This document shows, piece after piece, positions 1 through 64,000 of a stretch of DNA of 64,000 bases. Location: NCBI GenBank assembly GCA_002733765.1, contig NVWU01000007.1:157568-221567 (forward strand), read 5' to 3'. The notes under the pieces were generated by a model. The model was not told the origin of the DNA and ran no database searches. It saw nothing but the letters and a program-made list of their open reading frames with translations. The position numbers were made by a program, and so were the translations under genes. The DNA is from Colwellia sp. (GTDB lineage Bacteria; Pseudomonadota; Gammaproteobacteria; Enterobacterales; Alteromonadaceae). Each line of letters starts with the position of its first letter. Position 1 is the stretch's first letter.

Positions 1-2
1 TA

Positions 3-134
3 AAACAAGGACAAGTTATTGCTAAAGTGGGTAATTCAGGACGAGTTACCGGTCCTCATTTAGATTGGCGGATGAATTGGCACAAGGTGCGTTTTGATCC
101 ACAATTGGCGATGAAAATTATCCCTATTCAGTAA
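3..134 (+). CDS. C-terminal fragment of an M23/LytM-family peptidase (5' end outside window)
   Basis: Frame from nt 3 reads KQGQVIAKVGNSGRVTGPHLDWRMNWHKVRFDPQ...IPIQ*. The 'G.SG..TGPHL(H/D)' segment is typical of M23 metallopeptidases. Stop codon at 132-134. Confidence 0.7.
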   Translation, partial: KQGQVIAKVGNSGRVTGPHLDWRMNWHKVRFDPQLAMKIIPIQ

Positions 135-235
135 ACAATAAATAGTTTTATCTTTATATTTAAAATTGCATTATCACAGAGGCAAGGCAAGTTGATTGTT
201 CTTGGTTTTGTGCACTCTTCTCCTAAGGACACAGT

Positions 236-3200
236 ATGGCAGAACATGGCTATTCGCTGCTGCGCATTATTATTATCGACAGTTTTTGGCAAGGACAAGT
301 AAACGAACTTGATTTAACCGGCCATACTCAGCTTGAAGGAACAAACGGTGCAGGTAAAACCTCACTAATGCGTTTGTTACCACTTTTTTATGGTATGCGA
401 CCTAGCGATATTGTTAGCAAGGTTGATCAAGCAAAAAACTTTGCCGACTTTTACTTACCGCGCGAATCCAGTATTTTAGTGTACGAATACGCAAGACCCT
501 TCGGACAAAAATGCCAAGTGTTAGCTACCAGCGATGGTAGAGGTGTGCACTTTAAATTTATTGATGCCGCATACGATAGTCAGCATTTTATTGCCAGTAA
601 CACAGGTAGCAAAGCTAAACCTTTTACCCTCAACGAAATAGAAAGAAATTATCGTAACATTGGTAAAGAAAGCTCTAAATTTTTAGGCATAGATAAATAT
701 CGTCAAGTTATTCAAAATTTGCGTAGCGGCCGTAAACACAAAGAAATAAGAATACTGCAAAACCGTTTTTCTTTTAGTGATCAGGCATGTCCACATATTG
801 ATAAAGTAATTAACGGCACTATAGAAAAAAATCTAGATTTTGAAGCCGTTAAACGTATGTTAGTGGCTATTGCCAGCGATCATCTTGCCCGTGATATTAA
901 TGATGAAAAAGAACAGCTCAGTTTAAATAAAGCTGATATTACTAATTGGCTGGCTGATATTCAGGCCAGTCGCGCCATTAAAAAAGTAGCTGAAAAAATT
1001 TCGGTATGGCAAAATGACTTTAGTAAATTTTCAAGCTTAGTCAATAAGTTACAACATCTTTATGCTGAAATAATAGCGCATCAAGATCGCCTTGAAATAA
1101 AACAACAACAAAGAGAAGAGCTTAAAAAAAGCAGTAGTGAAAGCCGTAACAAACTTGACAGTGAATTAGTCAAGATAACGGAACAATATCAAAAAGACTT
1201 GTTTGACCTCGTTGCAAAGATTGAAGCAGATTTAAGTAAAATTGATTTACTTGATGCGGATAAATTTAATTACGATGATGATGATGCCAGCAGTTATCAA
1301 ATTAAGGCCGAGCAAGCACCACAAATTCAAGCTGAACTTAATGAAGTTATTGCTGTTATCGATGCTTTTGAAGGCAATATTACTAAAATCGGCCAAAAGT
1401 TTGATAAGTTAATTCAAAAAATTGAAGTTGAAAAACTTAAAGGTATCAACAGTAATAAAGAAAAATCAGCCCAAATAACGACTCAGTCTAATGAAGATTT
1501 ATCACGTATAAATGAAGTTTTTCATCAACAAGAACACGCGCTTAATGCGCAATTGCATAAAGAAGAGCTCAAGCTGCAAAAAGATCAGCAAAAGATACAA
1601 TATCAATTAGATACGGCGAAACAACAACTTAGCCAGCCAATAATACCACCGCAATTAAGCGCTGATATCGAAGTTAACATTCAGGCATTAGCGTACGCTC
1701 AGCAAAATTATAACCAGCTGGTACAACAAGAATCTGAATTACAAAAGCGGCAATATCAATTAGATAAACAGCAAAACCAGCAACTGATACAACGCAGCGA
1801 AGTTAACCGTTATCTTGAACAATTACAACAAGATTACCACCAAGTTGAATTACAACTGCTGCCGCAAGCCGACTCTTTACATCATTATCTTATGAATGAG
1901 CCTCAGGCGGCTAATTGGCAAGACACTATTGGTCGTTTGCTCACTACCGAACAATTATCGCGGTCTGATTTAAATCCACAGTGGTTAGAAAATAACAATT
2001 CACCGGCAAGTCTTTATGGTTTATCAATAGATTTACAGCAACTGCCTTGTGATGACTCTTTATTTTTAGACGAAGTGCAGCTGCGCGAAAAGCGCCAAAT
2101 TATTGAAACTAAGTTACAAACGCAAACAGATAAAATTTCACAGCTTGATGAGCAGCTAAAACTTATAGTCAAAGAAATTAATCACCTAAAAATTACTGTG
2201 ACACAGCAAGCACAAAGCTTAAATCAGCAACAACTAACGTTAGGGCAACTGCAAACACAGCAAGAAAGCTTAGTGATAAAAAAACAGCTCGCTATAAAAG
2301 TACACCGTCAAACGATAGAAGAGCAATTACAACGTTTTACTCAGCAAATAAAAACGCTTGATAAAAAACAGTCTAGCTTTGAAGAAAATAAAGCTGAGCA
2401 ATTGCGAGAGCTCACTAACGATAAGTTAGAAAAATATATGGTGGTTGAAAGTGACAGAGACAATCAGTTAACGCTATTATCTGAACAACTATCGACACTG
2501 ATAACTAATACCAAACACCGTTTAGCTGATCTTAAAAAACAACAAGCCAGCGATATTAAGCATCTTGATCCTGATGGCGAAGTAGACAAACGTATTGCCA
2601 AACGAGTGATATTAGAACAAGACCTACAACAGTGTGCGTTGTTTGCCCAAAAGGCGCGAGACTACAACAGCTTTATGAACGAACGTTATTGTCACCGTGA
2701 TGCCTTGGTTGAAGAAAACCAAAACAGAAAAATCATCAAGCGTAATATAGAAACAAATTATGAAGATAGCCGTATTGAGTTAACAACAACTATTAACGAA
2801 CTAAAACAGTTAATTAGAAAAAATAATAAAGAAAAACAAGCCACGGATGACTTATTAGTACAACTCAATGATAATAAACGCTTGTGTGAAATGTCAGCGA
2901 TTAATAGCGAACTTTGTGAGCAAGAGCCAGCCAACCAAGCCGATTTAACGGTGAGCTTTTTTCACGATTATTACCAACAATTTAAAATCATTGAAAAACG
3001 ATTGGCTGGTCAGTTAAATACCTTTAGTGAACGTTTTAGAAAAGATCACTCTGGCAGTGAGCTTTTCGAAAACTGGCAAAAGCTATTACACGACAACGAT
3101 AACTACTCTGGCGCAAAAGCACTTTTTAAATATCGTGAGCCCATTAGCGAGTTATTAAATAGCGCCGATCAAAAGCAGCAAAGTACTTATCAATTGGTGA

Positions 3201-3961
3201 CGATTAATGCCACCATGATTAACGAGTTTTATCAGCACATTGAAAACTTTGGCCGTAATATAAAACGAATTGGTAAACTGTTATCAACAAAAGTTACCGC
3301 ATTAGCACATTTTGAAGCGTTAGCTGATATCAATGTAACCACGGTAATGAAGCAAGAAGAACTAGATTACTGGGGTCCATTGCAAAAATTTGCTGAGATT
3401 TTTGATCTTTATAAAGATCAATTACGTGATGGCCTAGGCGAAGTACCCGATGATTTAGTGTTTGCCATGCAAAAGTTGGCGAGTTATTTACCTAATGAAG
3501 GTTTTGTTTTAGCGCACAATAATCTGTTTGATTTAGAGTTTACCATTGTAGAAAAAGGCCAAGTAAAACATGCACGCAATGCTAAACAACTTAAAAAAGT
3601 AAGCTCTACGGGCTTATCCTATTTAGCGATGCTGTCTTTATTTGCTGGTTTATTAGCGATGTTACGTGGCGACAGCAAACATGCTAGCCAAATAATTTTA
3701 CCTGTAGATGAATTAGGTGAGCTAGCGGCTGAAAATGTTGACCTATTGTTAAAAATGTTTAATGACAACCATATCAGTATGCTATCGGCTTCTCCATCAA
3801 CTGATCGCCATATTTTGTCCTTATATAATCGCCATTACAAATTAAAAGATAATAAAATTTACCATGCAGATATTCCACAATCTCGTTTAGATGAATTATT
3901 AGCCCAGCGTAATAAAACGCCAATAAGTACACAACCAGAGACAGCAGGGGAGTTAAGTTAA
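236..3961 (+). CDS. MukB/MksB/JetC-like SMC-family ATPase (1241 aa)
   Basis: Walker A 'GTNGAGKTS' (nt 338-364). About 1000 aa of Q/E/K/L-rich predicted coiled coil, interrupted by a non-coil segment (about nt 1855-2075, hinge-like). MukB-style signature 'SSTGLS' (nt 3602-3619) and Walker B 'ILPVDE' (D/E at nt 3707-3712). SD-like AAGGA upstream of the ATG. Confidence 0.8.
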   Translation: MAEHGYSLLRIIIIDSFWQGQVNELDLTGHTQLEGTNGAGKTSLMRLLPLFYGMRPSDIVSKVDQAKNFADFYLPRESSILVYEYARPFGQKCQVLATSDGRGVHFKFIDAAYDSQHFIASNTGSKAKPFTLNEIERNYRNIGKESSKFLGIDKYRQVIQNLRSGRKHKEIRILQNRFSFSDQACPHIDKVINGTIEKNLDFEAVKRMLVAIASDHLARDINDEKEQLSLNKADITNWLADIQASRAIKKVAEKISVWQNDFSKFSSLVNKLQHLYAEIIAHQDRLEIKQQQREELKKSSSESRNKLDSELVKITEQYQKDLFDLVAKIEADLSKIDLLDADKFNYDDDDASSYQIKAEQAPQIQAELNEVIAVIDAFEGNITKIGQKFDKLIQKIEVEKLKGINSNKEKSAQITTQSNEDLSRINEVFHQQEHALNAQLHKEELKLQKDQQKIQYQLDTAKQQLSQPIIPPQLSADIEVNIQALAYAQQNYNQLVQQESELQKRQYQLDKQQNQQLIQRSEVNRYLEQLQQDYHQVELQLLPQADSLHHYLMNEPQAANWQDTIGRLLTTEQLSRSDLNPQWLENNNSPASLYGLSIDLQQLPCDDSLFLDEVQLREKRQIIETKLQTQTDKISQLDEQLKLIVKEINHLKITVTQQAQSLNQQQLTLGQLQTQQESLVIKKQLAIKVHRQTIEEQLQRFTQQIKTLDKKQSSFEENKAEQLRELTNDKLEKYMVVESDRDNQLTLLSEQLSTLITNTKHRLADLKKQQASDIKHLDPDGEVDKRIAKRVILEQDLQQCALFAQKARDYNSFMNERYCHRDALVEENQNRKIIKRNIETNYEDSRIELTTTINELKQLIRKNNKEKQATDDLLVQLNDNKRLCEMSAINSELCEQEPANQADLTVSFFHDYYQQFKIIEKRLAGQLNTFSERFRKDHSGSELFENWQKLLHDNDNYSGAKALFKYREPISELLNSADQKQQSTYQLVTINATMINEFYQHIENFGRNIKRIGKLLSTKVTALAHFEALADINVTTVMKQEELDYWGPLQKFAEIFDLYKDQLRDGLGEVPDDLVFAMQKLASYLPNEGFVLAHNNLFDLEFTIVEKGQVKHARNAKQLKKVSSTGLSYLAMLSLFAGLLAMLRGDSKHASQIILPVDELGELAAENVDLLLKMFNDNHISMLSASPSTDRHILSLYNRHYKLKDNKIYHADIPQSRLDELLAQRNKTPISTQPETAGELS

Positions 3962-4584
3962 TGTTTAAACAAAGTATTCAAAAGCTACTTTGCGGCGCTG
4001 TTATTTGTCAAACGGCTTATGAAGCCGAATATCTGTACTTAAAAGCAGAAAGTCATAATGATAAAGTGAATGACTTTTTATCTAATTTGGATAGAAAACT
4101 TACCTATCTTGATAGCGCTGATGCTTATTACTGTACTTTTAATCAAGTGGATGAGAATAACCATCACGAGCTTAGTCTTCTCTTTAGTGAAATGCGTAGC
4201 ACTTTTAGACCTTTAGTTGAGTTTTTAGATCTACTGTTAACGGCCACGCAAGCAGATTTACCTATTCGTGCTAAATCAGTACTTAATATTAATGAGTTAT
4301 TTGAACCCTTTGAACATGATCAAACGCTGAGTGAACAATTACGCCGATTAACGTCGATAAAACCTTTTAAAACCAATAAAACAGAAACACGTGAACAACT
4401 AGTAATGGTTTTTCAAAAGCTTGAAGAAATGCACTATTTTGTTCGTAAAAATGCCGGAAGTAGTCGATATTATGCTACGGCACGTTTTGACTTAATTTAT
4501 TTATTGATTGAGTTTTTAAATGATGCTGAGCTAGTTAACTTACCTGAACAAGAGAAAAGCCAACAAGATGAGTTACTCTTTTAA
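3961..4584 (+). CDS. Small partner subunit, MksE/JetB-like (KITE) candidate, 207 aa
   Basis: Translationally coupled to the SMC gene (TAATG overlap at 3959-3963). Size and the N-terminal pattern 'LL.G.V....YEAEYLYL......VNDFL..L...L.YLDSADAYYC' resemble MksE/JetB (DUF4194-type) proteins. The assignment is by eye only. Confidence 0.45.
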   Translation: MFKQSIQKLLCGAVICQTAYEAEYLYLKAESHNDKVNDFLSNLDRKLTYLDSADAYYCTFNQVDENNHHELSLLFSEMRSTFRPLVEFLDLLLTATQADLPIRAKSVLNINELFEPFEHDQTLSEQLRRLTSIKPFKTNKTETREQLVMVFQKLEEMHYFVRKNAGSSRYYATARFDLIYLLIEFLNDAELVNLPEQEKSQQDELLF

Positions 4585-5846
4585 TGGCTGGTTTTGATTC
4601 GGCGCAAGTTGCTAGCTTACTAAGACAAATTGGTGCCTACAATGACTTACTTGCTAGTGCCTATGTTTATGGCTCTATAGCGAGTGACGAGCAAGATGCT
4701 AACACCATTAGTTTGTTACATAAGTCAGGCTTGATCAGACCTGATGATTCTCCTGGTGAGTACCGCGTAACAACCGATTTTAAACGCATGTTAAATCGAC
4801 TAATGCGTAAACAATCAAGTTATCGACAACTCACTGATATGGGGAAAGTGATTGATGCGATTGATGAAGTAGCAAAAGATTACGAATTAGCGATAAAAGC
4901 CAAAGAGCATGAAGATGCCGAGTATTATTTAGATCAACTTGATGATTTACTTTACGAAACAAAAGACAGTTTAAATAATAATTTAGATACAATGCATTTT
5001 GCTATTGTTAGTCAGTTTGGTTTTGTTAGCAGCTTGTCAAACAAAATACGACAAAATGAACGCTACTTATCACATGCACAAAAGCTGCTAAATGAACTAC
5101 AGCAAATTGATCCGCAAGACTGTTACGAGTGGCTAGATTGGGCGTGTCCGAATGAGTTTGCGCGTAAAATATCGAGTTTTGTCTATTGGTATAATCAAAT
5201 ACTACCCAAGCTGCGTTTGATCATTGATAACATGCGTATTAGCTTATTTCGCTTACGTCGAGATGAAAAACAGGCCAGCCAATTACGAAATATGGCGCGT
5301 TTTTTACGAAAACATCCTGAATTTGACCTTGATGAGAACCTTTTTGAGTTACCAAATTTACCTGAAACGCTAAAATATTCGCCACCAATGCCGCTGCGAA
5401 GTTATGTTGATATTAAGCAAACTGACATTGAACAACCTTTACTTGAATTAGTGCAGTCATTACGTAAGCAAGCCGTTGTAACACCTATTAAAGCGAGAAC
5501 AACTAGCGAAGTAAGTTTTAAACCAATTGAAAAAATTGCCGCCGAAGAAGATTTTTTTGAACAGCAAACAGAATTATTGTTCGAGCGAGTGATCATTAAT
5601 AACTGCGCAGTTTCAGCGTTAAGTTTTTACCAAGAGTTCCAAACCCCCTGGCTTGAACAGTCGCAAACCATTACGCCCAAAGCTTGGATTGAATTAGTCT
5701 TTAGTTGTTATTGCAAATTAACTAGCGCTCAGCAAAGTGCATTGAATATAAAAATGAAAGGTGTTGCGGTTAGCGGTACCACTGATAATTATTGTTATAG
5801 TGATGTAGTTATCGAGCTAAAAGCTAATATCCAAGCTAGCGCATAA
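4584..5846 (+). CDS. Partner subunit, MksF/JetA-like kleisin candidate, 420 aa
   Basis: TAATG overlap with the upstream gene (4582-4586). Size, position in the operon and the helical acidic middle region fit a kleisin. I recognised no diagnostic motif. Confidence 0.4.
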   Translation: MAGFDSAQVASLLRQIGAYNDLLASAYVYGSIASDEQDANTISLLHKSGLIRPDDSPGEYRVTTDFKRMLNRLMRKQSSYRQLTDMGKVIDAIDEVAKDYELAIKAKEHEDAEYYLDQLDDLLYETKDSLNNNLDTMHFAIVSQFGFVSSLSNKIRQNERYLSHAQKLLNELQQIDPQDCYEWLDWACPNEFARKISSFVYWYNQILPKLRLIIDNMRISLFRLRRDEKQASQLRNMARFLRKHPEFDLDENLFELPNLPETLKYSPPMPLRSYVDIKQTDIEQPLLELVQSLRKQAVVTPIKARTTSEVSFKPIEKIAAEEDFFEQQTELLFERVIINNCAVSALSFYQEFQTPWLEQSQTITPKAWIELVFSCYCKLTSAQQSALNIKMKGVAVSGTTDNYCYSDVVIELKANIQASA

Positions 5847-5912
5847 AGTTTTTTAAAATGCTATCTTAAAATAATTATAAATTTCAGCAGTGTAGTCGCA
5901 AAGGAATGTAAA

Positions 5913-6893
5913 ATGAAATCAATAATGAACAAACAGCTTTATAATTTCACGCAAGCTAAACTGCAAAAAAATCGGCAGGGTGGTCAGATAAAAAATTCAG
6001 CTTTAGCAATAAAGTTGTATGAAGAATATAATTTTGGTCAGCTTGATTTTAATAAACAATGGTTAACGTTTAATCTCGATAATATTTTAGCGTTGAGTGA
6101 TGAGATTCAAAGTGTTCTCGGTATTGATATAAGGCAAGACCCTTACCCGACTAAAAAAGACAGGCTTAGTACGGCAGAAAACTGTCGAAATGAGAAAGAA
6201 AATAGTTATGCCGTTAGTAAAGATTTTATATTGATTAATAGCCTGTCTGAACTGAACGTTAATCAAAGCTGTCATAATATATCGCCCTTAACGTCATTAG
6301 GTCTCTATATAAAAGCAGACGATATAAAGTCTATTGAACACTCGGCCATTATTCTTGTTGAAAACCTTGCGGTAATGGCTAATCTCAGGACGATAAATTT
6401 AGCGTCTATCAATAAAAAACATTCCGGTACACCTATTTTAGGTAATAATATTTCAAGTCAATATATAGACCTAACTCAGGCTTTGTGGCTCTATCGCGGT
6501 GATGTTAAAGCACAACAAACAACCAATACCAGTTATCAGTTTTTCCGTCGCTTTAAGGGAGTGACTCCTTTAATTTGTTTTAGTGATTTGGATCCTAAAG
6601 GTATTGAAATTGCACTTACCTGTAATGCCGATTATTGGCTAACCATTGAAAATACTAATGAAATCACTATGGCATTATCGGGTAATGAACAAGAATGGTA
6701 TAAACAAGGCGCTGCTATTGATTTTTTACAACAGAAGATGAAACGGGTAAAACAAAATGGTCATGATGAGGGGAATCCTGATTGGCAAAGCATGTTTAGC
6801 TCATTATTAACACATAAAAAAACGCTTAAACAAGAGCATATTCTCAAACATAAACTTTGTTTAACACTGTTAAAAATAGAATGCGATCGATAA
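5913..6893 (+). CDS. Toprim-domain protein, JetD/MksG (DUF2220)-like putative nuclease, 326 aa
   Basis: 'ILVENLAVMANL' (Toprim Glu150, nt 6360-6362). 'ICFSDLDPKGIEIAL' (DxD at Asp225/Asp227, nt 6585-6593). Trailing 'LKQEHIL'. SD AAGGAA upstream. Last gene of the SMC operon. Confidence 0.65.
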   Translation: MKSIMNKQLYNFTQAKLQKNRQGGQIKNSALAIKLYEEYNFGQLDFNKQWLTFNLDNILALSDEIQSVLGIDIRQDPYPTKKDRLSTAENCRNEKENSYAVSKDFILINSLSELNVNQSCHNISPLTSLGLYIKADDIKSIEHSAIILVENLAVMANLRTINLASINKKHSGTPILGNNISSQYIDLTQALWLYRGDVKAQQTTNTSYQFFRRFKGVTPLICFSDLDPKGIEIALTCNADYWLTIENTNEITMALSGNEQEWYKQGAAIDFLQQKMKRVKQNGHDEGNPDWQSMFSSLLTHKKTLKQEHILKHKLCLTLLKIECDR

Positions 6894-6948
6894 GGCTTGA
6901 TATTTTGCCTTACCGATTTGATATTTGAATTATTGCAGGGTAACGTGA

Positions 6949-7995
6949 CTATCTTTGTTTTATCGCATCAGCGAGCAAAGATAAAATATCGTCACTAACC
7001 GTTAAATCAATACAGGCATCGGTAATACTTTTACCATAAACAAGTGGTGTATCAGCTTTTACTGCTTGATTACCTGCTTCAATAAAGCTTTCTATCATTA
7101 CCCCAAAAACACTTTGCTCGCCTTGATTAATTTGCTCGGCAATAGAGCGAGCAACATCAATTTGTTTGTTATGATCTTTATAACTATTGCCATGGCTGCA
7201 ATCGATCATAATGCTCTGCTTAAGTTCGGCTTTCTTTAATTTACCACAAGTGTCGTTAATATCTTCCTTGTGATAATTAGGTACTTTTCCGCCGCGTAAA
7301 ATCACATGGGCAAAGGGATTACCATGGGTACGGTAGATACACATTTGTCCACTTTTATCCGGAGAATATAATACGTGAGGTACACTGGCGGCCTTAATGG
7401 CATCTAAGGCTATTTTAACGTTGCCGTCAGTACCATTTTTAAAGCCAACAGGGCATGAAAGTGCGGAAGCAAGTTCTCGGTGCACTTGGCTTTCAGTAGT
7501 ACGGGCACCAATTGCGCCCCAGCTGATCAAGTCAGATATATACTGGCCGGTAACCATATCTAAAAATTCAGTACCTGCAGGTAAACCCATTTCATTAATA
7601 TCGACTAATAATTGTCTCGCTAGGTTTAGTCCCTTGGCTACATGAAATGACTTATCCAGATCAGGATCGCTAATTAATCCTTTCCAGCCAACAGTGGTTC
7701 GTGGTTTTTCAAAATAAACGCGCATCACAATAAGTAACTCATTACTGTACTTATCACGTAATACGGTTAGACGCTTTGCGTAGTCAATGGCAGCCGTGGT
7801 GTCATGAATAGAGCACGGACCAATAATAACTAATAGGCGTTTATCTTCACCACTGATAATGGCTTCTATTTCTCTACGACTTTTCATGATGAAGTCAGCA
7901 GTAGTTGCGCTTAAAGGAATTTGTTGTGCTAATTGTGCAGGAGACACTAAGTTTTCAATTAAACTTGTTCGTAGTTCATCAGTTTTAATAATCAT
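6949..7995 (-). CDS. 3-deoxy-7-phosphoheptulonate (DAHP) synthase, class I (AroF/G/H type)
   Basis: Full-length similarity to enterobacterial DAHP synthases ('LLVIIGPCSIHD', 'YFEKPRTTVGWKGL', 'GARTTESQ.HRE'). The isozyme cannot be assigned. Confidence 0.9.
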   Translation of the reverse strand: MIIKTDELRTSLIENLVSPAQLAQQIPLSATTADFIMKSRREIEAIISGEDKRLLVIIGPCSIHDTTAAIDYAKRLTVLRDKYSNELLIVMRVYFEKPRTTVGWKGLISDPDLDKSFHVAKGLNLARQLLVDINEMGLPAGTEFLDMVTGQYISDLISWGAIGARTTESQVHRELASALSCPVGFKNGTDGNVKIALDAIKAASVPHVLYSPDKSGQMCIYRTHGNPFAHVILRGGKVPNYHKEDINDTCGKLKKAELKQSIMIDCSHGNSYKDHNKQIDVARSIAEQINQGEQSVFGVMIESFIEAGNQAVKADTPLVYGKSITDACIDLTVSDDILSLLADAIKQR

Positions 7996-8146
7996 GAAAT
8001 GTTATGCTTTTTTAAGACGATATTGTTTATGTTGCACTGTAGCGCGTATAAACATAAATTATGCGCGCTAACATAGCTAAATTAATCGCTAATGTGAACC
8101 ATTTAACTAATAATAAGTATGATTGTTTGATATAAATTATTATCCG

Positions 8147-8956
8147 TTAGTATTTATATCGTTGTAGCCCTGTTTCACTCAATATTTTCGCGGTGATTTC
8201 TTCTACTGAAAATTTAGTTGTATTGAGAAAGGGTATTTTCTCTTTTTTATAGAGTTTTTCAACTTCTCGTACTTCCATACGACATTGTCTAGGTGAAGCA
8301 TATTTGCTATTAGACATTCTATTATCACGAATATCAATTAACCGTTGAGCGTCTATCGTTAAACCGAAGAGTTTCTTTTTAAAGGGTTTCAAAAAGCTTG
8401 GTAATTTTAAATCATCCATGTCTTCGTCAGTAAATGGATAGTTGGCCGCTTTTATGCCGTATTGCAGCGCTAAATAAAGTGAACTGGGCGTTTTACCTGA
8501 GCGTGATACGCCAACAAGAATTACATCGGCATCCTCATAATTAGTAATCTTAGAGCCATCATCATTAGCCAGTGCATAATTTACCGCCTCTATACGATAA
8601 TCATAGCTGTTTTCATGAATACTGTGGGTTCGATGTGCTTTTGGTTTTGCTTTCATACCAAGTTTTTCTTCAAGAGGCGCGACGAAATGCTCTAAAAAGT
8701 TGTAAATGACGCCATCACAACTGTCAATAATTTCGCGGATATCATTATTAACAAAGGTATGAAAAACTAACGCGGGTTCTTTACTGCGAGCACAGACTTT
8801 ATTGATTTTTTCTTTTACTTCGAGTGCTTTTTCAACTGACTCAACAAAGGGAATGGTTTGATGTTCAAATTCTGTAGGAAATAAAGAAAGCAACGCATGA
8901 CCAAATACTTCAGAAGTTATTGCTGTTCCGTCGGAAATATAGAAAGCTGTGCGCAT
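8147..8956 (-). CDS. ppsR: PEP synthase regulatory protein (bifunctional kinase/pyrophosphorylase)
   Basis: 'MRTAFYISDGTAITSEVFGHALLSLFP' and P-loop 'GVSRSGKTP'. Divergent from ppsA, as in E. coli. Confidence 0.9.
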   Translation of the reverse strand: MRTAFYISDGTAITSEVFGHALLSLFPTEFEHQTIPFVESVEKALEVKEKINKVCARSKEPALVFHTFVNNDIREIIDSCDGVIYNFLEHFVAPLEEKLGMKAKPKAHRTHSIHENSYDYRIEAVNYALANDDGSKITNYEDADVILVGVSRSGKTPSSLYLALQYGIKAANYPFTDEDMDDLKLPSFLKPFKKKLFGLTIDAQRLIDIRDNRMSNSKYASPRQCRMEVREVEKLYKKEKIPFLNTTKFSVEEITAKILSETGLQRYKY

Positions 8957-9152
8957 AATAAACCTCTTATATAAATTATGGTGATAGTGAGAATGAAAAC
9001 TTCTAAGTTATGTTTTATTTTAACTTTTAGTTTTTTAGGTTAGCAGTGTAGAATGTCTTAAGTTATAAATATAGTGCTACAAATAAATAAGCATCTTTAG
9101 TCTTTTAAATAAATAGATTTATTCTTTTACTGACTCTCAATGGAGAATTGTT

Positions 9153-11573
9153 GTGCAAGAAAACGTACTTTGGTATGAAAACTTAGGAATGGGTGATGTT
9201 GACCGTGTTGGCGGTAAAAATGCTTCACTTGGGGAAATGATTTCTAACTTAGCGAATATGGGCGTACAAGTGCCTACTGGTTTTGCTACTACATCTTTTG
9301 CTTTTAATGAGTTTTTAGAGCAAAGCGGTATTAATGAAAAAATTTATCAGCTGCTCGATGGTCTTGATGTTAGTGACTTAAAAGAATTAGCAAGGTGTGG
9401 GCAAACCATTCGACAATGGATTATTGACACGCCTTTCTTGGAAGAAATGCAAAAGGATATTAAAAGCGCTTACGCAAAATTAGCAGGAGAGTTTTCTGAC
9501 GATGCTTCATTTGCCGTTCGCTCATCTGCTACTGCTGAAGATATGCCAGATGCTTCATTTGCTGGGCAACAAGAAACTTTTCTTAACGTACGTGGCTTTG
9601 ATGCTGTAATGATCGCCATTAAGCATGTTTTTGCATCACTGTTTAATGACCGTGCTATTTCTTATCGTGTACATCAAGGTTACGACCACCGTGGTGTCGC
9701 GCTATCTGCTGGTATACAGCAAATGGTGCGCAGTGATATATCGGCTTCGGGTGTTATGTTCTCCATTGATACTGAATCAGGCTTTGAAGATGTCGTTTTT
9801 ATTACTTCTAGCTTTGGTTTAGGCGAGATGGTAGTGCAGGGTGCGGTTAATCCAGATGAATTTTATGTGCATAAGCCTACGCTTGCTAAAGGCAAACCTG
9901 CGGTTGTCCGTAGAAATATTGGTAGTAAAGCCATTAAAATGGTTTATAGCGCAGATCCATTAGAAAACCAAGAACATGGTAAGCAAGTTGAAATTGTTGA
10001 TATTGATGAACAAGACTCTAACCGTTTTTCATTAACAGATGCTGAAGTGCAAGAGCTGGCTAAACAAGCGGTGATCATAGAAAAACATTATGGTCGCCCA
10101 ATGGATATTGAATGGGCCAAAGATGGTTTAGACAATAAACTTTATATTGTACAAGCACGCCCAGAAACTGTTAAAAGTCGTGAAAGCGCCAATATCATGG
10201 AACAATTCCAAATAAATAGCCAATTACAAGCTACGGCAAAAGTTATTTGTGAAGGGCGCTCAATAGGTCAAAAAATTGGTAGTGGCACAGTTAAAGTATT
10301 AGCCTCTTTAGCTGAAATGGATAGAATCCTTCCGGGTGATGTTTTAGTAACAGATATGACAGATCCTGATTGGGAACCTATCATGAAACGCGCTTCAGCC
10401 ATTGTAACTAATCGTGGTGGCAGAACTTGTCATGCGGCTATAATTGCCCGTGAAATGGGTATTCCTGCGGTAGTTGGTTGTGGCAATGCAACTGAGATTA
10501 TTAAAGAAGGTGACGAGGTTACAGTTTCTTGTGCTGAAGGTGATACTGGCTTTATTTATCAAGGTAAGTTGGATTACACCGTTACCACTTCTGAAATTGA
10601 TGCAATGCCAGAGTTACCACTTAAAATCATGATGAATGTTGGTAATCCAGACCGAGCGTTCTCTTTTGCTAAATTACCTCATGCCGGTATCGGTTTAGCG
10701 CGTTTAGAATTTATCATTAATAAAATGATTGGTGTTCATCCAAAAGCGTTAATCAATTTTGATAGCCAGTCAGCTGACTTACAAGAGGAAATTAACGATA
10801 TTATCGCCGGTTATGAAAGTCCGATTGAGTTTTATGTTGCTAAATTGACTGAAGGAATTTCAACTCTTGCTGCTGCTTTTTCACCAGAAAAAGTAATAGT
10901 GCGTATGTCTGATTTTAAATCAAATGAATATGCGAATTTGGTTGGTGGTGAAGAATACGAGCCGGATGAAGAAAACCCTATGATTGGTTATCGTGGTGCG
11001 GCTCGTTATATTTCAACCGATTTCCGTGATTGTTTTGCACTTGAATGTGAAGCACTTAAACGTGTACGTAACGATATGGATTTAACCAATGTTGAAGTAA
11101 TGATTCCATTTGTTAGAACGCTTGAAGAAGCATCACAAGTCATTGATATTTTAGCTGAGCATGGTTTAAAGCGTGGTGAAAATGGTTTACGTATTATTAT
11201 GATGTGTGAGTTACCTTCAAATGCATTGCTTGCCGATCAATTCCTCGACTACTTTGATGGCTTCTCTATTGGTTCAAACGATTTAACTCAGCTAACACTT
11301 GGTTTAGATAGAGACTCAGGCTTAATTGCTCACTTGTTTGATGAGCGTGATCCTGCCATAAAAGCATTATTGTCAATGGCAATTAGCGCCTGTAAGAAGC
11401 GCGGTAAATATGTTGGTATTTGTGGTCAAGGGCCTTCTGATCATGAAGACTTTGCTGCATGGCTTGTAGAGCAGGGTATTGATAGCGTATCACTAAACCC
11501 TGATACGGTATTACCAACCTGGTTATACCTTGCTGAAAAACTTGCTGAAAAACTAGCTGAAAAGACAAAATAA
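9153..11573 (+). CDS. ppsA: Phosphoenolpyruvate synthase
   Basis: GTG start with GGAGA SD. '[11 protein letters not shown]' and the phosphohistidine motif '[21 protein letters not shown]'. The C-terminus carries a short LAEK x3 repeat. Confidence 0.95.
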
Positions 11574-11616
11574 CACTTCTTATTAAGTTACCTTTCGCGA
11601 TGAATGATTAATCAAA

Positions 11617-11648
11617 ATGAGCCTTATTTAATTAGGCTCATTTTTTTT
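11617..11648 (+). terminator. Rho-independent terminator after ppsA
   Basis: Stem ATGAGCCT (11617-11624) pairs with AGGCTCAT (11634-11641), followed by a T8 run. Confidence 0.75.
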
Positions 11649-11901
11649 GTTTATAATTTATGCTCATATCATTAAATTATTACCCACTTGTATAGGTTAA
11701 TATTTTCTTAGACAGCGTTATTGTCAATGCTAATAGCCCGCTATTGAGATGACGTTTAGCTGAATAGTTGAATGTTATTATGGCTAATACGAGTGTACGA
11801 ATAGATTCACTTTTTTTAACAATTTAATAGGTAATAGGTAATATTTTCAATTTCAGTCTATTATAAAGTTATCTCTTCTAGTAACCCCCCGTAATAATAA
11901 T

Positions 11902-14004
11902 ATGAAGGACTATGTTAAATTGGTGTGTGATGATAAGTTACCTGACAAGAAGATCTTAGCCCAAAAGATCGTAGTGAATGATCCATTACATCATTTATTT
12001 GATGCTGTGGATGCTGTTGCTGTACAAGGTTACAATGAAAACCGTCAGGTTATTTATTGGAATAAAGGCAGTGAATTACTCTATGGTTACACAAGTAAGG
12101 AAGCCGTAGGAGAAAAAATTGAAGACTTAATTATTCCACAGCCAATGAAAGGTACGGTGATAGCAGGTATTAAAAACTGGATAAGTAATGGCGTAGAAAT
12201 TCCCGCTGGAGAATTAATATTACGTCGTAAAGATGGCAAAAACATTTCTGTTTATTCAAGCCATGCTCTGTTTACAAATCAATATAATCAGAAGCAAATA
12301 TATTGTATAGATATTAATTTATCTGATTTGAAACATGTTGAGGCCGAAGCTGAACTGACAGAGCACATGTTAGCGGCAACATTTGAAGTTATTCCTGATT
12401 TATTTTTTTTAATGACAGCTGATGGCACCATCATTGATTATCATGCGAGTAATAAAGCTAATTTGTATGTGTCTCCTGCAGAATTTATTGGTAGGCCTAT
12501 GACTGATATACTTCCTAGTGAAGTTGCAGATCAATTTAAATGTAATATGTTGAAAATTATCACACAAGGGGGAGTGATTAATTTTGAATATGAGCTTGTG
12601 ATGCCCCATGGCGTAATTTATTTTGAAGCAAGAATGACCTACCTCGCGGATAATAAAAAAATAATAGCTATTATTAGAGATGTCACTGAGCAACATCAGG
12701 CATCAGAATTTATTAAAATGCATGCCTATTATGACACCTTAACGCAATTACCTAATCGTTTTCTAGCCTTAGATCGTTTATCACAAATGCTTAATGAAGC
12801 TGAGCGTAATAATGAAAAAACTGCCGTGCTATTTCTTGATTTAGATGATTTTAAAAAGGTGAATGATTCATTAGGCCATGAGGTAGGTGATAAATTATTG
12901 ATTGAATCTGCAATAAGGTTAAAAAATATTGTTCGTAAAGACGATACGGTAGGACGTTTAGGTGGTGATGAATTTATAATTATATTACGTAGTTTAACGT
13001 ATGATCATAATGCTTTATTTGTCGCTGAAAATTTACTACGAAGTTTTAGAAATCCTTTTAAAATTGACGGTAGAGAACTTATTCTAACGCTCAGTATTGG
13101 TATTGCCATGTTTCCTGAAAATGGTAAAAACAGCTCTGAATTATTACGAAATGCTGATACTGCTATGTATAAAGCCAAGTCATTGGGAAGAAATACCTAT
13201 TCATTTTTTACCAAAGAAATGAATGTAAACATGTTACGCCGTTTAGAAGTTGAAGAACAAATGCACGGAGCATTAGAACGTGGTGAATTTGAAGTGTATT
13301 ATCAACCTCAAATTGACGCTATCAATAAAAAAATTATTGGCGCTGAAGCTTTACTACGTTGGTATAATCCCGCATTAGGAAACGTGACACCAGATGAATT
13401 TATTCCTATTGCAGAACACACGGGCTTAATTGTTCCTATTGGTCAGTTTGTTCTTAAACAAGCTTTATCTTTTTTAAATATTTGGCAAACAGAACAACAA
13501 ACTTCATTAAGGATTGCCGTTAATTTATCTCCACGGCAATTTAGAGATACTGAGTTATTGAATTTTATTGAAACATCGCTTACTAAAGCTAATATTACTG
13601 CGGATAAACTTGAACTTGAAATTACCGAAGGTGTACTCATGATAGGGCAAGCTTATATTGATAATGCGCTTATGAAATTACATGAACTTGGTGTTAAGCT
13701 CTCAATGGATGATTTTGGTACTGGTTATTCTTCGTTAAGTTATCTACGACAATACGCTTTTGACATACTCAAAATAGACAGAAGTTTTATTAATGGGATT
13801 ACCAGTAATAAAGCCGATTGTGATTTGGTTAAAGCCACTATTGCTATGGCACATAGTTTAGGTTTAAAGGTTGTTGCTGAAGGGGTTGAAACTAAGGAAC
13901 AATTTGAACTATTAAATCAGTTGGAGTGTGACTATCTTCAAGGTTACTATTTTAGTAAAGCTATAACCATGAAACAATTACTAGATTTTTCTGTGACGTT
14001 TTAA
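11902..14004 (+). CDS. PAS-PAS-GGDEF-EAL cyclic-di-GMP signalling protein
   Basis: 'RLGGDEFIII' (GGDEF), 'GAEALLRW' and 'DDFGTGYSSLSYL' (EAL). Two N-terminal PAS-like segments. Confidence 0.9.
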   Translation: MKDYVKLVCDDKLPDKKILAQKIVVNDPLHHLFDAVDAVAVQGYNENRQVIYWNKGSELLYGYTSKEAVGEKIEDLIIPQPMKGTVIAGIKNWISNGVEIPAGELILRRKDGKNISVYSSHALFTNQYNQKQIYCIDINLSDLKHVEAEAELTEHMLAATFEVIPDLFFLMTADGTIIDYHASNKANLYVSPAEFIGRPMTDILPSEVADQFKCNMLKIITQGGVINFEYELVMPHGVIYFEARMTYLADNKKIIAIIRDVTEQHQASEFIKMHAYYDTLTQLPNRFLALDRLSQMLNEAERNNEKTAVLFLDLDDFKKVNDSLGHEVGDKLLIESAIRLKNIVRKDDTVGRLGGDEFIIILRSLTYDHNALFVAENLLRSFRNPFKIDGRELILTLSIGIAMFPENGKNSSELLRNADTAMYKAKSLGRNTYSFFTKEMNVNMLRRLEVEEQMHGALERGEFEVYYQPQIDAINKKIIGAEALLRWYNPALGNVTPDEFIPIAEHTGLIVPIGQFVLKQALSFLNIWQTEQQTSLRIAVNLSPRQFRDTELLNFIETSLTKANITADKLELEITEGVLMIGQAYIDNALMKLHELGVKLSMDDFGTGYSSLSYLRQYAFDILKIDRSFINGITSNKADCDLVKATIAMAHSLGLKVVAEGVETKEQFELLNQLECDYLQGYYFSKAITMKQLLDFSVTF

Positions 14005-14012
14005 TCAATTAT

Positions 14013-14480
14013 TTAAGCAGTTATATTTGCAAAGGTTGCTCGACACATTGTCGCTAAATCTTGCGGTGATAACTCTATTTCTAAGCCTCGCCTGCCGCCA
14101 CTAACATAAATGTGTTGAAATTTTTCAGCACTTGCATCTATCACCGTGGTTAATAACTTTTTTTGCCCTAACGGACTAACCCCACCTAAAACATAACCAG
14201 TGCTCGCTTCAACACGGTTAGCATCAGCCATTTTTACTTTTTTTACCTTTAAGGTTTTAGCCATAGCTTTTAAGTTTAATTTAAACATAACGGGCACTAT
14301 AGCAACGGCCAAATGATTGGTGTCAGTGCAAATTACTAGTGTTTTAAATACTTGCTCAGCATTTAGGGATAATTTCTCTACTGCTTCAACACCAAATGAT
14401 TGAGAATTCGTATCATGTTGATATTGATGTGTTGAAAAAATTTTTTTTTGCTGTTTAAGTTGATTTATTGCCGGTGTCAT
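14013..14480 (-). CDS. ybaK: Cys-tRNA(Pro)/Cys-tRNA(Cys) deacylase
   Basis: Collinear with E. coli YbaK ('STGY.LGG.SPLGQKK', 'IYVSGG.RGL.IEL'). Confidence 0.9.
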   Translation of the reverse strand: MTPAINQLKQQKKIFSTHQYQHDTNSQSFGVEAVEKLSLNAEQVFKTLVICTDTNHLAVAIVPVMFKLNLKAMAKTLKVKKVKMADANRVEASTGYVLGGVSPLGQKKLLTTVIDASAEKFQHIYVSGGRRGLEIELSPQDLATMCRATFANITA

Positions 14481-14583
14481 TGCTATTTTTTAACCCTCAA
14501 TTATTGTTAATATTTAATGGTTTATTTATCCTAATCAGGTAGAATTATCAACCAATTATTTCTTAAGGTGCTCTTTAGCCTTT

Positions 14584-15876
14584 ATGCGCATTATTCACAC
14601 TTCTGATTGGCATTTAGGTCAATACTTCTATGGTAAAAGCCGAGCAAATGAGCATCAGCAATTTTTAACTTGGTTGATATCACAAGTTAAACGTTACGAT
14701 ATTGATGCCATTATTGTTGCGGGTGACATTTTTGACACCGCCACGCCGCCAAGTTATGCCAGGCAAATGTACTTTAATTTTATCAGTAAAATACAATCAC
14801 TTGATTGCCAACTGGTTATTTTAGCAGGTAATCATGACTCTGTAAGTATGTTAGCTGAATCGAAAGAATTATTAAGTGCTTTATCCACTCGCGTGATCGC
14901 TAATGTGAGTGATTTAGAAAACAATGATAATTTGGCTGAACAAGTATTTATTCTAAAAAATAACCACCAAGAACCCAAAGCAGTGATTTGTGCGGTGCCA
15001 TTTATTCGTCCGCGTGATGTTATTAAAAGTCAGCAGGGGCAATCAGCAAATGATAAATCTAAAAGCTTACAACAAGCCATTGTTGAGCATTATCAAACCT
15101 TATTTGAACATGCACAGCAACTGGTAAAAGACAGTAAACTTGCGTTACCTATTATTGCCACTGGGCACTTAACTGCTTTGGGTGTTACTAGTTCAGATTC
15201 AGTGCGAGATATTTATATTGGCACGTTAGAAGCCTTACCCAGTAATGCTTTTCCAGCCGCAGATTATATTGCTTTAGGTCATATACATCGTGCGCAAAAA
15301 GTCGGTAAAACGGAACATATTCGTTATTGTGGCTCACCTATCGCGTTAAGTTTTGATGAAGCGACACACGATAAACGAGTATTACTGGTTGATTTTACAG
15401 ATAATAACTTAACTTTAGTGACATCTCTCATTGTGCCATGTTTTCAACCATTAGCGATGGTAAAAACTAGCTTAGCTAAACTTAGCCAAGCGGTTGAAAA
15501 GCTGCTAGCGGAGCTAAACTTCAGTCAAGAAAATAGTCAAAAGCTTTGGTTAGATATTGAACTAGTTGATAGCGACCGTTTAAGTGATTTACAGTCAAGA
15601 ATAACAACACTGGTAGAAAATTTTCCCGTTGAAATATTATTAGTTAGACGTGCTAAGCAAATACGTCAGCAATTAATGCAAGCACAACAAGATAACAGCA
15701 CACTAAGTGAACTTACTCTTGATGAAGTATTCTCTTCACGTTTAAATCAGGAAGAATACTTTAGTCATGGGGGTGAAAGCTCAAATGAAGCCGAAAAGCG
15801 TGATGAACATAAGAAAAGACTGCAAACCTTGTTCAAGCAAACGGTCGCGCAAGTTTTAGCTAAGGGAAGCGCTTAA
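14584..15876 (+). CDS. sbcD: Exonuclease SbcCD, nuclease subunit D
   Basis: Mre11-type phosphoesterase motifs '[10 protein letters not shown]', 'AGDIFD', 'GNHDS', 'GHIH'. Confidence 0.92.
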
Positions 15877-18800
15877 TGAAAATATTGCGATTACGATTCG
15901 AGAATATTAACGCCTTGAAAAATGCTTGGCTGCTAGATTTTACCCAAGCGCCTTTCGATACTAACGGCTTATTTGCTATAACAGGGGCAACAGGGGCAGG
16001 AAAAACCAGTATTCTTGATGCTATTTGTTTAGCGCTATACCATGAAACACCGCGGATAAAAGTATCAGCCAGTCAAAATCAGTTAATGACACGCTTTAGT
16101 GCTAACTGTATGGCAGAAGTAGAATTTGAAGTAAAAGGGCAAGTATATCGGGCATTTTGGAGCCAAAAGCGGGCTCGTAATAAAGCTGATGGCAATTTAT
16201 TAGCGCCAGTAGCACAACTGTCTTTGTTAAATTCTGATCATGTAAATGCGGATGATACGAGTGGAATTATCATTGCGGAAAAGTTAAAAGAGGTAAAAGC
16301 TAAAATAGCGCAAATCACCGGTTTAAACTTTGCTCGTTTCACTAAGTCGATGATGTTATCACAAGGTGAGTTTGCCGCTTTTTTAAATGCGGAAGCTAAT
16401 GATAGAGCACAACTGTTAGAACAATTAACTGGTACCGAAATATACGGTGAACTCTCTAAACAAGTTTTTGAAAATCATAAAGCGGCTGAAAAGTCGTTGC
16501 AGCTGTTACAAGCACAAGCGCAAGGCGTTAGTTTGTTGACGGAAGATGAGTTTGTTACTTTACAAGAACAAGTGGTGGCGTATGAACAAACCAGTGAGCA
16601 AATAGCATTAGAACAAGTAAGTTTCACTACGGTAAAAAGTTGGCAATTATTGAAGGCAGCTCAGAGTAAACTATTAACACAAATTGATGCGCTGTCGGCA
16701 CAAAATCAGCAAGTGCAGCAGCAAGTTATCACCAGCCAATCAGTTATTGACGAACACTTGATTGTTCAAGAGCAACAGCAAGCTCAGTTTCAACTTATTG
16801 AAAACAAACTTATTGATGACATTATACCGCTTGATAGTGATATTGTTCATATTACTGCGCAATTGAATAACCTTGCTCAGCAAGTCGATTCTCAAGCTAA
16901 AACCTTAAAAATAACACAAGAAAAACAGCAGAAAACACAAGCGCAGAAACAACTATTATCAGCTGAAATTTCACAAATACAAAGTTACCTAACAGAAAAC
17001 CAAGCATTGATGAGCGTTAAAGAGAAGTTGCCGTTATGGGATAATCAAGTCAGTCAATTAGCTCAATTAAAGACTACGGTTGCAGCAAAAAAACAGCAGT
17101 TAGTTTCAGCCGACAAATTGACTGAACGTTATATTATTAAACAAAATCAACAACAAAAATCACTTAAAGATAATCAACAGCAACGACAAACGCTACAACA
17201 GCAAACAACTGCGCTTGCTATACAGCATAAGCAGCTACTTGCGCAATATAGCCCATTATTACATCAAATAGCGCTTGAACCGGTTAACGGGGAGATAACG
17301 ACTGATGCATTAAATGCAAAAGTGCATAATGCGCAAAACCAGCAAGCTAACTACTCTCAAGCATTACAATTTTCTAAACGTTATGGCCGATTATTACTTG
17401 AACAAGAAAAGTTAGTTAGCCAAAAGCAGCAATTTACCTCTGAACTTACCACTTGTGGCCAGCAACTAATGGATCTACGTCAGCAGTTTACGGTGCTTAA
17501 ACAACAAAAAAGAGATGTAGAAACGTTAATCGCTCAGCAACAAACGATTATGGCACTAAGTGACCACAGAGCTAAGCTACAAGCAGAGCAAGCTTGTCCA
17601 TTATGTGGTTCTTTGGAACATCCTGCTATCAGCCAATATCAGGCAATTAATCTTGATGAACATCAACAGCGTTTGCATACGGTAACCGCTGAATTAGAGC
17701 AGTTAGAATTGCAAGGCAAAGAACTTGGTAAGCACGAAAGTCAGTTAACTAGCACTTTACAAGTCAATAAAGAAACGACGCAAACGATAGCGATAGAACA
17801 AGCAGAGTTGCTAACTAATTTTGCCCAATTGGCACTACCAGAATCACTCAACTTAGCTTTGCCTAACATTGAAAAAACACAACAAACATACAATATAAAC
17901 CTTTTGCAAGTAGAGCAGCTGAACCAACTTTATGCTGGAGTTAGTCAAAGCAACCAACAAAGCTTAGCGACAAAGCAACAATTACAACAAGTAACACAAA
18001 CGTTAGATAAAGCACAACATCAAGCGGCATTAATAGCAGAAAAACTAAAGTTCAGTCAACTCGATAATGCTGAGCAAATTAAGGTGCTAAACCAGTTACA
18101 ACTTGATGTTAGTCAAATTGAAACTATGTTGTTAGAAGATATCACTTTGATGCAGATTAGTCGTTTTTTAACTAAAGATAGCAACAATCCTGATTTTTTC
18201 AATTCAAGTATCTGGCTAGAAGAACTCGATCAGCAAGTGACTTTGTTTACACAAACTTCCGCCAAGTTAGTACCGCTTTCAACTCACTCATCTACCGTAG
18301 ATAAAGAGGATGTTTTACTGATTGAACAGGACAAGCAAGTCACAGCACACCTAGCCACGCTAACACAACAATCAATAACGTTAAATAAACAGTTACAGTC
18401 AAAAACAAAGTTACGTGTTACTCTGTTTTTTGATATGGGTTATATAGATACGGATAGTCAGTCTGCTGATTTTATTAGAAAAAACATAAAAGAAGCACAA
18501 CTCAGCCTAAAAGATAAGTTAATAACTTTACAAGCGATACACCAAACAGATGAAGCGCAATCACAGCAACTTTTAGGTCAAGAAAAACGAGCCAAAGAGC
18601 AACTAAATGACATTAAAATAGAAATTGAGCAAGCTGATAAGTTAGTGACGTTATCAGTTGAAAAAAGTCACGGTGACTTACAGGAATTACAAGTATCTGA
18701 TTTGTCGATGTTAGATGAGAAACTGAAAATCTCAACAGAAAAGTTAAAACAAATTCAATTACAAATTGGCAAACTTCAACAAGCGATTAACGCCGATAAA

Positions 18801-19373
18801 CAAAATAAAATGAAGCAACAAGGCCTATTAATTCAGATAACTGATGAACAAACAGCCTTAGATGATCTGGCTTATTTAACACGCTTAATCGGCTCAGCTG
18901 ATGGCGCTAAATTTAGAAAGTTTGCCCAAGGTTTAACCCTTAATCATTTAGTGTATTTAGCCAACGAACAACTCAATAAACTCGATGGTCGTTATCAATT
19001 ACAGTGTCAGCCAAATGAAACGTTAAGTCTATCGGTACTCGACACATGGCAGGGCGATAGTGTTCGCGATACTAAAACGCTTTCTGGTGGCGAGAGCTTT
19101 TTAGTCAGTTTGGCATTGGCGTTAGCATTGTCAGATTTGGTTAGCAGTAAAACCAGTATTGATTCACTATTTTTAGATGAAGGCTTTGGTACATTAGATA
19201 ACGACACTTTAGAGATTGCCTTAGACGCATTAGATAACTTAAATGCTACAGGTAAGATGATTGGTATTATTAGTCATGTCGAAGCATTGAAAGAGCGGAT
19301 AGCGGTGCAAATTAAAGTAGAAAAACAAAGTGGTTTAGGGGTTAGTTGTTTAGATAAGCAATTTGCGGTGTAA
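15876..19373 (+). CDS. sbcC: Exonuclease SbcCD, ATPase subunit C (Rad50-like)
   Basis: TAATG coupling to sbcD. Walker A 'GATGAGKTS', zinc hook 'CPLCGS', signature '[15 protein letters not shown]', Walker B '[11 protein letters not shown]'. Confidence 0.92.
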
Positions 19374-19406
19374 CAACCCTTTTCAAATTAAACAGGATAA
19401 ATATCA

Positions 19407-20306
19407 GTGGAAATTTGGATTTATTTCACCTTACTTGCCGCAACGATGCAAGCTGTACGTACTGCGGGGCAAAAACAACTTTCTGGTAAGCTAAACGCGA
19501 TGGCAACTACTGCGGTTAGGTATGTTTATGCCTTGCCTTTTGCCTGGGTTTATTTAGGGTGGATGTTAGATTTTAGAGAAGTTGAAGTACCTAAGCTAAA
19601 TAATGATTTTTTAACTTATGCACTTATCGCTTGTGTCACGCAGATTATCGGTACTGTTTGTTTAGTGGCGGCATTTCGATACAAAAATTTTGCTGTAGCT
19701 ACTAGTTTAGCTAAAACGGAAGCCATTCAAGTAGCCGTTGTTGGCGCACTATTATTTGCTGCCCCTTTAAGTTTTATGGGCTGGTTTAGCGTTATTGTTG
19801 GTGTTGTTGGCGTATTTATAGTCTCAAAAGTTAAATTTAATTTTCGTAACATGATGGTCGGCTCTGATGCGATGACAGGTTTATCGTTTGGTCTAGGGGC
19901 AGGGCTAGGGTTAGCCATAACCACCTTATTGATAAGAGAATCAAGCTTAGCACTTAACACAGATTTAATGGTGAGTGCGGCCGTTACTTTAGTGTTTATG
20001 ATAACGGTGCAAACTGTGCTCTCACTTGTTTATGTGTATTTTCAAGATAAATCACAGTTAGGGTTAATGTTAAAACACTGGCGTTTATGCCTGTTTGTTG
20101 GGGTAACCAGTGTATTAGGCTCTATTGGTTGGTTTACCGGTGCCAGCTTTCAAACAGCCGCTTACGTTAAAGCGCTTGGACAGGTAGAATTCTTTATCAC
20201 CTTAGCGCTGACTTACCGTTTGTTTAAAGAAAAAATAACGACTATTGAATATTTTGGTATGTTTTTAATTATATTAAGTGTAGTTATTTTGCTTTTGTGG
20301 ACGTAG
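19407..20306 (+). CDS. DMT/EamA-like multi-pass membrane transporter
   Basis: About 10 hydrophobic segments. GTG start from the ORF track. Family call by overall pattern only. Confidence 0.6.
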   Translation: MEIWIYFTLLAATMQAVRTAGQKQLSGKLNAMATTAVRYVYALPFAWVYLGWMLDFREVEVPKLNNDFLTYALIACVTQIIGTVCLVAAFRYKNFAVATSLAKTEAIQVAVVGALLFAAPLSFMGWFSVIVGVVGVFIVSKVKFNFRNMMVGSDAMTGLSFGLGAGLGLAITTLLIRESSLALNTDLMVSAAVTLVFMITVQTVLSLVYVYFQDKSQLGLMLKHWRLCLFVGVTSVLGSIGWFTGASFQTAAYVKALGQVEFFITLALTYRLFKEKITTIEYFGMFLIILSVVILLLWT

Positions 20307-20358
20307 ATAGATTAAAATGCGCGGAAATACTCATTGTTTAAAATGGAAAGAGAATAAA

Positions 20359-20853
20359 ATGAAAATCACCAATAAAACCGTTGTTCAGTTTCATTACGTA
20401 TTAAAAGATGAAGCAGGTAAAGAGTTAGAATCATCTCATGGCAACGATCCTCTTGCCTATTTACATGGCGCTAACAACACATTAGTAGGCTTAGAGAAAG
20501 CGTTAACAGAGAAAGAAGTAGGAGATAAGTTTAGTACTACATTGCAACCTGAAGATGCTTACGGTGAACGCCAAGAAGATATGATACAACGCGTACCAGT
20601 TAAACATTTAGACGGTTTACCAGGTAAAAATGCTAAATGGAAAGCAGGCATGACAGCGGTTGTTCATACTGAGCAAGGCCAGCGCCAAGTGACCGTAATC
20701 AAAACAGGTAAGTTTATGGTAACTGTAGATATTAACCCACCACTTGCCGGTAAAGTCTTAACGTTTGATATTGAAGTGATGGATGTACGTGCGGCAACCG
20801 ATGAAGAAGTTCAACATGGCCATGCTCATGGTGTCGGCGGTCATCACCACTAA
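20359..20853 (+). CDS. slyD: FKBP-type peptidyl-prolyl isomerase / metallochaperone SlyD
   Basis: 'MKITNKTVVQFHYVLKDEAGKELESS' with a His-rich tail 'HGHAHGVGGHHH'. The internal ATG at 20359 has a GGAAAGAG SD, so the 20317 start in the ORF track is probably an over-extension. Confidence 0.88.
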   Translation: MKITNKTVVQFHYVLKDEAGKELESSHGNDPLAYLHGANNTLVGLEKALTEKEVGDKFSTTLQPEDAYGERQEDMIQRVPVKHLDGLPGKNAKWKAGMTAVVHTEQGQRQVTVIKTGKFMVTVDINPPLAGKVLTFDIEVMDVRAATDEEVQHGHAHGVGGHHH

Positions 20854-21179
20854 ATCAGTTTAATAGTATTGCTTGCAAGTTGCTTTTCTTAACGAATTTT
20901 AAAAAGGCTGTTCCTATGGAGATGCAAATGTACTTGGCAGGTGATTTTGATATAAAATGTTCGACAAACTGGCAGTATTTAGTGCTCCAGTCTACTATAT
21001 AAGTAAGAAAGGATAATGATATTTCCACTCAGGATATGTGAGTGGGTGTCTATGTTAAAGGTAATTCCTTTCGGGGATCTTGTATCAGATGCATATCAAA
21101 ACAGTTTCTACGTCTCACGAGATCTATTTTAGCTCGCAAAAGATGTTGGCTAAATGTTGGCCAAACAGGAGAAACTGTC

Positions 21180-21380
21180 ATGTACAAAACTATTACAGCA
21201 ACATATACAGATAAAATTGCCCTAATAAATGTGGCTGATGAACTGGTGAATCTAAATATACCACGGGAAAATTTTTTCATCGATAAAAAAGTTTCACAGG
21301 TTAAGGTAATCTTGCCAGAGTATGCAGAATCAGAAATACTGAATATTCTTAATCGTCATGGAGCGACTGAGATTCACTAG
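21180..21380 (+). CDS. Small hypothetical protein (66 aa)
   Basis: ATG preceded by AGGAGA. The upstream part of the 112-aa ORF (from 21042) looks non-coding. I recognised no homology. Confidence 0.35.
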   Translation: MYKTITATYTDKIALINVADELVNLNIPRENFFIDKKVSQVKVILPEYAESEILNILNRHGATEIH

Positions 21381-21969
21381 GTAAGTAACGGTGCAGAGCT
21401 GTAACGCTTCTAGCTAATGATAGCAGAAATACCACAGCTCGTTATATAAAGGAGGTAACGGATTTACTCAAAAAAGTGATTAGTCCATTAGGTATCGTCA
21501 CGCCTCAAAAAGAAGGTAAAGGAAGTGACATGACCTGCAGATCATGTCACTTCTAGCACTACAAGATAAAGCGTTCCCCATGTATATGCGGTCAGGCTTG
21601 AATAGTACCTTAAGTGCAGCAGTCTGGAATATGGTTTTTTATGAGTACATTGTGAATATTATTACTATGAAAACTTAGTTGCAGTGCACGGAGAATGGCT
21701 GAGAGTGAACTTTACTGGTAGGGATATTTTGCCATATGAGCCGATACGACAATGAGTATTAAACTTCCTTTGCAACTTTTTTTGTTTTCCAGCTTGAGAA
21801 TGTTTTGAAATGAAAGATAAAGTCAAAAATCAATTAGTAAATAGGTAACATTCATGAGAATTTATCGGGCAACGAGTGAATAATGCGGGCGAGTTAATTA
21901 ATATATCCAGTCAGCATATTCTTGGTTTTTGAGCTACACTAAGAACGTAGCTCAAAGTGGATTATTGAC

Positions 21970-23343
21970 ATGTTTCACTGGATATATCGGATAGTTTTAT
22001 TATTGCTCTTGATGTTCAGCACGCAATTAATGACTGCGCAAACATCAGTGCCCAGTGCGGCCAAAATACAAGTGCCTGTTTTATCAATCAAGGGGGCTAT
22101 AGGACCAGCGGTCAGTGATTATATTCGTCAGGAAATTATTCTCGCTAACAGTAAACCACAAGTTTTAGCTATTGTTTTAACGCTAGATACACCCGGCGGT
22201 CTCAGTTCTAGCTTACGAGTGATAAATCAACAAATTCTTAGTTCTAATATCCCAATACTGTGCTTGGTTTATCCACAAGGCGCCCGAGCGGCTAGTGCTG
22301 GTACCTATATTCTTTATGCTTGTCATATTGCCGCTATGGCTTCAGCAACCACGCTAGGAGCGGCAACGCCTGTGATGATTGGTGGTGGTCTTCCTGGCGG
22401 TAAAAAAGCCCCAGAACAACCATCAGAGCCAACGGCGATGGAAAAAAAAATGTTAAATGATTCGGTCGCTTACATTCGTTCTTTAGCACAATTACGTGGT
22501 CGCAATGAAGAGTGGGCCGAGCTAGCAGTCACTGAAGCGGCAACAATGTCGGCGCAAGAAGCTCTGGCAGCTAATGTCATTAATTTAATTGCGCAAAACC
22601 CAGAGGAATTATTGCTGGCGCTTGATGGTACTAGTATTACCATAGATGAGCACACGCTTGTCCTTAAGTTAACTGCTGTTGAATTAGAGTATCGAACACC
22701 TGACTGGCGTAATCAGTTTATTGCCACTATTACCGACCCCAATATTGCTTATATTTTAATGTTGATCGGTATTTATGGTTTATTGTTGGAATTCTATAGT
22801 CCGGGCATTGGTGTTGCGGGGGTTACTGGAGCGATTTGTTTATTAGTCGCTTTATATGCCTTTCAATTATTACCGATAAATTATGCGGGTTTAGCATTAT
22901 TAATTTTAGGGATCAGTTTGTTAGTGCTTGAGTCATTAGTGCCCAGCTTTGGCTTGTTTGGCTTTGGAGGTTTAGTGGCTTTCATCATAGGTTCAATCTT
23001 TCTCATCGATACACAACAAGAATACTTTCAAATATCACGTAAGTTAATTTTCTTTATTGCGATAGCATCGACTTTATTTACTGTCTTTATTTTAAGTTAT
23101 TTTTGGCGAGTGCGTCAAAGTAAAGTGGTAAGTGGCACGGAAGCTATTATTGGCGCGAATGCAGAGGTAATAGACGGTTTTTCTAAACAAGGCTTTGTGC
23201 TATTTAATGGTGAACGTTGGGCTGCGATCAGTCAACAACAGCTGATTCAAGGGCAAGTTGTCACTATTAATGCTATTACTGGCTTAACGCTTTTAGTCTC
23301 AAGTAAAAATGGCAATGACCGTGAATCAAATAATGAGGAGTAG
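21970..23343 (+). CDS. NfeD-family membrane-bound serine protease (ClpP-class, long form)
   Basis: Signal/TM segment, then a ClpP-like domain ('LDTPGG', 'ARAASAGTYI'). A central block of TM helices and a C-terminal OB-like soluble domain follow. Paired with an SPFH gene. Confidence 0.85.
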   Translation: MFHWIYRIVLLLLLMFSTQLMTAQTSVPSAAKIQVPVLSIKGAIGPAVSDYIRQEIILANSKPQVLAIVLTLDTPGGLSSSLRVINQQILSSNIPILCLVYPQGARAASAGTYILYACHIAAMASATTLGAATPVMIGGGLPGGKKAPEQPSEPTAMEKKMLNDSVAYIRSLAQLRGRNEEWAELAVTEAATMSAQEALAANVINLIAQNPEELLLALDGTSITIDEHTLVLKLTAVELEYRTPDWRNQFIATITDPNIAYILMLIGIYGLLLEFYSPGIGVAGVTGAICLLVALYAFQLLPINYAGLALLILGISLLVLESLVPSFGLFGFGGLVAFIIGSIFLIDTQQEYFQISRKLIFFIAIASTLFTVFILSYFWRVRQSKVVSGTEAIIGANAEVIDGFSKQGFVLFNGERWAAISQQQLIQGQVVTINAITGLTLLVSSKNGNDRESNNEE

Positions 23344-23346
23344 CAA

Positions 23347-24129
23347 ATGGTTGATTTTCTAATAACGAGCAATATGTTAATGCCAAGCGCAATTACTATT
23401 TTGGTACTTATTGTTGTCATTAGCATGTTTAGAGTGTTGCGTGAATATGAGCGTGGGGTGATCTTCTTTCTCGGTCGTTTTGAAAGAGTAAAAGGGCCAG
23501 GTTTGATTATTGTTATTCCTTTTATTCAGCAAATGGTGCGGGTAGATTTACGTACTGTGGTGATGGATGTTCCTAGCCAAGATGTTATAAGTCGTGATAA
23601 TGTTTCAGTTCGGGTGAATGCAGTAATCTATTTTCGTGTTATCGACTCGCAAAAAGCGATAATTAATGTTGAAAATTTTTTACAAGCCACCTCTCAATTA
23701 GCGCAAACAACCCTTAGGTCGGTGTTAGGTCAACACGAGTTGGATGAAATGCTTGCCAACCGTGACGTACTTAATTCAGATATTCAAAGTATTCTTGATG
23801 CACGCACTGATGGTTGGGGTATTAAGGTTTCTAATGTTGAAATCAAACATGTTGATTTGAATGAAAATATGATCAGGGCAATTGCTAAGCAGGCAGAAGC
23901 CGAGCGAACCCGGCGGGCAAAAGTCATTCATGCTTCTGGAGAAAAAGAAGCCTCAGATCAACTTGTTGAAGCGGCTAATAAATTAGCAACCGAGCCCAAT
24001 GCTATTTTGTTAAGGTATTTACAAACATTGACCGAAATTGCCGGTGAAAAAAACTCAACTATTTTATTTCCTCTGCCGATGGAACTAATGAAAGGGCTAT
24101 TTAAAGTGGACAGTGAAAAAAACAAATAG
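23347..24129 (+). CDS. SPFH/band-7 (stomatin/QmcA-like) membrane protein
   Basis: '[22 protein letters not shown]', typical of prokaryotic stomatins. Lies 3 nt downstream of nfeD. Confidence 0.88.
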
Positions 24130-24195
24130 TCGTGATAGCGTGCGTTCATGGCAATACAGCTTGATATGTACTTTAATAAAACGTTAATGTTACAT

Positions 24196-24534
24196 TCAAG
24201 TACAGAGTTGTTCTGTTTTTGCGGCCAAAATAAAATCATTCAGATGTAAACCACCAATGGTATGAGTCCACCAACGTACCGTTACTTTACCCCATTCGGT
24301 TAATATGGCAGGGTGATGGCCTTGCTCTTCAGCTAATTCAGCTATTTGGTTGGTTAGTAATATTGCGCTAGCAAAATTACTAACCTTATATACTCGTTGT
24401 AAAAATTGAATATCATCTTCATGATGTAGTTGCCATTGTGGAATATCGAGTAAATATTTACTTATTAGTGTGTCTTTAATTGGCGTTGAATCTTTTTTAC
24501 ATACGATACACTGTTGTGATGATAATAGAGTCAT
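24196..24534 (-). CDS. phhB: Pterin-4-alpha-carbinolamine dehydratase
   Basis: 'EQGHHPAILTEWGKVTVRWWTH' matches the PCD/DCoH family. No adjacent phhA. Confidence 0.85.
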   Translation of the reverse strand: MTLLSSQQCIVCKKDSTPIKDTLISKYLLDIPQWQLHHEDDIQFLQRVYKVSNFASAILLTNQIAELAEEQGHHPAILTEWGKVTVRWWTHTIGGLHLNDFILAAKTEQLCT

Positions 24535-24711
24535 AATATTTTCCTTAATACTACTCTTTGACGCATAGGCTTTTTTTTAGGTTTTAGTTCAATGACACTA
24601 TCTTTTGGATCTTTAATCTTTAATGAATCGTCAAAACGCTGCTCATCATAATGTTGTTCAAAACTTTAAAATTTCAAGCCAAAATTTTATAGCGCCTCTT
24701 GGTAAAAATAT

Positions 24712-25137
24712 TCAATCGTGAGAAGCATTATCTCCTAAGGGTTGACCGTAGCTGAATTCCACTCGATTACCATCGGGATCTAAAACACCACAATAATAAC
24801 CAACAGGAAAAGGTTCTTGTTTAGGGGGCCATAATAAAATACCTGCTTGTGCTGCTTTTTTCGCAATATCATCCACCCGCTTTTTGTCTGATAATGCAAA
24901 CCCCAAATGTGAAAAGTCATTGTCAGCTTGTTGATGCCCTGGACCACCCGGTAAAATAACAAAAATAAAACATGATTCTTTACTGGGTTCAGCTAACCAA
25001 ATAATCTGTTTTCCATGAATATTACGTTCACGAACTAAAATTAATTCTGCATATTGTTGATAAAAGTCTACACATTTATCAACATCTTGAACATGTAAGG
25101 CAATATGAGTAAAGCAGGCCATGGTCGTATTTATCAA
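24712..25137 (-). CDS. VOC (glyoxalase/bleomycin-resistance/dioxygenase) family protein
   Basis: 'FTHIALHVQDVDKCVDFY' and 'LDPDGNRVEF' are typical VOC beta-alpha-beta-beta-beta modules. Confidence 0.75.
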   Translation of the reverse strand: MINTTMACFTHIALHVQDVDKCVDFYQQYAELILVRERNIHGKQIIWLAEPSKESCFIFVILPGGPGHQQADNDFSHLGFALSDKKRVDDIAKKAAQAGILLWPPKQEPFPVGYYCGVLDPDGNRVEFSYGQPLGDNASHD

Positions 25138-25365
25138 TTATCCATGGAAATATGCTTCCAGCTCAGCCTGACTTGGTTGATGCCTAAACACTAATTTATC
25201 ATTCACAAATATATTAGGTGAATGTCTAAGGTGATAAGTTGCCACTAAACCTGGATTATCTTCTATATAAGTTATGCGATAATTGATACCCGCATTTTGT
25301 AATTCACATTCGAGGTTAGGTAAACAAAAATCAGTATGAGTGACCAACAATTGAACATTCATCAT
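25138..25365 (-). CDS. Small thioredoxin/glutaredoxin-fold-like protein (75 aa), putative
   Basis: Size and pattern ('VNDKLVF', Cys pair near the N-terminus). Abuts the VOC gene with no gap. Weak call. Confidence 0.4.
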   Translation of the reverse strand: MMNVQLLVTHTDFCLPNLECELQNAGINYRITYIEDNPGLVATYHLRHSPNIFVNDKLVFRHQPSQAELEAYFHG

Positions 25366-25580
25366 TAGCCATGCACCCGATACTTAGGGTCTGTCCAACA
25401 CTTAGGTAAATCTTCTCCTGAAAGAAAGACAAGTTCAGACTTATTGAACTCTTGCGGATCTTGTAATTCCTCACCAGTTTGATAGCAACCTATTACTTTA
25501 TCATGATATAAATTGGTAAGATCTCGAATCCTGCTAACATCAACCATATCGCCGTTGTTCCTACTTTTTAAAAACATCAC
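25365..25580 (-). CDS. Small conserved hypothetical protein (71 aa)
   Basis: Overlaps the downstream gene by 1 nt (operon of three genes). I recognised no motif. Confidence 0.45.
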   Translation of the reverse strand: MMFLKSRNNGDMVDVSRIRDLTNLYHDKVIGCYQTGEELQDPQEFNKSELVFLSGEDLPKCWTDPKYRVHG

Positions 25581-25809
25581 CTACTCCTGTAATTCATCAT
25601 GCAACTACCTTTTGAGTATAGTCGAATATCAATATAATAATTAATTTTTACCTAGCTGCTCACGGAAATATTATTTACGCTTTATACTCCCAATATGCTA
25701 TTGAAAATATTTGGCAAATAATGTTAGTGCAAATGGATAAATAACAAAAGCTTGACTTAATCTTCGCTAGGTCTACGCTTTAATTACACTTAGTAACTTT
25801 GTACTCGCC

Positions 25810-26883
25810 ATGACTAAAATTCTCTCTACCACTACTGATAATATTGCTAATAACATCACTGAATTAATCGGCAACACCGATCTATTACGTATTAATAGTC
25901 TGAGTAATTTAACTGGCTGTGAAATATTATTAAAGTGTGAGCAGCAAAACCCAGGAGGCTCAATTAAAGATAGAGCAGCCTTGCAGTTAGTAAAAGACGC
26001 GGTAGAAAATGGTCTATTAAAACCCGGTATGACCATAGTAGAGGGTACTGCCGGCAATACTGGTATTGGCTTAGCGCTAGTCGCTCAAGCGTATGGTTTT
26101 AACATGTTAGCAGTAATGCCTAAAGGGCAAGCTAAAGAGAAAGAAAAAATGATAGCACTGTATAATGCTCAATTGTTACTAGTTGCTGCCTGCCCATTTG
26201 CTGACAAAAAACACTTCTATCATACCGCTAAACGCCTTGGTGAACTACATACGGATTATTGGTGGGCCGATCAGTTTGAAAATATCAGTAATTGTAAAGC
26301 TCACTACCTCAATACAGGGCCTGAAATTTGGCAACAAACCCAAGGAAATATTGACGCACTAGTTTCTGTCGTCGGTACTGGTGGTACCATCGCGGGTAAC
26401 TCATTGTATTTATCGGAGAAAAATACTCAATTACAAACTTGGCTGGTAGACCCCTATGGTTCTGGAATTTACCACTATTTAAAAACGGGAAAATATCAAG
26501 CAAGCGGCAGTTCGTTTACCGAAGGGATAGGGATTATGCGTTGTGTCGATAATTTCCGTCAGGCCAAAGTAAATAAAGCCATTCGTTTACCAGATCAAGA
26601 CTTGGTGACTATTTCCCGGGAGATCAGCCAACTAGATGGTATATTACTTGGCAGTAGCTCAGCCCTAAATGTTGCCGGTGCCTTATATGCTGCTGCAAAA
26701 ATGGGTCCTGGAAAAACTATCGTTACCTTTTGCTGTGACTTAGCAGAGCGATCTTATAGCAAACTTTATAATCCAACTTTCTTAAAAGAAAAACAGATTA
26801 TCACCGATCATGAAAACCTAGCCAGTATGCTAGCTCGCTATCAAGCTGAGCCTAGCAGTGCAGTGATTACAGTTAATCAATGA
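25810..26883 (+). CDS. PLP-dependent cysteine synthase / cystathionine beta-synthase family enzyme
   Basis: 'GGSIKDRAAL' (PLP lysine), 'EGTAGNTGIGLA', 'GTGGTIAG'. Confidence 0.85.
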   Translation: MTKILSTTTDNIANNITELIGNTDLLRINSLSNLTGCEILLKCEQQNPGGSIKDRAALQLVKDAVENGLLKPGMTIVEGTAGNTGIGLALVAQAYGFNMLAVMPKGQAKEKEKMIALYNAQLLLVAACPFADKKHFYHTAKRLGELHTDYWWADQFENISNCKAHYLNTGPEIWQQTQGNIDALVSVVGTGGTIAGNSLYLSEKNTQLQTWLVDPYGSGIYHYLKTGKYQASGSSFTEGIGIMRCVDNFRQAKVNKAIRLPDQDLVTISREISQLDGILLGSSSALNVAGALYAAAKMGPGKTIVTFCCDLAERSYSKLYNPTFLKEKQIITDHENLASMLARYQAEPSSAVITVNQ

Positions 26884-27004
26884 CAGCTTAAATTGGTCTG
26901 TTGATCTTTCAAGTTTATAATTTAAGCACTTACATTGGCAGCCATATCATGCTGATTGTGAATAACCGATAATTATTTAAATGCATGAATCAAATTACTA
27001 TTCT

Positions 27005-27412
27005 CTATTTAATTTGTGCTAACTTTGCTTGAGAGGTCAGCAACTTTTGAAGCAAATCATCAACAATTGGTAAGGATTTATTAGTCTTCATATCAAACAA
27101 TACAAAAGTAACCTCAGCATCAATAATGATATTATTTGTTTCTTTACAACGTATAACTTGAGAAAGAATACTACTTTTGTTACCTATTTTACTTACGGTT
27201 GTTTCAATGATTAAATGTTGCCCAAGAAGAGCCGGTAATCGATAATTAATATTAATATTAGCGATAACCCATGCTATTTTTTGCTGCATAAAATAATCGA
27301 TATCATCGGCTAAACAAGCCCAACGCGCTTCTTCTAAAAACTCGAGATAACGTGCATTATTTACATGTTTATAACCATCGAGATGATAGCCTCTAACTAT
27401 TATTTCCGTCAT
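27005..27412 (-). CDS. Acyl-CoA thioesterase, 4HBT/YbgC-like hotdog fold
   Basis: 'YHLDGYKHVNNARYLEFLEEAR', characteristic of the YbgC/4HBT class. Confidence 0.8.
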   Translation of the reverse strand: MTEIIVRGYHLDGYKHVNNARYLEFLEEARWACLADDIDYFMQQKIAWVIANININYRLPALLGQHLIIETTVSKIGNKSSILSQVIRCKETNNIIIDAEVTFVLFDMKTNKSLPIVDDLLQKLLTSQAKLAQIK

Positions 27413-27775
27413 AATTCAAACCAGCGTTTTAAAAATATTTATAATAGGGTAAAGACGGTATAAGTAACAGATAATAATGAATTAATCTTCGATATGGATG
27501 ACAAATTTACGTTAGGATACTTCGCGTTTGCGATACCAAATTATTTATAGGTTATTTTATTAAACCGTTTTCAGTTTTTATTTGGTTATTGTTGGCCGAA
27601 ATACTATTCATAATAAGTTATCTGATACCTCCATATATCATCGATTTATCACCAACTAAAATAAACTCTGTATTTAGTTTTCTATTGCTCTATAAAGCTC
27701 AGCTATAACAGCGTAGGATCAAACTACTTTAGATAAAAATTAGGTTTGCACTCAGGTGCACTAACATAAAAAATT

Positions 27776-29152
27776 ATGCAACTAACAGCAAAAGCATCAC
27801 TTAATCACGCTTTACTTATTTCTATTTGTACACCGGAGTTTAAAGGTGATGAGGCAAAAGAATCACTTGCAGAGCTTGCGCGTTTAGTGACTACATTAGG
27901 GTTTAAAGTAGTCGGCACCCAGTCTCAAAAGCAGAGTTCGACTAAAAGAGTTAATGTACTGGGTTTAGGGAAGCTGGCAGAAATAGCACAACTCACAGGT
28001 AATAAAGGTGTGGTTGAAGGTAGAGAAGAAGATGCAGACTTAGCTGAAGAAATCGCGAATGAAGCGGGATTTACCGCTAACTCTTCAGCCGTATCTTTAG
28101 ATATACCGTCAGAAAACCTTCCGTATGCCTGTGCTGATGTAGTGGTATTTGATTGTGATTTAAGTCCATCTCAGCTACGTAATGTCGAAAATCAATTAGG
28201 CGTAGAGGTGTTTGATCGTACTGGTATTATTATTGAAATATTTAGTCGTCATGCCCGTACCAAAACAGCGAAATTACAAGTTGAAATTGCTCGCCTTAAT
28301 TATGTAGCGCCACGACTTCGTGAGTCATCATGTGGTGATAAAGAACGTCAAATGGGTAAAGGTGCTGGCGAAACAACGCTAGAGCTAAACCGTCGTAAAA
28401 TACGCGACCAATTAGCCGAACTAAAACGCGAATTGGTGAGTGTTCAAGATGAAATGAAAGGTAGACGTACACAACGTTCTGAGCTTTTTTGTGTGGCTTT
28501 GGTTGGTTATACCAATGCGGGAAAGTCATCAATGATGCGAGCGATCACTGGTAGTGATGTTGTCGGTGAAAACAAACTTTTTGCGACGCTTGATACCACG
28601 GTTCGTGCGTTACATCCAATCACTCAACCACGAATATTAGTGTCAGATACGGTAGGTTTTATTAAAAAGTTACCGCACGATTTAGTCGCCTCATTTCATT
28701 CAACTTTAGCTGAAGCCCATGATGCTTCTTTACTGTTATATGTAGTAGATGCCTCTGATCCTTCATTTCGTTCGCAACTGGAGGTAGTGCACGAAGTACT
28801 GGAAAAAGTAGGTGTTGAGGACAGTAAAAAATTATTGGTACTGAATAAATCTGATCAACTTAGTACTGAGCAACAACAAGCACTGATACAAGAGTTTCCT
28901 GATGCCATGATAACATCAGCTCGTAATCCTGATGACGTCAGTACATTGCATAAATACATTGTTGGCGTTGCGCAGAACGAGATGATTGAAGATGAGATCA
29001 TTATTCCCTATACCGCTAAAGGTATTATAGGCGAAATTCGCTCGAGCATGAGTGTCACCAAAGAAGAATATGAATATAGTCATATTAAATTTACCGTACG
29101 ATCAAATGCGATAGATTTAGAAAGGTTAAAAAAGCGCATGCTGAACTTATAA
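27776..29152 (+). CDS. hflX: GTPase HflX
   Basis: HflX N-domain, then G motifs 'GYTNAGKSS', 'DTVGFI', 'LNKSD'. Not next to hfq here. Confidence 0.9.
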   Translation: MQLTAKASLNHALLISICTPEFKGDEAKESLAELARLVTTLGFKVVGTQSQKQSSTKRVNVLGLGKLAEIAQLTGNKGVVEGREEDADLAEEIANEAGFTANSSAVSLDIPSENLPYACADVVVFDCDLSPSQLRNVENQLGVEVFDRTGIIIEIFSRHARTKTAKLQVEIARLNYVAPRLRESSCGDKERQMGKGAGETTLELNRRKIRDQLAELKRELVSVQDEMKGRRTQRSELFCVALVGYTNAGKSSMMRAITGSDVVGENKLFATLDTTVRALHPITQPRILVSDTVGFIKKLPHDLVASFHSTLAEAHDASLLLYVVDASDPSFRSQLEVVHEVLEKVGVEDSKKLLVLNKSDQLSTEQQQALIQEFPDAMITSARNPDDVSTLHKYIVGVAQNEMIEDEIIIPYTAKGIIGEIRSSMSVTKEEYEYSHIKFTVRSNAIDLERLKKRMLNL

Positions 29153-29313
29153 GATGAGGTGTTAATATGCATCAATTTCACTGTAATAATGGTTTAAAAT
29201 ATCTTCTCAATAGTACACTTTAATCAGCCGCTAATTTTTATTAACTATCTGAAATTATCATGTATAGTTTGAAGATAGTCATTCCATATTATTTTTGAGT
29301 TAATGTTAAATTT

Positions 29314-30129
29314 ATGAAACATATTCACAGTTATTACTCACCGAACAATTTGTATAACAACATAGTTGAGGGTCTCAATAACCTTGGTAAAGATTTATCT
29401 AAGATCACACCTGATGACCTTCAGCCAGTAGATGAATTTCACATTCGAGGTGATACCGCAACTAAAGAATTGATTAAACTCGCTAATTTTACACCTGATA
29501 TGCACATACTTGATTTGGGCTGTGGTGTTGGTGGTTCAACACGCCGTTTGTCACATGAAACAGGTTGTCATGTGACGGGGATCGATTTGAGTGATGAATA
29601 TATTGATACAGCAGAACGACTAACGCAATTACTTAATATGCAAGGCCGTGTTAAATTTCAAGCTTGCAGTGCGCTTGATTTACCTTTTGATGATAATGTT
29701 TTTGACGGTGCTTGGTCTATCCAAATGAACATGAACGTCGAAGACAAGCTGGGGTGGTTAAAGGAAATGTATCGTGTGCTGAAACCCGGTGCGCGTGCTG
29801 TATTGTATGAAGTATGCGGCACTAAAAACACTCCCCTTTATTTTCCAGTACCGTGGGCGCAAGACAGTTCTATGAATTTTCTAATACCCCAGGAAGCGTT
29901 CCACGATGTAATGACTTCTGTTGGTTTTAAGATTGAAGAATGGAACGATAAGACTGATCTTGCACAAAATGCCTTTGCACGCATGAAAGAGCCTAAAGGT
30001 GTGCCGGTACTACCTGAACTAGGTTTGCATATGCTAATAGGCAATGATTTTAAGACTAAGTCCTATAATATGCGTCGTAACCTTGATGATGAACGCATTA
30101 GTTTGATAGAGACTTTAGTGATGAAATAA
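29314..30129 (+). CDS. Class I SAM-dependent methyltransferase
   Basis: Motif I 'ILDLGCGVGG' and post-I acidic residue 'GIDLS'. Confidence 0.8.
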   Translation: MKHIHSYYSPNNLYNNIVEGLNNLGKDLSKITPDDLQPVDEFHIRGDTATKELIKLANFTPDMHILDLGCGVGGSTRRLSHETGCHVTGIDLSDEYIDTAERLTQLLNMQGRVKFQACSALDLPFDDNVFDGAWSIQMNMNVEDKLGWLKEMYRVLKPGARAVLYEVCGTKNTPLYFPVPWAQDSSMNFLIPQEAFHDVMTSVGFKIEEWNDKTDLAQNAFARMKEPKGVPVLPELGLHMLIGNDFKTKSYNMRRNLDDERISLIETLVMK

Positions 30130-30368
30130 TAAAGACAGTGTCGTACAAGAGGCACTGGTATTAGAAGAATGTAATATAAATCAAAAGGTAATAGTGCCAA
30201 GGTGGCATTAAGAAAATATTTCAATGGTATATGGATATTAAATAGCAGTGATGTATTTTATTACGACTTGTATTTTTTTGTAATTATTTGATTTAAAATT
30301 AGTTTTTTTTTCGTTCTGTATGCGACTATCAAGTTTAATAGACTAACAAATTTTAAAAAGGTTTTATT

Positions 30369-30731
30369 TTGTATCTATACTTGGGTTATCTTTTAGTTCA
30401 ACTTTACGCGTTAATTAATAAATTATTACACACAAACATGTCTCTTTCAGTCATGTTATTTTCTATTATCGTTGTTTTCATTTGGTCATTAATTCCCTTT
30501 ATTGGCTATTGGTTAGCTAAATGGCTTAACGCTAATGGTCAGGTAAATAAATATACTTTATTTATTTTTGGTGTTGGGGTAGGGTTAATTGAAAATAGTT
30601 TATTTTACTTTGATTTTTTAGCTAAAGAACAAAATATCATTGGCACTTTTATCGTGTTTTTTTTGTTTTTTATTATTGCTTTTATTTCTACAAATAAAAC
30701 TGAATTTGATACGAAAAAAGAAAATTGCTAA
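30369..30731 (+). CDS. Small membrane protein, hypothetical
   Basis: 3-4 hydrophobic segments. The TTG start in the ORF track is doubtful; ATG at 30438 is an alternative. Confidence 0.4.
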   Translation: MYLYLGYLLVQLYALINKLLHTNMSLSVMLFSIIVVFIWSLIPFIGYWLAKWLNANGQVNKYTLFIFGVGVGLIENSLFYFDFLAKEQNIIGTFIVFFLFFIIAFISTNKTEFDTKKENC

Positions 30732-30807
30732 CCAAAACAAAGTGTTTTTAAAACGATTAGAAAATGTAACTAATATACCAAATCAAAAACTATAAAAGGA
30801 AAACTCA

Positions 30808-31188
30808 ATGTTTAGTCATATCATGATTGGGGCGAACGATATTCAGGCATCTAAAGTGTTTTACGATGCCATTTTAGGCGAACTAGGCCATAAACCTGGT
30901 GTTATGGATGAAAAAGGGCGTTGTTTTTATTTTACTGAAGGGGGCATTTTTGCACTTACACCACCTATTAATGGTGAGCCTGCGAGCCATGGTAATGGCA
31001 CAACAATAGGCTTTTCTGTAGTATCAGGAGAGCAAGCTGACGCATGGCATGCGGCAGGTGTTGCAAATGGAGGTGTAAATTGTGAAGACTTACCAGGTGT
31101 GCGTGACATGGGAGAAAGAAAACTTTATTTAGCCTATTTACTTGATCCATCAGGTAATAAAATTTGTGCGCTACATAGTATTAGCTAA
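30808..31188 (+). CDS. VOC/glyoxalase-family protein
   Basis: 'MFSHIMIGANDIQASKVFYD' and 'LDPSGNKI'. AAAGGAAAA SD upstream. Confidence 0.75.
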   Translation: MFSHIMIGANDIQASKVFYDAILGELGHKPGVMDEKGRCFYFTEGGIFALTPPINGEPASHGNGTTIGFSVVSGEQADAWHAAGVANGGVNCEDLPGVRDMGERKLYLAYLLDPSGNKICALHSIS

Positions 31189-31192
31189 TAAT

Positions 31193-31243
31193 AACTGTTT
31201 ATCATATAAAAGTGCTTAAGGCACTTTTTTATGATAAACAGTT
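31193..31243. terminator. 51-nt near-perfect palindrome between convergent genes (probable bidirectional terminator)
   Basis: AACTGTTTATCATATAAAAGTGC / TTAA loop / GCACTTTTTTATGATAAACAGTT: 23-bp arms with one mismatch. Confidence 0.6.
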
Positions 31244-31333
31244 AATATGCTGTCGGTATAAAAGATCAAGCCGTATGGTTAATTAATATAAACCTTTAAA
31301 TTTTTTGGGGATGGGGAGTGGTCTAGTTTTGAA

Positions 31334-31735
31334 TTACGAGCCACTAGGAGGACGACTATCTTGCATTAATAAGTCGAGGTTTATTTGAGCTTTCTTAGGT
31401 TTTTCTAAGTCTATTACTTCAATCATTTCGCATTCATCTCTAATCATTTCAGCAATGAGGCTAGGGTAATGACGGCAGTCTTCAGGTCTATCTAAATAAA
31501 TGCTACAAGTATATTTATTTTGAGCAATAGGGCCTGTTTTGGGCTCAATTTGTAGAAAAGGGCAACTTTTTAGACTTAAACCTGTATCAGGATCAAACCA
31601 TATTTCGTTGTTTTTCACGAATTTAAATATTTCAGGGTTAAATATTTCCCATAGATCTATTTCTTCTCTTGTCGCTGAAAGATCTTCACCGCCATATTTG
31701 ATACAGCATTTACCGCATTGATTACAATCTTTCAT
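31334..31735 (-). CDS. YkgJ-family (UPF0153) cysteine-cluster protein
   Basis: 'CNQCGKCC' N-terminal Cys cluster plus further conserved Cys residues. Confidence 0.7.
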   Translation of the reverse strand: MKDCNQCGKCCIKYGGEDLSATREEIDLWEIFNPEIFKFVKNNEIWFDPDTGLSLKSCPFLQIEPKTGPIAQNKYTCSIYLDRPEDCRHYPSLIAEMIRDECEMIEVIDLEKPKKAQINLDLLMQDSRPPSGS

Positions 31736-32096
31736 AGTTCACTAAATTAGTCGGGATACAAAGTTGTATTGTATCATCGATGTTATTTTTAAATCATGGT
31801 TGTATCGGTAGTCTATTTAACCGCTATAAAATATCTCTAACTTAAGGTGCTAGCTTATTAGACAAGACTGAGCCAACAGCGATAAAAAAAATATCGAAAG
31901 ATCAACAGACCCTATGTTTTGATTTGTTTTAATATTCATAATAAGCTAAGACTAAGTAAATTAACTGTTCAACTTTATTTGAATATAAGTAATGATGTTA
32001 TTGGCTCTTTAAACCATGTAAAAAGATGATGAGTTAGTTTGATATAACACTTTAATTGAATAGATTTTACTATAAAAATGAAATGGTGAGCTTGTA

Positions 32097-32771
32097 ATGA
32101 AACGAAATATAATATTGTTTGACATCAATGAGACGGTACTTAATCTCAGCACGTTAAAACCCAAGTTCAAAGAGGTTTTTGGTGATGAGAGTGTTATCGC
32201 AATATGGTTTTCTATGCTTTTGCACTCATCTACTGTGTGTATAATGACGTGCGTACAAACTGACTTTGTAACCTTAGCCGCTACTATGCTTGAATCCCTT
32301 GCTGCTCGCAGGGGGATAAAACTTTCACCGACAATGCGTGACGATATCCTTAGTGGTTTTGCTAACCTTCCCGCTCACACTGATATCAAGCCTGCGCTAA
32401 CTCAGTTAAAGTCTGCCGGTTTTCGCACGGTAGCTTTTTCAAATTCATCGCTCAATTTAATATCAACTCAAATGGCAAATTCAGGCTTAATGGAATATTT
32501 TGACGATATCATTTCAGTTGAAAAAACAGGTAGTTTTAAGCCAGACCCTACCGTTTACAAGTTTGCGGCTAAACAATTAGATCAACCACTGGAATCTTTG
32601 AGACTTGTTGCCGCTCATGATTGGGATACTCATGGCGCTTTGTCTGTGGGAATGCGCGCTGCTTATATTAATCGTTCTGGTGCAATCTATCATCCTCTGT
32701 ATCGCCAACCTGATATTTATGCGACAACAATGGTGGATATCGTTAACCAAATTATCGAAAAAAATGGTTAG
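32097..32771 (+). CDS. HAD-superfamily hydrolase (haloacid dehalogenase type II-like)
   Basis: N-terminal 'ILFDINETVL', 'AFSNSS', 'FKPDP.VY', 'AAHDWD', arranged as in type II dehalogenases. Confidence 0.65.
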   Translation: MKRNIILFDINETVLNLSTLKPKFKEVFGDESVIAIWFSMLLHSSTVCIMTCVQTDFVTLAATMLESLAARRGIKLSPTMRDDILSGFANLPAHTDIKPALTQLKSAGFRTVAFSNSSLNLISTQMANSGLMEYFDDIISVEKTGSFKPDPTVYKFAAKQLDQPLESLRLVAAHDWDTHGALSVGMRAAYINRSGAIYHPLYRQPDIYATTMVDIVNQIIEKNG

Positions 32772-32846
32772 CAGCGCTATACAAATAATAACATGTGGCT
32801 TGAACTGTTAGTTATTGGTTCGCGATTATAAAGGTATTATGACCAT

Positions 32847-33323
32847 ATGAAAATTATTGAATATTCATCGAGTCGAGTAAAAGAAATAGCAGATTTATTT
32901 TATGATTCTGTACATGCTATCGACTCATCTATTTATTCTGACAAACAAAAAGATGCTTGGGCTCCAATGCCAATTGATTATGGTAAATGGGCAAGGCGAC
33001 TTGAAAATAAAAAGCCATACATGGCGGTTATCAAAGGTGAGATAGTAGGTTTTATTGAATTAGACGCTGATGGGCACATAGATTGCGCCTATGTCTCACC
33101 AAAATTTCAAAGCATTGGTGTGGCTACTCATCTACTCAATCATGTAATATCAGTTGCTAAAGGTTTAGGCCTAAATCAGCTATATGTTGAGGCATCAATA
33201 GTTGCAAAGCCATTTTTTGAAAAAGGTGGTTTTGTCGTCGAGAAGGAGAATAGAATAGTGAGGCATAATACAGTATTGGTAAATTATGGCATGCGTGTAA
33301 AGTTTTATAGCCGTTCCACTTGA
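32847..33323 (+). CDS. GNAT-family N-acetyltransferase
   Basis: Motif A region 'YVSPKFQSIGVATHLLNHV'. The last about 6 codons and the stop lie inside a palindromic repeat element. Confidence 0.8.
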   Translation: MKIIEYSSSRVKEIADLFYDSVHAIDSSIYSDKQKDAWAPMPIDYGKWARRLENKKPYMAVIKGEIVGFIELDADGHIDCAYVSPKFQSIGVATHLLNHVISVAKGLGLNQLYVEASIVAKPFFEKGGFVVEKENRIVRHNTVLVNYGMRVKFYSRST

Positions 33324-33418
33324 AAATGCATGATTCAGCTGGAATTAGAAACGTCTTTGGGGAAGACTGAGTGACTCATACTTCCTGAAACGAGCATCTT
33401 CAAGTGGAGCGGTTATAG
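33306..33418. repeat. Palindromic repeat element, copy A (REP/MITE-like)
   Basis: Arms TATAGCCGTTCCACTTGAA (33306-33324) and TTCAAGTGGAGCGGTTATA (33399-33417). There are 2 mismatches across these 19-bp arms (3 over 24 bp when the arms are extended). Related to elements at 39158-39213 and 58484-58546. Confidence 0.7.
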
Positions 33419-33483
33419 TGCTTTTTTATAATAATAGCCAATAGATTTACCACTTAACGTAGCGATATAACACATGAGGGCAT

Positions 33484-33840
33484 ATGAATATAAAAGCGTA
33501 TATTGATCAATTTACTGAAATATCACATTTAAAAAGAGATCAACAATTTTTGTTACTTGAACAGGCATGTAATGATGCTTGCTCAAAGTTAAAATTTTTA
33601 AATTTCTCTCTGATTGAATTTTTGATACGTGCAGTATTTATAGGGGCTCTTTCGGGTGGCAGTTATTTACTTTTTGGTTATTCTGCTTGGTTACTGGTCG
33701 CGACTGTATTTTTAAGTTTACTACTTTCCAGAGTTGCCGTGACAGAAATTAACTCGTATTTATTGTTAAAAAGTTTAAAAGATATATTGCTTAAAAAGGC
33801 AGCGATAGAAGCATGCGTAAATCAGATAAAAAATAATTAA
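33484..33840 (+). CDS. Hypothetical membrane protein (118 aa)
   Basis: Two adjacent TM helices. GAGGG SD upstream. No recognised family. Confidence 0.5.
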   Translation: MNIKAYIDQFTEISHLKRDQQFLLLEQACNDACSKLKFLNFSLIEFLIRAVFIGALSGGSYLLFGYSAWLLVATVFLSLLLSRVAVTEINSYLLLKSLKDILLKKAAIEACVNQIKNN

Positions 33841-34021
33841 GATGAGCGACAAGACGTAATGTTATTGGTATTGGTTGTTAACCTATTGATTTTAAATTTA
33901 TTAGCTATTAACATTCCATACAATGCAATAAAGCGAAAGATATAATCGTTCCATTTCTTACGCATAATCGTCAATAAGTCACCGCTGCTTAAACCGCATT
34001 ATATTTTTCTGGAGAATTATT

Positions 34022-34306
34022 ATGAATTTGGACAAATCGACAAAACGTATAGCAAAAAGAGTAAAAAAAGGATTTCAGGGGTATCCGCAAATATCAATCG
34101 CCTATTTTGGTGAATCGGCTAATTGCGCCACTGAGGTCATTGTTGGCTACACCTTAGAAGAAGGTGCTACAGCCCAAGAGCAAAAGTTTTCCAGTAAAAA
34201 TGACGTTAGAAAAGACGAAACTATTCAAACGACCTTATTAAAGGTGATCGAACGGGCAGATGCAAAAACAGTGTTAGAAATTCCAGGTGTTGCCATTATT
34301 AAATAA
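34022..34306 (+). CDS. Hypothetical protein (94 aa)
   Basis: GGAGAA SD upstream. No recognised family. Confidence 0.5.
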   Translation: MNLDKSTKRIAKRVKKGFQGYPQISIAYFGESANCATEVIVGYTLEEGATAQEQKFSSKNDVRKDETIQTTLLKVIERADAKTVLEIPGVAIIK

Positions 34307-34405
34307 TATGCATGATCATCCAAAAATTTAATCGTACCTAAGTTATCTTAAAATGTTAGTTAACTATCATTGCACCTTATGTTGCATTAGGAGAATAAAG
34401 CCAAA

Positions 34406-35182
34406 ATGAGCACCGTAACGTCCGAAGAATTGTTTGTTGATGTCGAAGGGGCTGCTATTTACGTCAAAAAATGGATTCCTGAAACCATTAAATACACATC
34501 ACCTATTGTGCTTATGCATGATTCTTTGGGGTGTGTAGATTTATGGCGAGATTTTCCCGAACAATTGGCGCGTTCATTATCATGTATTGTCATCGCCTAT
34601 GATCGGCTTGGTTTTGGACGTTCAAGTGAGAATAAAAACAACCCCAGTGTTAACTTTGTTTGGGATGAAGCTGATTTTTATTTTTCATATATTAAAAGCG
34701 CAGCCCAATTTAGTACCTACTATCTTTTTGGGCATAGCGTGGGTGGCGGAATGTCGATAGGAATTGCCGCCGTAGATAAAGAGTGTCTTGGTGTTATCAC
34801 TGAATCTGCACAGGCTTTTATTGAAGAATTGACAATTAAAGGGATTGAAGAAGCACAAGTCATATTTCAACGCCCAGAGCAAATGGAACGATTAAAAAAA
34901 TGGCATGGTAATAAAGCAAACTGGGTATTAAGCGCTTGGACTGATACATGGCTGTCTCATGAGTTTTCTTCGTGGAGCTTAGAATCTCGTATTAGTAAGG
35001 TTACATGTCCTATCTTAGTGCTTCATGGAGATAAAGATGAATACGGTTCAAATGCATTCCCTGAATATATTGCCAAGAATGTTTCTGGAGAATCGTCAAT
35101 GAAAATTTTAGAAAACTGTGGTCATGTTCCGCATAAAGAAAAAATGGATGAAGTGATTTATCACATAAAGTTATTTCTTTAA
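34406..35182 (+). CDS. Alpha/beta-fold hydrolase
   Basis: Nucleophile elbow 'GHSVGG', 'HG.KDE', C-terminal 'CGHVPH'. AGGAGAA SD upstream. Confidence 0.85.
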   Translation: MSTVTSEELFVDVEGAAIYVKKWIPETIKYTSPIVLMHDSLGCVDLWRDFPEQLARSLSCIVIAYDRLGFGRSSENKNNPSVNFVWDEADFYFSYIKSAAQFSTYYLFGHSVGGGMSIGIAAVDKECLGVITESAQAFIEELTIKGIEEAQVIFQRPEQMERLKKWHGNKANWVLSAWTDTWLSHEFSSWSLESRISKVTCPILVLHGDKDEYGSNAFPEYIAKNVSGESSMKILENCGHVPHKEKMDEVIYHIKLFL

Positions 35183-35329
35183 AATTATTATTAATATTTA
35201 ATTTACACGTTGTTTAAACGGACAGCAATAGTTGTCTTCTTTACTCGTGTCTTACTTATTTTAGCCCATTATTTTAGCCCATTATTTTGCCATTTAATCT
35301 GGTATTAACACTTTTGGAGTAGTCTTACA

Positions 35330-35779
35330 TTGAACAGTATTGATCAATTTGTAAAAAATTGGGGCAGTAAAAATACCATGGTTCCAATAAATACACATGA
35401 TATTTTAGCACTTGAATCAAAATTAAATTTATTCTTACCCGACTCCTATAAATATTTAATATCTACCTACGGCTTGGTTCACTCTCCGAATGTGCTAACT
35501 AAAATTTGTGATTTAAATGCAGACGTTTCTGCGGTGCAAGACTTCTTGAGCTTAGAAGATATTTCTTCGCTATCCGCGTTATATGAAATGAGTGGTATGC
35601 CAAAGGGCCATGTTTTGTTTGCGTCTGATTGTAAGGGCAATATGTTTTGTTTCAAATTTGTTGATTGTGCAAGTAAGCAAATAGATTTACCCGTATGGTT
35701 TTATGATCAAGGAATTGGTAGTGTTAAAAAAGTATCTAATTCGTTTATCGAATGGTTAGAAGAGTTTAATGAACTTTAA
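35330..35779 (+). CDS. SMI1/KNR4 (SUKH-1) family protein, immunity-protein-like
   Basis: 'LE..L...LPDSYKYLISTYG' N-terminal signature of SMI1/KNR4. TTG start per the ORF track (GGAG SD upstream). Confidence 0.7.
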   Translation: MNSIDQFVKNWGSKNTMVPINTHDILALESKLNLFLPDSYKYLISTYGLVHSPNVLTKICDLNADVSAVQDFLSLEDISSLSALYEMSGMPKGHVLFASDCKGNMFCFKFVDCASKQIDLPVWFYDQGIGSVKKVSNSFIEWLEEFNEL

Positions 35780-35827
35780 TACATAAATAAGTAACCTAGG
35801 AAAAACATAGGGATTATAAAGTAAATA

Positions 35828-36055
35828 ATGAGAGAAAAATTAAGAATTAAAATGATTGATGTTTGTAATAAAAAAATTGAAAATAAAGGCAATAATGTTG
35901 GATTATCCTTTTATGCTTTCTTTGCAAATAAAAATGATGACCCTGAATTACTTATGGAAGTGGCAACGTGGTGGATAAAAATTCATAAATTAGATCATTT
36001 TGTTAAAGCACATAAAATTAAAAAAATAATTCAGTCAGAATCAAAAACGATTTAG
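35828..36055 (+). CDS. Hypothetical protein (75 aa)
   Basis: ORF only; lysine-rich. 48 nt downstream of the SMI1/KNR4 gene. Confidence 0.35.
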   Translation: MREKLRIKMIDVCNKKIENKGNNVGLSFYAFFANKNDDPELLMEVATWWIKIHKLDHFVKAHKIKKIIQSESKTI

Positions 36056-36261
36056 TAAAAACATTGATTGTGGTGAATGCAGGATAATACGTTCCTGCAT
36101 TATAAGCCGCCATATCAGTGCCATGTAAAACCACAAAATCATCATAATATTATTTGATATCATAGCGATACGTTGTCAGCCATTTAGCATCAGATTCGAC
36201 GGACCAATCAAGGATTGATATTCGTTAATCGTAAACGTAGGCATTTTTTGACGTACCTTAT

Positions 36262-38169
36262 TTATTGAACACTACAAACAAGGCATAACGTATACATGCC
36301 TTGTGGATCATTAAATTGATTCATTTTTCTAAATTCAGTTTGTAGTTGATTGATGAACTGTGTCATTGGTTTAGTATTTACACTACCTAATGTGGTTAAT
36401 TCGTTAGCAGTAGTTTTAGTTACAAAACCAATATCAGCTAATAATTGCGCTTGCCCCATCATTTTTTGAAGAAACTTATTACGTGAAGAGGGCTCTTTCT
36501 CAATTAATAACGTATTATATTCATCCAGCTTAGCTAGTTTGGCAGCAGCGACAATCGCATCGGCTAAATTACCAAGTTCATCAACTAAACCAAGATCTTT
36601 TGCTTTTTTTCCTGACCATACTCTACCCTGAGCAATGGCATCTACTTGTGCTAAAGTCATGTTTCGGTTTTTCGCGACTAAGCTTATAAAGTCTTGATAT
36701 CCTTTATTGATACTGAGTTGAAATAGTTGTGACATACCTTTAGTTAGTGGCTGAGTAGGGCCAAAACCTGCAATATCTGTGGTACCAACCCCATCAGTAT
36801 GTATACCTAGTTTACTTAATGAGTCTTCAAAGGTCATCATCATGCCAAAGATGCCAATAGAACCAGTAATTGTAGATGGCGCAGCATATATTTTATCTGC
36901 AGACGCAGAAATCCAGTAACCACCAGAAGCTGCATAAGTCCCCATGGAAGCCACAACAGGTTTTCCTATTGCTTTTAATAACTCTATTTCTTGGCGAATT
37001 ATTTCTGACGCAAAAGCGCTACCACCGGGGCTATCCACCCGTAATACTACTGCTTTTACTTTATCGTTAATGCGAGCTTTACGTAATAATAGTGCTGTTG
37101 AATCACCACCAATGGTACCCGGGCTTTGTATACCATTTAAAATAGTACCTTTAGCGACAATCACTGCCACCTTATTTGTTGATGCTATATTTAGCGATAT
37201 CATTGAAGTAGTGTTAGCTAAATAGTCTTTAAAACCAATATGGTTATAACTGTCGCCTTTTTTATTTTTACCAACCATCTTTATTAAATCACTGCGCATT
37301 TGTGCACGTGTTTTTAATTGATCAACCCAATTGTTTTTTAGGGCGTAATTGGAAAAACTACCATTTGCGCTAGTAAATTTCCTTAACAAATCGGTCATAC
37401 TATCATCAAAATTATTGATGCTAAAACCTCTCTGTTTGGCAACATCTTGCTTATATTGATGCCACAAATCATTTAACCATAATGCATTAGCTTCTTTTGC
37501 TTTTTCTGACATATCATCACGTAAAAAAGGCTCTACGGCTGATTTAAACGTGCCAACACGAAAGATATGCTGATTAATAGCAAGTTTTTCTAATGCTGAT
37601 TTAAAATACAGATTATAACGACCATAGCCATCAAGTAGCATAAAGCCTTGAGGGTTCATCCATATATCATCAGCATGGCTAACGAGATAATATTGATCTT
37701 GTGAGAAGTGATCGCCTAAAGCGATAATTTTTTTACCGGAGCTTTTAAAATCGATTAACGCAGCGCCAATATCTTGCAATTTACTTAAACCTGTAGGTTG
37801 TAAACCTTGAAGCTGTAAAACTAATAATTGTACCCGATCATCATTTTTCGCTTTAGCAATTACTGCTAACACATCCGCTAATAATAGTTCGGGTTTACCT
37901 TCTTTTTCGTCCAATATTTCTAGTAAAAAAGCATCCATTGGGTTTACTTCATGCTTTTGCTCAACCAAGTCACCCACTAAATTTAACACTAATGCCGATT
38001 TATCGGGTACAACAACTTGTTCGGTATCATTGCCCAACATAGCGATAAAACCAACAAAAAATACAATAAAAATTAAATTTAAAACAACTGAGCGTGTTAG
38101 GGTAAATAAACTCCAGATACCTAATACAATACGTTTAAATAGGTTTACTAATTTACTCATAAAAATCAT
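36262..38169 (-). CDS. sppA: Signal peptide peptidase SppA, 67K type (protease IV)
   Basis: N-terminal TM segment. Duplicated S49 domains, with 'VDSPGGSAFASE' and 'AASGGYWIS'. The start may be the ATG at 38160. Confidence 0.9.
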   Translation of the reverse strand: MIFMSKLVNLFKRIVLGIWSLFTLTRSVVLNLIFIVFFVGFIAMLGNDTEQVVVPDKSALVLNLVGDLVEQKHEVNPMDAFLLEILDEKEGKPELLLADVLAVIAKAKNDDRVQLLVLQLQGLQPTGLSKLQDIGAALIDFKSSGKKIIALGDHFSQDQYYLVSHADDIWMNPQGFMLLDGYGRYNLYFKSALEKLAINQHIFRVGTFKSAVEPFLRDDMSEKAKEANALWLNDLWHQYKQDVAKQRGFSINNFDDSMTDLLRKFTSANGSFSNYALKNNWVDQLKTRAQMRSDLIKMVGKNKKGDSYNHIGFKDYLANTTSMISLNIASTNKVAVIVAKGTILNGIQSPGTIGGDSTALLLRKARINDKVKAVVLRVDSPGGSAFASEIIRQEIELLKAIGKPVVASMGTYAASGGYWISASADKIYAAPSTITGSIGIFGMMMTFEDSLSKLGIHTDGVGTTDIAGFGPTQPLTKGMSQLFQLSINKGYQDFISLVAKNRNMTLAQVDAIAQGRVWSGKKAKDLGLVDELGNLADAIVAAAKLAKLDEYNTLLIEKEPSSRNKFLQKMMGQAQLLADIGFVTKTTANELTTLGSVNTKPMTQFINQLQTEFRKMNQFNDPQGMYTLCLVCSVQ

Positions 38170-38393
38170 CTATAAATACTAACTTAAGGTTTGCTATTAT
38201 CTTAACCTAAACAAGTTGACATTTGACCATTTGATTGTAAATAAATGAGCCTTTAGCTAGCCGATATTGATAATACTTCCTATAATTTATTGAACTTTTT
38301 CATTATTTTAATAAAGTTAATGAAATGATTGTAGTGTTTAAAAGTTCTTATATTCTAGAATCTATAAATATAATCCAATTGAGACCAACAACA

Positions 38394-39095
38394 ATGTCTT
38401 TACTGCTATCAAGCTACCACCGTTTTTTAAACTGGCTACCTAACTTTAATGGAATACCCGCGTTATTATTACGTTTATATCTTGCACCTGTTTTTATTAT
38501 GGCTGGGTTTAGTAAAACTCAACTCCTTAATGAAGAGGTTACCGGTTTTGCATCGTTTATGGCGGATCCTAGTATAATCGCTTGGTTTGGCAATACTGAA
38601 TGGGGGTTAGGTTTACCACTTCCGGCGTTATTGGCAAACCTAGTAATACTTGTTGAGTTTTTTGGCGGTTGGTTATTACTGGTTGGAGCATTGACCAGGT
38701 TAATTTCTATTCCGTTAATGTTTACCATGATTATGGCAGCAAGCACGGTGCATGCACCTAACGGTTGGTTTGCTATAACGCCAACTAATCCAGATATCAG
38801 CGTAGCTAAAATGATGACTTGGCTTGGCGTTGAGCAAGCAGAAGCCAGTTTAGAGAATAGTGTCGAAACAGGTAAACGCATAGAAGCGATGCGTAATATA
38901 CTTGAAAACAATGGCAATACCGATTGGTTGTACGAGAATGGCAACATTGTCGTGCTTAATAATGGTATTGAGTTTTCAGCTACCTACTTTATCATGTTAC
39001 TCGCTTTATTCTTTATTGGGGCAGGCCGATATACAAGTGTTGATTATTATATGTCGAAAGTGTTTCTTCCTGATAACCAAGGTGCTTTAAAGTAG
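38394..39095 (+). CDS. DoxX-family membrane protein with C-terminal extension
   Basis: 'LLLRLYLAPVFIMAGFSK' and 'VEFFGGWLLLVG' are typical of DoxX. ATG at 38394 is preferred over the 38325 start in the ORF track. Confidence 0.65.
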   Translation: MSLLLSSYHRFLNWLPNFNGIPALLLRLYLAPVFIMAGFSKTQLLNEEVTGFASFMADPSIIAWFGNTEWGLGLPLPALLANLVILVEFFGGWLLLVGALTRLISIPLMFTMIMAASTVHAPNGWFAITPTNPDISVAKMMTWLGVEQAEASLENSVETGKRIEAMRNILENNGNTDWLYENGNIVVLNNGIEFSATYFIMLLALFFIGAGRYTSVDYYMSKVFLPDNQGALK

Positions 39096-39157
39096 ACAAA
39101 GCAGATGAGTCACTATTGTAATTAGGTAACCTGAACAGGGCTTAATAAATATTTATC

Positions 39158-39213
39158 TAGCCGTTATCATTCAAAGCGCACTCTAAAATATGCGTATTGA
39201 TTGGCAACGGCTA
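39158..39213. repeat. Palindromic repeat element, copy C; doubles as a terminator for the DoxX gene
   Basis: TAGCCGTTATCATTCAA (39158-39174) and TTGATTGGCAACGGCTA (39197-39213), followed by TATTTTTT. Its termini resemble copies A and B. Confidence 0.6.
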
Positions 39214-39226
39214 TATTTTTTAGCTT

Positions 39227-40135
39227 CTAGTGACTGTTTCTAATCGTTTTTTTTATTTGCAGTTTATTCATTAATAACTCACCCCAGTGATATATTGTTA
39301 ACCCCAGTATCACTAAAAATGCCCCTAAAAGTATTTTGTTGCTGATCACTTCATTGTTAAAAACGGCTCCTAAAGACAATGCAATAATAGGTGTTATTAA
39401 GGTTATTAGCGTTACAGTACTTGCGGTGAGCCTTTGCAATACAAAAAAGTAAGCAAAGAAGCCGATTAACGAGCCAAATATTCCTAAATAAATGGTTGCC
39501 CAAATTGATCTTAATTCCCAATGACTCATATCTACACTGCCATCAAGCAGTAACCAGTTTGCAATAAATAAGGGTAATGAAATAATTAATGCACCAACAG
39601 TTGTTGATAATGGGTGAATAGCTAATGAGATGCTTTTCACTAATACACCGCTTAAACTAAAGAGAAAAACGGCTGTTAGGATAAAAAGCAAACCATAGAT
39701 ACTGTCACCTTTGAGTGAAAAATTATCAGCACAAACTAATGCTAAGCCGATAAAAGATAACAACATAGATAGTTTACGTAAGGTTGATATTTTTGGCTCA
39801 GCCAGAATTCTTCTAGCAAGTATTGCTGAAAATACGGGTGCTAAGCCGAAAGAAAGTGATAACACGCCTGATGATAAATAGCCGGCAGCTAAATAAGTAA
39901 AGGCCATGCCTCCAAAAATACCTAAAGCAGAGAAACTATATAAACGAATCGCTTTTTTATGCCAAGGTAATTCAATTCCGGTAATAAAAATAATCAAACT
40001 GCCCAGTACCACAGCAATAAGCATACGTAATAAAACAGCCATCGTTGGGTTGATCGTTTCACTACTCCAGACAATACCCAGCGGTGTGGTAGACCAAATT
40101 AATAACACTGCCAAATAGGCAACCGGTACTTGCAT
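39227..40135 (-). CDS. EamA/DMT-family transporter
   Basis: 10 TM segments in a duplicated EamA-like arrangement. Confidence 0.7.
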   Translation of the reverse strand: MQVPVAYLAVLLIWSTTPLGIVWSSETINPTMAVLLRMLIAVVLGSLIIFITGIELPWHKKAIRLYSFSALGIFGGMAFTYLAAGYLSSGVLSLSFGLAPVFSAILARRILAEPKISTLRKLSMLLSFIGLALVCADNFSLKGDSIYGLLFILTAVFLFSLSGVLVKSISLAIHPLSTTVGALIISLPLFIANWLLLDGSVDMSHWELRSIWATIYLGIFGSLIGFFAYFFVLQRLTASTVTLITLITPIIALSLGAVFNNEVISNKILLGAFLVILGLTIYHWGELLMNKLQIKKTIRNSH

Positions 40136-40199
40136 TTTTTACACTCCTTATCTTTTCTTATTGTTGGCATAATCCATTGACGAACATTTTATTTTTGAT

Positions 40200-40232
40200 A
40201 AAAAAAAGCCGCAAAAGGTAATTTCTGCGGCT
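40200..40232 (-). terminator. Rho-independent terminator (minus strand) upstream of the DMT gene
   Basis: The minus strand reads AGCCGCAGAAATTACCTTTTGCGGCT followed by T8. Confidence 0.7.
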
Positions 40233-40257
40233 CAGACATTATAGTTAGTTATTCTTA

Positions 40258-40380
40258 CTAACTTGAACGCTCCGCATACATTGGCCACTGTCGAACGACC
40301 TGACTCAGCCAACAGAGAATTGTCAGAATTAAGTGTTGATTGGGCAATAAAATAAGGTTTGAAGTAAAAGCGGTGTTCAT
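40258..40380 (-). CDS. Candidate 40-codon hydrophobic small ORF (or sRNA) ending at the orphan terminator
   Basis: MNTAFTSNLILLPNQHLILTILCWLSQVVRQWPMYAERSS*. AAGAGA lies 6 nt upstream of the ATG. The stop is 26 nt before the terminator stem. Confidence 0.25.
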   Translation of the reverse strand: MNTAFTSNLILLPNQHLILTILCWLSQVVRQWPMYAERSS

Positions 40381-40717
40381 AAATGTCTCTTATATACTTA
40401 GCTAGCTTGAGTTTATATTTAACGGAGTGTTTTATTGAATAATTATATTGCGGTTAGCACTAAGTTAAGTCAAGTTTAAATAGCTATCTTTAGATGATTT
40501 ATATCAATCAAATTAATTAAAGGGTCAAAATTCACTGAGGATAAAAATTCAAGTTCAAGGCGTGCGATTAAGTAATAGCTAGCTATTGGGATTGAACATA
40601 ACGAATAAATTGGATGTGTAGACTATTTAAGATGATCACTGAGTTAGTCTTATTGGTATTATTAAGTGCGTCACGGTACAGTTAGTTATACACTAATGTT
40701 ATATCTATTTTGCATAA

Positions 40718-41269
40718 ATGAACATTATGACCAGTATCGAATTACTATTACAGCGCCAATCAACCCCTTTATTAACAACACCAGCGCCAAACCATCATGA
40801 TTTAGAGACAATTTTAGCCGCAGGTATGCGAGTCCCCGATCATGCTTGCTTACAACCTTGGCATTTTACTGTGGTAACAGGGAATGGTTTACAGCGCTTA
40901 AGTGATTTATTAGTACAAAGCAGTGATAGTCAAAGTGCTAACCTAGAGAAAATAGCAAAAATGCCTTTTAGAGCGCCGATGATTATTGTGGTTACTACAG
41001 AGTTTGTTCAACATGACAAGGTGCCAAGCCAAGAACAATTAATTACTGCAGGTTGTTGTGCCCATGCTATGCAAATGGCAGCTTTCGCACTCGGTTATGG
41101 CGCTATGTGGCGAACAGGGGAGTTAGCTTATAATACTAAGGTTAAGCAAGGACTGGTGGTAAAAGGACACAATGAAATTGTTGGCTTTTTATATATAGGA
41201 ACGCCTTGTAGAGAACAAGTATTGAAAGCGCCTAAGTCTTTTGAAAATAAAGTGAGTTATTGGCAATAA
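40718..41269 (+). CDS. NAD(P)H nitroreductase, YdjA-like
   Basis: 'VPDHACLQPWHFTVV', plus size and overall similarity to YdjA-type nitroreductases. Confidence 0.8.
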   Translation: MNIMTSIELLLQRQSTPLLTTPAPNHHDLETILAAGMRVPDHACLQPWHFTVVTGNGLQRLSDLLVQSSDSQSANLEKIAKMPFRAPMIIVVTTEFVQHDKVPSQEQLITAGCCAHAMQMAAFALGYGAMWRTGELAYNTKVKQGLVVKGHNEIVGFLYIGTPCREQVLKAPKSFENKVSYWQ

Positions 41270-41344
41270 TTAGCCAGTATTATATTTAAATAAAATGCTA
41301 TATATCCGTTCAAATTGAGCAGATATATAGCAATAAATAACGAA

Positions 41345-42745
41345 TTAAAAATCTGCGTTATTAGGTGTTCTTGGGAAAGGGATCACATCACGTACATTTT
41401 GCATACCAGTAGCATAGGCCACTAAACGTTCAAAACCTAAACCAAAACCAGCATGAGGTACAGTGCCGTAACGACGTAAATCTCGGTACCAGCCGTAATC
41501 AGCAATATCTAAGCCCATTTCTTCTAAACGACTATCTAAAACATCAAGACGTTCTTCACGTTGGCTACCACCAATAATTTCACCAATACCTGGCGCTAAA
41601 ATATCCATTGCGGCAACTGTTTTGCCATCATCATTTAAACGCATATAGAAAGATTTAATGTCTTTAGGGTAATTTTGTAAAATCACCGGGCCATTAAAAT
41701 GTTCTTCTGCTAAATAACGTTCATGTTCAGAGTTTAAATCAACGCCCCAAGAAACAGGGTTTTCAAACTTCTTACCACAGTTCTCTAAAATGGTAATGGC
41801 GTCAGTGTAATCTAAACGAACAAAATCATTATCAATCACTGAATTTAAACGCTCTATAACTGTTTTATCAACACGTTGTTGGAAAAAGGCGATATCGTCA
41901 CTACGTTCGTCTAAAACTGCTTTAAGAACATATTTAAGCATTTCTTCTGCTAAATCTGCTGCATCTGATAAATTAGCGAAAGCAATTTCAGGTTCAATCA
42001 TCCAAAATTCAGCTAAGTGACGAGAAGTATTAGAGTTTTCAGCTCTAAAAGTAGGGCCAAAGGTATAAACTTTTGATAACGCGTTACAATAAGTCTCAAC
42101 ATTTAGCTGCCCAGAAACGGTTAAAAAGGTTTCTTTACCGAAAAAGTCTTTATTGTAATCTACTTTGCCTTCATCGTTGCGTGGCAAGTTCTCCATATCT
42201 AAAGTACTTACGCGGAACATTTCTCCTGCGCCTTCACAATCACTACCAGTAATAAGTGGTGTGCTGATCCAGAAGTATCCTTTTTGGTGAAGAAAGCGAT
42301 GAATAGCCTGAGCTAAACAATTGCGAACGCGAGTAACGGCACCGCCAATATTGGTACGAGCGCGTAAATGTGCTTGTTCACGTAAAAACTCAATACTATG
42401 GCGCTTTGCTGCCATCGGGTAAGTATCAGGGTCTTCAACAAAACCTAACACTTCAACAGCCGTTGCTTGAATTTCAAAAGATTGCCCTTTACCCGGGGAT
42501 TCAACTAAAACACCAGTGACTTTAACTGAACAACCAGTGGTTAGTTTAAGAACCTCTTCTTGATAATTATTAAGATCACTAGGTACGATAGCTTGGATGG
42601 CATCAAAGCATGAGCCGTCGTGAATAGCTAAAAAAGAAATGCCTGCTTTTGAATCGCGGCGAGTTCTGATCCAGCCATGCACGGTAATAGTTTCATCAAC
42701 AGGAAATTTTCCTGCTAATACATCAGTAATTGCTATAACTGACAT
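41345..42745 (-). CDS. asnS: Asparagine--tRNA ligase
   Basis: Full-length class IIb aaRS. '[21 protein letters not shown]' and 'GFGLGFERL'. 466 aa, as in E. coli AsnS. Confidence 0.95.
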
Positions 42746-42891
42746 GTAATGACCTCTTATATTTTTATCAAATGTACTGAATTTTTTAAGAGGGTTATGT
42801 TACCGTGACTTTTATGTTTAACAAGTAAAACTTACTAAATTAATTAACAATAATTGAAAAAGTTACCTTACAAGGTCAAAAAAATTTAAAT

Positions 42892-43290
42892 ATGGATAAA
42901 AAGCACATAAAATCAGCCCGAGCAACTAAGATAAAAGAACGGCGGGAATCTCTCGATTTTTGGTTTTATCTAACACAAGTCTTAGCATTACTAAGTTGGA
43001 TACTGTTTATTTTGGCTTTGGTGGTGTCATTTTATGCAGCACCAGAAAAAGATTATGGGGTTCTGCGTTATTATGATATTGAAATTAGACAGTTTTGGTT
43101 GACACCATTAACCGGTTATTTATACCTTATTATATGGTCTAGTGCCGCGGCTAGTTATGCATCAATGCTGGTAGAAAAATATAGAAGTAGGAGGCTCAAT
43201 GATAATACTCATTACCATTTGTACTTCGTGCTAATTACCAATATTATTTGGCTCTCGGTAATTTTAAATCATACACTTAACACTAATTAA
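42892..43290 (+). CDS. Hypothetical membrane protein (132 aa)
   Basis: Three TM segments. No recognised family. Confidence 0.5.
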   Translation: MDKKHIKSARATKIKERRESLDFWFYLTQVLALLSWILFILALVVSFYAAPEKDYGVLRYYDIEIRQFWLTPLTGYLYLIIWSSAAASYASMLVEKYRSRRLNDNTHYHLYFVLITNIIWLSVILNHTLNTN

Positions 43291-43295
43291 CGTAG

Positions 43296-44639
43296 CTAAA
43301 TAAAACATTCATCTTCAGCTAACACGGTTGAAATGGCATTGACTAACATTGTTAACTGTTCTGTATTAATGATAAGTGGCGGAATAATATAGATAAGTGT
43401 GCCAAAGGGGCGGATCCACACACTTAGTTCAACAAAGCGTTTTTGTATTACGGCTACGTTCACCGCTTGCAAACATTCAATTGCGCCAATAGAGCCTAAT
43501 ACACGGGCATCTTTTACTCTGTGGTGTGTTTTAAATGGGTGTAATAATTCTTTTAATTTGTGTTCAATGGTTTGTACTTGTACTTGCCAATTATTTTCAA
43601 ATAATAGATCAATACTGGCGTTAGCTACTGCACAGGCTAGTGCATTGCCCATAAAAGTAGGTCCATGCATAAAGCATCCAGCTTCTCCTATACTAATAGT
43701 ATTAGCAATATCATTAGTACACAAGGTAGCTGCTAGCGTCATGTATCCGCCAGTAAGCGTTTTACCTAGGCAGATAATGTCAGGGCTAATATCAGCCCAT
43801 TCACAAGCAAATAGCTTTCCTGTACGGCCAAAGCCAGTGGCAATTTCATCAACAATAAGCAATACATTATATTGATCACATAATTGGCGACAAGCTTTCA
43901 AATACTGAGGATGGTAAAAACGCATGCCACCTGTACCTTGTACAATTGGCTCAATAATAAAGGCAGCTAATTCATGATGATGTTGCTTAAATAGTTGAGT
44001 GAGTTCTTTAGTGTCATCACTATGCCATTGCTCACCAAATTTAATGATAGGCGCAGGAGCAAAGTAGTGTTGCATTAACACTTGTTCAAAAATTTGATGC
44101 ATACCCGTAACCGGATCACACACAGACATCGCGGCAAAGGTGTCGCCATGGTAACCATTTTTAACGGTGAGTAATTTAGTTTTTGTTAATGGGATATGTT
44201 CTTGCTGAGCTTTGCTATGCCAATATTGCAATGCCATTTTCATGGCTACTTCTACAGAAACGGAGCCTGAATCACAGAGAAATACTTTATTTAACCCTGT
44301 TGGCGTTAAATCTATTAATTTTTCACATAATGTTATCGCGCTTTGATGGGTTAAACCGCCAAACATAACATGCGACATTTTGGTTGATTGCTCAACCAGT
44401 GCAGCATTTAATTTAGGATGATTATAACCGTGTAGTACAGACCACCAAGATGACATGCCATCAATAAGTGATTCACCACTGGCAAGGTTTATGTGCACGC
44501 CATTAGCACTTTCTACCAAATAAGCAGGTAAGGGTGAAGACATGGAAGTATAAGGATGCCAAACATGTTCTTTATCAAACTGAAGTAAATCATCATTAAT
44601 TTTTTTAGATGCATAACTGGTTGGTTGTTTTTCGCTCAT
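43296..44639 (-). CDS. bioA: Adenosylmethionine-8-amino-7-oxononanoate aminotransferase
   Basis: 'HPYTSM', 'DEIATGFGRTGKLFA' (PLP lysine). Divergent from bioBFCD. Confidence 0.93.
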   Translation of the reverse strand: MSEKQPTSYASKKINDDLLQFDKEHVWHPYTSMSSPLPAYLVESANGVHINLASGESLIDGMSSWWSVLHGYNHPKLNAALVEQSTKMSHVMFGGLTHQSAITLCEKLIDLTPTGLNKVFLCDSGSVSVEVAMKMALQYWHSKAQQEHIPLTKTKLLTVKNGYHGDTFAAMSVCDPVTGMHQIFEQVLMQHYFAPAPIIKFGEQWHSDDTKELTQLFKQHHHELAAFIIEPIVQGTGGMRFYHPQYLKACRQLCDQYNVLLIVDEIATGFGRTGKLFACEWADISPDIICLGKTLTGGYMTLAATLCTNDIANTISIGEAGCFMHGPTFMGNALACAVANASIDLLFENNWQVQVQTIEHKLKELLHPFKTHHRVKDARVLGSIGAIECLQAVNVAVIQKRFVELSVWIRPFGTLIYIIPPLIINTEQLTMLVNAISTVLAEDECFI

Positions 44640-44640
44640 A

Positions 44641-44673
44641 TGTTAACTAAAAACCACTTTTATTGTTGACATT
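44641..44673. promoter_or_regulatory. Putative BirA operator (bioO) overlapping the divergent bio promoters
   Basis: ATGTTAAC-N17-GTTGACAT inverted repeat (1 mismatch). TTGACA (44667-44672), a 16-nt spacer, then TAGACT (44689-44694) forms a plausible bioB promoter. Confidence 0.5.
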
Positions 44674-44711
44674 AAGATAGTGAACGCTAGACTACCCGTT
44701 AAATTATATAG

Positions 44712-45815
44712 ATGCAAACGAGTCTTATGTCTTTAGCTTCAGTAGAAACAACCACAGAAAGTATGTCAACAAATGAAAATTCACCTGTTCGACATAATTG
44801 GAATCTTAAAGAGGTCAACGCCTTATTTGATTTACCTTTTAATGATTTAATGTTTCAAGCTCAAACTATTCATCGCCAACATTTTAATGCTAATGAAGTA
44901 CAGGTGAGTACATTATTGTCTATTAAAACTGGTGCTTGCCCTGAAGATTGTAAATATTGTTCACAAAGTGCTCGTAATAAAACAGATTTAGAGAAAGAAC
45001 GTTTGCTCGAAGTAGAAAAAGTATTAGAAGCGGCTGCAAAAGCTAAAGCGATGGGCTCTACACGTTTTTGTATGGGTGCTGCTTGGCGCAACCCGAAAGC
45101 GCGTGATATGCCTGTTGTTCTTGACATGATCAAAGGTGTTAAAGCGTTAGGGTTGGAGTCTTGTATGACTTTAGGTATGTTAGATGAAAATCAAGCTGAA
45201 CAGCTACAAGAAGCAGGTTTAGATTATTATAACCATAACCTTGACACATCACCTGAGCATTATAATCAAATCATCACCACACGTACCTTTCAAGACAGAT
45301 TAGACACTATTACAAATGTACGAAGTGCTGGCATGAAAGTGTGTAGCGGCGGTATTGTCGGTTTAGGTGAAAAAGCGGCGGACAGATCCTCTTTATTAAT
45401 ACAATTGGCAAACTTGCCTCAACAGCCTGAAAGTGTGCCTATTAACATGTTAGTGAAAGTTGAAGGGACACCGCTAGCAGATGTCGATGATTTAGAAAGT
45501 TTTGATTTCATTCGTTGTATCGCCGTTGCGCGTATTATGATGCCAAAATCTCATGTACGCTTGTCAGCAGGTCGTTCAGCAATGAATGAACAAATGCAAT
45601 CGTTGTGTTTTCTTGCTGGCGCTAATTCAATATTCTATGGCTGTAAGTTACTGACGGCTGAAAATCCTGAAACAGATACCGATACTCAACTATTTAAAAA
45701 GTTAGGTATTAATACTGAAACTGTTGTTGATAACAGTGATCTACAAGATAAAGTACTGACAACGTCTTTAGTCAATGAACAACACAAAGACTTATTTTAC
45801 AACGCTGCCCATTAA
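44712..45815 (+). CDS. bioB: Biotin synthase (radical SAM)
   Basis: '[13 protein letters not shown]', collinear with E. coli BioB. The true start may be the ATG at 44763. Confidence 0.95.
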
Positions 45816-45852
45816 TAACCATTAATAACTGATAATAATAAATAAGACTACA

Positions 45853-47037
45853 ATGGCATTTAACTTCATTGCTGGGCAAGTAACCGCGCAAAAATTACAA
45901 GCTAGATATCGACAACGTGTTTGTTTAGAAGCGGCTGAAAGCTTTGCGCAACAGCAAGGTACTCAAATACTTGTCGATGGTAAATCTTATATAAATTTTT
46001 CTTCAAATGATTATTTGGGGTTAAATAATCACGACGACATAAATAAAGCCATGCAAGAAGGCGTTGCACGATTTGGTTTGTGTGCAAGTGCTTCAAGTTT
46101 AGTGACAGGTTTTCATTATGCGCATCAAGCCTTAGAAGATAAAATTTGCCAGTGGATAAATAAACCTCGTTGTCTAATTTTTACCAGTGGTTTTTCTGCA
46201 AATGTAGCGCTATTTCAAACATTAGGGCAAGAAACCGGAAAAGATAGAGCGCATTTTTTTCTGGATAAGTTATCTCATGCTTCTATGCTTGATGGTGCCT
46301 TTTCAAGTAAAGCTAAAGTAAAACGCTTTGGCCATAATAATATAGAACAATTAACGCAGTTATTATCTAGTTCTGATGTTCAAAATAAGTTGATCGCCTC
46401 TGAAGGTGTGTTCAGTATGGATGGCGATCAAGCTAAACTGATTGAACTTGCCAACGTAGCCAAAAAAAATGATGCTTGGCTGTATGTTGATGATGCCCAT
46501 AGCATTGGCGTTATTGGTGATAAAGGTCAGGGTAGTGCCAGTTTATTAACTAACGAAAATCAAGCAAATATTACCATGGCAACCTTTGGCAAAGCGATTG
46601 CCACTAGTGGCGCTTTTTTAGCATGCGATGAAAATGTGCATGATTATTTAATTAATTTTGCTAGGCACTATATATACTCAACGGCAATTTCTCCCGCACT
46701 TGCTTGGGCAACAATAAAAAGTATTGAACTCATTCAACAAGAACAATGGCGACGTGATAAAATTACTGAGTTAAGTGCTTTATTCATCGCGTTACTTGAT
46801 TCAAGTATTGAAGTCATACCATCTGCCTCTTCAATTCATGCAATAATTATTGGTGATGAACAAAAGGCCCTAAATGTCAGTGAACAATTAAAAAAACAAG
46901 GGATTTGGCTAACAGCTATACGTCCACCAACCGTTGCTTTTGGTAGTTCAAGGTTACGTGTTACTATTTGTGCTAACCATAACCATAATGATATCAACAG
47001 TCTATCTAGCTGTTTAAATAAAGCACTTTGTAATTAA
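45853..47037 (+). CDS. bioF: 8-amino-7-oxononanoate synthase
   Basis: 'SNDYLGL', 'FSMDGD', 'TFGKA' (PLP lysine). Position in the bio operon. Confidence 0.92.
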
Positions 47038-47054
47038 AGGTAGGGACAGTCTTC

Positions 47055-47852
47055 ATGACTCCAACAGCACAGCATCAAAAAAATAAAATTAAAATAGCAC
47101 AAAGCTTTGGCTCTGCCAGCCGATCTTATGATGTATCTGCCAGATTACAGCGGTTTTCAGGTAAACATTTAATACCATGGTTGCCAAGTAAAAATGATCT
47201 TACGGTCTTAGACTTAGGCTCAGGTACTGGTTTTTTTACCGACTTACTGGCAAGTTCTTATAGCCAAGTTATTGGTTTAGACCTCTCAAAAGGCATGCTG
47301 CATTTTGCTCAAGAAAGTCGTAATAAAGCGATTACTTGGCTTGAAGCCGATGTGCATAAAATACCATTACAAGATGAAAGTGTAGACTTAATTTATTCGA
47401 ATCTAGTTATTCAATGGTGCGATCCACTTGATGTTGCCATTACAGAAATGTTGCGTGTATTAAAGCCCGATGGTTTGATTATCTTTACCACCTTAGTTGA
47501 TGGTACTTTACATGAATTAAAATCATCATGGCGACAAGTTGATGATGATCAACATGTTATTGATTTTAAAGCTGAGAGTGAAGTAAATGAGCTTTTCAAT
47601 ACTAACGCTTCAAGTATTTTAGAGCATAAATGCCAAGATATTGTTCTTGAATATCAAAATGTTATTCATTTAGCACGAGAGCTTAAAGGCTTAGGCGCTA
47701 ATCATTTACCGAAAAAACGTAATCGTGGTTTATCAGGTAAAGACAAATGGTTTGCGATGACAGAACATTACCAAGACTTTCTTGAGCCTAGCGGTATATA
47801 TCCGGCTACTTACCGTTTGTATTCTGGTCTTGTTGTTAAGTTGAATAACTAG
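47055..47852 (+). CDS. bioC: Malonyl-[ACP] O-methyltransferase
   Basis: 'FG.AS..YD..A.LQR', SAM motif 'VLDLGSGTG'. Operon context. Confidence 0.9.
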   Translation: MTPTAQHQKNKIKIAQSFGSASRSYDVSARLQRFSGKHLIPWLPSKNDLTVLDLGSGTGFFTDLLASSYSQVIGLDLSKGMLHFAQESRNKAITWLEADVHKIPLQDESVDLIYSNLVIQWCDPLDVAITEMLRVLKPDGLIIFTTLVDGTLHELKSSWRQVDDDQHVIDFKAESEVNELFNTNASSILEHKCQDIVLEYQNVIHLARELKGLGANHLPKKRNRGLSGKDKWFAMTEHYQDFLEPSGIYPATYRLYSGLVVKLNN

Positions 47853-47905
47853 GCTAAATAATTAAATTGTCTAGTTAAGTTACCTAGTTGAGATAAAGTC
47901 TAAAG

Positions 47906-48634
47906 ATGAAAAGTTTTTTTATTACCGCCACTGATACCGATGCAGGAAAAACATTTGTTGCCTGCGCGCTTACTCAAGCGTTAATAAATAGTGGTAAAAA
48001 GGTTGCGGTGTATAAACCAATCGCCGCGGGTTGTTATCAAGTAGGTGAACAGTTAGTGAATGAAGATGCACAGCTGTTAAGCCAATTTGCTAATTGTAAA
48101 CAAAGCATTAGTGACGTAAATCCGATTGCCCTTGAAGAAGCCATTGCTCCTCATATTGCCGCCTTAAATGAAAATAGAAAAATATCTATTGATGAAATCT
48201 CACAAGGTTTCAGTAAAGTAACCTCACTACAAGCCGATATAAATATCACTGAAGGTGCGGGTGGCTGGCGTTTACCAATATATATAAACAACGGTTTAGG
48301 GAATGATGCCAGCAAACATATTTTCTTATCTGATTTTGCTCAAGACACTAAGCAAGCAGTTATCTTAGTGGTAAACATGAAATTGGGCTGCTTAAACCAT
48401 GCACTTTTAACTTATCAAGCGATAATAGCTGACGGTTTAGAATGTATTGCTTGGATTGCCAATAATGCCAGTGAACAACCAATGGCTTACTTAAGCGAAA
48501 ATGTAACCTCATTAGAGCAACTTTTACCGATACCAAAAATTGCGCAACTCGACTTTTATCATGAGCAGAGTATGAGCTTAAAGGATAAAATTAATGCCGC
48601 GGCAACTAAAATTGATTTATCTCATTTACCTTAA
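47906..48634 (+). CDS. bioD: Dethiobiotin synthetase
   Basis: 'FFITATDTDAGKT', 'EGAGGW'. Operon context. Confidence 0.9.
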   Translation: MKSFFITATDTDAGKTFVACALTQALINSGKKVAVYKPIAAGCYQVGEQLVNEDAQLLSQFANCKQSISDVNPIALEEAIAPHIAALNENRKISIDEISQGFSKVTSLQADINITEGAGGWRLPIYINNGLGNDASKHIFLSDFAQDTKQAVILVVNMKLGCLNHALLTYQAIIADGLECIAWIANNASEQPMAYLSENVTSLEQLLPIPKIAQLDFYHEQSMSLKDKINAAATKIDLSHLP

Positions 48635-48669
48635 GCGCTAAACAAACTTGTTAAACCCCCGATGAGTTT

Positions 48670-49092
48670 TTATTTCCCCAGCTCTACCAAACAAGCACTA
48701 GCAATAAAGCCTGAACGGGTTTTATAAGCTGAGCTTTTACTCACACTTTCATCTATTTGTTTTATTAATAATTCAGGTAAGGTGACATTGATCTTATGAC
48801 TTTTACCTAAATAGGCCGTTATATCAATATCTACAATCGCCCAAAAAGCCTGTGAATAAGTGTGTGGGTGTTCGATAGTGTATTGCTGTCTGTGTTTATC
48901 AATGCTCAAAGCGGGCGGAATTTTTTCACCGTATTCAGCCAAAATAGCTAAGTGAGATTGAATACTTTGGCTTATTTTTTCTAGTCCCAAATCAATTGAA
49001 TCAGCGTGAGTACCACAACCAGGTAGGTCAGGTACTGAGACTTGATAAACGCCATCGTTCTTTACTGAAACGAAGATAATTGCATACTTCAT
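48670..49092 (-). CDS. HicB-family antitoxin-like protein (HicB fold plus C-terminal RHH-like DNA-binding tail), no hicA partner
   Basis: 'YQVSVPDLPGCGTHADSIDLGLEKI...HL' is typical of the HicB N-domain. The tail 'TLPELLIKQIDE....YKTRSGFIA' is CopG/RHH-like. Confidence 0.7.
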   Translation of the reverse strand: MKYAIIFVSVKNDGVYQVSVPDLPGCGTHADSIDLGLEKISQSIQSHLAILAEYGEKIPPALSIDKHRQQYTIEHPHTYSQAFWAIVDIDITAYLGKSHKINVTLPELLIKQIDESVSKSSAYKTRSGFIASACLVELGK

Positions 49093-49534
49093 ATTTTCAC
49101 TTTTATAAAAAAACCCAATAAAACAATGTTAACCCTAATAACCCTCTCGGTCAACATTAATACAACTCCAGTAACTCTATGTGCTAAAATAAAGATAACC
49201 CCAGTAACTCTTTACTGGCTGATGCAGGTAACTCTGATAACTCCGTTAGAGATCGGAGTGATTAATTACTTCTGTTTTAGTCTTTTAAAATTGAGATAAT
49301 AAAAATCATTAAATGAATAAGTAACCTTTATTGTTGTTGTTCAAATCATGGCTTATCGAAATATAAAATTAATACCCTAGAGTTATTTATTAATATAAAA
49401 AATTAACAATAGCTCATAAGAATTAAGCTTGATCACAGAGGTTTATAAATTAACTTTCAATAATGACAAAAAAAAAAGCTATACTAATATGGCTGCAATC
49501 ACCCGAATTAAGAGCAAATAAACAGGGATAAAAA

Positions 49535-50071
49535 ATGTACCATAATGTTTTAAAATTCTGGTTTAAAGAACTAAGCCCGCAACAGTGGTGGGAAAAAGAT
49601 AATACTTTAGATAAGTGTATTCAAGATAGGTTTGCAGGTATCCATCTACAAGCTAGTCATTGTGAACTGTATCAATGGCGTAAGAGTGCTAAAGGCCGAT
49701 TAGCAGAAATTATTGTGTTGGATCAATTTTCAAGAAATATGTTCCGAGATACCGCTAAGTCATTTGCTCAAGATTCATTAGCGCTCTCTTTATCGCAACA
49801 GGCGATTGCTATAGGTGCCGACAAAGAACTCAATGCGATAGAGCGTAGTTTTCTTTATATGCCCTTTATGCACAGTGAATCTTTGCTCATTCATCAACAA
49901 GCTTGCTTATTATATAAAAAGAATGGCATTGACAATAATTATCAATTTGAATTAAAACACTTGGAAATTATTGAAAAATTCGGCCGATATCCACATCGTA
50001 ATAATATTTTAAATAGGCAATCAAGCACTGAAGAGAGCGACTTTTTAAGCCAACCTAATTCATCATTTTAA
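49535..50071 (+). CDS. DUF924-family protein
   Basis: 'VLKFWF', 'II.LDQFSRN.FR', 'FGRYPHRN..L.R.S...E..FL', characteristic of DUF924. Confidence 0.8.
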   Translation: MYHNVLKFWFKELSPQQWWEKDNTLDKCIQDRFAGIHLQASHCELYQWRKSAKGRLAEIIVLDQFSRNMFRDTAKSFAQDSLALSLSQQAIAIGADKELNAIERSFLYMPFMHSESLLIHQQACLLYKKNGIDNNYQFELKHLEIIEKFGRYPHRNNILNRQSSTEESDFLSQPNSSF

Positions 50072-50092
50072 CAACGAGCGCTAAGTGACCTT

Positions 50093-50653
50093 ATGATTAA
50101 AACGTTAATACTAAATTTATCCCGTAAACTAGGGCTGCTCCTATTGCTACTAACAGGTACATCAACGTTAGCTACCGAGTTAACCGTAGGTATGAAAGCA
50201 CCAAATTTTAATTTGCAAGCAACTAACGGAGACTTTTATCAACTAAGTGATTACCAAGGCAAACAAGCAATTGTTCTGGCTTGGTATCCTATGGCGAATA
50301 CTCGAGGTTGTACTTTTGAATGTAAATCATTAACTGAACAAGGGCATTTAATTAGAGAGTATAATGTAAGTTATTTTATGGTTAGTGTTGATCCGCTTGA
50401 TGATAATCGTGATTTTGCCAAAAAAACAGGTGCAGACTTCCCTATGTTAAGTGACCCAACTAAGCAAGCAGCCAAAACTTATGATGTATTAAATTTTTTT
50501 AGAGTCGCGAGTCGAGTTACTTTTTATATTTCTATTGAGGGGAAAATTTTACATATTGATGAAGACGTTTCGCCTAAAACAGCGGCACCCGATATAGCAA
50601 ATAAACTAGGTGAATTAAATATTGAAAAAGCAGCCATGAACAATAAACATTAA
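50093..50653 (+). CDS. Secreted/periplasmic peroxiredoxin (AhpC/TSA-Bcp family)
   Basis: Signal peptide. 'AP.F.L....G....LSDY.GK..VL.WYP' with Cys in 'GCTFEC'. Confidence 0.75.
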   Translation: MIKTLILNLSRKLGLLLLLLTGTSTLATELTVGMKAPNFNLQATNGDFYQLSDYQGKQAIVLAWYPMANTRGCTFECKSLTEQGHLIREYNVSYFMVSVDPLDDNRDFAKKTGADFPMLSDPTKQAAKTYDVLNFFRVASRVTFYISIEGKILHIDEDVSPKTAAPDIANKLGELNIEKAAMNNKH

Positions 50654-50657
50654 CGTT

Positions 50658-50909
50658 ATGGCTAAGCCTAATAAGAAAGGTCCAACAAAAACCATCGATA
50701 TTTTTTGCAAGGCATGCAACACTCCTTTATTTAAATATCGTAAAGGCGGGAAAGGCGCTTTGGTAAAATGCTTTAAAGAGCGCATTAGCCAAGATTACAC
50801 CTTAACAGCGGGTGTTTGCCCTAAATGCGAAAAAGTATTCGCTCGGGAAACACTGGTAAGAGGTACACCTGCTTATAAAATTATCGGTGGTAAAGTTTGG
50901 TTCAAATAA
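50658..50909 (+). CDS. Small zinc-ribbon protein (83 aa), hypothetical
   Basis: CxxC pairs 'CKACN' and 'CPKCE'. 4-nt gap after the peroxiredoxin gene. Confidence 0.5.
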   Translation: MAKPNKKGPTKTIDIFCKACNTPLFKYRKGGKGALVKCFKERISQDYTLTAGVCPKCEKVFARETLVRGTPAYKIIGGKVWFK

Positions 50910-50965
50910 AGGTATTACTTATTAAAAACATTTTGAACGGTACAAATTTCCTATCGTCTTTATTA

Positions 50966-53900
50966 TTATAATCCGACGGTATTATTCATTTCATTAAAAG
51001 CTAATTCAAGCTCAGCTAATTCGGCACATGCACCTTTAATATCTCCTTCTTGATATTTATACTGTATCGTATGTGCAATCATATGAATTTTATTATGAAC
51101 TTTTTCAAGTTGCGCTATACATTTTTCTTCAAATATATGCTCTTTCTTTTTCTGCAGGATCCAGTTGCCACAGTGGCAGAGCTGACTATCAATAATTGGC
51201 CAGAAGTTATCGTCATCGGTTGACGATTCAAGCACACTTCTAAGTTTATCTTGCCACTCTACAGTAATAAGTCTGAATATCTCTAGACTATTTTCTTTTT
51301 TATTATGATGCTTATTAGCACAAAGAAGCCAGCTTTTATTCGGAATATAACTGCTTAGCCAAGGTAAAAAAATTAGAGCAGGCATAGGTTTAGCTATTGC
51401 ATAGCCTTGAGCTTGTTCACAGCCCATGAGTAATAGTATTAGACCATGATTGGTAGTTTCAACACCTTCAGCAATAACACTGCGGTTAAATGATTTAGAT
51501 AAAGCAATTACCCCATCGATGATAGAGTAATCATTTGGATCATCTAACATATCTCGGACAAAGCTTTGATCAATCTTAATAATATCAACAGGTAAACTTC
51601 TTAAATGGGTCAATGAAGAGTAACCTGTACCAAAATCATCTAGAGCAAAACCTACGCCTAACTGCAGTTGGCATGTCTCGATAATATTATTTATTTTATT
51701 AATATCGCCTAAAGCAGAACTTTCTAATATTTCTAATTGTAAATATTGGGGGCTGATAGAAGAGTGTTTAGCTAAGCATTTTTCAAGCACGGCAACAAAA
51801 GTAGGGGAGAGTAGATGATTTGATGAAATATTAACACTAACTTCAAGTATAACCCCTTGCTGTTGCCAATAATCAAGTTGTTGTATAGCCTCATTTATAA
51901 CCCATTCACCAATCATAATCTCTAATGGTGTGCCATCGATAAATGGTAGGAAGTCTAATGGGGGAATGAGTCCATTTTCAGGGTGAATCCAGCGTATTAA
52001 GGCTTCAACTCCAAATACATCACCAGTAACCATGTTAACTTTTGGCTGATAGTACAATTGAAACTCATTATTAACTAAAGCCTGTTTAATTTCTTCTAGT
52101 CGGTGGTGCTTTTGAATAATACGTTGGTCAGAATCTGGATTATATAGCTGGGAACGATCCTTACCCGACAATTTAGATTGATACATTGCGTGGTCGGCGT
52201 GACGTAGTAAAGTATCTATATCACCATCATCTGAGGGGTATAAAGTAACCCCACTAGAGGCGGTAATATTATGTTGAATATTATCAATAATATAAGGTAG
52301 CGCTAACGCTTGATGAATACGAGTCATGGTACCCTCATATTGTGGTGCTGATTTAATATCATTAAGTAAGATGGCAAACTCATCGCCACCTTGACGTGAT
52401 ACCGTATCTTCTTTTCTTATACAGTTTTTGATACGCTCTGCTACTTCAATTAATAAGCGATCACCCGCTTCATGACCATAGTTATCATTGACCGGTTTGA
52501 AATCATCTAAATCAAGAAAGCACACAGCAAGTTGATGTCCTGTACGTATACTATGGGCAATAGATTGATTAAAGCGGTCTACAAATAAAGCACGATTAGG
52601 CAGTTTTGTGAGTACATCATAATGAGCCATCAGGTTAAGTTGATCTTGTTGTCGTTTGCTACTAGTAATATCAGAAAAAACACTAACATAATTAGTTACT
52701 TCATTATGGTTATTTTTTAACGATGAAATAGTGAGTAATTCAGCATAGAGTTCTCCAGACTTTGTTCTATTCCATACTTCGCCTTGCCAGTATCCCTGCT
52801 CCGTGACTGATTGCCACATATCTTCATAAAACTTCAAACTTTGCTTACCAGAGTTCAATATAGCTGGACGTTTGCCAACAATGTCCTCACGGCTGTAACC
52901 TGTGATTTGGCTAAATGCAGGGTTAACATCAACGATGAGCTGTTGTGCATCCGTAATAATGATGCCTTCATGGGTATCACTAAATACTCTAGAGGATAAC
53001 TTGAGTTTTTCTTCGGTATTTTTTCGCTCAGTAATATCTTGAATGAAACCCGATATCTTGTGGGGTTTTCCATCGCTATTAACTATTACTTTGCCCCGAC
53101 ACTCGATCCAACGCTCCTTACCATCACTGGGTTTAACGATTCGATATTTGACATGATGTTCTTTACCTGTAGAGAAACTTTCTTTAATCGATGCAACAAA
53201 GGCTGGATAGTCGCTCTTATTCATAATGGCACATAATGTCTCAGGTCCCACTTTAGGTTCTGGATTGAGTCCAAATAAAGCGTACATTTGTTCAGACCAT
53301 ATTGCTGTTTTTTGATCTGAAAGTAGCTCCCAAGATCCCATTTTTGCATAAACTTGAGTTTCTTTTAGCTTAGATTCACTATATTTAAGTTGTACCAACG
53401 ATTTTTTATAGTTGGTAACATCTCTAGCAACACCTAATATGCCTATTAAGTTTCCTTGATTATCGGTCATCGGTGTTTTTATCGTTTCAATAAGTTCAAC
53501 ATGACCGTCATCGGCAAAAGTAACCGATTCTTCATTGGCAGTAGCTTTATCTGCGATTAGTGCTTTTTTATCATTGTATCGAAAAAAATCAGCGAGCTCT
53601 TTGTCTACAAAATCATAATCTGTCTTACCCACAATATCCTTTTCTTGAGCGCCAAACATTCGTTCAAATTTGGAATTACAAGAAAGGTAAACACCTTCTT
53701 TATCTTTTAACCAAATCATATCTGGTATGGTATTTAACAATGTTTTGATCAGTGTCTGGTTTGATTCTAATTCGGTAAATAATAGGTGTTCTTCTGTAAC
53801 ATCTCTAAAAACAAGGACGATTCCACTAATGTCACCTGCAGGATTGCGGATAGGAGCACCTGAGTCTGCTATTTGGTATTCAGCGCCATCCTTAGCAATA

Positions 53901-54796
53901 AGCATTGTATGATTCGCTAGCCCGACGATTAACCCTGTGTCGAGTACCTTTTTTACCGGATTACTGGCTGGTTTTCGTGTGTGAGCATGAATAATATTAA
54001 AAACATCAATTAAAGGTTTTCCTATCGCTTGATCAGATGTCCAACCGGTAAGTTGTATCGCAATTGGATTGATATAGGTAACAATGCTATGTATATCTGT
54101 CACAATGACCGCATCACCAATAGAGTTTAGCGTAATACGTATACTTTCTTCTTGTTTATGCAATGTCATTATATTTTTATTTATTTTTGTATTATAACGT
54201 AGTAATAAACCACCGATGAGGCTCCCTAATATAAAAATAAAGGTAATTAACAATTGTTCCATAGTCTTAAACGTTTGTAGCTCTTTAATTATTATTTTTT
54301 GTAAAGCGGTTTCAACATCATCAGCAGCAAGGTTAAATGCTAAAAAAGCTTGGTCAAGTTGTTGATCAATGTCAGAGCCAATACCTGATGTTGATTGTGC
54401 AGCCCACCGTTGTTGAGCAATTTGACGGAAGTTATGAATACCAGCGATTGTTTTTTTTATTTTTAGTCGTAAATGAGGGTTTTTTAACAGGAGAAAGGAG
54501 CCTTCATCATTTTCGCCTCCTTCAAGCATTGCATATGCATTCCATTCAGATTGCTCAAGGTGGAACCATATAGCTTCAATATCAACAGTTTGATCACCAC
54601 TAATAACCTCCTCAAACCACAAATGTGCCATGGTTGCTTCAAGCTTAATTTCCATAGCCGCATCAACCAAAGGAGAGTAGCGTACTGCTATATTGCGTCC
54701 AGTGTTGAATGAATAGTAAACGATTGTGACGATGAGTAACGTTAGTGAGATAGAAATAAAGAGTATTTTACGAGAACCAGTTTCCATTAGGTACAT
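50966..54796 (-). CDS. Membrane sensor: periplasmic/TM region, multiple PAS, GGDEF, EAL and a C-terminal CZB-like domain (1276 aa)
   Basis: 'RQGGDEFAILL', 'GVEALIRW', 'DDFGTGYSSLTHL'. At least 3 PAS/PAC segments. The C-terminal about 120 aa carries 'CHCGNW' then 21 residues then 'HNKIH'. Confidence 0.88.
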   Translation of the reverse strand: MYLMETGSRKILFISISLTLLIVTIVYYSFNTGRNIAVRYSPLVDAAMEIKLEATMAHLWFEEVISGDQTVDIEAIWFHLEQSEWNAYAMLEGGENDEGSFLLLKNPHLRLKIKKTIAGIHNFRQIAQQRWAAQSTSGIGSDIDQQLDQAFLAFNLAADDVETALQKIIIKELQTFKTMEQLLITFIFILGSLIGGLLLRYNTKINKNIMTLHKQEESIRITLNSIGDAVIVTDIHSIVTYINPIAIQLTGWTSDQAIGKPLIDVFNIIHAHTRKPASNPVKKVLDTGLIVGLANHTMLIAKDGAEYQIADSGAPIRNPAGDISGIVLVFRDVTEEHLLFTELESNQTLIKTLLNTIPDMIWLKDKEGVYLSCNSKFERMFGAQEKDIVGKTDYDFVDKELADFFRYNDKKALIADKATANEESVTFADDGHVELIETIKTPMTDNQGNLIGILGVARDVTNYKKSLVQLKYSESKLKETQVYAKMGSWELLSDQKTAIWSEQMYALFGLNPEPKVGPETLCAIMNKSDYPAFVASIKESFSTGKEHHVKYRIVKPSDGKERWIECRGKVIVNSDGKPHKISGFIQDITERKNTEEKLKLSSRVFSDTHEGIIITDAQQLIVDVNPAFSQITGYSREDIVGKRPAILNSGKQSLKFYEDMWQSVTEQGYWQGEVWNRTKSGELYAELLTISSLKNNHNEVTNYVSVFSDITSSKRQQDQLNLMAHYDVLTKLPNRALFVDRFNQSIAHSIRTGHQLAVCFLDLDDFKPVNDNYGHEAGDRLLIEVAERIKNCIRKEDTVSRQGGDEFAILLNDIKSAPQYEGTMTRIHQALALPYIIDNIQHNITASSGVTLYPSDDGDIDTLLRHADHAMYQSKLSGKDRSQLYNPDSDQRIIQKHHRLEEIKQALVNNEFQLYYQPKVNMVTGDVFGVEALIRWIHPENGLIPPLDFLPFIDGTPLEIMIGEWVINEAIQQLDYWQQQGVILEVSVNISSNHLLSPTFVAVLEKCLAKHSSISPQYLQLEILESSALGDINKINNIIETCQLQLGVGFALDDFGTGYSSLTHLRSLPVDIIKIDQSFVRDMLDDPNDYSIIDGVIALSKSFNRSVIAEGVETTNHGLILLLMGCEQAQGYAIAKPMPALIFLPWLSSYIPNKSWLLCANKHHNKKENSLEIFRLITVEWQDKLRSVLESSTDDDNFWPIIDSQLCHCGNWILQKKKEHIFEEKCIAQLEKVHNKIHMIAHTIQYKYQEGDIKGACAELAELELAFNEMNNTVGL

Positions 54797-55127
54797 CCAT
54801 GTTTAGTACAATGATTAAAATTTCAGGGTAGGGGAAATGTATTATTTATTTCAACTTTAAAAATACAAATTTGTTTATCCTATGTTGTTCTATAATTATA
54901 CAGTTATAGAATTTAATTAGCTAATATCACTTGAATTGAAATTACTATTTCAATTGATAAAACATCAAAAATATGAGGGTATAAATGTTGAAAAAGCTAG
55001 CGATTGTCTAGCATTATTGACATGGTTTATTGAAAAGATTATTGTTTTCATTGGGTCAAGAACAATCATTGATTTGCCTTTGATTTTTCTGAATAATTAT
55101 TATAAAAATTACAGTAGATAATAGAAT

Positions 55128-55553
55128 ATGAAAATTGAAGCAATAATGGATGATAATATCATTTGTATAGATTTAGATGAAAGACTATCTGTTGTTAGGG
55201 AATTATTTATTAAACAAAAGTTTCATCACTTAATGGTTATCAATCAAAAGAATGAACTTGTCGCTGTTATTTCTGAAAGGGATTATTTTAAAGCAACAAA
55301 TTCTAATCTAGAATTACCTACCGCAAATGATAAAGATTTAGCTATGTTAAACAAAAGAGTTCATCAAATTGTTTCTAAAAAATTAGTGGCAATTAAACAA
55401 TTTACTCCTTTTAGTGAAGCGATAAAAGTTTTTCACGATACCGGTGTATCCTGCCTGCCGGTAATAAATAATAATAATAAGCCCGTAGGAATAATAACAT
55501 GGCGAGATATTATTACTTGGCTATATAGTAAAGTTAATTCACCTAAAACTTAG
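55128..55553 (+). CDS. CBS-domain pair protein
   Basis: Two CBS repeats ('HHLMVINQKNELVAVISERD', 'SCLPVINNNNKPVGIITWRD'). Confidence 0.8.
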   Translation: MKIEAIMDDNIICIDLDERLSVVRELFIKQKFHHLMVINQKNELVAVISERDYFKATNSNLELPTANDKDLAMLNKRVHQIVSKKLVAIKQFTPFSEAIKVFHDTGVSCLPVINNNNKPVGIITWRDIITWLYSKVNSPKT

Positions 55554-55586
55554 GTGATATGTATGCAAAAAATGGATAGTAATGTC

Positions 55587-56270
55587 TTACTTTATAAGAC
55601 ATTTAGTTAACCAGATACCAATATCATTAAGTTGCTGTGGTAGTACACTGTGCGCCATTCGATAAGTTTTCCATTGAGTATTATAGCTTTTATTTTTCAT
55701 TAACTCGTTTGCCATTTTACCTGATGACATCGGCACAACCTCATCAAGCTCGCCATGGTGTTGTAATATGGGGGTGTTTTTATTGGCCGTACTTAGCTGA
55801 GTAGGTAATTGATCTTTTATCGGTAAGTAACATGATAAAGCCATAATGCCTGCTAACCTTTGCTCAAAACGTAAACCAGTAAACAAACTCATGACACCGC
55901 CTTGACTAAAACCAGCTAAAACAATATTACTTGCTGCAATTCCATTATCAATTTGCTCTTGAATTAAAGCGTGTACCAAACACTCAGATTGAAGTACACC
56001 ATCCATATCTGCTCGATTATGTAAATCGTCATTTTTAATGTCGTACCAAGCTGGCATCATAAAACCATTGTTGATGGTAACAGCCTGTTCGGGAGCATGA
56101 GGAAAAATAAAACGTATGGCGTGATCCTGTGGTAAATTTAACATTGGCACCACGGGCGCAAAACCTGCGCCTGAATCACCTAAACCATGTAACCATATTA
56201 CACAAGAAGTGGCAGTTGTTTTTGGCTCGATTGTAATGCGATCAAGTAATGTTGTTTGTTTATTCATCAT
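55587..56270 (-). CDS. Carboxylesterase/phospholipase-family alpha/beta hydrolase
   Basis: 'IWLHGLGDSG', nucleophile elbow 'GFSQGG', 'HG..D.VV'. Confidence 0.85.
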   Translation of the reverse strand: MMNKQTTLLDRITIEPKTTATSCVIWLHGLGDSGAGFAPVVPMLNLPQDHAIRFIFPHAPEQAVTINNGFMMPAWYDIKNDDLHNRADMDGVLQSECLVHALIQEQIDNGIAASNIVLAGFSQGGVMSLFTGLRFEQRLAGIMALSCYLPIKDQLPTQLSTANKNTPILQHHGELDEVVPMSSGKMANELMKNKSYNTQWKTYRMAHSVLPQQLNDIGIWLTKCLIK

Positions 56271-56465
56271 ATCTCTTTGTGTTGAATGTTCTAGCGGCTT
56301 AATATACGCTAATTTGTTTGAAAGCAGAAAGTCTTTGATGTTTTTATAGGAAATTATTTAGAGGTATAAAGTAGCTGATATAGTAAATAAATGTCGTATA
56401 ATCCCCAGATAAAAACGTCAACTATCAGATCGAATAATGAATTATACACTTAAGGTTAGCAATAA

Positions 56466-56888
56466 ATGACTTGGTCAAAAACGGCAGCGATGGTTTGTCA
56501 TGGTTTAGCTATTTTACCGATGTTAGTAGGCGGACTAATTTATGCTACTCGCGATAGTTATTTATCCTATCATGCCAAGGCCACTACTTATGTCTGGCAG
56601 GAACTAGCGCCAGGTCTACAAATATTGTTTAAAGCGATGTTAAATGGGGCAGGGAGTTTAATGTTATTAACAGCACTAACGCTTATACTCTTGTTAATTA
56701 TACCCTTTAGGCAGAATGAACGATGGTGTTTTTGGGCAATACCGTTAATTGGTATTAGCGCAATGCTAGCAACCATACGAGCGGCGGTATTGGTTGATCT
56801 AAATACCGCGGCAAACCCACCATGGTTATGGTTGTTGTTCGTTATTGGCCTATTTATAAGCGGTTTGTTTTTATCTTATAAAAAATAA
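56466..56888 (+). CDS. Hypothetical membrane protein (140 aa)
   Basis: Four TM segments. No recognised family. Confidence 0.5.
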   Translation: MTWSKTAAMVCHGLAILPMLVGGLIYATRDSYLSYHAKATTYVWQELAPGLQILFKAMLNGAGSLMLLTALTLILLLIIPFRQNERWCFWAIPLIGISAMLATIRAAVLVDLNTAANPPWLWLLFVIGLFISGLFLSYKK

Positions 56889-56901
56889 TTGAATGAGGGA
56901 C

Positions 56902-57981
56902 TTACCACTGAAGTCCCATCATAATACAACTTAAACCACTGCCAATACCAAGAAATGCGACTTTATCATTTTTTTTCAAAAAGCCCTGTTCAGTAGCGAT
57001 CGCAGCAGTTACAGGTAGTGATACAGTCCCCATATTACCCAGTGTTGGAAATGTAATAAAATCCTGTTCTTTACTGATTTTTAGTTGTTCAAGTACGTGT
57101 TTACGATTAACCGAACCTATTTGATGGCAGATTAGTTTATCAACATCGGATCTTTGCCAACCAGATTCAGTTAAAAAATCTTGCCAAGTCAAATTACCCA
57201 AGTGCATGCCTTTTTTAAGCAGCAATGCCGCATCAGTGGTCATGACTTCTTTAAATAACCCTGGCGCAACTGGTTGCATGCCCCAATGACAAATTTCAAA
57301 ATCGGCCGCTGATGTTCGGCTGGTCACTGTTAATAACTTATGTCCTTTAAGTTCTTGATAGCCTTGACCATTAGTAAAAGAACCGTCGGTTATTAAAATA
57401 GCTGTCGCGCCAGAGCCACCTGTAAGTGTGGCCAACGTATCAGCAAAAACAGCCATATTTGGGTTATCTAATAAATATTTGATGCTACTTTCAACAATAC
57501 TATGAGCCGATTCACAAGAAACCACTAGGCCAGCTTTAATCTGTCCTAATTCGATACGGTTGGCGATATCAATGATACCATTCATTGTACCTAGGCAGGC
57601 GTTGCTAATATCATGAACAACCGTATTACTGTTTGCCCCTAGTTTTGCCGCCACTCTACAGGCGGTAGCTGGCTCGTAACCTTCTCGGCAAACGCCAGTG
57701 TAAATAATTGCGCCAATGCTATTAATATTTACATTGGTTTTATTTAGACACTTTTTAGCTGCGGCAATTGCGCCGTCAGAATAGCGAAAACCTTCATTCC
57801 ACCAACGACGTTGCTCAATGCCAGTAAAGGCTTTCAATTGTCCTTTGGGTATATGAAGGGCTTTGTATACAGGTTCAAGCCTACGCTCTATTTCTTCGCT
57901 AGAAATAATACGTGGAGCCAGTTGATAACTAATATCATCGATAAATACGCGTGCGTATTGCATGTTAAGGTGAAAATCCAT
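56902..57981 (-). CDS. KAS III-type (FabH/OleA-like) thiolase-superfamily condensing enzyme
   Basis: Cys-His-Asn triad context: 'SNACLG', 'ICHQIGS', 'LGNMGTVS'. The N-terminal pattern 'EIERRLEPVYKALHIPKG.L...TGIEQRRWW' resembles the OleA/FabH-like subgroup. Start codon uncertain. Confidence 0.75.
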   Translation of the reverse strand: MDFHLNMQYARVFIDDISYQLAPRIISSEEIERRLEPVYKALHIPKGQLKAFTGIEQRRWWNEGFRYSDGAIAAAKKCLNKTNVNINSIGAIIYTGVCREGYEPATACRVAAKLGANSNTVVHDISNACLGTMNGIIDIANRIELGQIKAGLVVSCESAHSIVESSIKYLLDNPNMAVFADTLATLTGGSGATAILITDGSFTNGQGYQELKGHKLLTVTSRTSAADFEICHWGMQPVAPGLFKEVMTTDAALLLKKGMHLGNLTWQDFLTESGWQRSDVDKLICHQIGSVNRKHVLEQLKISKEQDFITFPTLGNMGTVSLPVTAAIATEQGFLKKNDKVAFLGIGSGLSCIMMGLQW

Positions 57982-58483
57982 AAAAAGTAAAAATGATAAA
58001 TATGAGGCAGGGATAACTACAACAGCATCCTAGTAAGGCGTTTTTCATATAGAGTAAATAATTACAATTAGCATTCAACTCTACAGATAAATGATTATAC
58101 CTTAGTCTGAAGCATCCTTCACCGTTCACGTAGATTTATTTATATAACGGTTATTATTAACAAAATGAGTATATTGCTTTAATACAGCTAACAGAACTAA
58201 GCTGTTGTTATTTACTAAACAAATAAGAAAGAATGCGAGTTTAGCGATTATGTGAAATGAGCAGGTTAACCAGCTTTTATAAATCTGACTTGTAAAATAA
58301 AACTGAACAAACGGTTGTTGATTATTTTAATGAAATCATACAAATGGATAGTTTTATCTTATACGAAGAGGCGTTAGAATAACAAGAACTTATCAATACT
58401 CGCTAAAAATCAACTCTGAAACTTGAGTAAAGGTCAGTTAGCTGTTTATATTTAAGATAAAATAATACAAGCTAACATCTATC

Positions 58484-58546
58484 TCTGTTTCACTTGAATA
58501 TACATGATTTAGCTGAATCGCTCCTCTTTAAGTGGCGCGGCTATAA
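58484..58546. repeat. Palindromic repeat element, copy B (shorter variant)
   Basis: TCTGTTTCACTTGAATATACATGATTTAGCTGAAT...CTTTAAGTGGCGCGGCTATA aligns with copy A on both arms and in the segment flanking the left arm. Confidence 0.6.
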
Positions 58547-58589
58547 GTATCAATAACGACAATATCTAATCTACTTTACTGGAAAAACG

Positions 58590-59201
58590 ATGGAATTATT
58601 ACATTGGCTATCACTTGCCTCTATATGCATTTTAGGCGCTATGACACCAGGGCCAAGTCTTGCGGTGGTACTAAAACATACTATGTCAGGTAGCCGAAAA
58701 AACGGTGTTTATGCCAGTGTATTTCATGGTTTAGGTGTAAGTATTTATGCCGTATTAACGGTGCTTGGTATGGCAGTAGTTATCAAAGAAACGCCTTGGT
58801 TATTTAACTTAATAAGATACTCAGGCATTGCTTTTTTACTGTGGCTGTCATTCAAAGCACTTACAACCAAATCAACCTTTAGTGGACAGGTAGTGAATGT
58901 TGCTCAACCGTCGTTTAAGAAAAGTGCCTATGAAGGCTTTATGATCGCTTTTCTAAATCCAAAATTAGCTATTTTCTTTTTAGCACTTTTTAGTCAGTTC
59001 ATTAATGAGAGTTCATTATGGCAACAAAAAGTGATTATGGTGCTTACGGTTGGCGGTATTGATACGTTGTGGTATTGCTTAATTGCTCTCGTATTTTCCC
59101 AGTCAACAATGATTGATAAACTGAAAGAAAATACCCATATAATTGAAAAAACCACGGGTGTTGCCTTATTACTGTTAGCAACAAAAATGTTATTTATTTA
59201 A
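58590..59201 (+). CDS. LysE-family amino-acid exporter
   Basis: 'GAMTPGPS' N-terminal motif and about 6 TM segments, 203 aa. Confidence 0.8.
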   Translation: MELLHWLSLASICILGAMTPGPSLAVVLKHTMSGSRKNGVYASVFHGLGVSIYAVLTVLGMAVVIKETPWLFNLIRYSGIAFLLWLSFKALTTKSTFSGQVVNVAQPSFKKSAYEGFMIAFLNPKLAIFFLALFSQFINESSLWQQKVIMVLTVGGIDTLWYCLIALVFSQSTMIDKLKENTHIIEKTTGVALLLLATKMLFI

Positions 59202-59409
59202 TTTTATAGGGTTTAATTCTTCGCCGTTTACGGCGTCAAGGGAACAGGGATAGAAACCTTGATTTAATTGACGCGCTTCAAACGCTGCTTTGAAGGGGGT
59301 AAAATTACTTTATACGACGCTAAATAATTCAAATGGTTTTCGTTATTTATCAGCATTAGCACGAGTACCAAATAAAATAATTAAGTCATTACTTTATTTG
59401 GTAAATAGC

Positions 59410-59742
59410 TTATTTCGTGAAATTAGCGGCTTCTGAAATAGAGCCTCGAACAAGGTTGGCAACTTCTTCAGAACTCTTTGTCGCGACTTCATATGCGTTT
59501 TGTGCCGAAGCTGAAACTTTTGTTTGAAGTTGATCAGTATAATATTTTTGATCGTCTATCACTTTAGTCAAATCAGTTTGCGTTGATAACGTTTTCGTTT
59601 GCGCGGCAATTTCCCAACAAATAGCCGTTAGAAATGTTTTTTGTAAATTTATTAATTGTTCAAAAGATTTTGTATTGATTTCTATAAGGCTATTGAATGG
59701 CTTTATAGCAGTTGTAAATTGTTCTGATATTTTTGTAAACAT
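59410..59742 (-). CDS. Phasin-family protein
   Basis: 'MFTKISEQFTTAIKPFNSLIEINTKSFEQLINLQ' is phasin-like. The ATG at 59742 has a strong AAAGGAAG SD, so the 59778 start is probably an over-extension. Confidence 0.7.
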   Translation of the reverse strand: MFTKISEQFTTAIKPFNSLIEINTKSFEQLINLQKTFLTAICWEIAAQTKTLSTQTDLTKVIDDQKYYTDQLQTKVSASAQNAYEVATKSSEEVANLVRGSISEAANFTK

Positions 59743-59960
59743 AATAAAGCTTCCTTTAGTAGTACTGCGGTGCAGCAATTAATTCAAAATCAGTATAGAA
59801 TGATAAAATATTGACGTCAATACTTTTTATGCTGCCTAGCAGCACTGGGATTAGTAAATGATAATATTTGTTTTTCTTTATTATTATCGACACAATATTG
59901 CACCGCTATTATTTGATTGAGCGATATTAAAAGTAAGATGAAATTACTCGGTTTTTATTA

Positions 59961-60425
59961 TTAGGGTTGTACTGGCTCTATATAAGCACTAGTTCCCCAC
60001 AAAGGAACGGTAGAAAGGCTATGTTTAAAACTTCCTGATATTTCGCTTGTAGAGTAAGAGATATACATCAACGTTTGGTTTTTAGCATCATATATTCTTC
60101 TAATTTTCATTGTCTTGAAAAAAATACTTTTAGATTTTTTAAATACCACTTCACCTGACTTAGATTTGTCTATTTGAGCTATCATCTCAGTAGTTATTTC
60201 GCCTGTTCTTCTACAAGAAATAGAGCTATCACTAGGATCAGCAAAGCTAAAATTATCTTCTATAGATGCGATGTGACACGTTACCCCTGAAATAATATCA
60301 TCTTTTAACATATTTAATTTTATGTCTTTTAGTGTAAATACACCAAGTGATACATCACCGACTTCATTGTCAGAACAAGCAGTAATGAATGCAGTTAAAT
60401 ATACTGCAATTATTATTTTTTTCAT
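59961..60425 (-). CDS. creA: CreA-family lipoprotein/periplasmic protein
   Basis: Lipobox 'ITAC'. 'VTCHIA', 'ISCRRTGEI', 'GEVVFKKSKSI.FKT..I.R.YDAKN..L.Y..YS' is collinear with E. coli CreA. Confidence 0.8.
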   Translation of the reverse strand: MKKIIIAVYLTAFITACSDNEVGDVSLGVFTLKDIKLNMLKDDIISGVTCHIASIEDNFSFADPSDSSISCRRTGEITTEMIAQIDKSKSGEVVFKKSKSIFFKTMKIRRIYDAKNQTLMYISYSTSEISGSFKHSLSTVPLWGTSAYIEPVQP

Positions 60426-60692
60426 TGGGTTACCCTAGTGTTAGTCTGTGCTGTTAGAGTTTATCACAATCAAAATAGTTAGGAATAATAAGTTTTTTAT
60501 CATTCAAACGTTTAACTTATGTAGGTAATGACTGCGCCAAGGAAGCCGTTAGTTAAGTTTTACCAACAACAAAAAAAAAAACTATTATCAGTAAAAATAA
60601 AATATAGGTTTGTTAGCGACTTTTGACGTAGAATTATTACCCATCAATTAATAGGAAATTGTTCCTATAGCACAGGATCATTTAAGAGAGAT

Positions 60693-61346
60693 ATGAGAGT
60701 AAGAATGAAAAAAAAGCAACAAACACCATTACTTTCTAGTGAAGGCACACTTTACTTATTACGTCACGGTGAAATAGCAACGCCTGGTATTTTAGCAGGA
60801 AAAACTGATGTAGCGCTCTCTGAGGTTGGACGTAAACAATTATTACAGGCCACTGGTTCATTAATAAATATTAGTCGCTGTATTAGTTCGCCTTTAATAC
60901 GTTGTCATGACGGGGCAAGTCAGTATTGCCAACAACACCATTTACCATTAGAAGTTGACAGTAAATTGCGAGAGATGGATTTTGGCGACTGGGATGGTAA
61001 ACGTTATCAGGCATTGTGGAAAATGGATGAGCAGTCAGCCACTAGCGCGATAGGCAATTTTTGGCAAAACCCTTGGCAGCACCAACCACCCAATGGTGAA
61101 ACAATGGATAGTTTTGTTAGCCGTGTGGATAACTGGTGGCAAGACTATTGCGCCGACAGCCAGTTGCATAATACGCTTGTATTTACCCATGCAGGTGTGA
61201 TCAAACATATACTGGCCAGAATTCTACATTTACCTATTCCTGGCACAGTGCATATGGCCTCAATCGATGTGCCGTATGCAAGTGTGATCAAAATATCTTT
61301 ATATCGCGATGAAAACGAAAAAGTTTGGTCAAAGCTTATGTTATAA
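60693..61346 (+). CDS. cobC: Histidine-phosphatase family protein, probable alpha-ribazole phosphatase
   Basis: 'LYLLRHGE' catalytic motif and 'THAGVIK'. The call relies on the neighbouring B12 riboswitch and cobT. The start may be 60705. Confidence 0.65.
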   Translation: MRVRMKKKQQTPLLSSEGTLYLLRHGEIATPGILAGKTDVALSEVGRKQLLQATGSLINISRCISSPLIRCHDGASQYCQQHHLPLEVDSKLREMDFGDWDGKRYQALWKMDEQSATSAIGNFWQNPWQHQPPNGETMDSFVSRVDNWWQDYCADSQLHNTLVFTHAGVIKHILARILHLPIPGTVHMASIDVPYASVIKISLYRDENEKVWSKLML

Positions 61347-61429
61347 GTCATATGATCTTTGTCACTTGAAAAGGTAAATAACGCTTGCTATTTCCGCTGA
61401 GCCGTTGATAATCGCGTTCTGTAAAAAAG

Positions 61430-61585
61430 TCATTAATTTTTAATGTTATTGCAAGAAAATGCAATATTTGGGAATGTGGTGAAAAACCACAACTGTGCCC
61501 GCAACTGTAAGTCAATAAAGAGTACACGCTTAATTTGAGCTGTTTTTTGATATTGACAAGTCAGGATACCCATTAAAATATTAAT
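61430..61585 (+). promoter_or_regulatory. Cobalamin (B12) riboswitch
   Basis: Core 'GGGAATGTGGTGAAAAACCACAACTGTGCCCGCAACTGTAAG' and B12-box-like 'AAGTCAGGATACCC'. Upstream of an ABC importer and cobT. Confidence 0.8.
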
Positions 61586-61711
61586 CAATTATATCAATTC
61601 GAGCGGGTTACTCGAACACTGTATATTCATTCATTTGTTATATAACGTTACGTTAACAACAAAGAATCGATTGTGCGCTGTTTGACCGTTTGATAAATAA
61701 GCGAGTGAACA

Positions 61712-62539
61712 TTGAGCCAAGGTCTAAAAATAGCTAAATCAGCATTATTAACCGCAGAACATCTTAGTTGGTGCACTGATGGTAACCTGATCCTTGATGA
61801 TATTAGTTTCATCGTTGAGCAAGGTAGCTTTACCGGTATATTAGGACCAAATGGTGCTGGTAAATCAAGTTTGCTACGTTGTTTATATCGCTTTGTTAAA
61901 CCTGAACAAGGTCTTGTGAGTTTTGAGCGTGATGATATTTGGCAGCTAAATGCCAATGATTACGCTAAAAATGTTGCTGTTGTGCTGCAAGAAACCCCCT
62001 CGCATTTTAATTTAACCGTACATGATGTAGTTGCGCTAGGGTTAATTCCCCATAAAGGGCTATTTGCACGGGCAAATAAAGCGGATGATGAAAAAATAGT
62101 AAAAGCGATAGCACAAGTTGGATTGGTGCATAAAACACAGCAAAATTTTGAACATTTATCGGGGGGAGAAAAGCAGCGCGCATTAATTGCACGTGCCATC
62201 GTACAATCGCCCCGTTTATTGATTATGGATGAACCAACAAGTCATCTGGATGTGCGCTATCAAATTCAAATAATGGAACTAGCAAAATCACTTGGCATCA
62301 CTGTTATCGCCACTTTTCATGACCTAAACCTTGCCAGTGCTATGTGTGATGATTTATTGGTTTTAGATCAAGGTAAGTTGGTTTGCCAAGGCACGCCTAA
62401 AGCGGTGCTGACTAAAGAAATGTTATCCGATGTTTTTGGCGTTTGTGCTGATATTAGTGAACATCATCAGCATAAAGTTCCACACATTTCATATTACTAT
62501 GGTTATATTCAAGATGAACATGGAGAGCATCATGTTTAA
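61712..62539 (+). CDS. ABC transporter ATP-binding protein (iron-siderophore/cobalamin, BtuD/FecE-type)
   Basis: 'GPNGAGKSS', 'LSGGEKQR', 'LIMDEPTSHLD'. TTG start per the ORF track. His-rich C-terminal tail. Confidence 0.85.
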   Translation: MSQGLKIAKSALLTAEHLSWCTDGNLILDDISFIVEQGSFTGILGPNGAGKSSLLRCLYRFVKPEQGLVSFERDDIWQLNANDYAKNVAVVLQETPSHFNLTVHDVVALGLIPHKGLFARANKADDEKIVKAIAQVGLVHKTQQNFEHLSGGEKQRALIARAIVQSPRLLIMDEPTSHLDVRYQIQIMELAKSLGITVIATFHDLNLASAMCDDLLVLDQGKLVCQGTPKAVLTKEMLSDVFGVCADISEHHQHKVPHISYYYGYIQDEHGEHHV

Positions 62540-63620
62540 AGCCGAGCAGACTAAAGCAAATAAGCGCCAAGCAAATCAAACTCAAAAAAAGACGGGTGCA
62601 TGGTTAGAAACAAAGCAGATTAGTCAATCGGCGGTAACCATAGTTGCGGTATTGATGTGCTTTGTTAGCCTCTTTTGTGCGTTATCTTTTGGTGCGGCAG
62701 ATATTTCGTTTACCGATGTTTGGTACAGTATTTGGCCAACTGAAACAGGTAAAGACATTGGTTTTATTCAACGTATTATCTGGGAGTTACGCATGCCTAG
62801 AGCCATACTCGCATTACTTGCGGGCTCAGGCTTGGCAATTTCAGGACTTATTCTACAAACGGTTACACGTAATCCATTAGCCGATCCCTACTTATTTGGT
62901 ATTTCATCAGGTGCTTCGTTGGGCGTTGTTATACTGATCACTTTTACTGGCAGTATCTTTACCCCTATGACACCTATTGCCGCTTTTGCTGGCAGTTTGG
63001 TTGCTATGTTCATGTTAATGTTAATTGCTGGGCGTAGGCAAAGTCAGCAGGTTGAATCTATGTTACTTGCCGGTGTTGCCTTATCCTTTTTGTTTAGCTC
63101 CTTTACCAATTTGTTGCTCTATCATACCGATCCACAGGCGGTTACCGCGGTGTTATTCTGGACCATGGGGAGTTTTTCACGCGCGCAGTGGGAAAACTTG
63201 TTATTTCCAACTGTTGTTATTATAGCTTGTATCACTTTTATGTTGGCTTATCGACGCCAATTAAATGCGATGTTATTAGGTGATGAAAGTGCAATGACAT
63301 TGGGGATTAACGTGAATCGTTTTCGCCTTATTATGTTGCTATTAAGTTCGTTGATTACCGCAACACTGGTTTCTATGTGCGGTGGTATTGGTTTTGTTGG
63401 TTTGATGATTCCGCATATTGTTCGATTTTTTATCTCCCAAGGTACTATTTTTGGTATTTTGCTTACCGCACTTGTTGGTGGCATATTTATGATTTGGGTT
63501 GATATATTATCGCGTACTGTTTTAGAAAACCAAGAGTTACCTGTCGGGGTTATTACTGCTGCAACAGGCAGTATATTTTTCCTTACCTTACTTTATTTTA
63601 GAAAAAATCAACCCAGTTAA
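62532..63620 (+). CDS. FecCD/BtuC-type ABC transporter permease
   Basis: '[16 protein letters not shown]' and 'MLLGDE.A..LG'. The ATG at 62532 overlaps the ATPase stop (ATGTTTAA). The 62430 start in the ORF track is an over-extension. Confidence 0.85.
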
Positions 63621-63652
63621 TCAAGGCAATTGATTATCCCATAGAGATACAT

Positions 63653-64000
63653 ATGACCTTTACAATTCAACCCGTCAGCCCAAAATTTGATGAGAAAATT
63701 CAAGCGAAAATTGACGGTAAGACCAAGCCATTAGGTGCGCTTGGACAGTTAGAGACTACGGCTAAAGCCCTAGCACGCGTGCAGGCTATGGTTACTAACC
63801 AAGTTGATTCTTTAGTTATCAACCAGCCAAGTCTTATTATTTTTGCGGGTGATCATGGTGTTGCTGCAGAAGGTCTTTCAATCGCACCCAGTGAAATTAC
63901 CGGACAAATGGTTGCTAACTTTGCTACGGGTGGTGCCGCCATTAATGTTTTTTGTCGTCAATTGGGTTGGCAATTAAGTGTTGTTGATGCCGGTATTTTA
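63653..64000 (+). CDS. cobT: Nicotinate-nucleotide--dimethylbenzimidazole phosphoribosyltransferase (3' end outside window)
   Basis: 'KTKP.GALG.LE', '[12 protein letters not shown]', 'GGAAINV', collinear with CobT. Confidence 0.88.

What the first reader, a model, noticed from the sequence alone, without database searches (positions are those of the whole stretch)
236..6893. Wadjet/MksBEFG-like SMC-plus-Toprim operon with SMC-first gene order and very divergent accessory subunits
Seen in the sequence: four co-directional genes, the first three joined by TAATG stop/start overlaps (3959-3963 and 4582-4586).
- Gene 1 is a 1241-aa ATPase. It has Walker A GTNGAGKTS, a MukB-style 'SSTGLS' signature instead of LSGGQ, Walker B VDE, and about 1000 aa of Q-rich coiled coil.
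- Gene 4 carries the Toprim Glu (ILVENL) and DxD (FSDLDPKG) in the arrangement of JetD/MksG.

Established knowledge: Wadjet (JetABCD) and MksBEFG are SMC complexes that recognise and cleave small circular DNA. Their usual gene order is kleisin, KITE, SMC, nuclease.

What is unusual here:
- The order is SMC, then a 207-aa gene, then a 420-aa gene, then the nuclease.
- The two middle proteins are only weakly recognisable.
- The nuclease is about 20 percent shorter than typical JetD.
- The operon sits as an isolated islet between an M23 peptidase gene and a DAHP synthase gene. No integrase or transposase is nearby.

Inference: this may be an unclassified Wadjet subtype, or a distinct SMC-based DNA-surveillance system.
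Basis: partly seen in the sequence, partly recalled or inferred. Interest (0 to 1): 0.85.

Follow-up and report, generated by a model that had tools for sequence, protein, structure and literature searches.

The report
SMC-first Wadjet-group (MksBEFG) operon in Colwellia
This is a real four-gene SMC-plus-nuclease operon of the Wadjet/MksBEFG group, in a rare SMC-first "BEFG" branch that a 2025 census already lists but nobody has studied, and here it is a stably inherited chromosomal locus rather than a mobile defence islet.

Summary
There are four co-directional genes at 236-6893, two TAATG overlaps, intact ATPase motifs and an intact Toprim Glu and DxD.

Subunit identities:
- g1 is a full-length DUF3584 SMC-like ATPase (MksB-type).
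- g2 is a MksE-type KITE; close homologues pass the Pfam MksE threshold.
- The g3 model retrieves MukF and JetA kleisins.
- The g4 model (DUF7281) retrieves topoisomerase VI-A and the MksG nuclease, and family members hit the PADLOC JetD1 profile.

The operon is not unclassified. Bürmann et al. 2025 (Cell, Data S1) list 11 "BEFG" operons and 1 "BEF" operon as Wadjet-group members. One is the Ferrimonas orthologue I recovered independently (L059). PADLOC profiles for Wadjet types I-III barely detect it.

It is not an islet. B-E-F is syntenic in Colwellia, Psychromonas, Shewanella, Ferrimonas and Pseudoalteromonas. The upstream flank is conserved within Colwellia and base composition is flat. 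E and F are highly conserved. G evolves about twice as fast, and it is displaced in 6 and absent in 5 of 58 loci. Distant relatives sit on IS-flanked plasmids.

The most likely mechanism is Wadjet-like loop extrusion with cleavage of small circular DNA. A nuclease-independent chromosomal role of BEF is a serious rival, because DUF3584 mutants in Shewanella are cisplatin-sensitive. Verdict: new member of a known but uncharacterised kind, of moderate interest.

The parts
236..3961 (+). g1: MksB/JetC-type SMC-like ABC ATPase (1241 aa, Pfam DUF3584). N-terminal head with Walker A (nt 338-364), Q-rich arms, putative hinge (about aa 546-640), C-terminal head with signature-like SSTGLS (nt 3602-3619) and Walker B IILPVDE (nt 3692-3712).
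   Evidence: Pfam DUF3584, 1090 bits, profile positions 1-1191/1191. Motifs invariant in 19 orthologues, and the conservation profile runs heads > hinge > arms. Arm composition. The orthologue L059 is listed as MksB in Bürmann et al. Data S1. PADLOC annotates JetC2/JetC3 as 'DUF3584 domain; MukB-like', and L059 g1 hits the JetC2 N-terminus at E=6e-4.
3961..4584 (+). g2: MksE/JetB-type KITE subunit (207 aa), translationally coupled to g1 through a TAATG overlap.
   Evidence: Homologues 72-83% identical to g2 pass the Pfam MksE (PF21980) gathering score (31-32.5 bits against 27; profile positions 3-150/163). Plasmid-borne counterparts also pass (34.5 and 28 bits). The window protein itself gives only a weak PADLOC JetB1 hit, E=0.0023, residues 1-43. 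Overlap read.
4584..5846 (+). g3: MukF/MksF/JetA-type kleisin (420 aa), translationally coupled to g2 through a TAATG overlap.
   Evidence: The AF2 model shows an N-terminal winged helix (6-62), a long helical bundle (85-243), a disordered linker (266-321) and a C-terminal helices-plus-hairpin domain (314-412). Foldseek hits ranked 1-8 against the PDB include six MukF chains and one JetA chain (9gm7_C E=3.7e-4, 7nz2, 3rpu, 9gm9, 3euh, 1t98; JetA 9qxt_E, with 8q72_E further down), though TM-scores are low at 0.15-0.2. The orthologue is listed as MksF in Bürmann et al. Data S1. No Pfam family matches.
5847..5912 (.). 66-nt AT-rich spacer between g3 and g4. This is the only non-overlapping junction of the operon and the place where g4 is separated or lost in other genomes.
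   Evidence: Sequence read. No terminator-like site here, and the promoter/terminator counts for the region are not above shuffled controls. Across 58 loci the gap is under 500 nt in 47, between 0.5 and 7.6 kb in 6, and g4 is absent in 5.
5913..6893 (+). g4: MksG/JetD-type Toprim nuclease (326 aa, Pfam DUF7281). N-terminal winged-helix/CAP-like domain plus C-terminal Toprim with E150 (nt 6360-6362) and D225xD227 (nt 6585-6593).
   Evidence: Pfam DUF7281 E=1.9e-35. Weak PADLOC JetD1 hit, E=0.0057, over the Toprim part. AF2 model pLDDT 79.7. Foldseek: topoisomerase VI-A 1d3y_B E=9.8e-5 prob 1.0, M. mazei Top6A, and C. glutamicum MksG 8b7f_A prob 0.91. Family members P0408 and P0498 hit JetD1 at 3e-10 and 2e-7. 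Catalytic residues are invariant.

Best explanation
The locus encodes a complete Wadjet-group (Mks) SMC complex of the SMC-first 'BEFG' branch. Its genes are MksB (g1, DUF3584), MksE (g2, KITE), MksF (g3, kleisin) and MksG (g4, DUF7281, Toprim nuclease).

Shown here: the four subunit identities, intact ATPase and Toprim catalytic motifs, translational coupling of B-E-F, and orthology to operons already listed as Wadjet-group BEFG.

Inferred by analogy with type I Wadjet and MukBEF:
- MksF dimerises through its N-terminal winged helix and bridges the neck and cap of MksB heads.
- MksE dimers sit on MksF.
- The resulting dimer of motors loads on DNA and extrudes loops using ATP.
- On small circular DNA, extrusion runs to completion and stalls.
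- The stalled complex licenses the MksG dimer to cut, using the E150 and D225/D227 metal site, which eliminates plasmids.

In Colwellia the system is a fixed chromosomal locus rather than a mobile island.
For: - Subunit assignments: Pfam DUF3584 end to end; Pfam MksE above threshold in close g2 homologues; Foldseek of g3 returns MukF/JetA; Foldseek of g4 returns Top6A and MksG; DUF7281 members hit PADLOC JetD1 at 3e-10.
- Catalytic motifs are invariant across five genera.
- TAATG coupling confirmed.
- 47 of 58 loci keep B-E-F-G contiguous and co-directional.
- The same DUF3584-MksE-x-DUF7281 operon occurs on IS-flanked plasmids, a typical setting for defence systems.
- Ferrimonas futtsuensis (my locus L059) and Psychromonas psych-6C06 orthologues are listed as Wadjet-group 'BEFG' by Bürmann et al. 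2025.
- g4 evolves about twice as fast as B/E/F, as expected for an effector under conflict.
- The mechanism for type I Wadjet is described in PMC10586767.
Against: - No functional data exist for this branch, so plasmid restriction is inferred only.
- PADLOC Wadjet profiles barely detect the window proteins: none for g1 and g3, E about 0.002-0.006 for g2 and g4.
- HMMER profiles of g1 heads, g2, g3 and g4 find no MukB/JetC/JetA/JetB/JetD chain in the PDB.
- The g3 structural matches have low TM-scores and the model has pTM 0.33.
- Genus-wide vertical inheritance, very high conservation of E and F, retention of an intact BEF core in the 5 genomes without adjacent g4, and cisplatin and motility phenotypes of DUF3584 mutants in Shewanella all point to a role beyond, or instead of, plasmid defence.
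Confidence: 0.6

Rival explanations
1. The complex is primarily a chromosome-maintenance or DNA-damage-tolerance SMC complex, like P. aeruginosa MksBEF or MukBEF. B-E-F organise or repair the chromosome, and MksG is an optional, separately evolving add-on that contributes little to the core function in these Alteromonadales.
For: - DUF3584 and its two neighbouring genes are cofit and specifically important for cisplatin resistance and motility in three Shewanella species.
- B-E-F is syntenic and full length in all complete loci of five genera, including the 5 without adjacent g4.
- E and F are 90-96% identical within Colwellia and 58-75% across genera.
- Flanks are housekeeping genes, including NdpA upstream, and composition is flat.
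- MksG-less members of the Wadjet group with chromosomal roles are known.
Against: - g4 is retained next to g3 with an intact catalytic Glu and DxD in 47 of 58 loci, so it is under selection.
- The same operon is carried by IS-flanked plasmids.
- I could not verify that the Shewanella strains with phenotypes carry g4, or whether g4 mutants share the phenotype.
- Cisplatin sensitivity could be an indirect effect.
Confidence: 0.3
2. It is not a Wadjet-group complex but another SMC-like ATPase plus nuclease system (Lamassu-, SbcCD/Rad50-, RecN- or PARIS/OLD-like), or an unrelated new system that only resembles Wadjet.
For: - PADLOC gives weak LmuB and AriA hits to g1 orthologues, E from 1e-4 to 0.06.
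- g1 heads find only generic ABC P-loops in the PDB by sequence.
Against: - The LmuB hits lie in coiled-coil or P-loop stretches.
- The partners are a MksE-family KITE and a MukF/JetA-like kleisin, which Lamassu, SbcCD, RecN and PARIS lack.
- g4 matches Top6A and MksG, not OLD/AriB-type or Cap4-type effectors.
- An independent iterative-profile census places the orthologues in the Wadjet group.
Confidence: 0.04
3. The operon is a decaying remnant of a once-mobile defence system with no current function.
For: - g4 is lost or displaced in 11 of 58 loci.
- Two Psychromonas genomes (L049, L057) give fragmentary matches.
Against: - All four window ORFs are intact with invariant catalytic motifs.
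- E and F are among the most conserved proteins seen here.
- Shewanella mutants have phenotypes.
Confidence: 0.02

Closest known systems
Wadjet-group 'BEFG' operons catalogued in Bürmann et al. 2025 (Cell; PMC7617805, Data S1, clusters 1-12: Psychrobacter, Acinetobacter, Vibrio breoganii, Ferribacterium, Ferrimonas, Methylomonas, Paraferrimonas, Psychromonas; Ruminobacter as BEF)
   Same: Same gene order B-E-F-G and same subunit sizes (about 1230, 207, 414 and 220-300 aa). The Ferrimonas futtsuensis entry is my locus L059, with 44/60/46/30% identity to g1-g4. The Psychromonas psych-6C06 entry carries the g3 homologue P0208.
   Different: The Colwellia operon itself is not in the 80%-clustered table. 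The clade is only listed there; it is not described, named or tested.
Type I Wadjet / JetABCD (E. coli GF4-3, P. aeruginosa PA14) and C. glutamicum MksBEFG
   Same: Four-subunit composition: kleisin, KITE, MukB-like SMC and a CAP-plus-Toprim nuclease. The g3 fold retrieves JetA and the g4 fold retrieves MksG. The Toprim Glu and DxD are conserved.
   Different: - Gene order is B-E-F-G instead of A-B-C-D / F-E-B-G.
- PADLOC type I-III profiles give no hit or only marginal hits.
- The nuclease is about 20% shorter and belongs to its own Pfam family, DUF7281. That family is small: 330 clusters at 50% identity.
- The kleisin is shorter (420 aa against about 470-500 aa for the JetA chains matched).
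- The locus is chromosomally fixed and vertically inherited.
MukBEF (E. coli) and MksBEF (P. aeruginosa)
   Same: The best structural matches of g3 are MukF. g2 falls in the Pfam MksE family. The BEF core persists without the nuclease in some genomes, as in MukBEF and MksBEF.
   Different: Most members of this clade keep a Toprim nuclease. Gene order is reversed relative to mukFEB. g1 is about 240 aa shorter than MukB (length from my own knowledge). No MatP, topoisomerase IV or AcpP links were examined.
Shewanella DUF3584 three-gene module (Sama_0592-0594; Price et al., bioRxiv 10.1101/072470)
   Same: DUF3584 protein followed by two unannotated cofit genes. The Shewanella loci recovered here have the same B-E-F-G operon at 57-59% g1 identity.
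   Different: Orthology to the exact strains assayed (for example S. amazonensis) was not verified here. That paper did not recognise the partners as KITE and kleisin and did not mention the nuclease.

Membership tests
Wadjet group / MksBEFG (Doron 2018; Bürmann 2025) | MukB-like SMC ATPase: N- and C-terminal ABC head halves with Walker A, signature and Walker B motifs, long antiparallel coiled-coil arms, central hinge | tested here: met
   DUF3584 matched end to end. Motifs are invariant, and conservation runs heads > hinge > arms. Q-rich, Pro/Gly-poor arms. Caveat: there is no direct HMMER link to solved MukB/JetC, and no structure model of g1 was made.
Wadjet group / MksBEFG | KITE subunit of the MukE/MksE/JetB family | tested here: met
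   Homologues 72-83% identical to g2 score 31-32.5 bits against the Pfam MksE cutoff of 27. Plasmid counterparts score 34.5 and 28 bits. The window protein itself is sub-threshold.
Wadjet group / MksBEFG | Kleisin of the MukF/MksF/JetA type (N-terminal winged helix, helical bundle, flexible linker, C-terminal winged helix) | tested here: met
   Domain layout of the AF2 model. The best Foldseek hits are MukF and JetA chains, best E=3.7e-4. Moderate strength only: pTM 0.33, TM-scores 0.15-0.2, and no Pfam or PADLOC hit.
Wadjet group / MksBEFG | Toprim nuclease of the MksG/JetD type (Top6A-like) with catalytic Glu and DxD | tested here: met
   Foldseek finds Top6A (E=9.8e-5) and MksG 8b7f (prob 0.91). 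DUF7281 relatives hit JetD1 at 3e-10. E150, D225 and D227 are invariant.
Wadjet group / MksBEFG | Co-directional operon of consecutive B, E, F genes with an optional flanking G | tested here: met
   This matches the operon criteria used in Bürmann et al., and orthologues are listed there as BEFG.
Wadjet group / MksBEFG | ATP-dependent restriction or cleavage of small circular DNA | not testable with these tools
   Needs transformation assays or in vitro cleavage experiments.
Named Wadjet types I-III (PADLOC/DefenseFinder definitions) | All four proteins match the JetA/B/C/D profiles of one type, in jetABCD order | tested here: not met
   PADLOC gives no hit for g1 or g3, JetB1 E=0.0023 for g2 and JetD1 E=0.0057 for g4. 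The order is C-B-A-D. The literature recognises only types I-III.
MukBEF proper | mukF-mukE-mukB order, no nuclease, MukB of about 1480 aa | tested here: not met
   Gene order is B-E-F, a nuclease is present, and g1 is 1241 aa. The MukB length is from my own knowledge.
Lamassu (LmuABC) | LmuB SMC-like protein with an LmuA effector and LmuC; no kleisin or KITE | tested here: not met
   Only weak coiled-coil or P-loop LmuB hits to orthologues. The partners are a KITE and a kleisin.

The most novel reading that the evidence does not exclude
In Alteromonadales the BEFG complex has been domesticated. It is a vertically inherited Wadjet-group SMC complex that still carries an active MksG nuclease yet works on the host chromosome, in tolerance of crosslink damage and in chromosome organisation, as the Shewanella cisplatin and motility phenotypes suggest. 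That would make it the first nuclease-bearing Wadjet-group complex with a documented chromosomal role. It would also be a living intermediate on the proposed path from defence system to condensin (Wadjet to MksBEF/MukBEF). The repeated loss or displacement of g4 would then show that transition in progress.
Probability: 0.25. Interest if true: 0.65.

Novelty: new member of a known kind. Interest (0 to 1): 0.38.

Why it matters
Standard defence-system finders miss this branch, and PADLOC profiles barely see it, so Wadjet-group systems are under-counted in marine gammaproteobacteria.

The branch is compact: an SMC of about 1240 aa, a kleisin of about 415 aa and a nuclease of about 290 aa. It occurs both on small IS-flanked plasmids and as a fixed chromosomal locus. 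That makes it a good natural system for two open questions:
- How a plasmid-cleaving SMC complex avoids or uses the chromosome.
- Whether MukBEF/MksBEF-type condensins arose from defence systems by loss of the nuclease.

The existing Shewanella fitness data (cisplatin, motility) have not been connected to Wadjet in any paper I could search, and they give an immediate, testable handle.

Tried and rejected
- HMMER profile searches against all PDB sequences found no SMC, kleisin, KITE or JetD chain. I tried g2 (A1), g3 (A2), g4 (A3) and fused g1 heads (A4), plus single-sequence searches of g1 and g4. The only matches were chance hits or generic ABC P-loops. Sequence alone is too diverged, and structure prediction was needed.
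- NCBIfam has no model for any of the four proteins.
- PADLOC on the window proteins gave only two marginal hits.
- Promoter and terminator scans over 1-7200 were not above shuffled controls, so I make no claim about transcription units beyond the coupling seen in the sequence.
- Horizontal-transfer islet idea: rejected. GC is 0.34-0.38 throughout and matches the flanks, and the upstream synteny is conserved.
- Mobile-element insertion idea for the 4-7.6 kb between g3 and g4 in some Psychromonas: rejected. The intervening genes are metabolic (YkuD, DUF3087, aminotransferase, Zn-ADH).
- Petrushenko et al. 2011 (PMC3179180), the original MksBEF paper, is not held, so I could not check whether it already mentions this branch.
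- No paper mentions DUF7281, links MksB with cisplatin, or defines a Wadjet type IV.
- A structure model of g1 and multimer models could not be run, because the two prediction jobs went to g3 and g4.
Full report
OBSERVATION

The four ORFs exist exactly as described: 236-3961 (1241 aa), 3961-4584 (207 aa), 4584-5846 (420 aa) and 5913-6893 (326 aa), all on the + strand. The TAATG stop/start overlaps at 3959-3963 and 4582-4586 are read directly in the sequence. A 66-nt AT-rich spacer precedes g4.

In g1, the Walker A (GTNGAGKTS, residues 35-43), the signature-like SSTGLS (1123-1128) and Walker B (IILPVDE, D1158/E1159) are invariant in 19 orthologues from five genera. Conservation is highest in the heads (about 0.9) and lowest in the arms (about 0.5), with a secondary rise at about 521-640 that I read as the hinge. 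The arms are Q-rich (15.6% and 11.4% Q) and almost free of Pro and Gly.

In g4, VENL (E150) and FSDLDPKG (D225, D227) are invariant even in 30%-identical Ferrimonas orthologues.

The flanks are an M23 peptidase C-terminus (3-131) and a class I DAHP synthase on the opposite strand, followed by PpsR and PpsA.

WHAT EACH GENE IS

g1 matches Pfam DUF3584 over the whole profile (1090 bits). PADLOC's own descriptions tag JetC2 and JetC3 as 'DUF3584 domain; MukB-like', and the Ferrimonas orthologue of g1 hits the JetC2 N-terminus weakly.

g2 has no Pfam hit itself. Homologues 72-83% identical to it pass the curated threshold of Pfam MksE (PF21980) over nearly the whole profile, and so do the plasmid-borne counterparts. 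The window protein gives a marginal JetB1 hit.

g3 has no family in any library. Its AlphaFold2 model (pLDDT 67, pTM 0.33) shows the kleisin layout: N-terminal winged helix, long helical bundle, roughly 55-residue disordered linker, and a C-terminal helices-plus-hairpin domain. The Foldseek hits ranked 1-8 against the PDB include six MukF chains and one JetA chain, best E=3.7e-4, although TM-scores are low as expected for a flexible protein.

g4 is Pfam DUF7281. Its model (pLDDT 79.7) retrieves topoisomerase VI-A (1d3y, E=9.8e-5, prob 1.0; M. mazei Top6A) and the C. glutamicum MksG nuclease (8b7f, prob 0.91). An exhaustive profile search shows DUF7281 is a small, compact family: 330 clusters at 50% identity with E<=1e-3 among 1.84 billion representatives, nearly all 280-305 aa. 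Some of its members hit the PADLOC JetD1 Toprim region at 3e-10 and 2e-7, which gives a sequence bridge to JetD.

The operon is therefore B (SMC), E (KITE), F (kleisin), G (Toprim nuclease).

IS IT ALREADY KNOWN?

Yes, at census level. Bürmann et al. 2025 (Cell; PMC7617805) searched about 257,000 genomes iteratively for co-directional MksB/F/E operons with optional MksG. Their Data S1 lists 11 'BEFG' operons and 1 'BEF' operon as clusters 1-12. These come from Psychrobacter, Acinetobacter (one on a plasmid), Vibrio breoganii, Ferribacterium, Ferrimonas futtsuensis, Methylomonas, Paraferrimonas, Psychromonas psych-6C06 and Ruminobacter.

The Ferrimonas entry (NZ_AUGL01000008.1, mksB 102279-105989) is exactly my locus L059, whose four genes are 44/60/46/30% identical to g1-g4. 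The Psychromonas entry is the contig that carries g3 homologue P0208.

The main text of that paper does not discuss the BEFG operons. Reviews and later structural work still speak of three Wadjet types. I found no paper on DUF7281, no 'type IV' Wadjet, and no link between MksB and the DUF3584 phenotypes. PADLOC profiles for types I-III essentially miss the operon.

It is outside the named types and invisible to the standard finders, but it is already filed in the Wadjet group with this same gene order.

CONTEXT AND EVOLUTION

I recovered 66 related loci from Colwellia, Psychromonas, Shewanella, Ferrimonas and Pseudoalteromonas denitrificans. B-E-F is contiguous, co-directional and in the same order in every complete locus.

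Within Colwellia the upstream genes are conserved: NdpA nucleoid-associated protein, amidohydrolase, PTPS and M23 peptidase. GC content is flat across the operon and its flanks. This is a vertically inherited chromosomal locus, not an islet.

The downstream side is variable. Other Colwellia carry TehB, a beta-CASP protein and a phage-integrase-family gene there. The window's DAHPS/PpsR/PpsA flank is unique among the loci.

Median identity to the window proteins ranks E > F > B > G in every genus: Colwellia 96/90/86/67%, Psychromonas 72/60/57/39%, Ferrimonas 58/46/44/30%.

Of 58 loci with a complete g3 and enough flank, g4 is adjacent in 47. It is displaced by 0.5-7.6 kb on the same strand in 6; where I annotated the intervening genes they are metabolic. 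It is absent from at least 8 kb of flank in 5. In those five the B, E and F genes are full length.

Distant relatives (about 26-28% identity in the heads) with the same DUF3584-MksE-x-DUF7281 layout sit on 37 plasmids. They include a 40-kb Acinetobacter plasmid and Aromatoleum EbN1 plasmid 1, both next to IS5 transposases. The wider family is therefore mobile, while the Alteromonadales branch looks fixed.

HOW IT MOST LIKELY WORKS

The composition and the intact catalytic sites are shown here. The rest is inferred by analogy with type I Wadjet and MukBEF (PMC10586767, PMC7617805):
- A kleisin-bridged dimer of MksB motors, decorated with MksE, loads on DNA and extrudes loops.
- Complete extrusion of a small circle stalls the motors.
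- The stall licenses the Top6A-like MksG dimer to cleave.

I give this 0.6.

The main rival (0.3) is that in these bacteria BEF has a nuclease-independent chromosomal role. Price et al. found DUF3584 and its two neighbours cofit and specifically important for cisplatin resistance and motility in three Shewanella species. E and F are under strong purifying selection, and BEF persists where G is gone. The two readings are not exclusive.

Non-Wadjet SMC-like systems (Lamassu, SbcCD, PARIS) are rejected because the partners are a KITE and a kleisin and the nuclease is Top6A/MksG-like. A decaying remnant is rejected because of intact motifs, strong conservation and mutant phenotypes.

VERDICT

The finding is real and correctly identified as Wadjet/MksBEFG-like. 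It is a new member (the Colwellia orthologue) of a branch that is already catalogued but uncharacterised, so it is not a new kind of system. It is not an isolated islet, and its accessory subunits are conserved within the clade.

Interest is moderate (0.38). The branch is missed by defence finders, is compact, occurs in both mobile and fixed forms, and has unexploited fitness data that could test whether a nuclease-bearing Wadjet-group complex acts on the chromosome.

Noticed in passing
window 14584-19373 (+): SbcD (430 aa; Metallophos plus SbcD_C) and SbcC (1165 aa; AAA_23, SbcC_Walker_B) lie 8 kb downstream. This is a second SMC-like ATPase and nuclease pair in the same neighbourhood, presumably the housekeeping hairpin nuclease.
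   Followed up: no
window 61424-61591 (+): Cobalamin riboswitch (Rfam RF00174, 62 bits, E=5.6e-13), just upstream of the ORF at 61712-62539.
   Followed up: no
window 11902-14004 (+) and 50966-54796 (-): Two large PAS-GGDEF-EAL signalling proteins, of 700 and 1276 aa.
   Followed up: no
window 6894-11573; loci L001, L002, L005, L013 downstream of g4: The flank downstream of the operon is a variable region. Other Colwellia carry TehB, a beta-CASP hydrolase and a phage-integrase-family gene 3-6 kb past g4. The window instead has DAHP synthase, PpsR and PpsA, a junction seen in none of the other 66 loci.
   Followed up: partly
L015 15862-21049; also L017, L041, L050, L060: In one Psychromonas lineage, 4-7.6 kb of ordinary metabolic genes (YkuD L,D-transpeptidase, DUF3087, class I/II aminotransferase, Zn-dependent dehydrogenase) sit between g3 and g4 on the same strand, so the nuclease gene is uncoupled from B-E-F.
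   Followed up: partly
L008, L011, L018 (Colwellia); L042, L051 (Psychromonas): No g4 lies within at least 8 kb downstream of g3, yet B, E and F are full length. In L042 and L051 the flanking genes match those of the g4-bearing L032, which looks like a clean deletion. The C. psychrerythraea GAB14E contig of L008 still carries a g4 homologue (P0048) elsewhere.
   Followed up: partly
L068 (Acinetobacter sp. ACNIH1 plasmid pACI-b25a, 40 kb) and L067 (Aromatoleum aromaticum EbN1 plasmid 1): Complete DUF3584-MksE-x-DUF7281 operons sit on plasmids next to IS5 transposases. In L067 the operon is also next to a DNA methyltransferase and a thermonuclease. A 40-kb plasmid carrying a Wadjet-group system raises the question of how it avoids cutting itself.
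   Followed up: partly
L001 5763-6818 and equivalents in other Colwellia loci (outside the window): The gene for the 37-kDa nucleoid-associated protein NdpA/YejK lies about 3 kb upstream of the operon throughout Colwellia. This may be coincidence.
   Followed up: no
L049 and L057 (Psychromonas sp. KJ10-2 and KJ10-10, complete genomes): The g1, g3 and g4 matches are fragmentary, for example g1 covered only from 11514 or only up to 12646. These may be frameshifts, pseudogenes or assembly errors.
   Followed up: no
window 5913-5927: The g4 start is ambiguous. ATG at 5913 gives 326 aa and lies 7-8 nt after an AAGGA. ATG at 5925 gives 322 aa, matches database entry P0001, and is where most orthologues start (MNK...).
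   Followed up: partly
window 3961-4000 (g2 N-terminus): The first residues of g2 (MFKQxxQxLLxG) are nearly invariant across genera, and this is the only part of g2 that PADLOC aligns to JetB1. In type I JetB the N-terminus carries the IFDR motif that contacts JetD (PMC10586767). The motif stays conserved in genomes that lack adjacent g4.
   Followed up: partly
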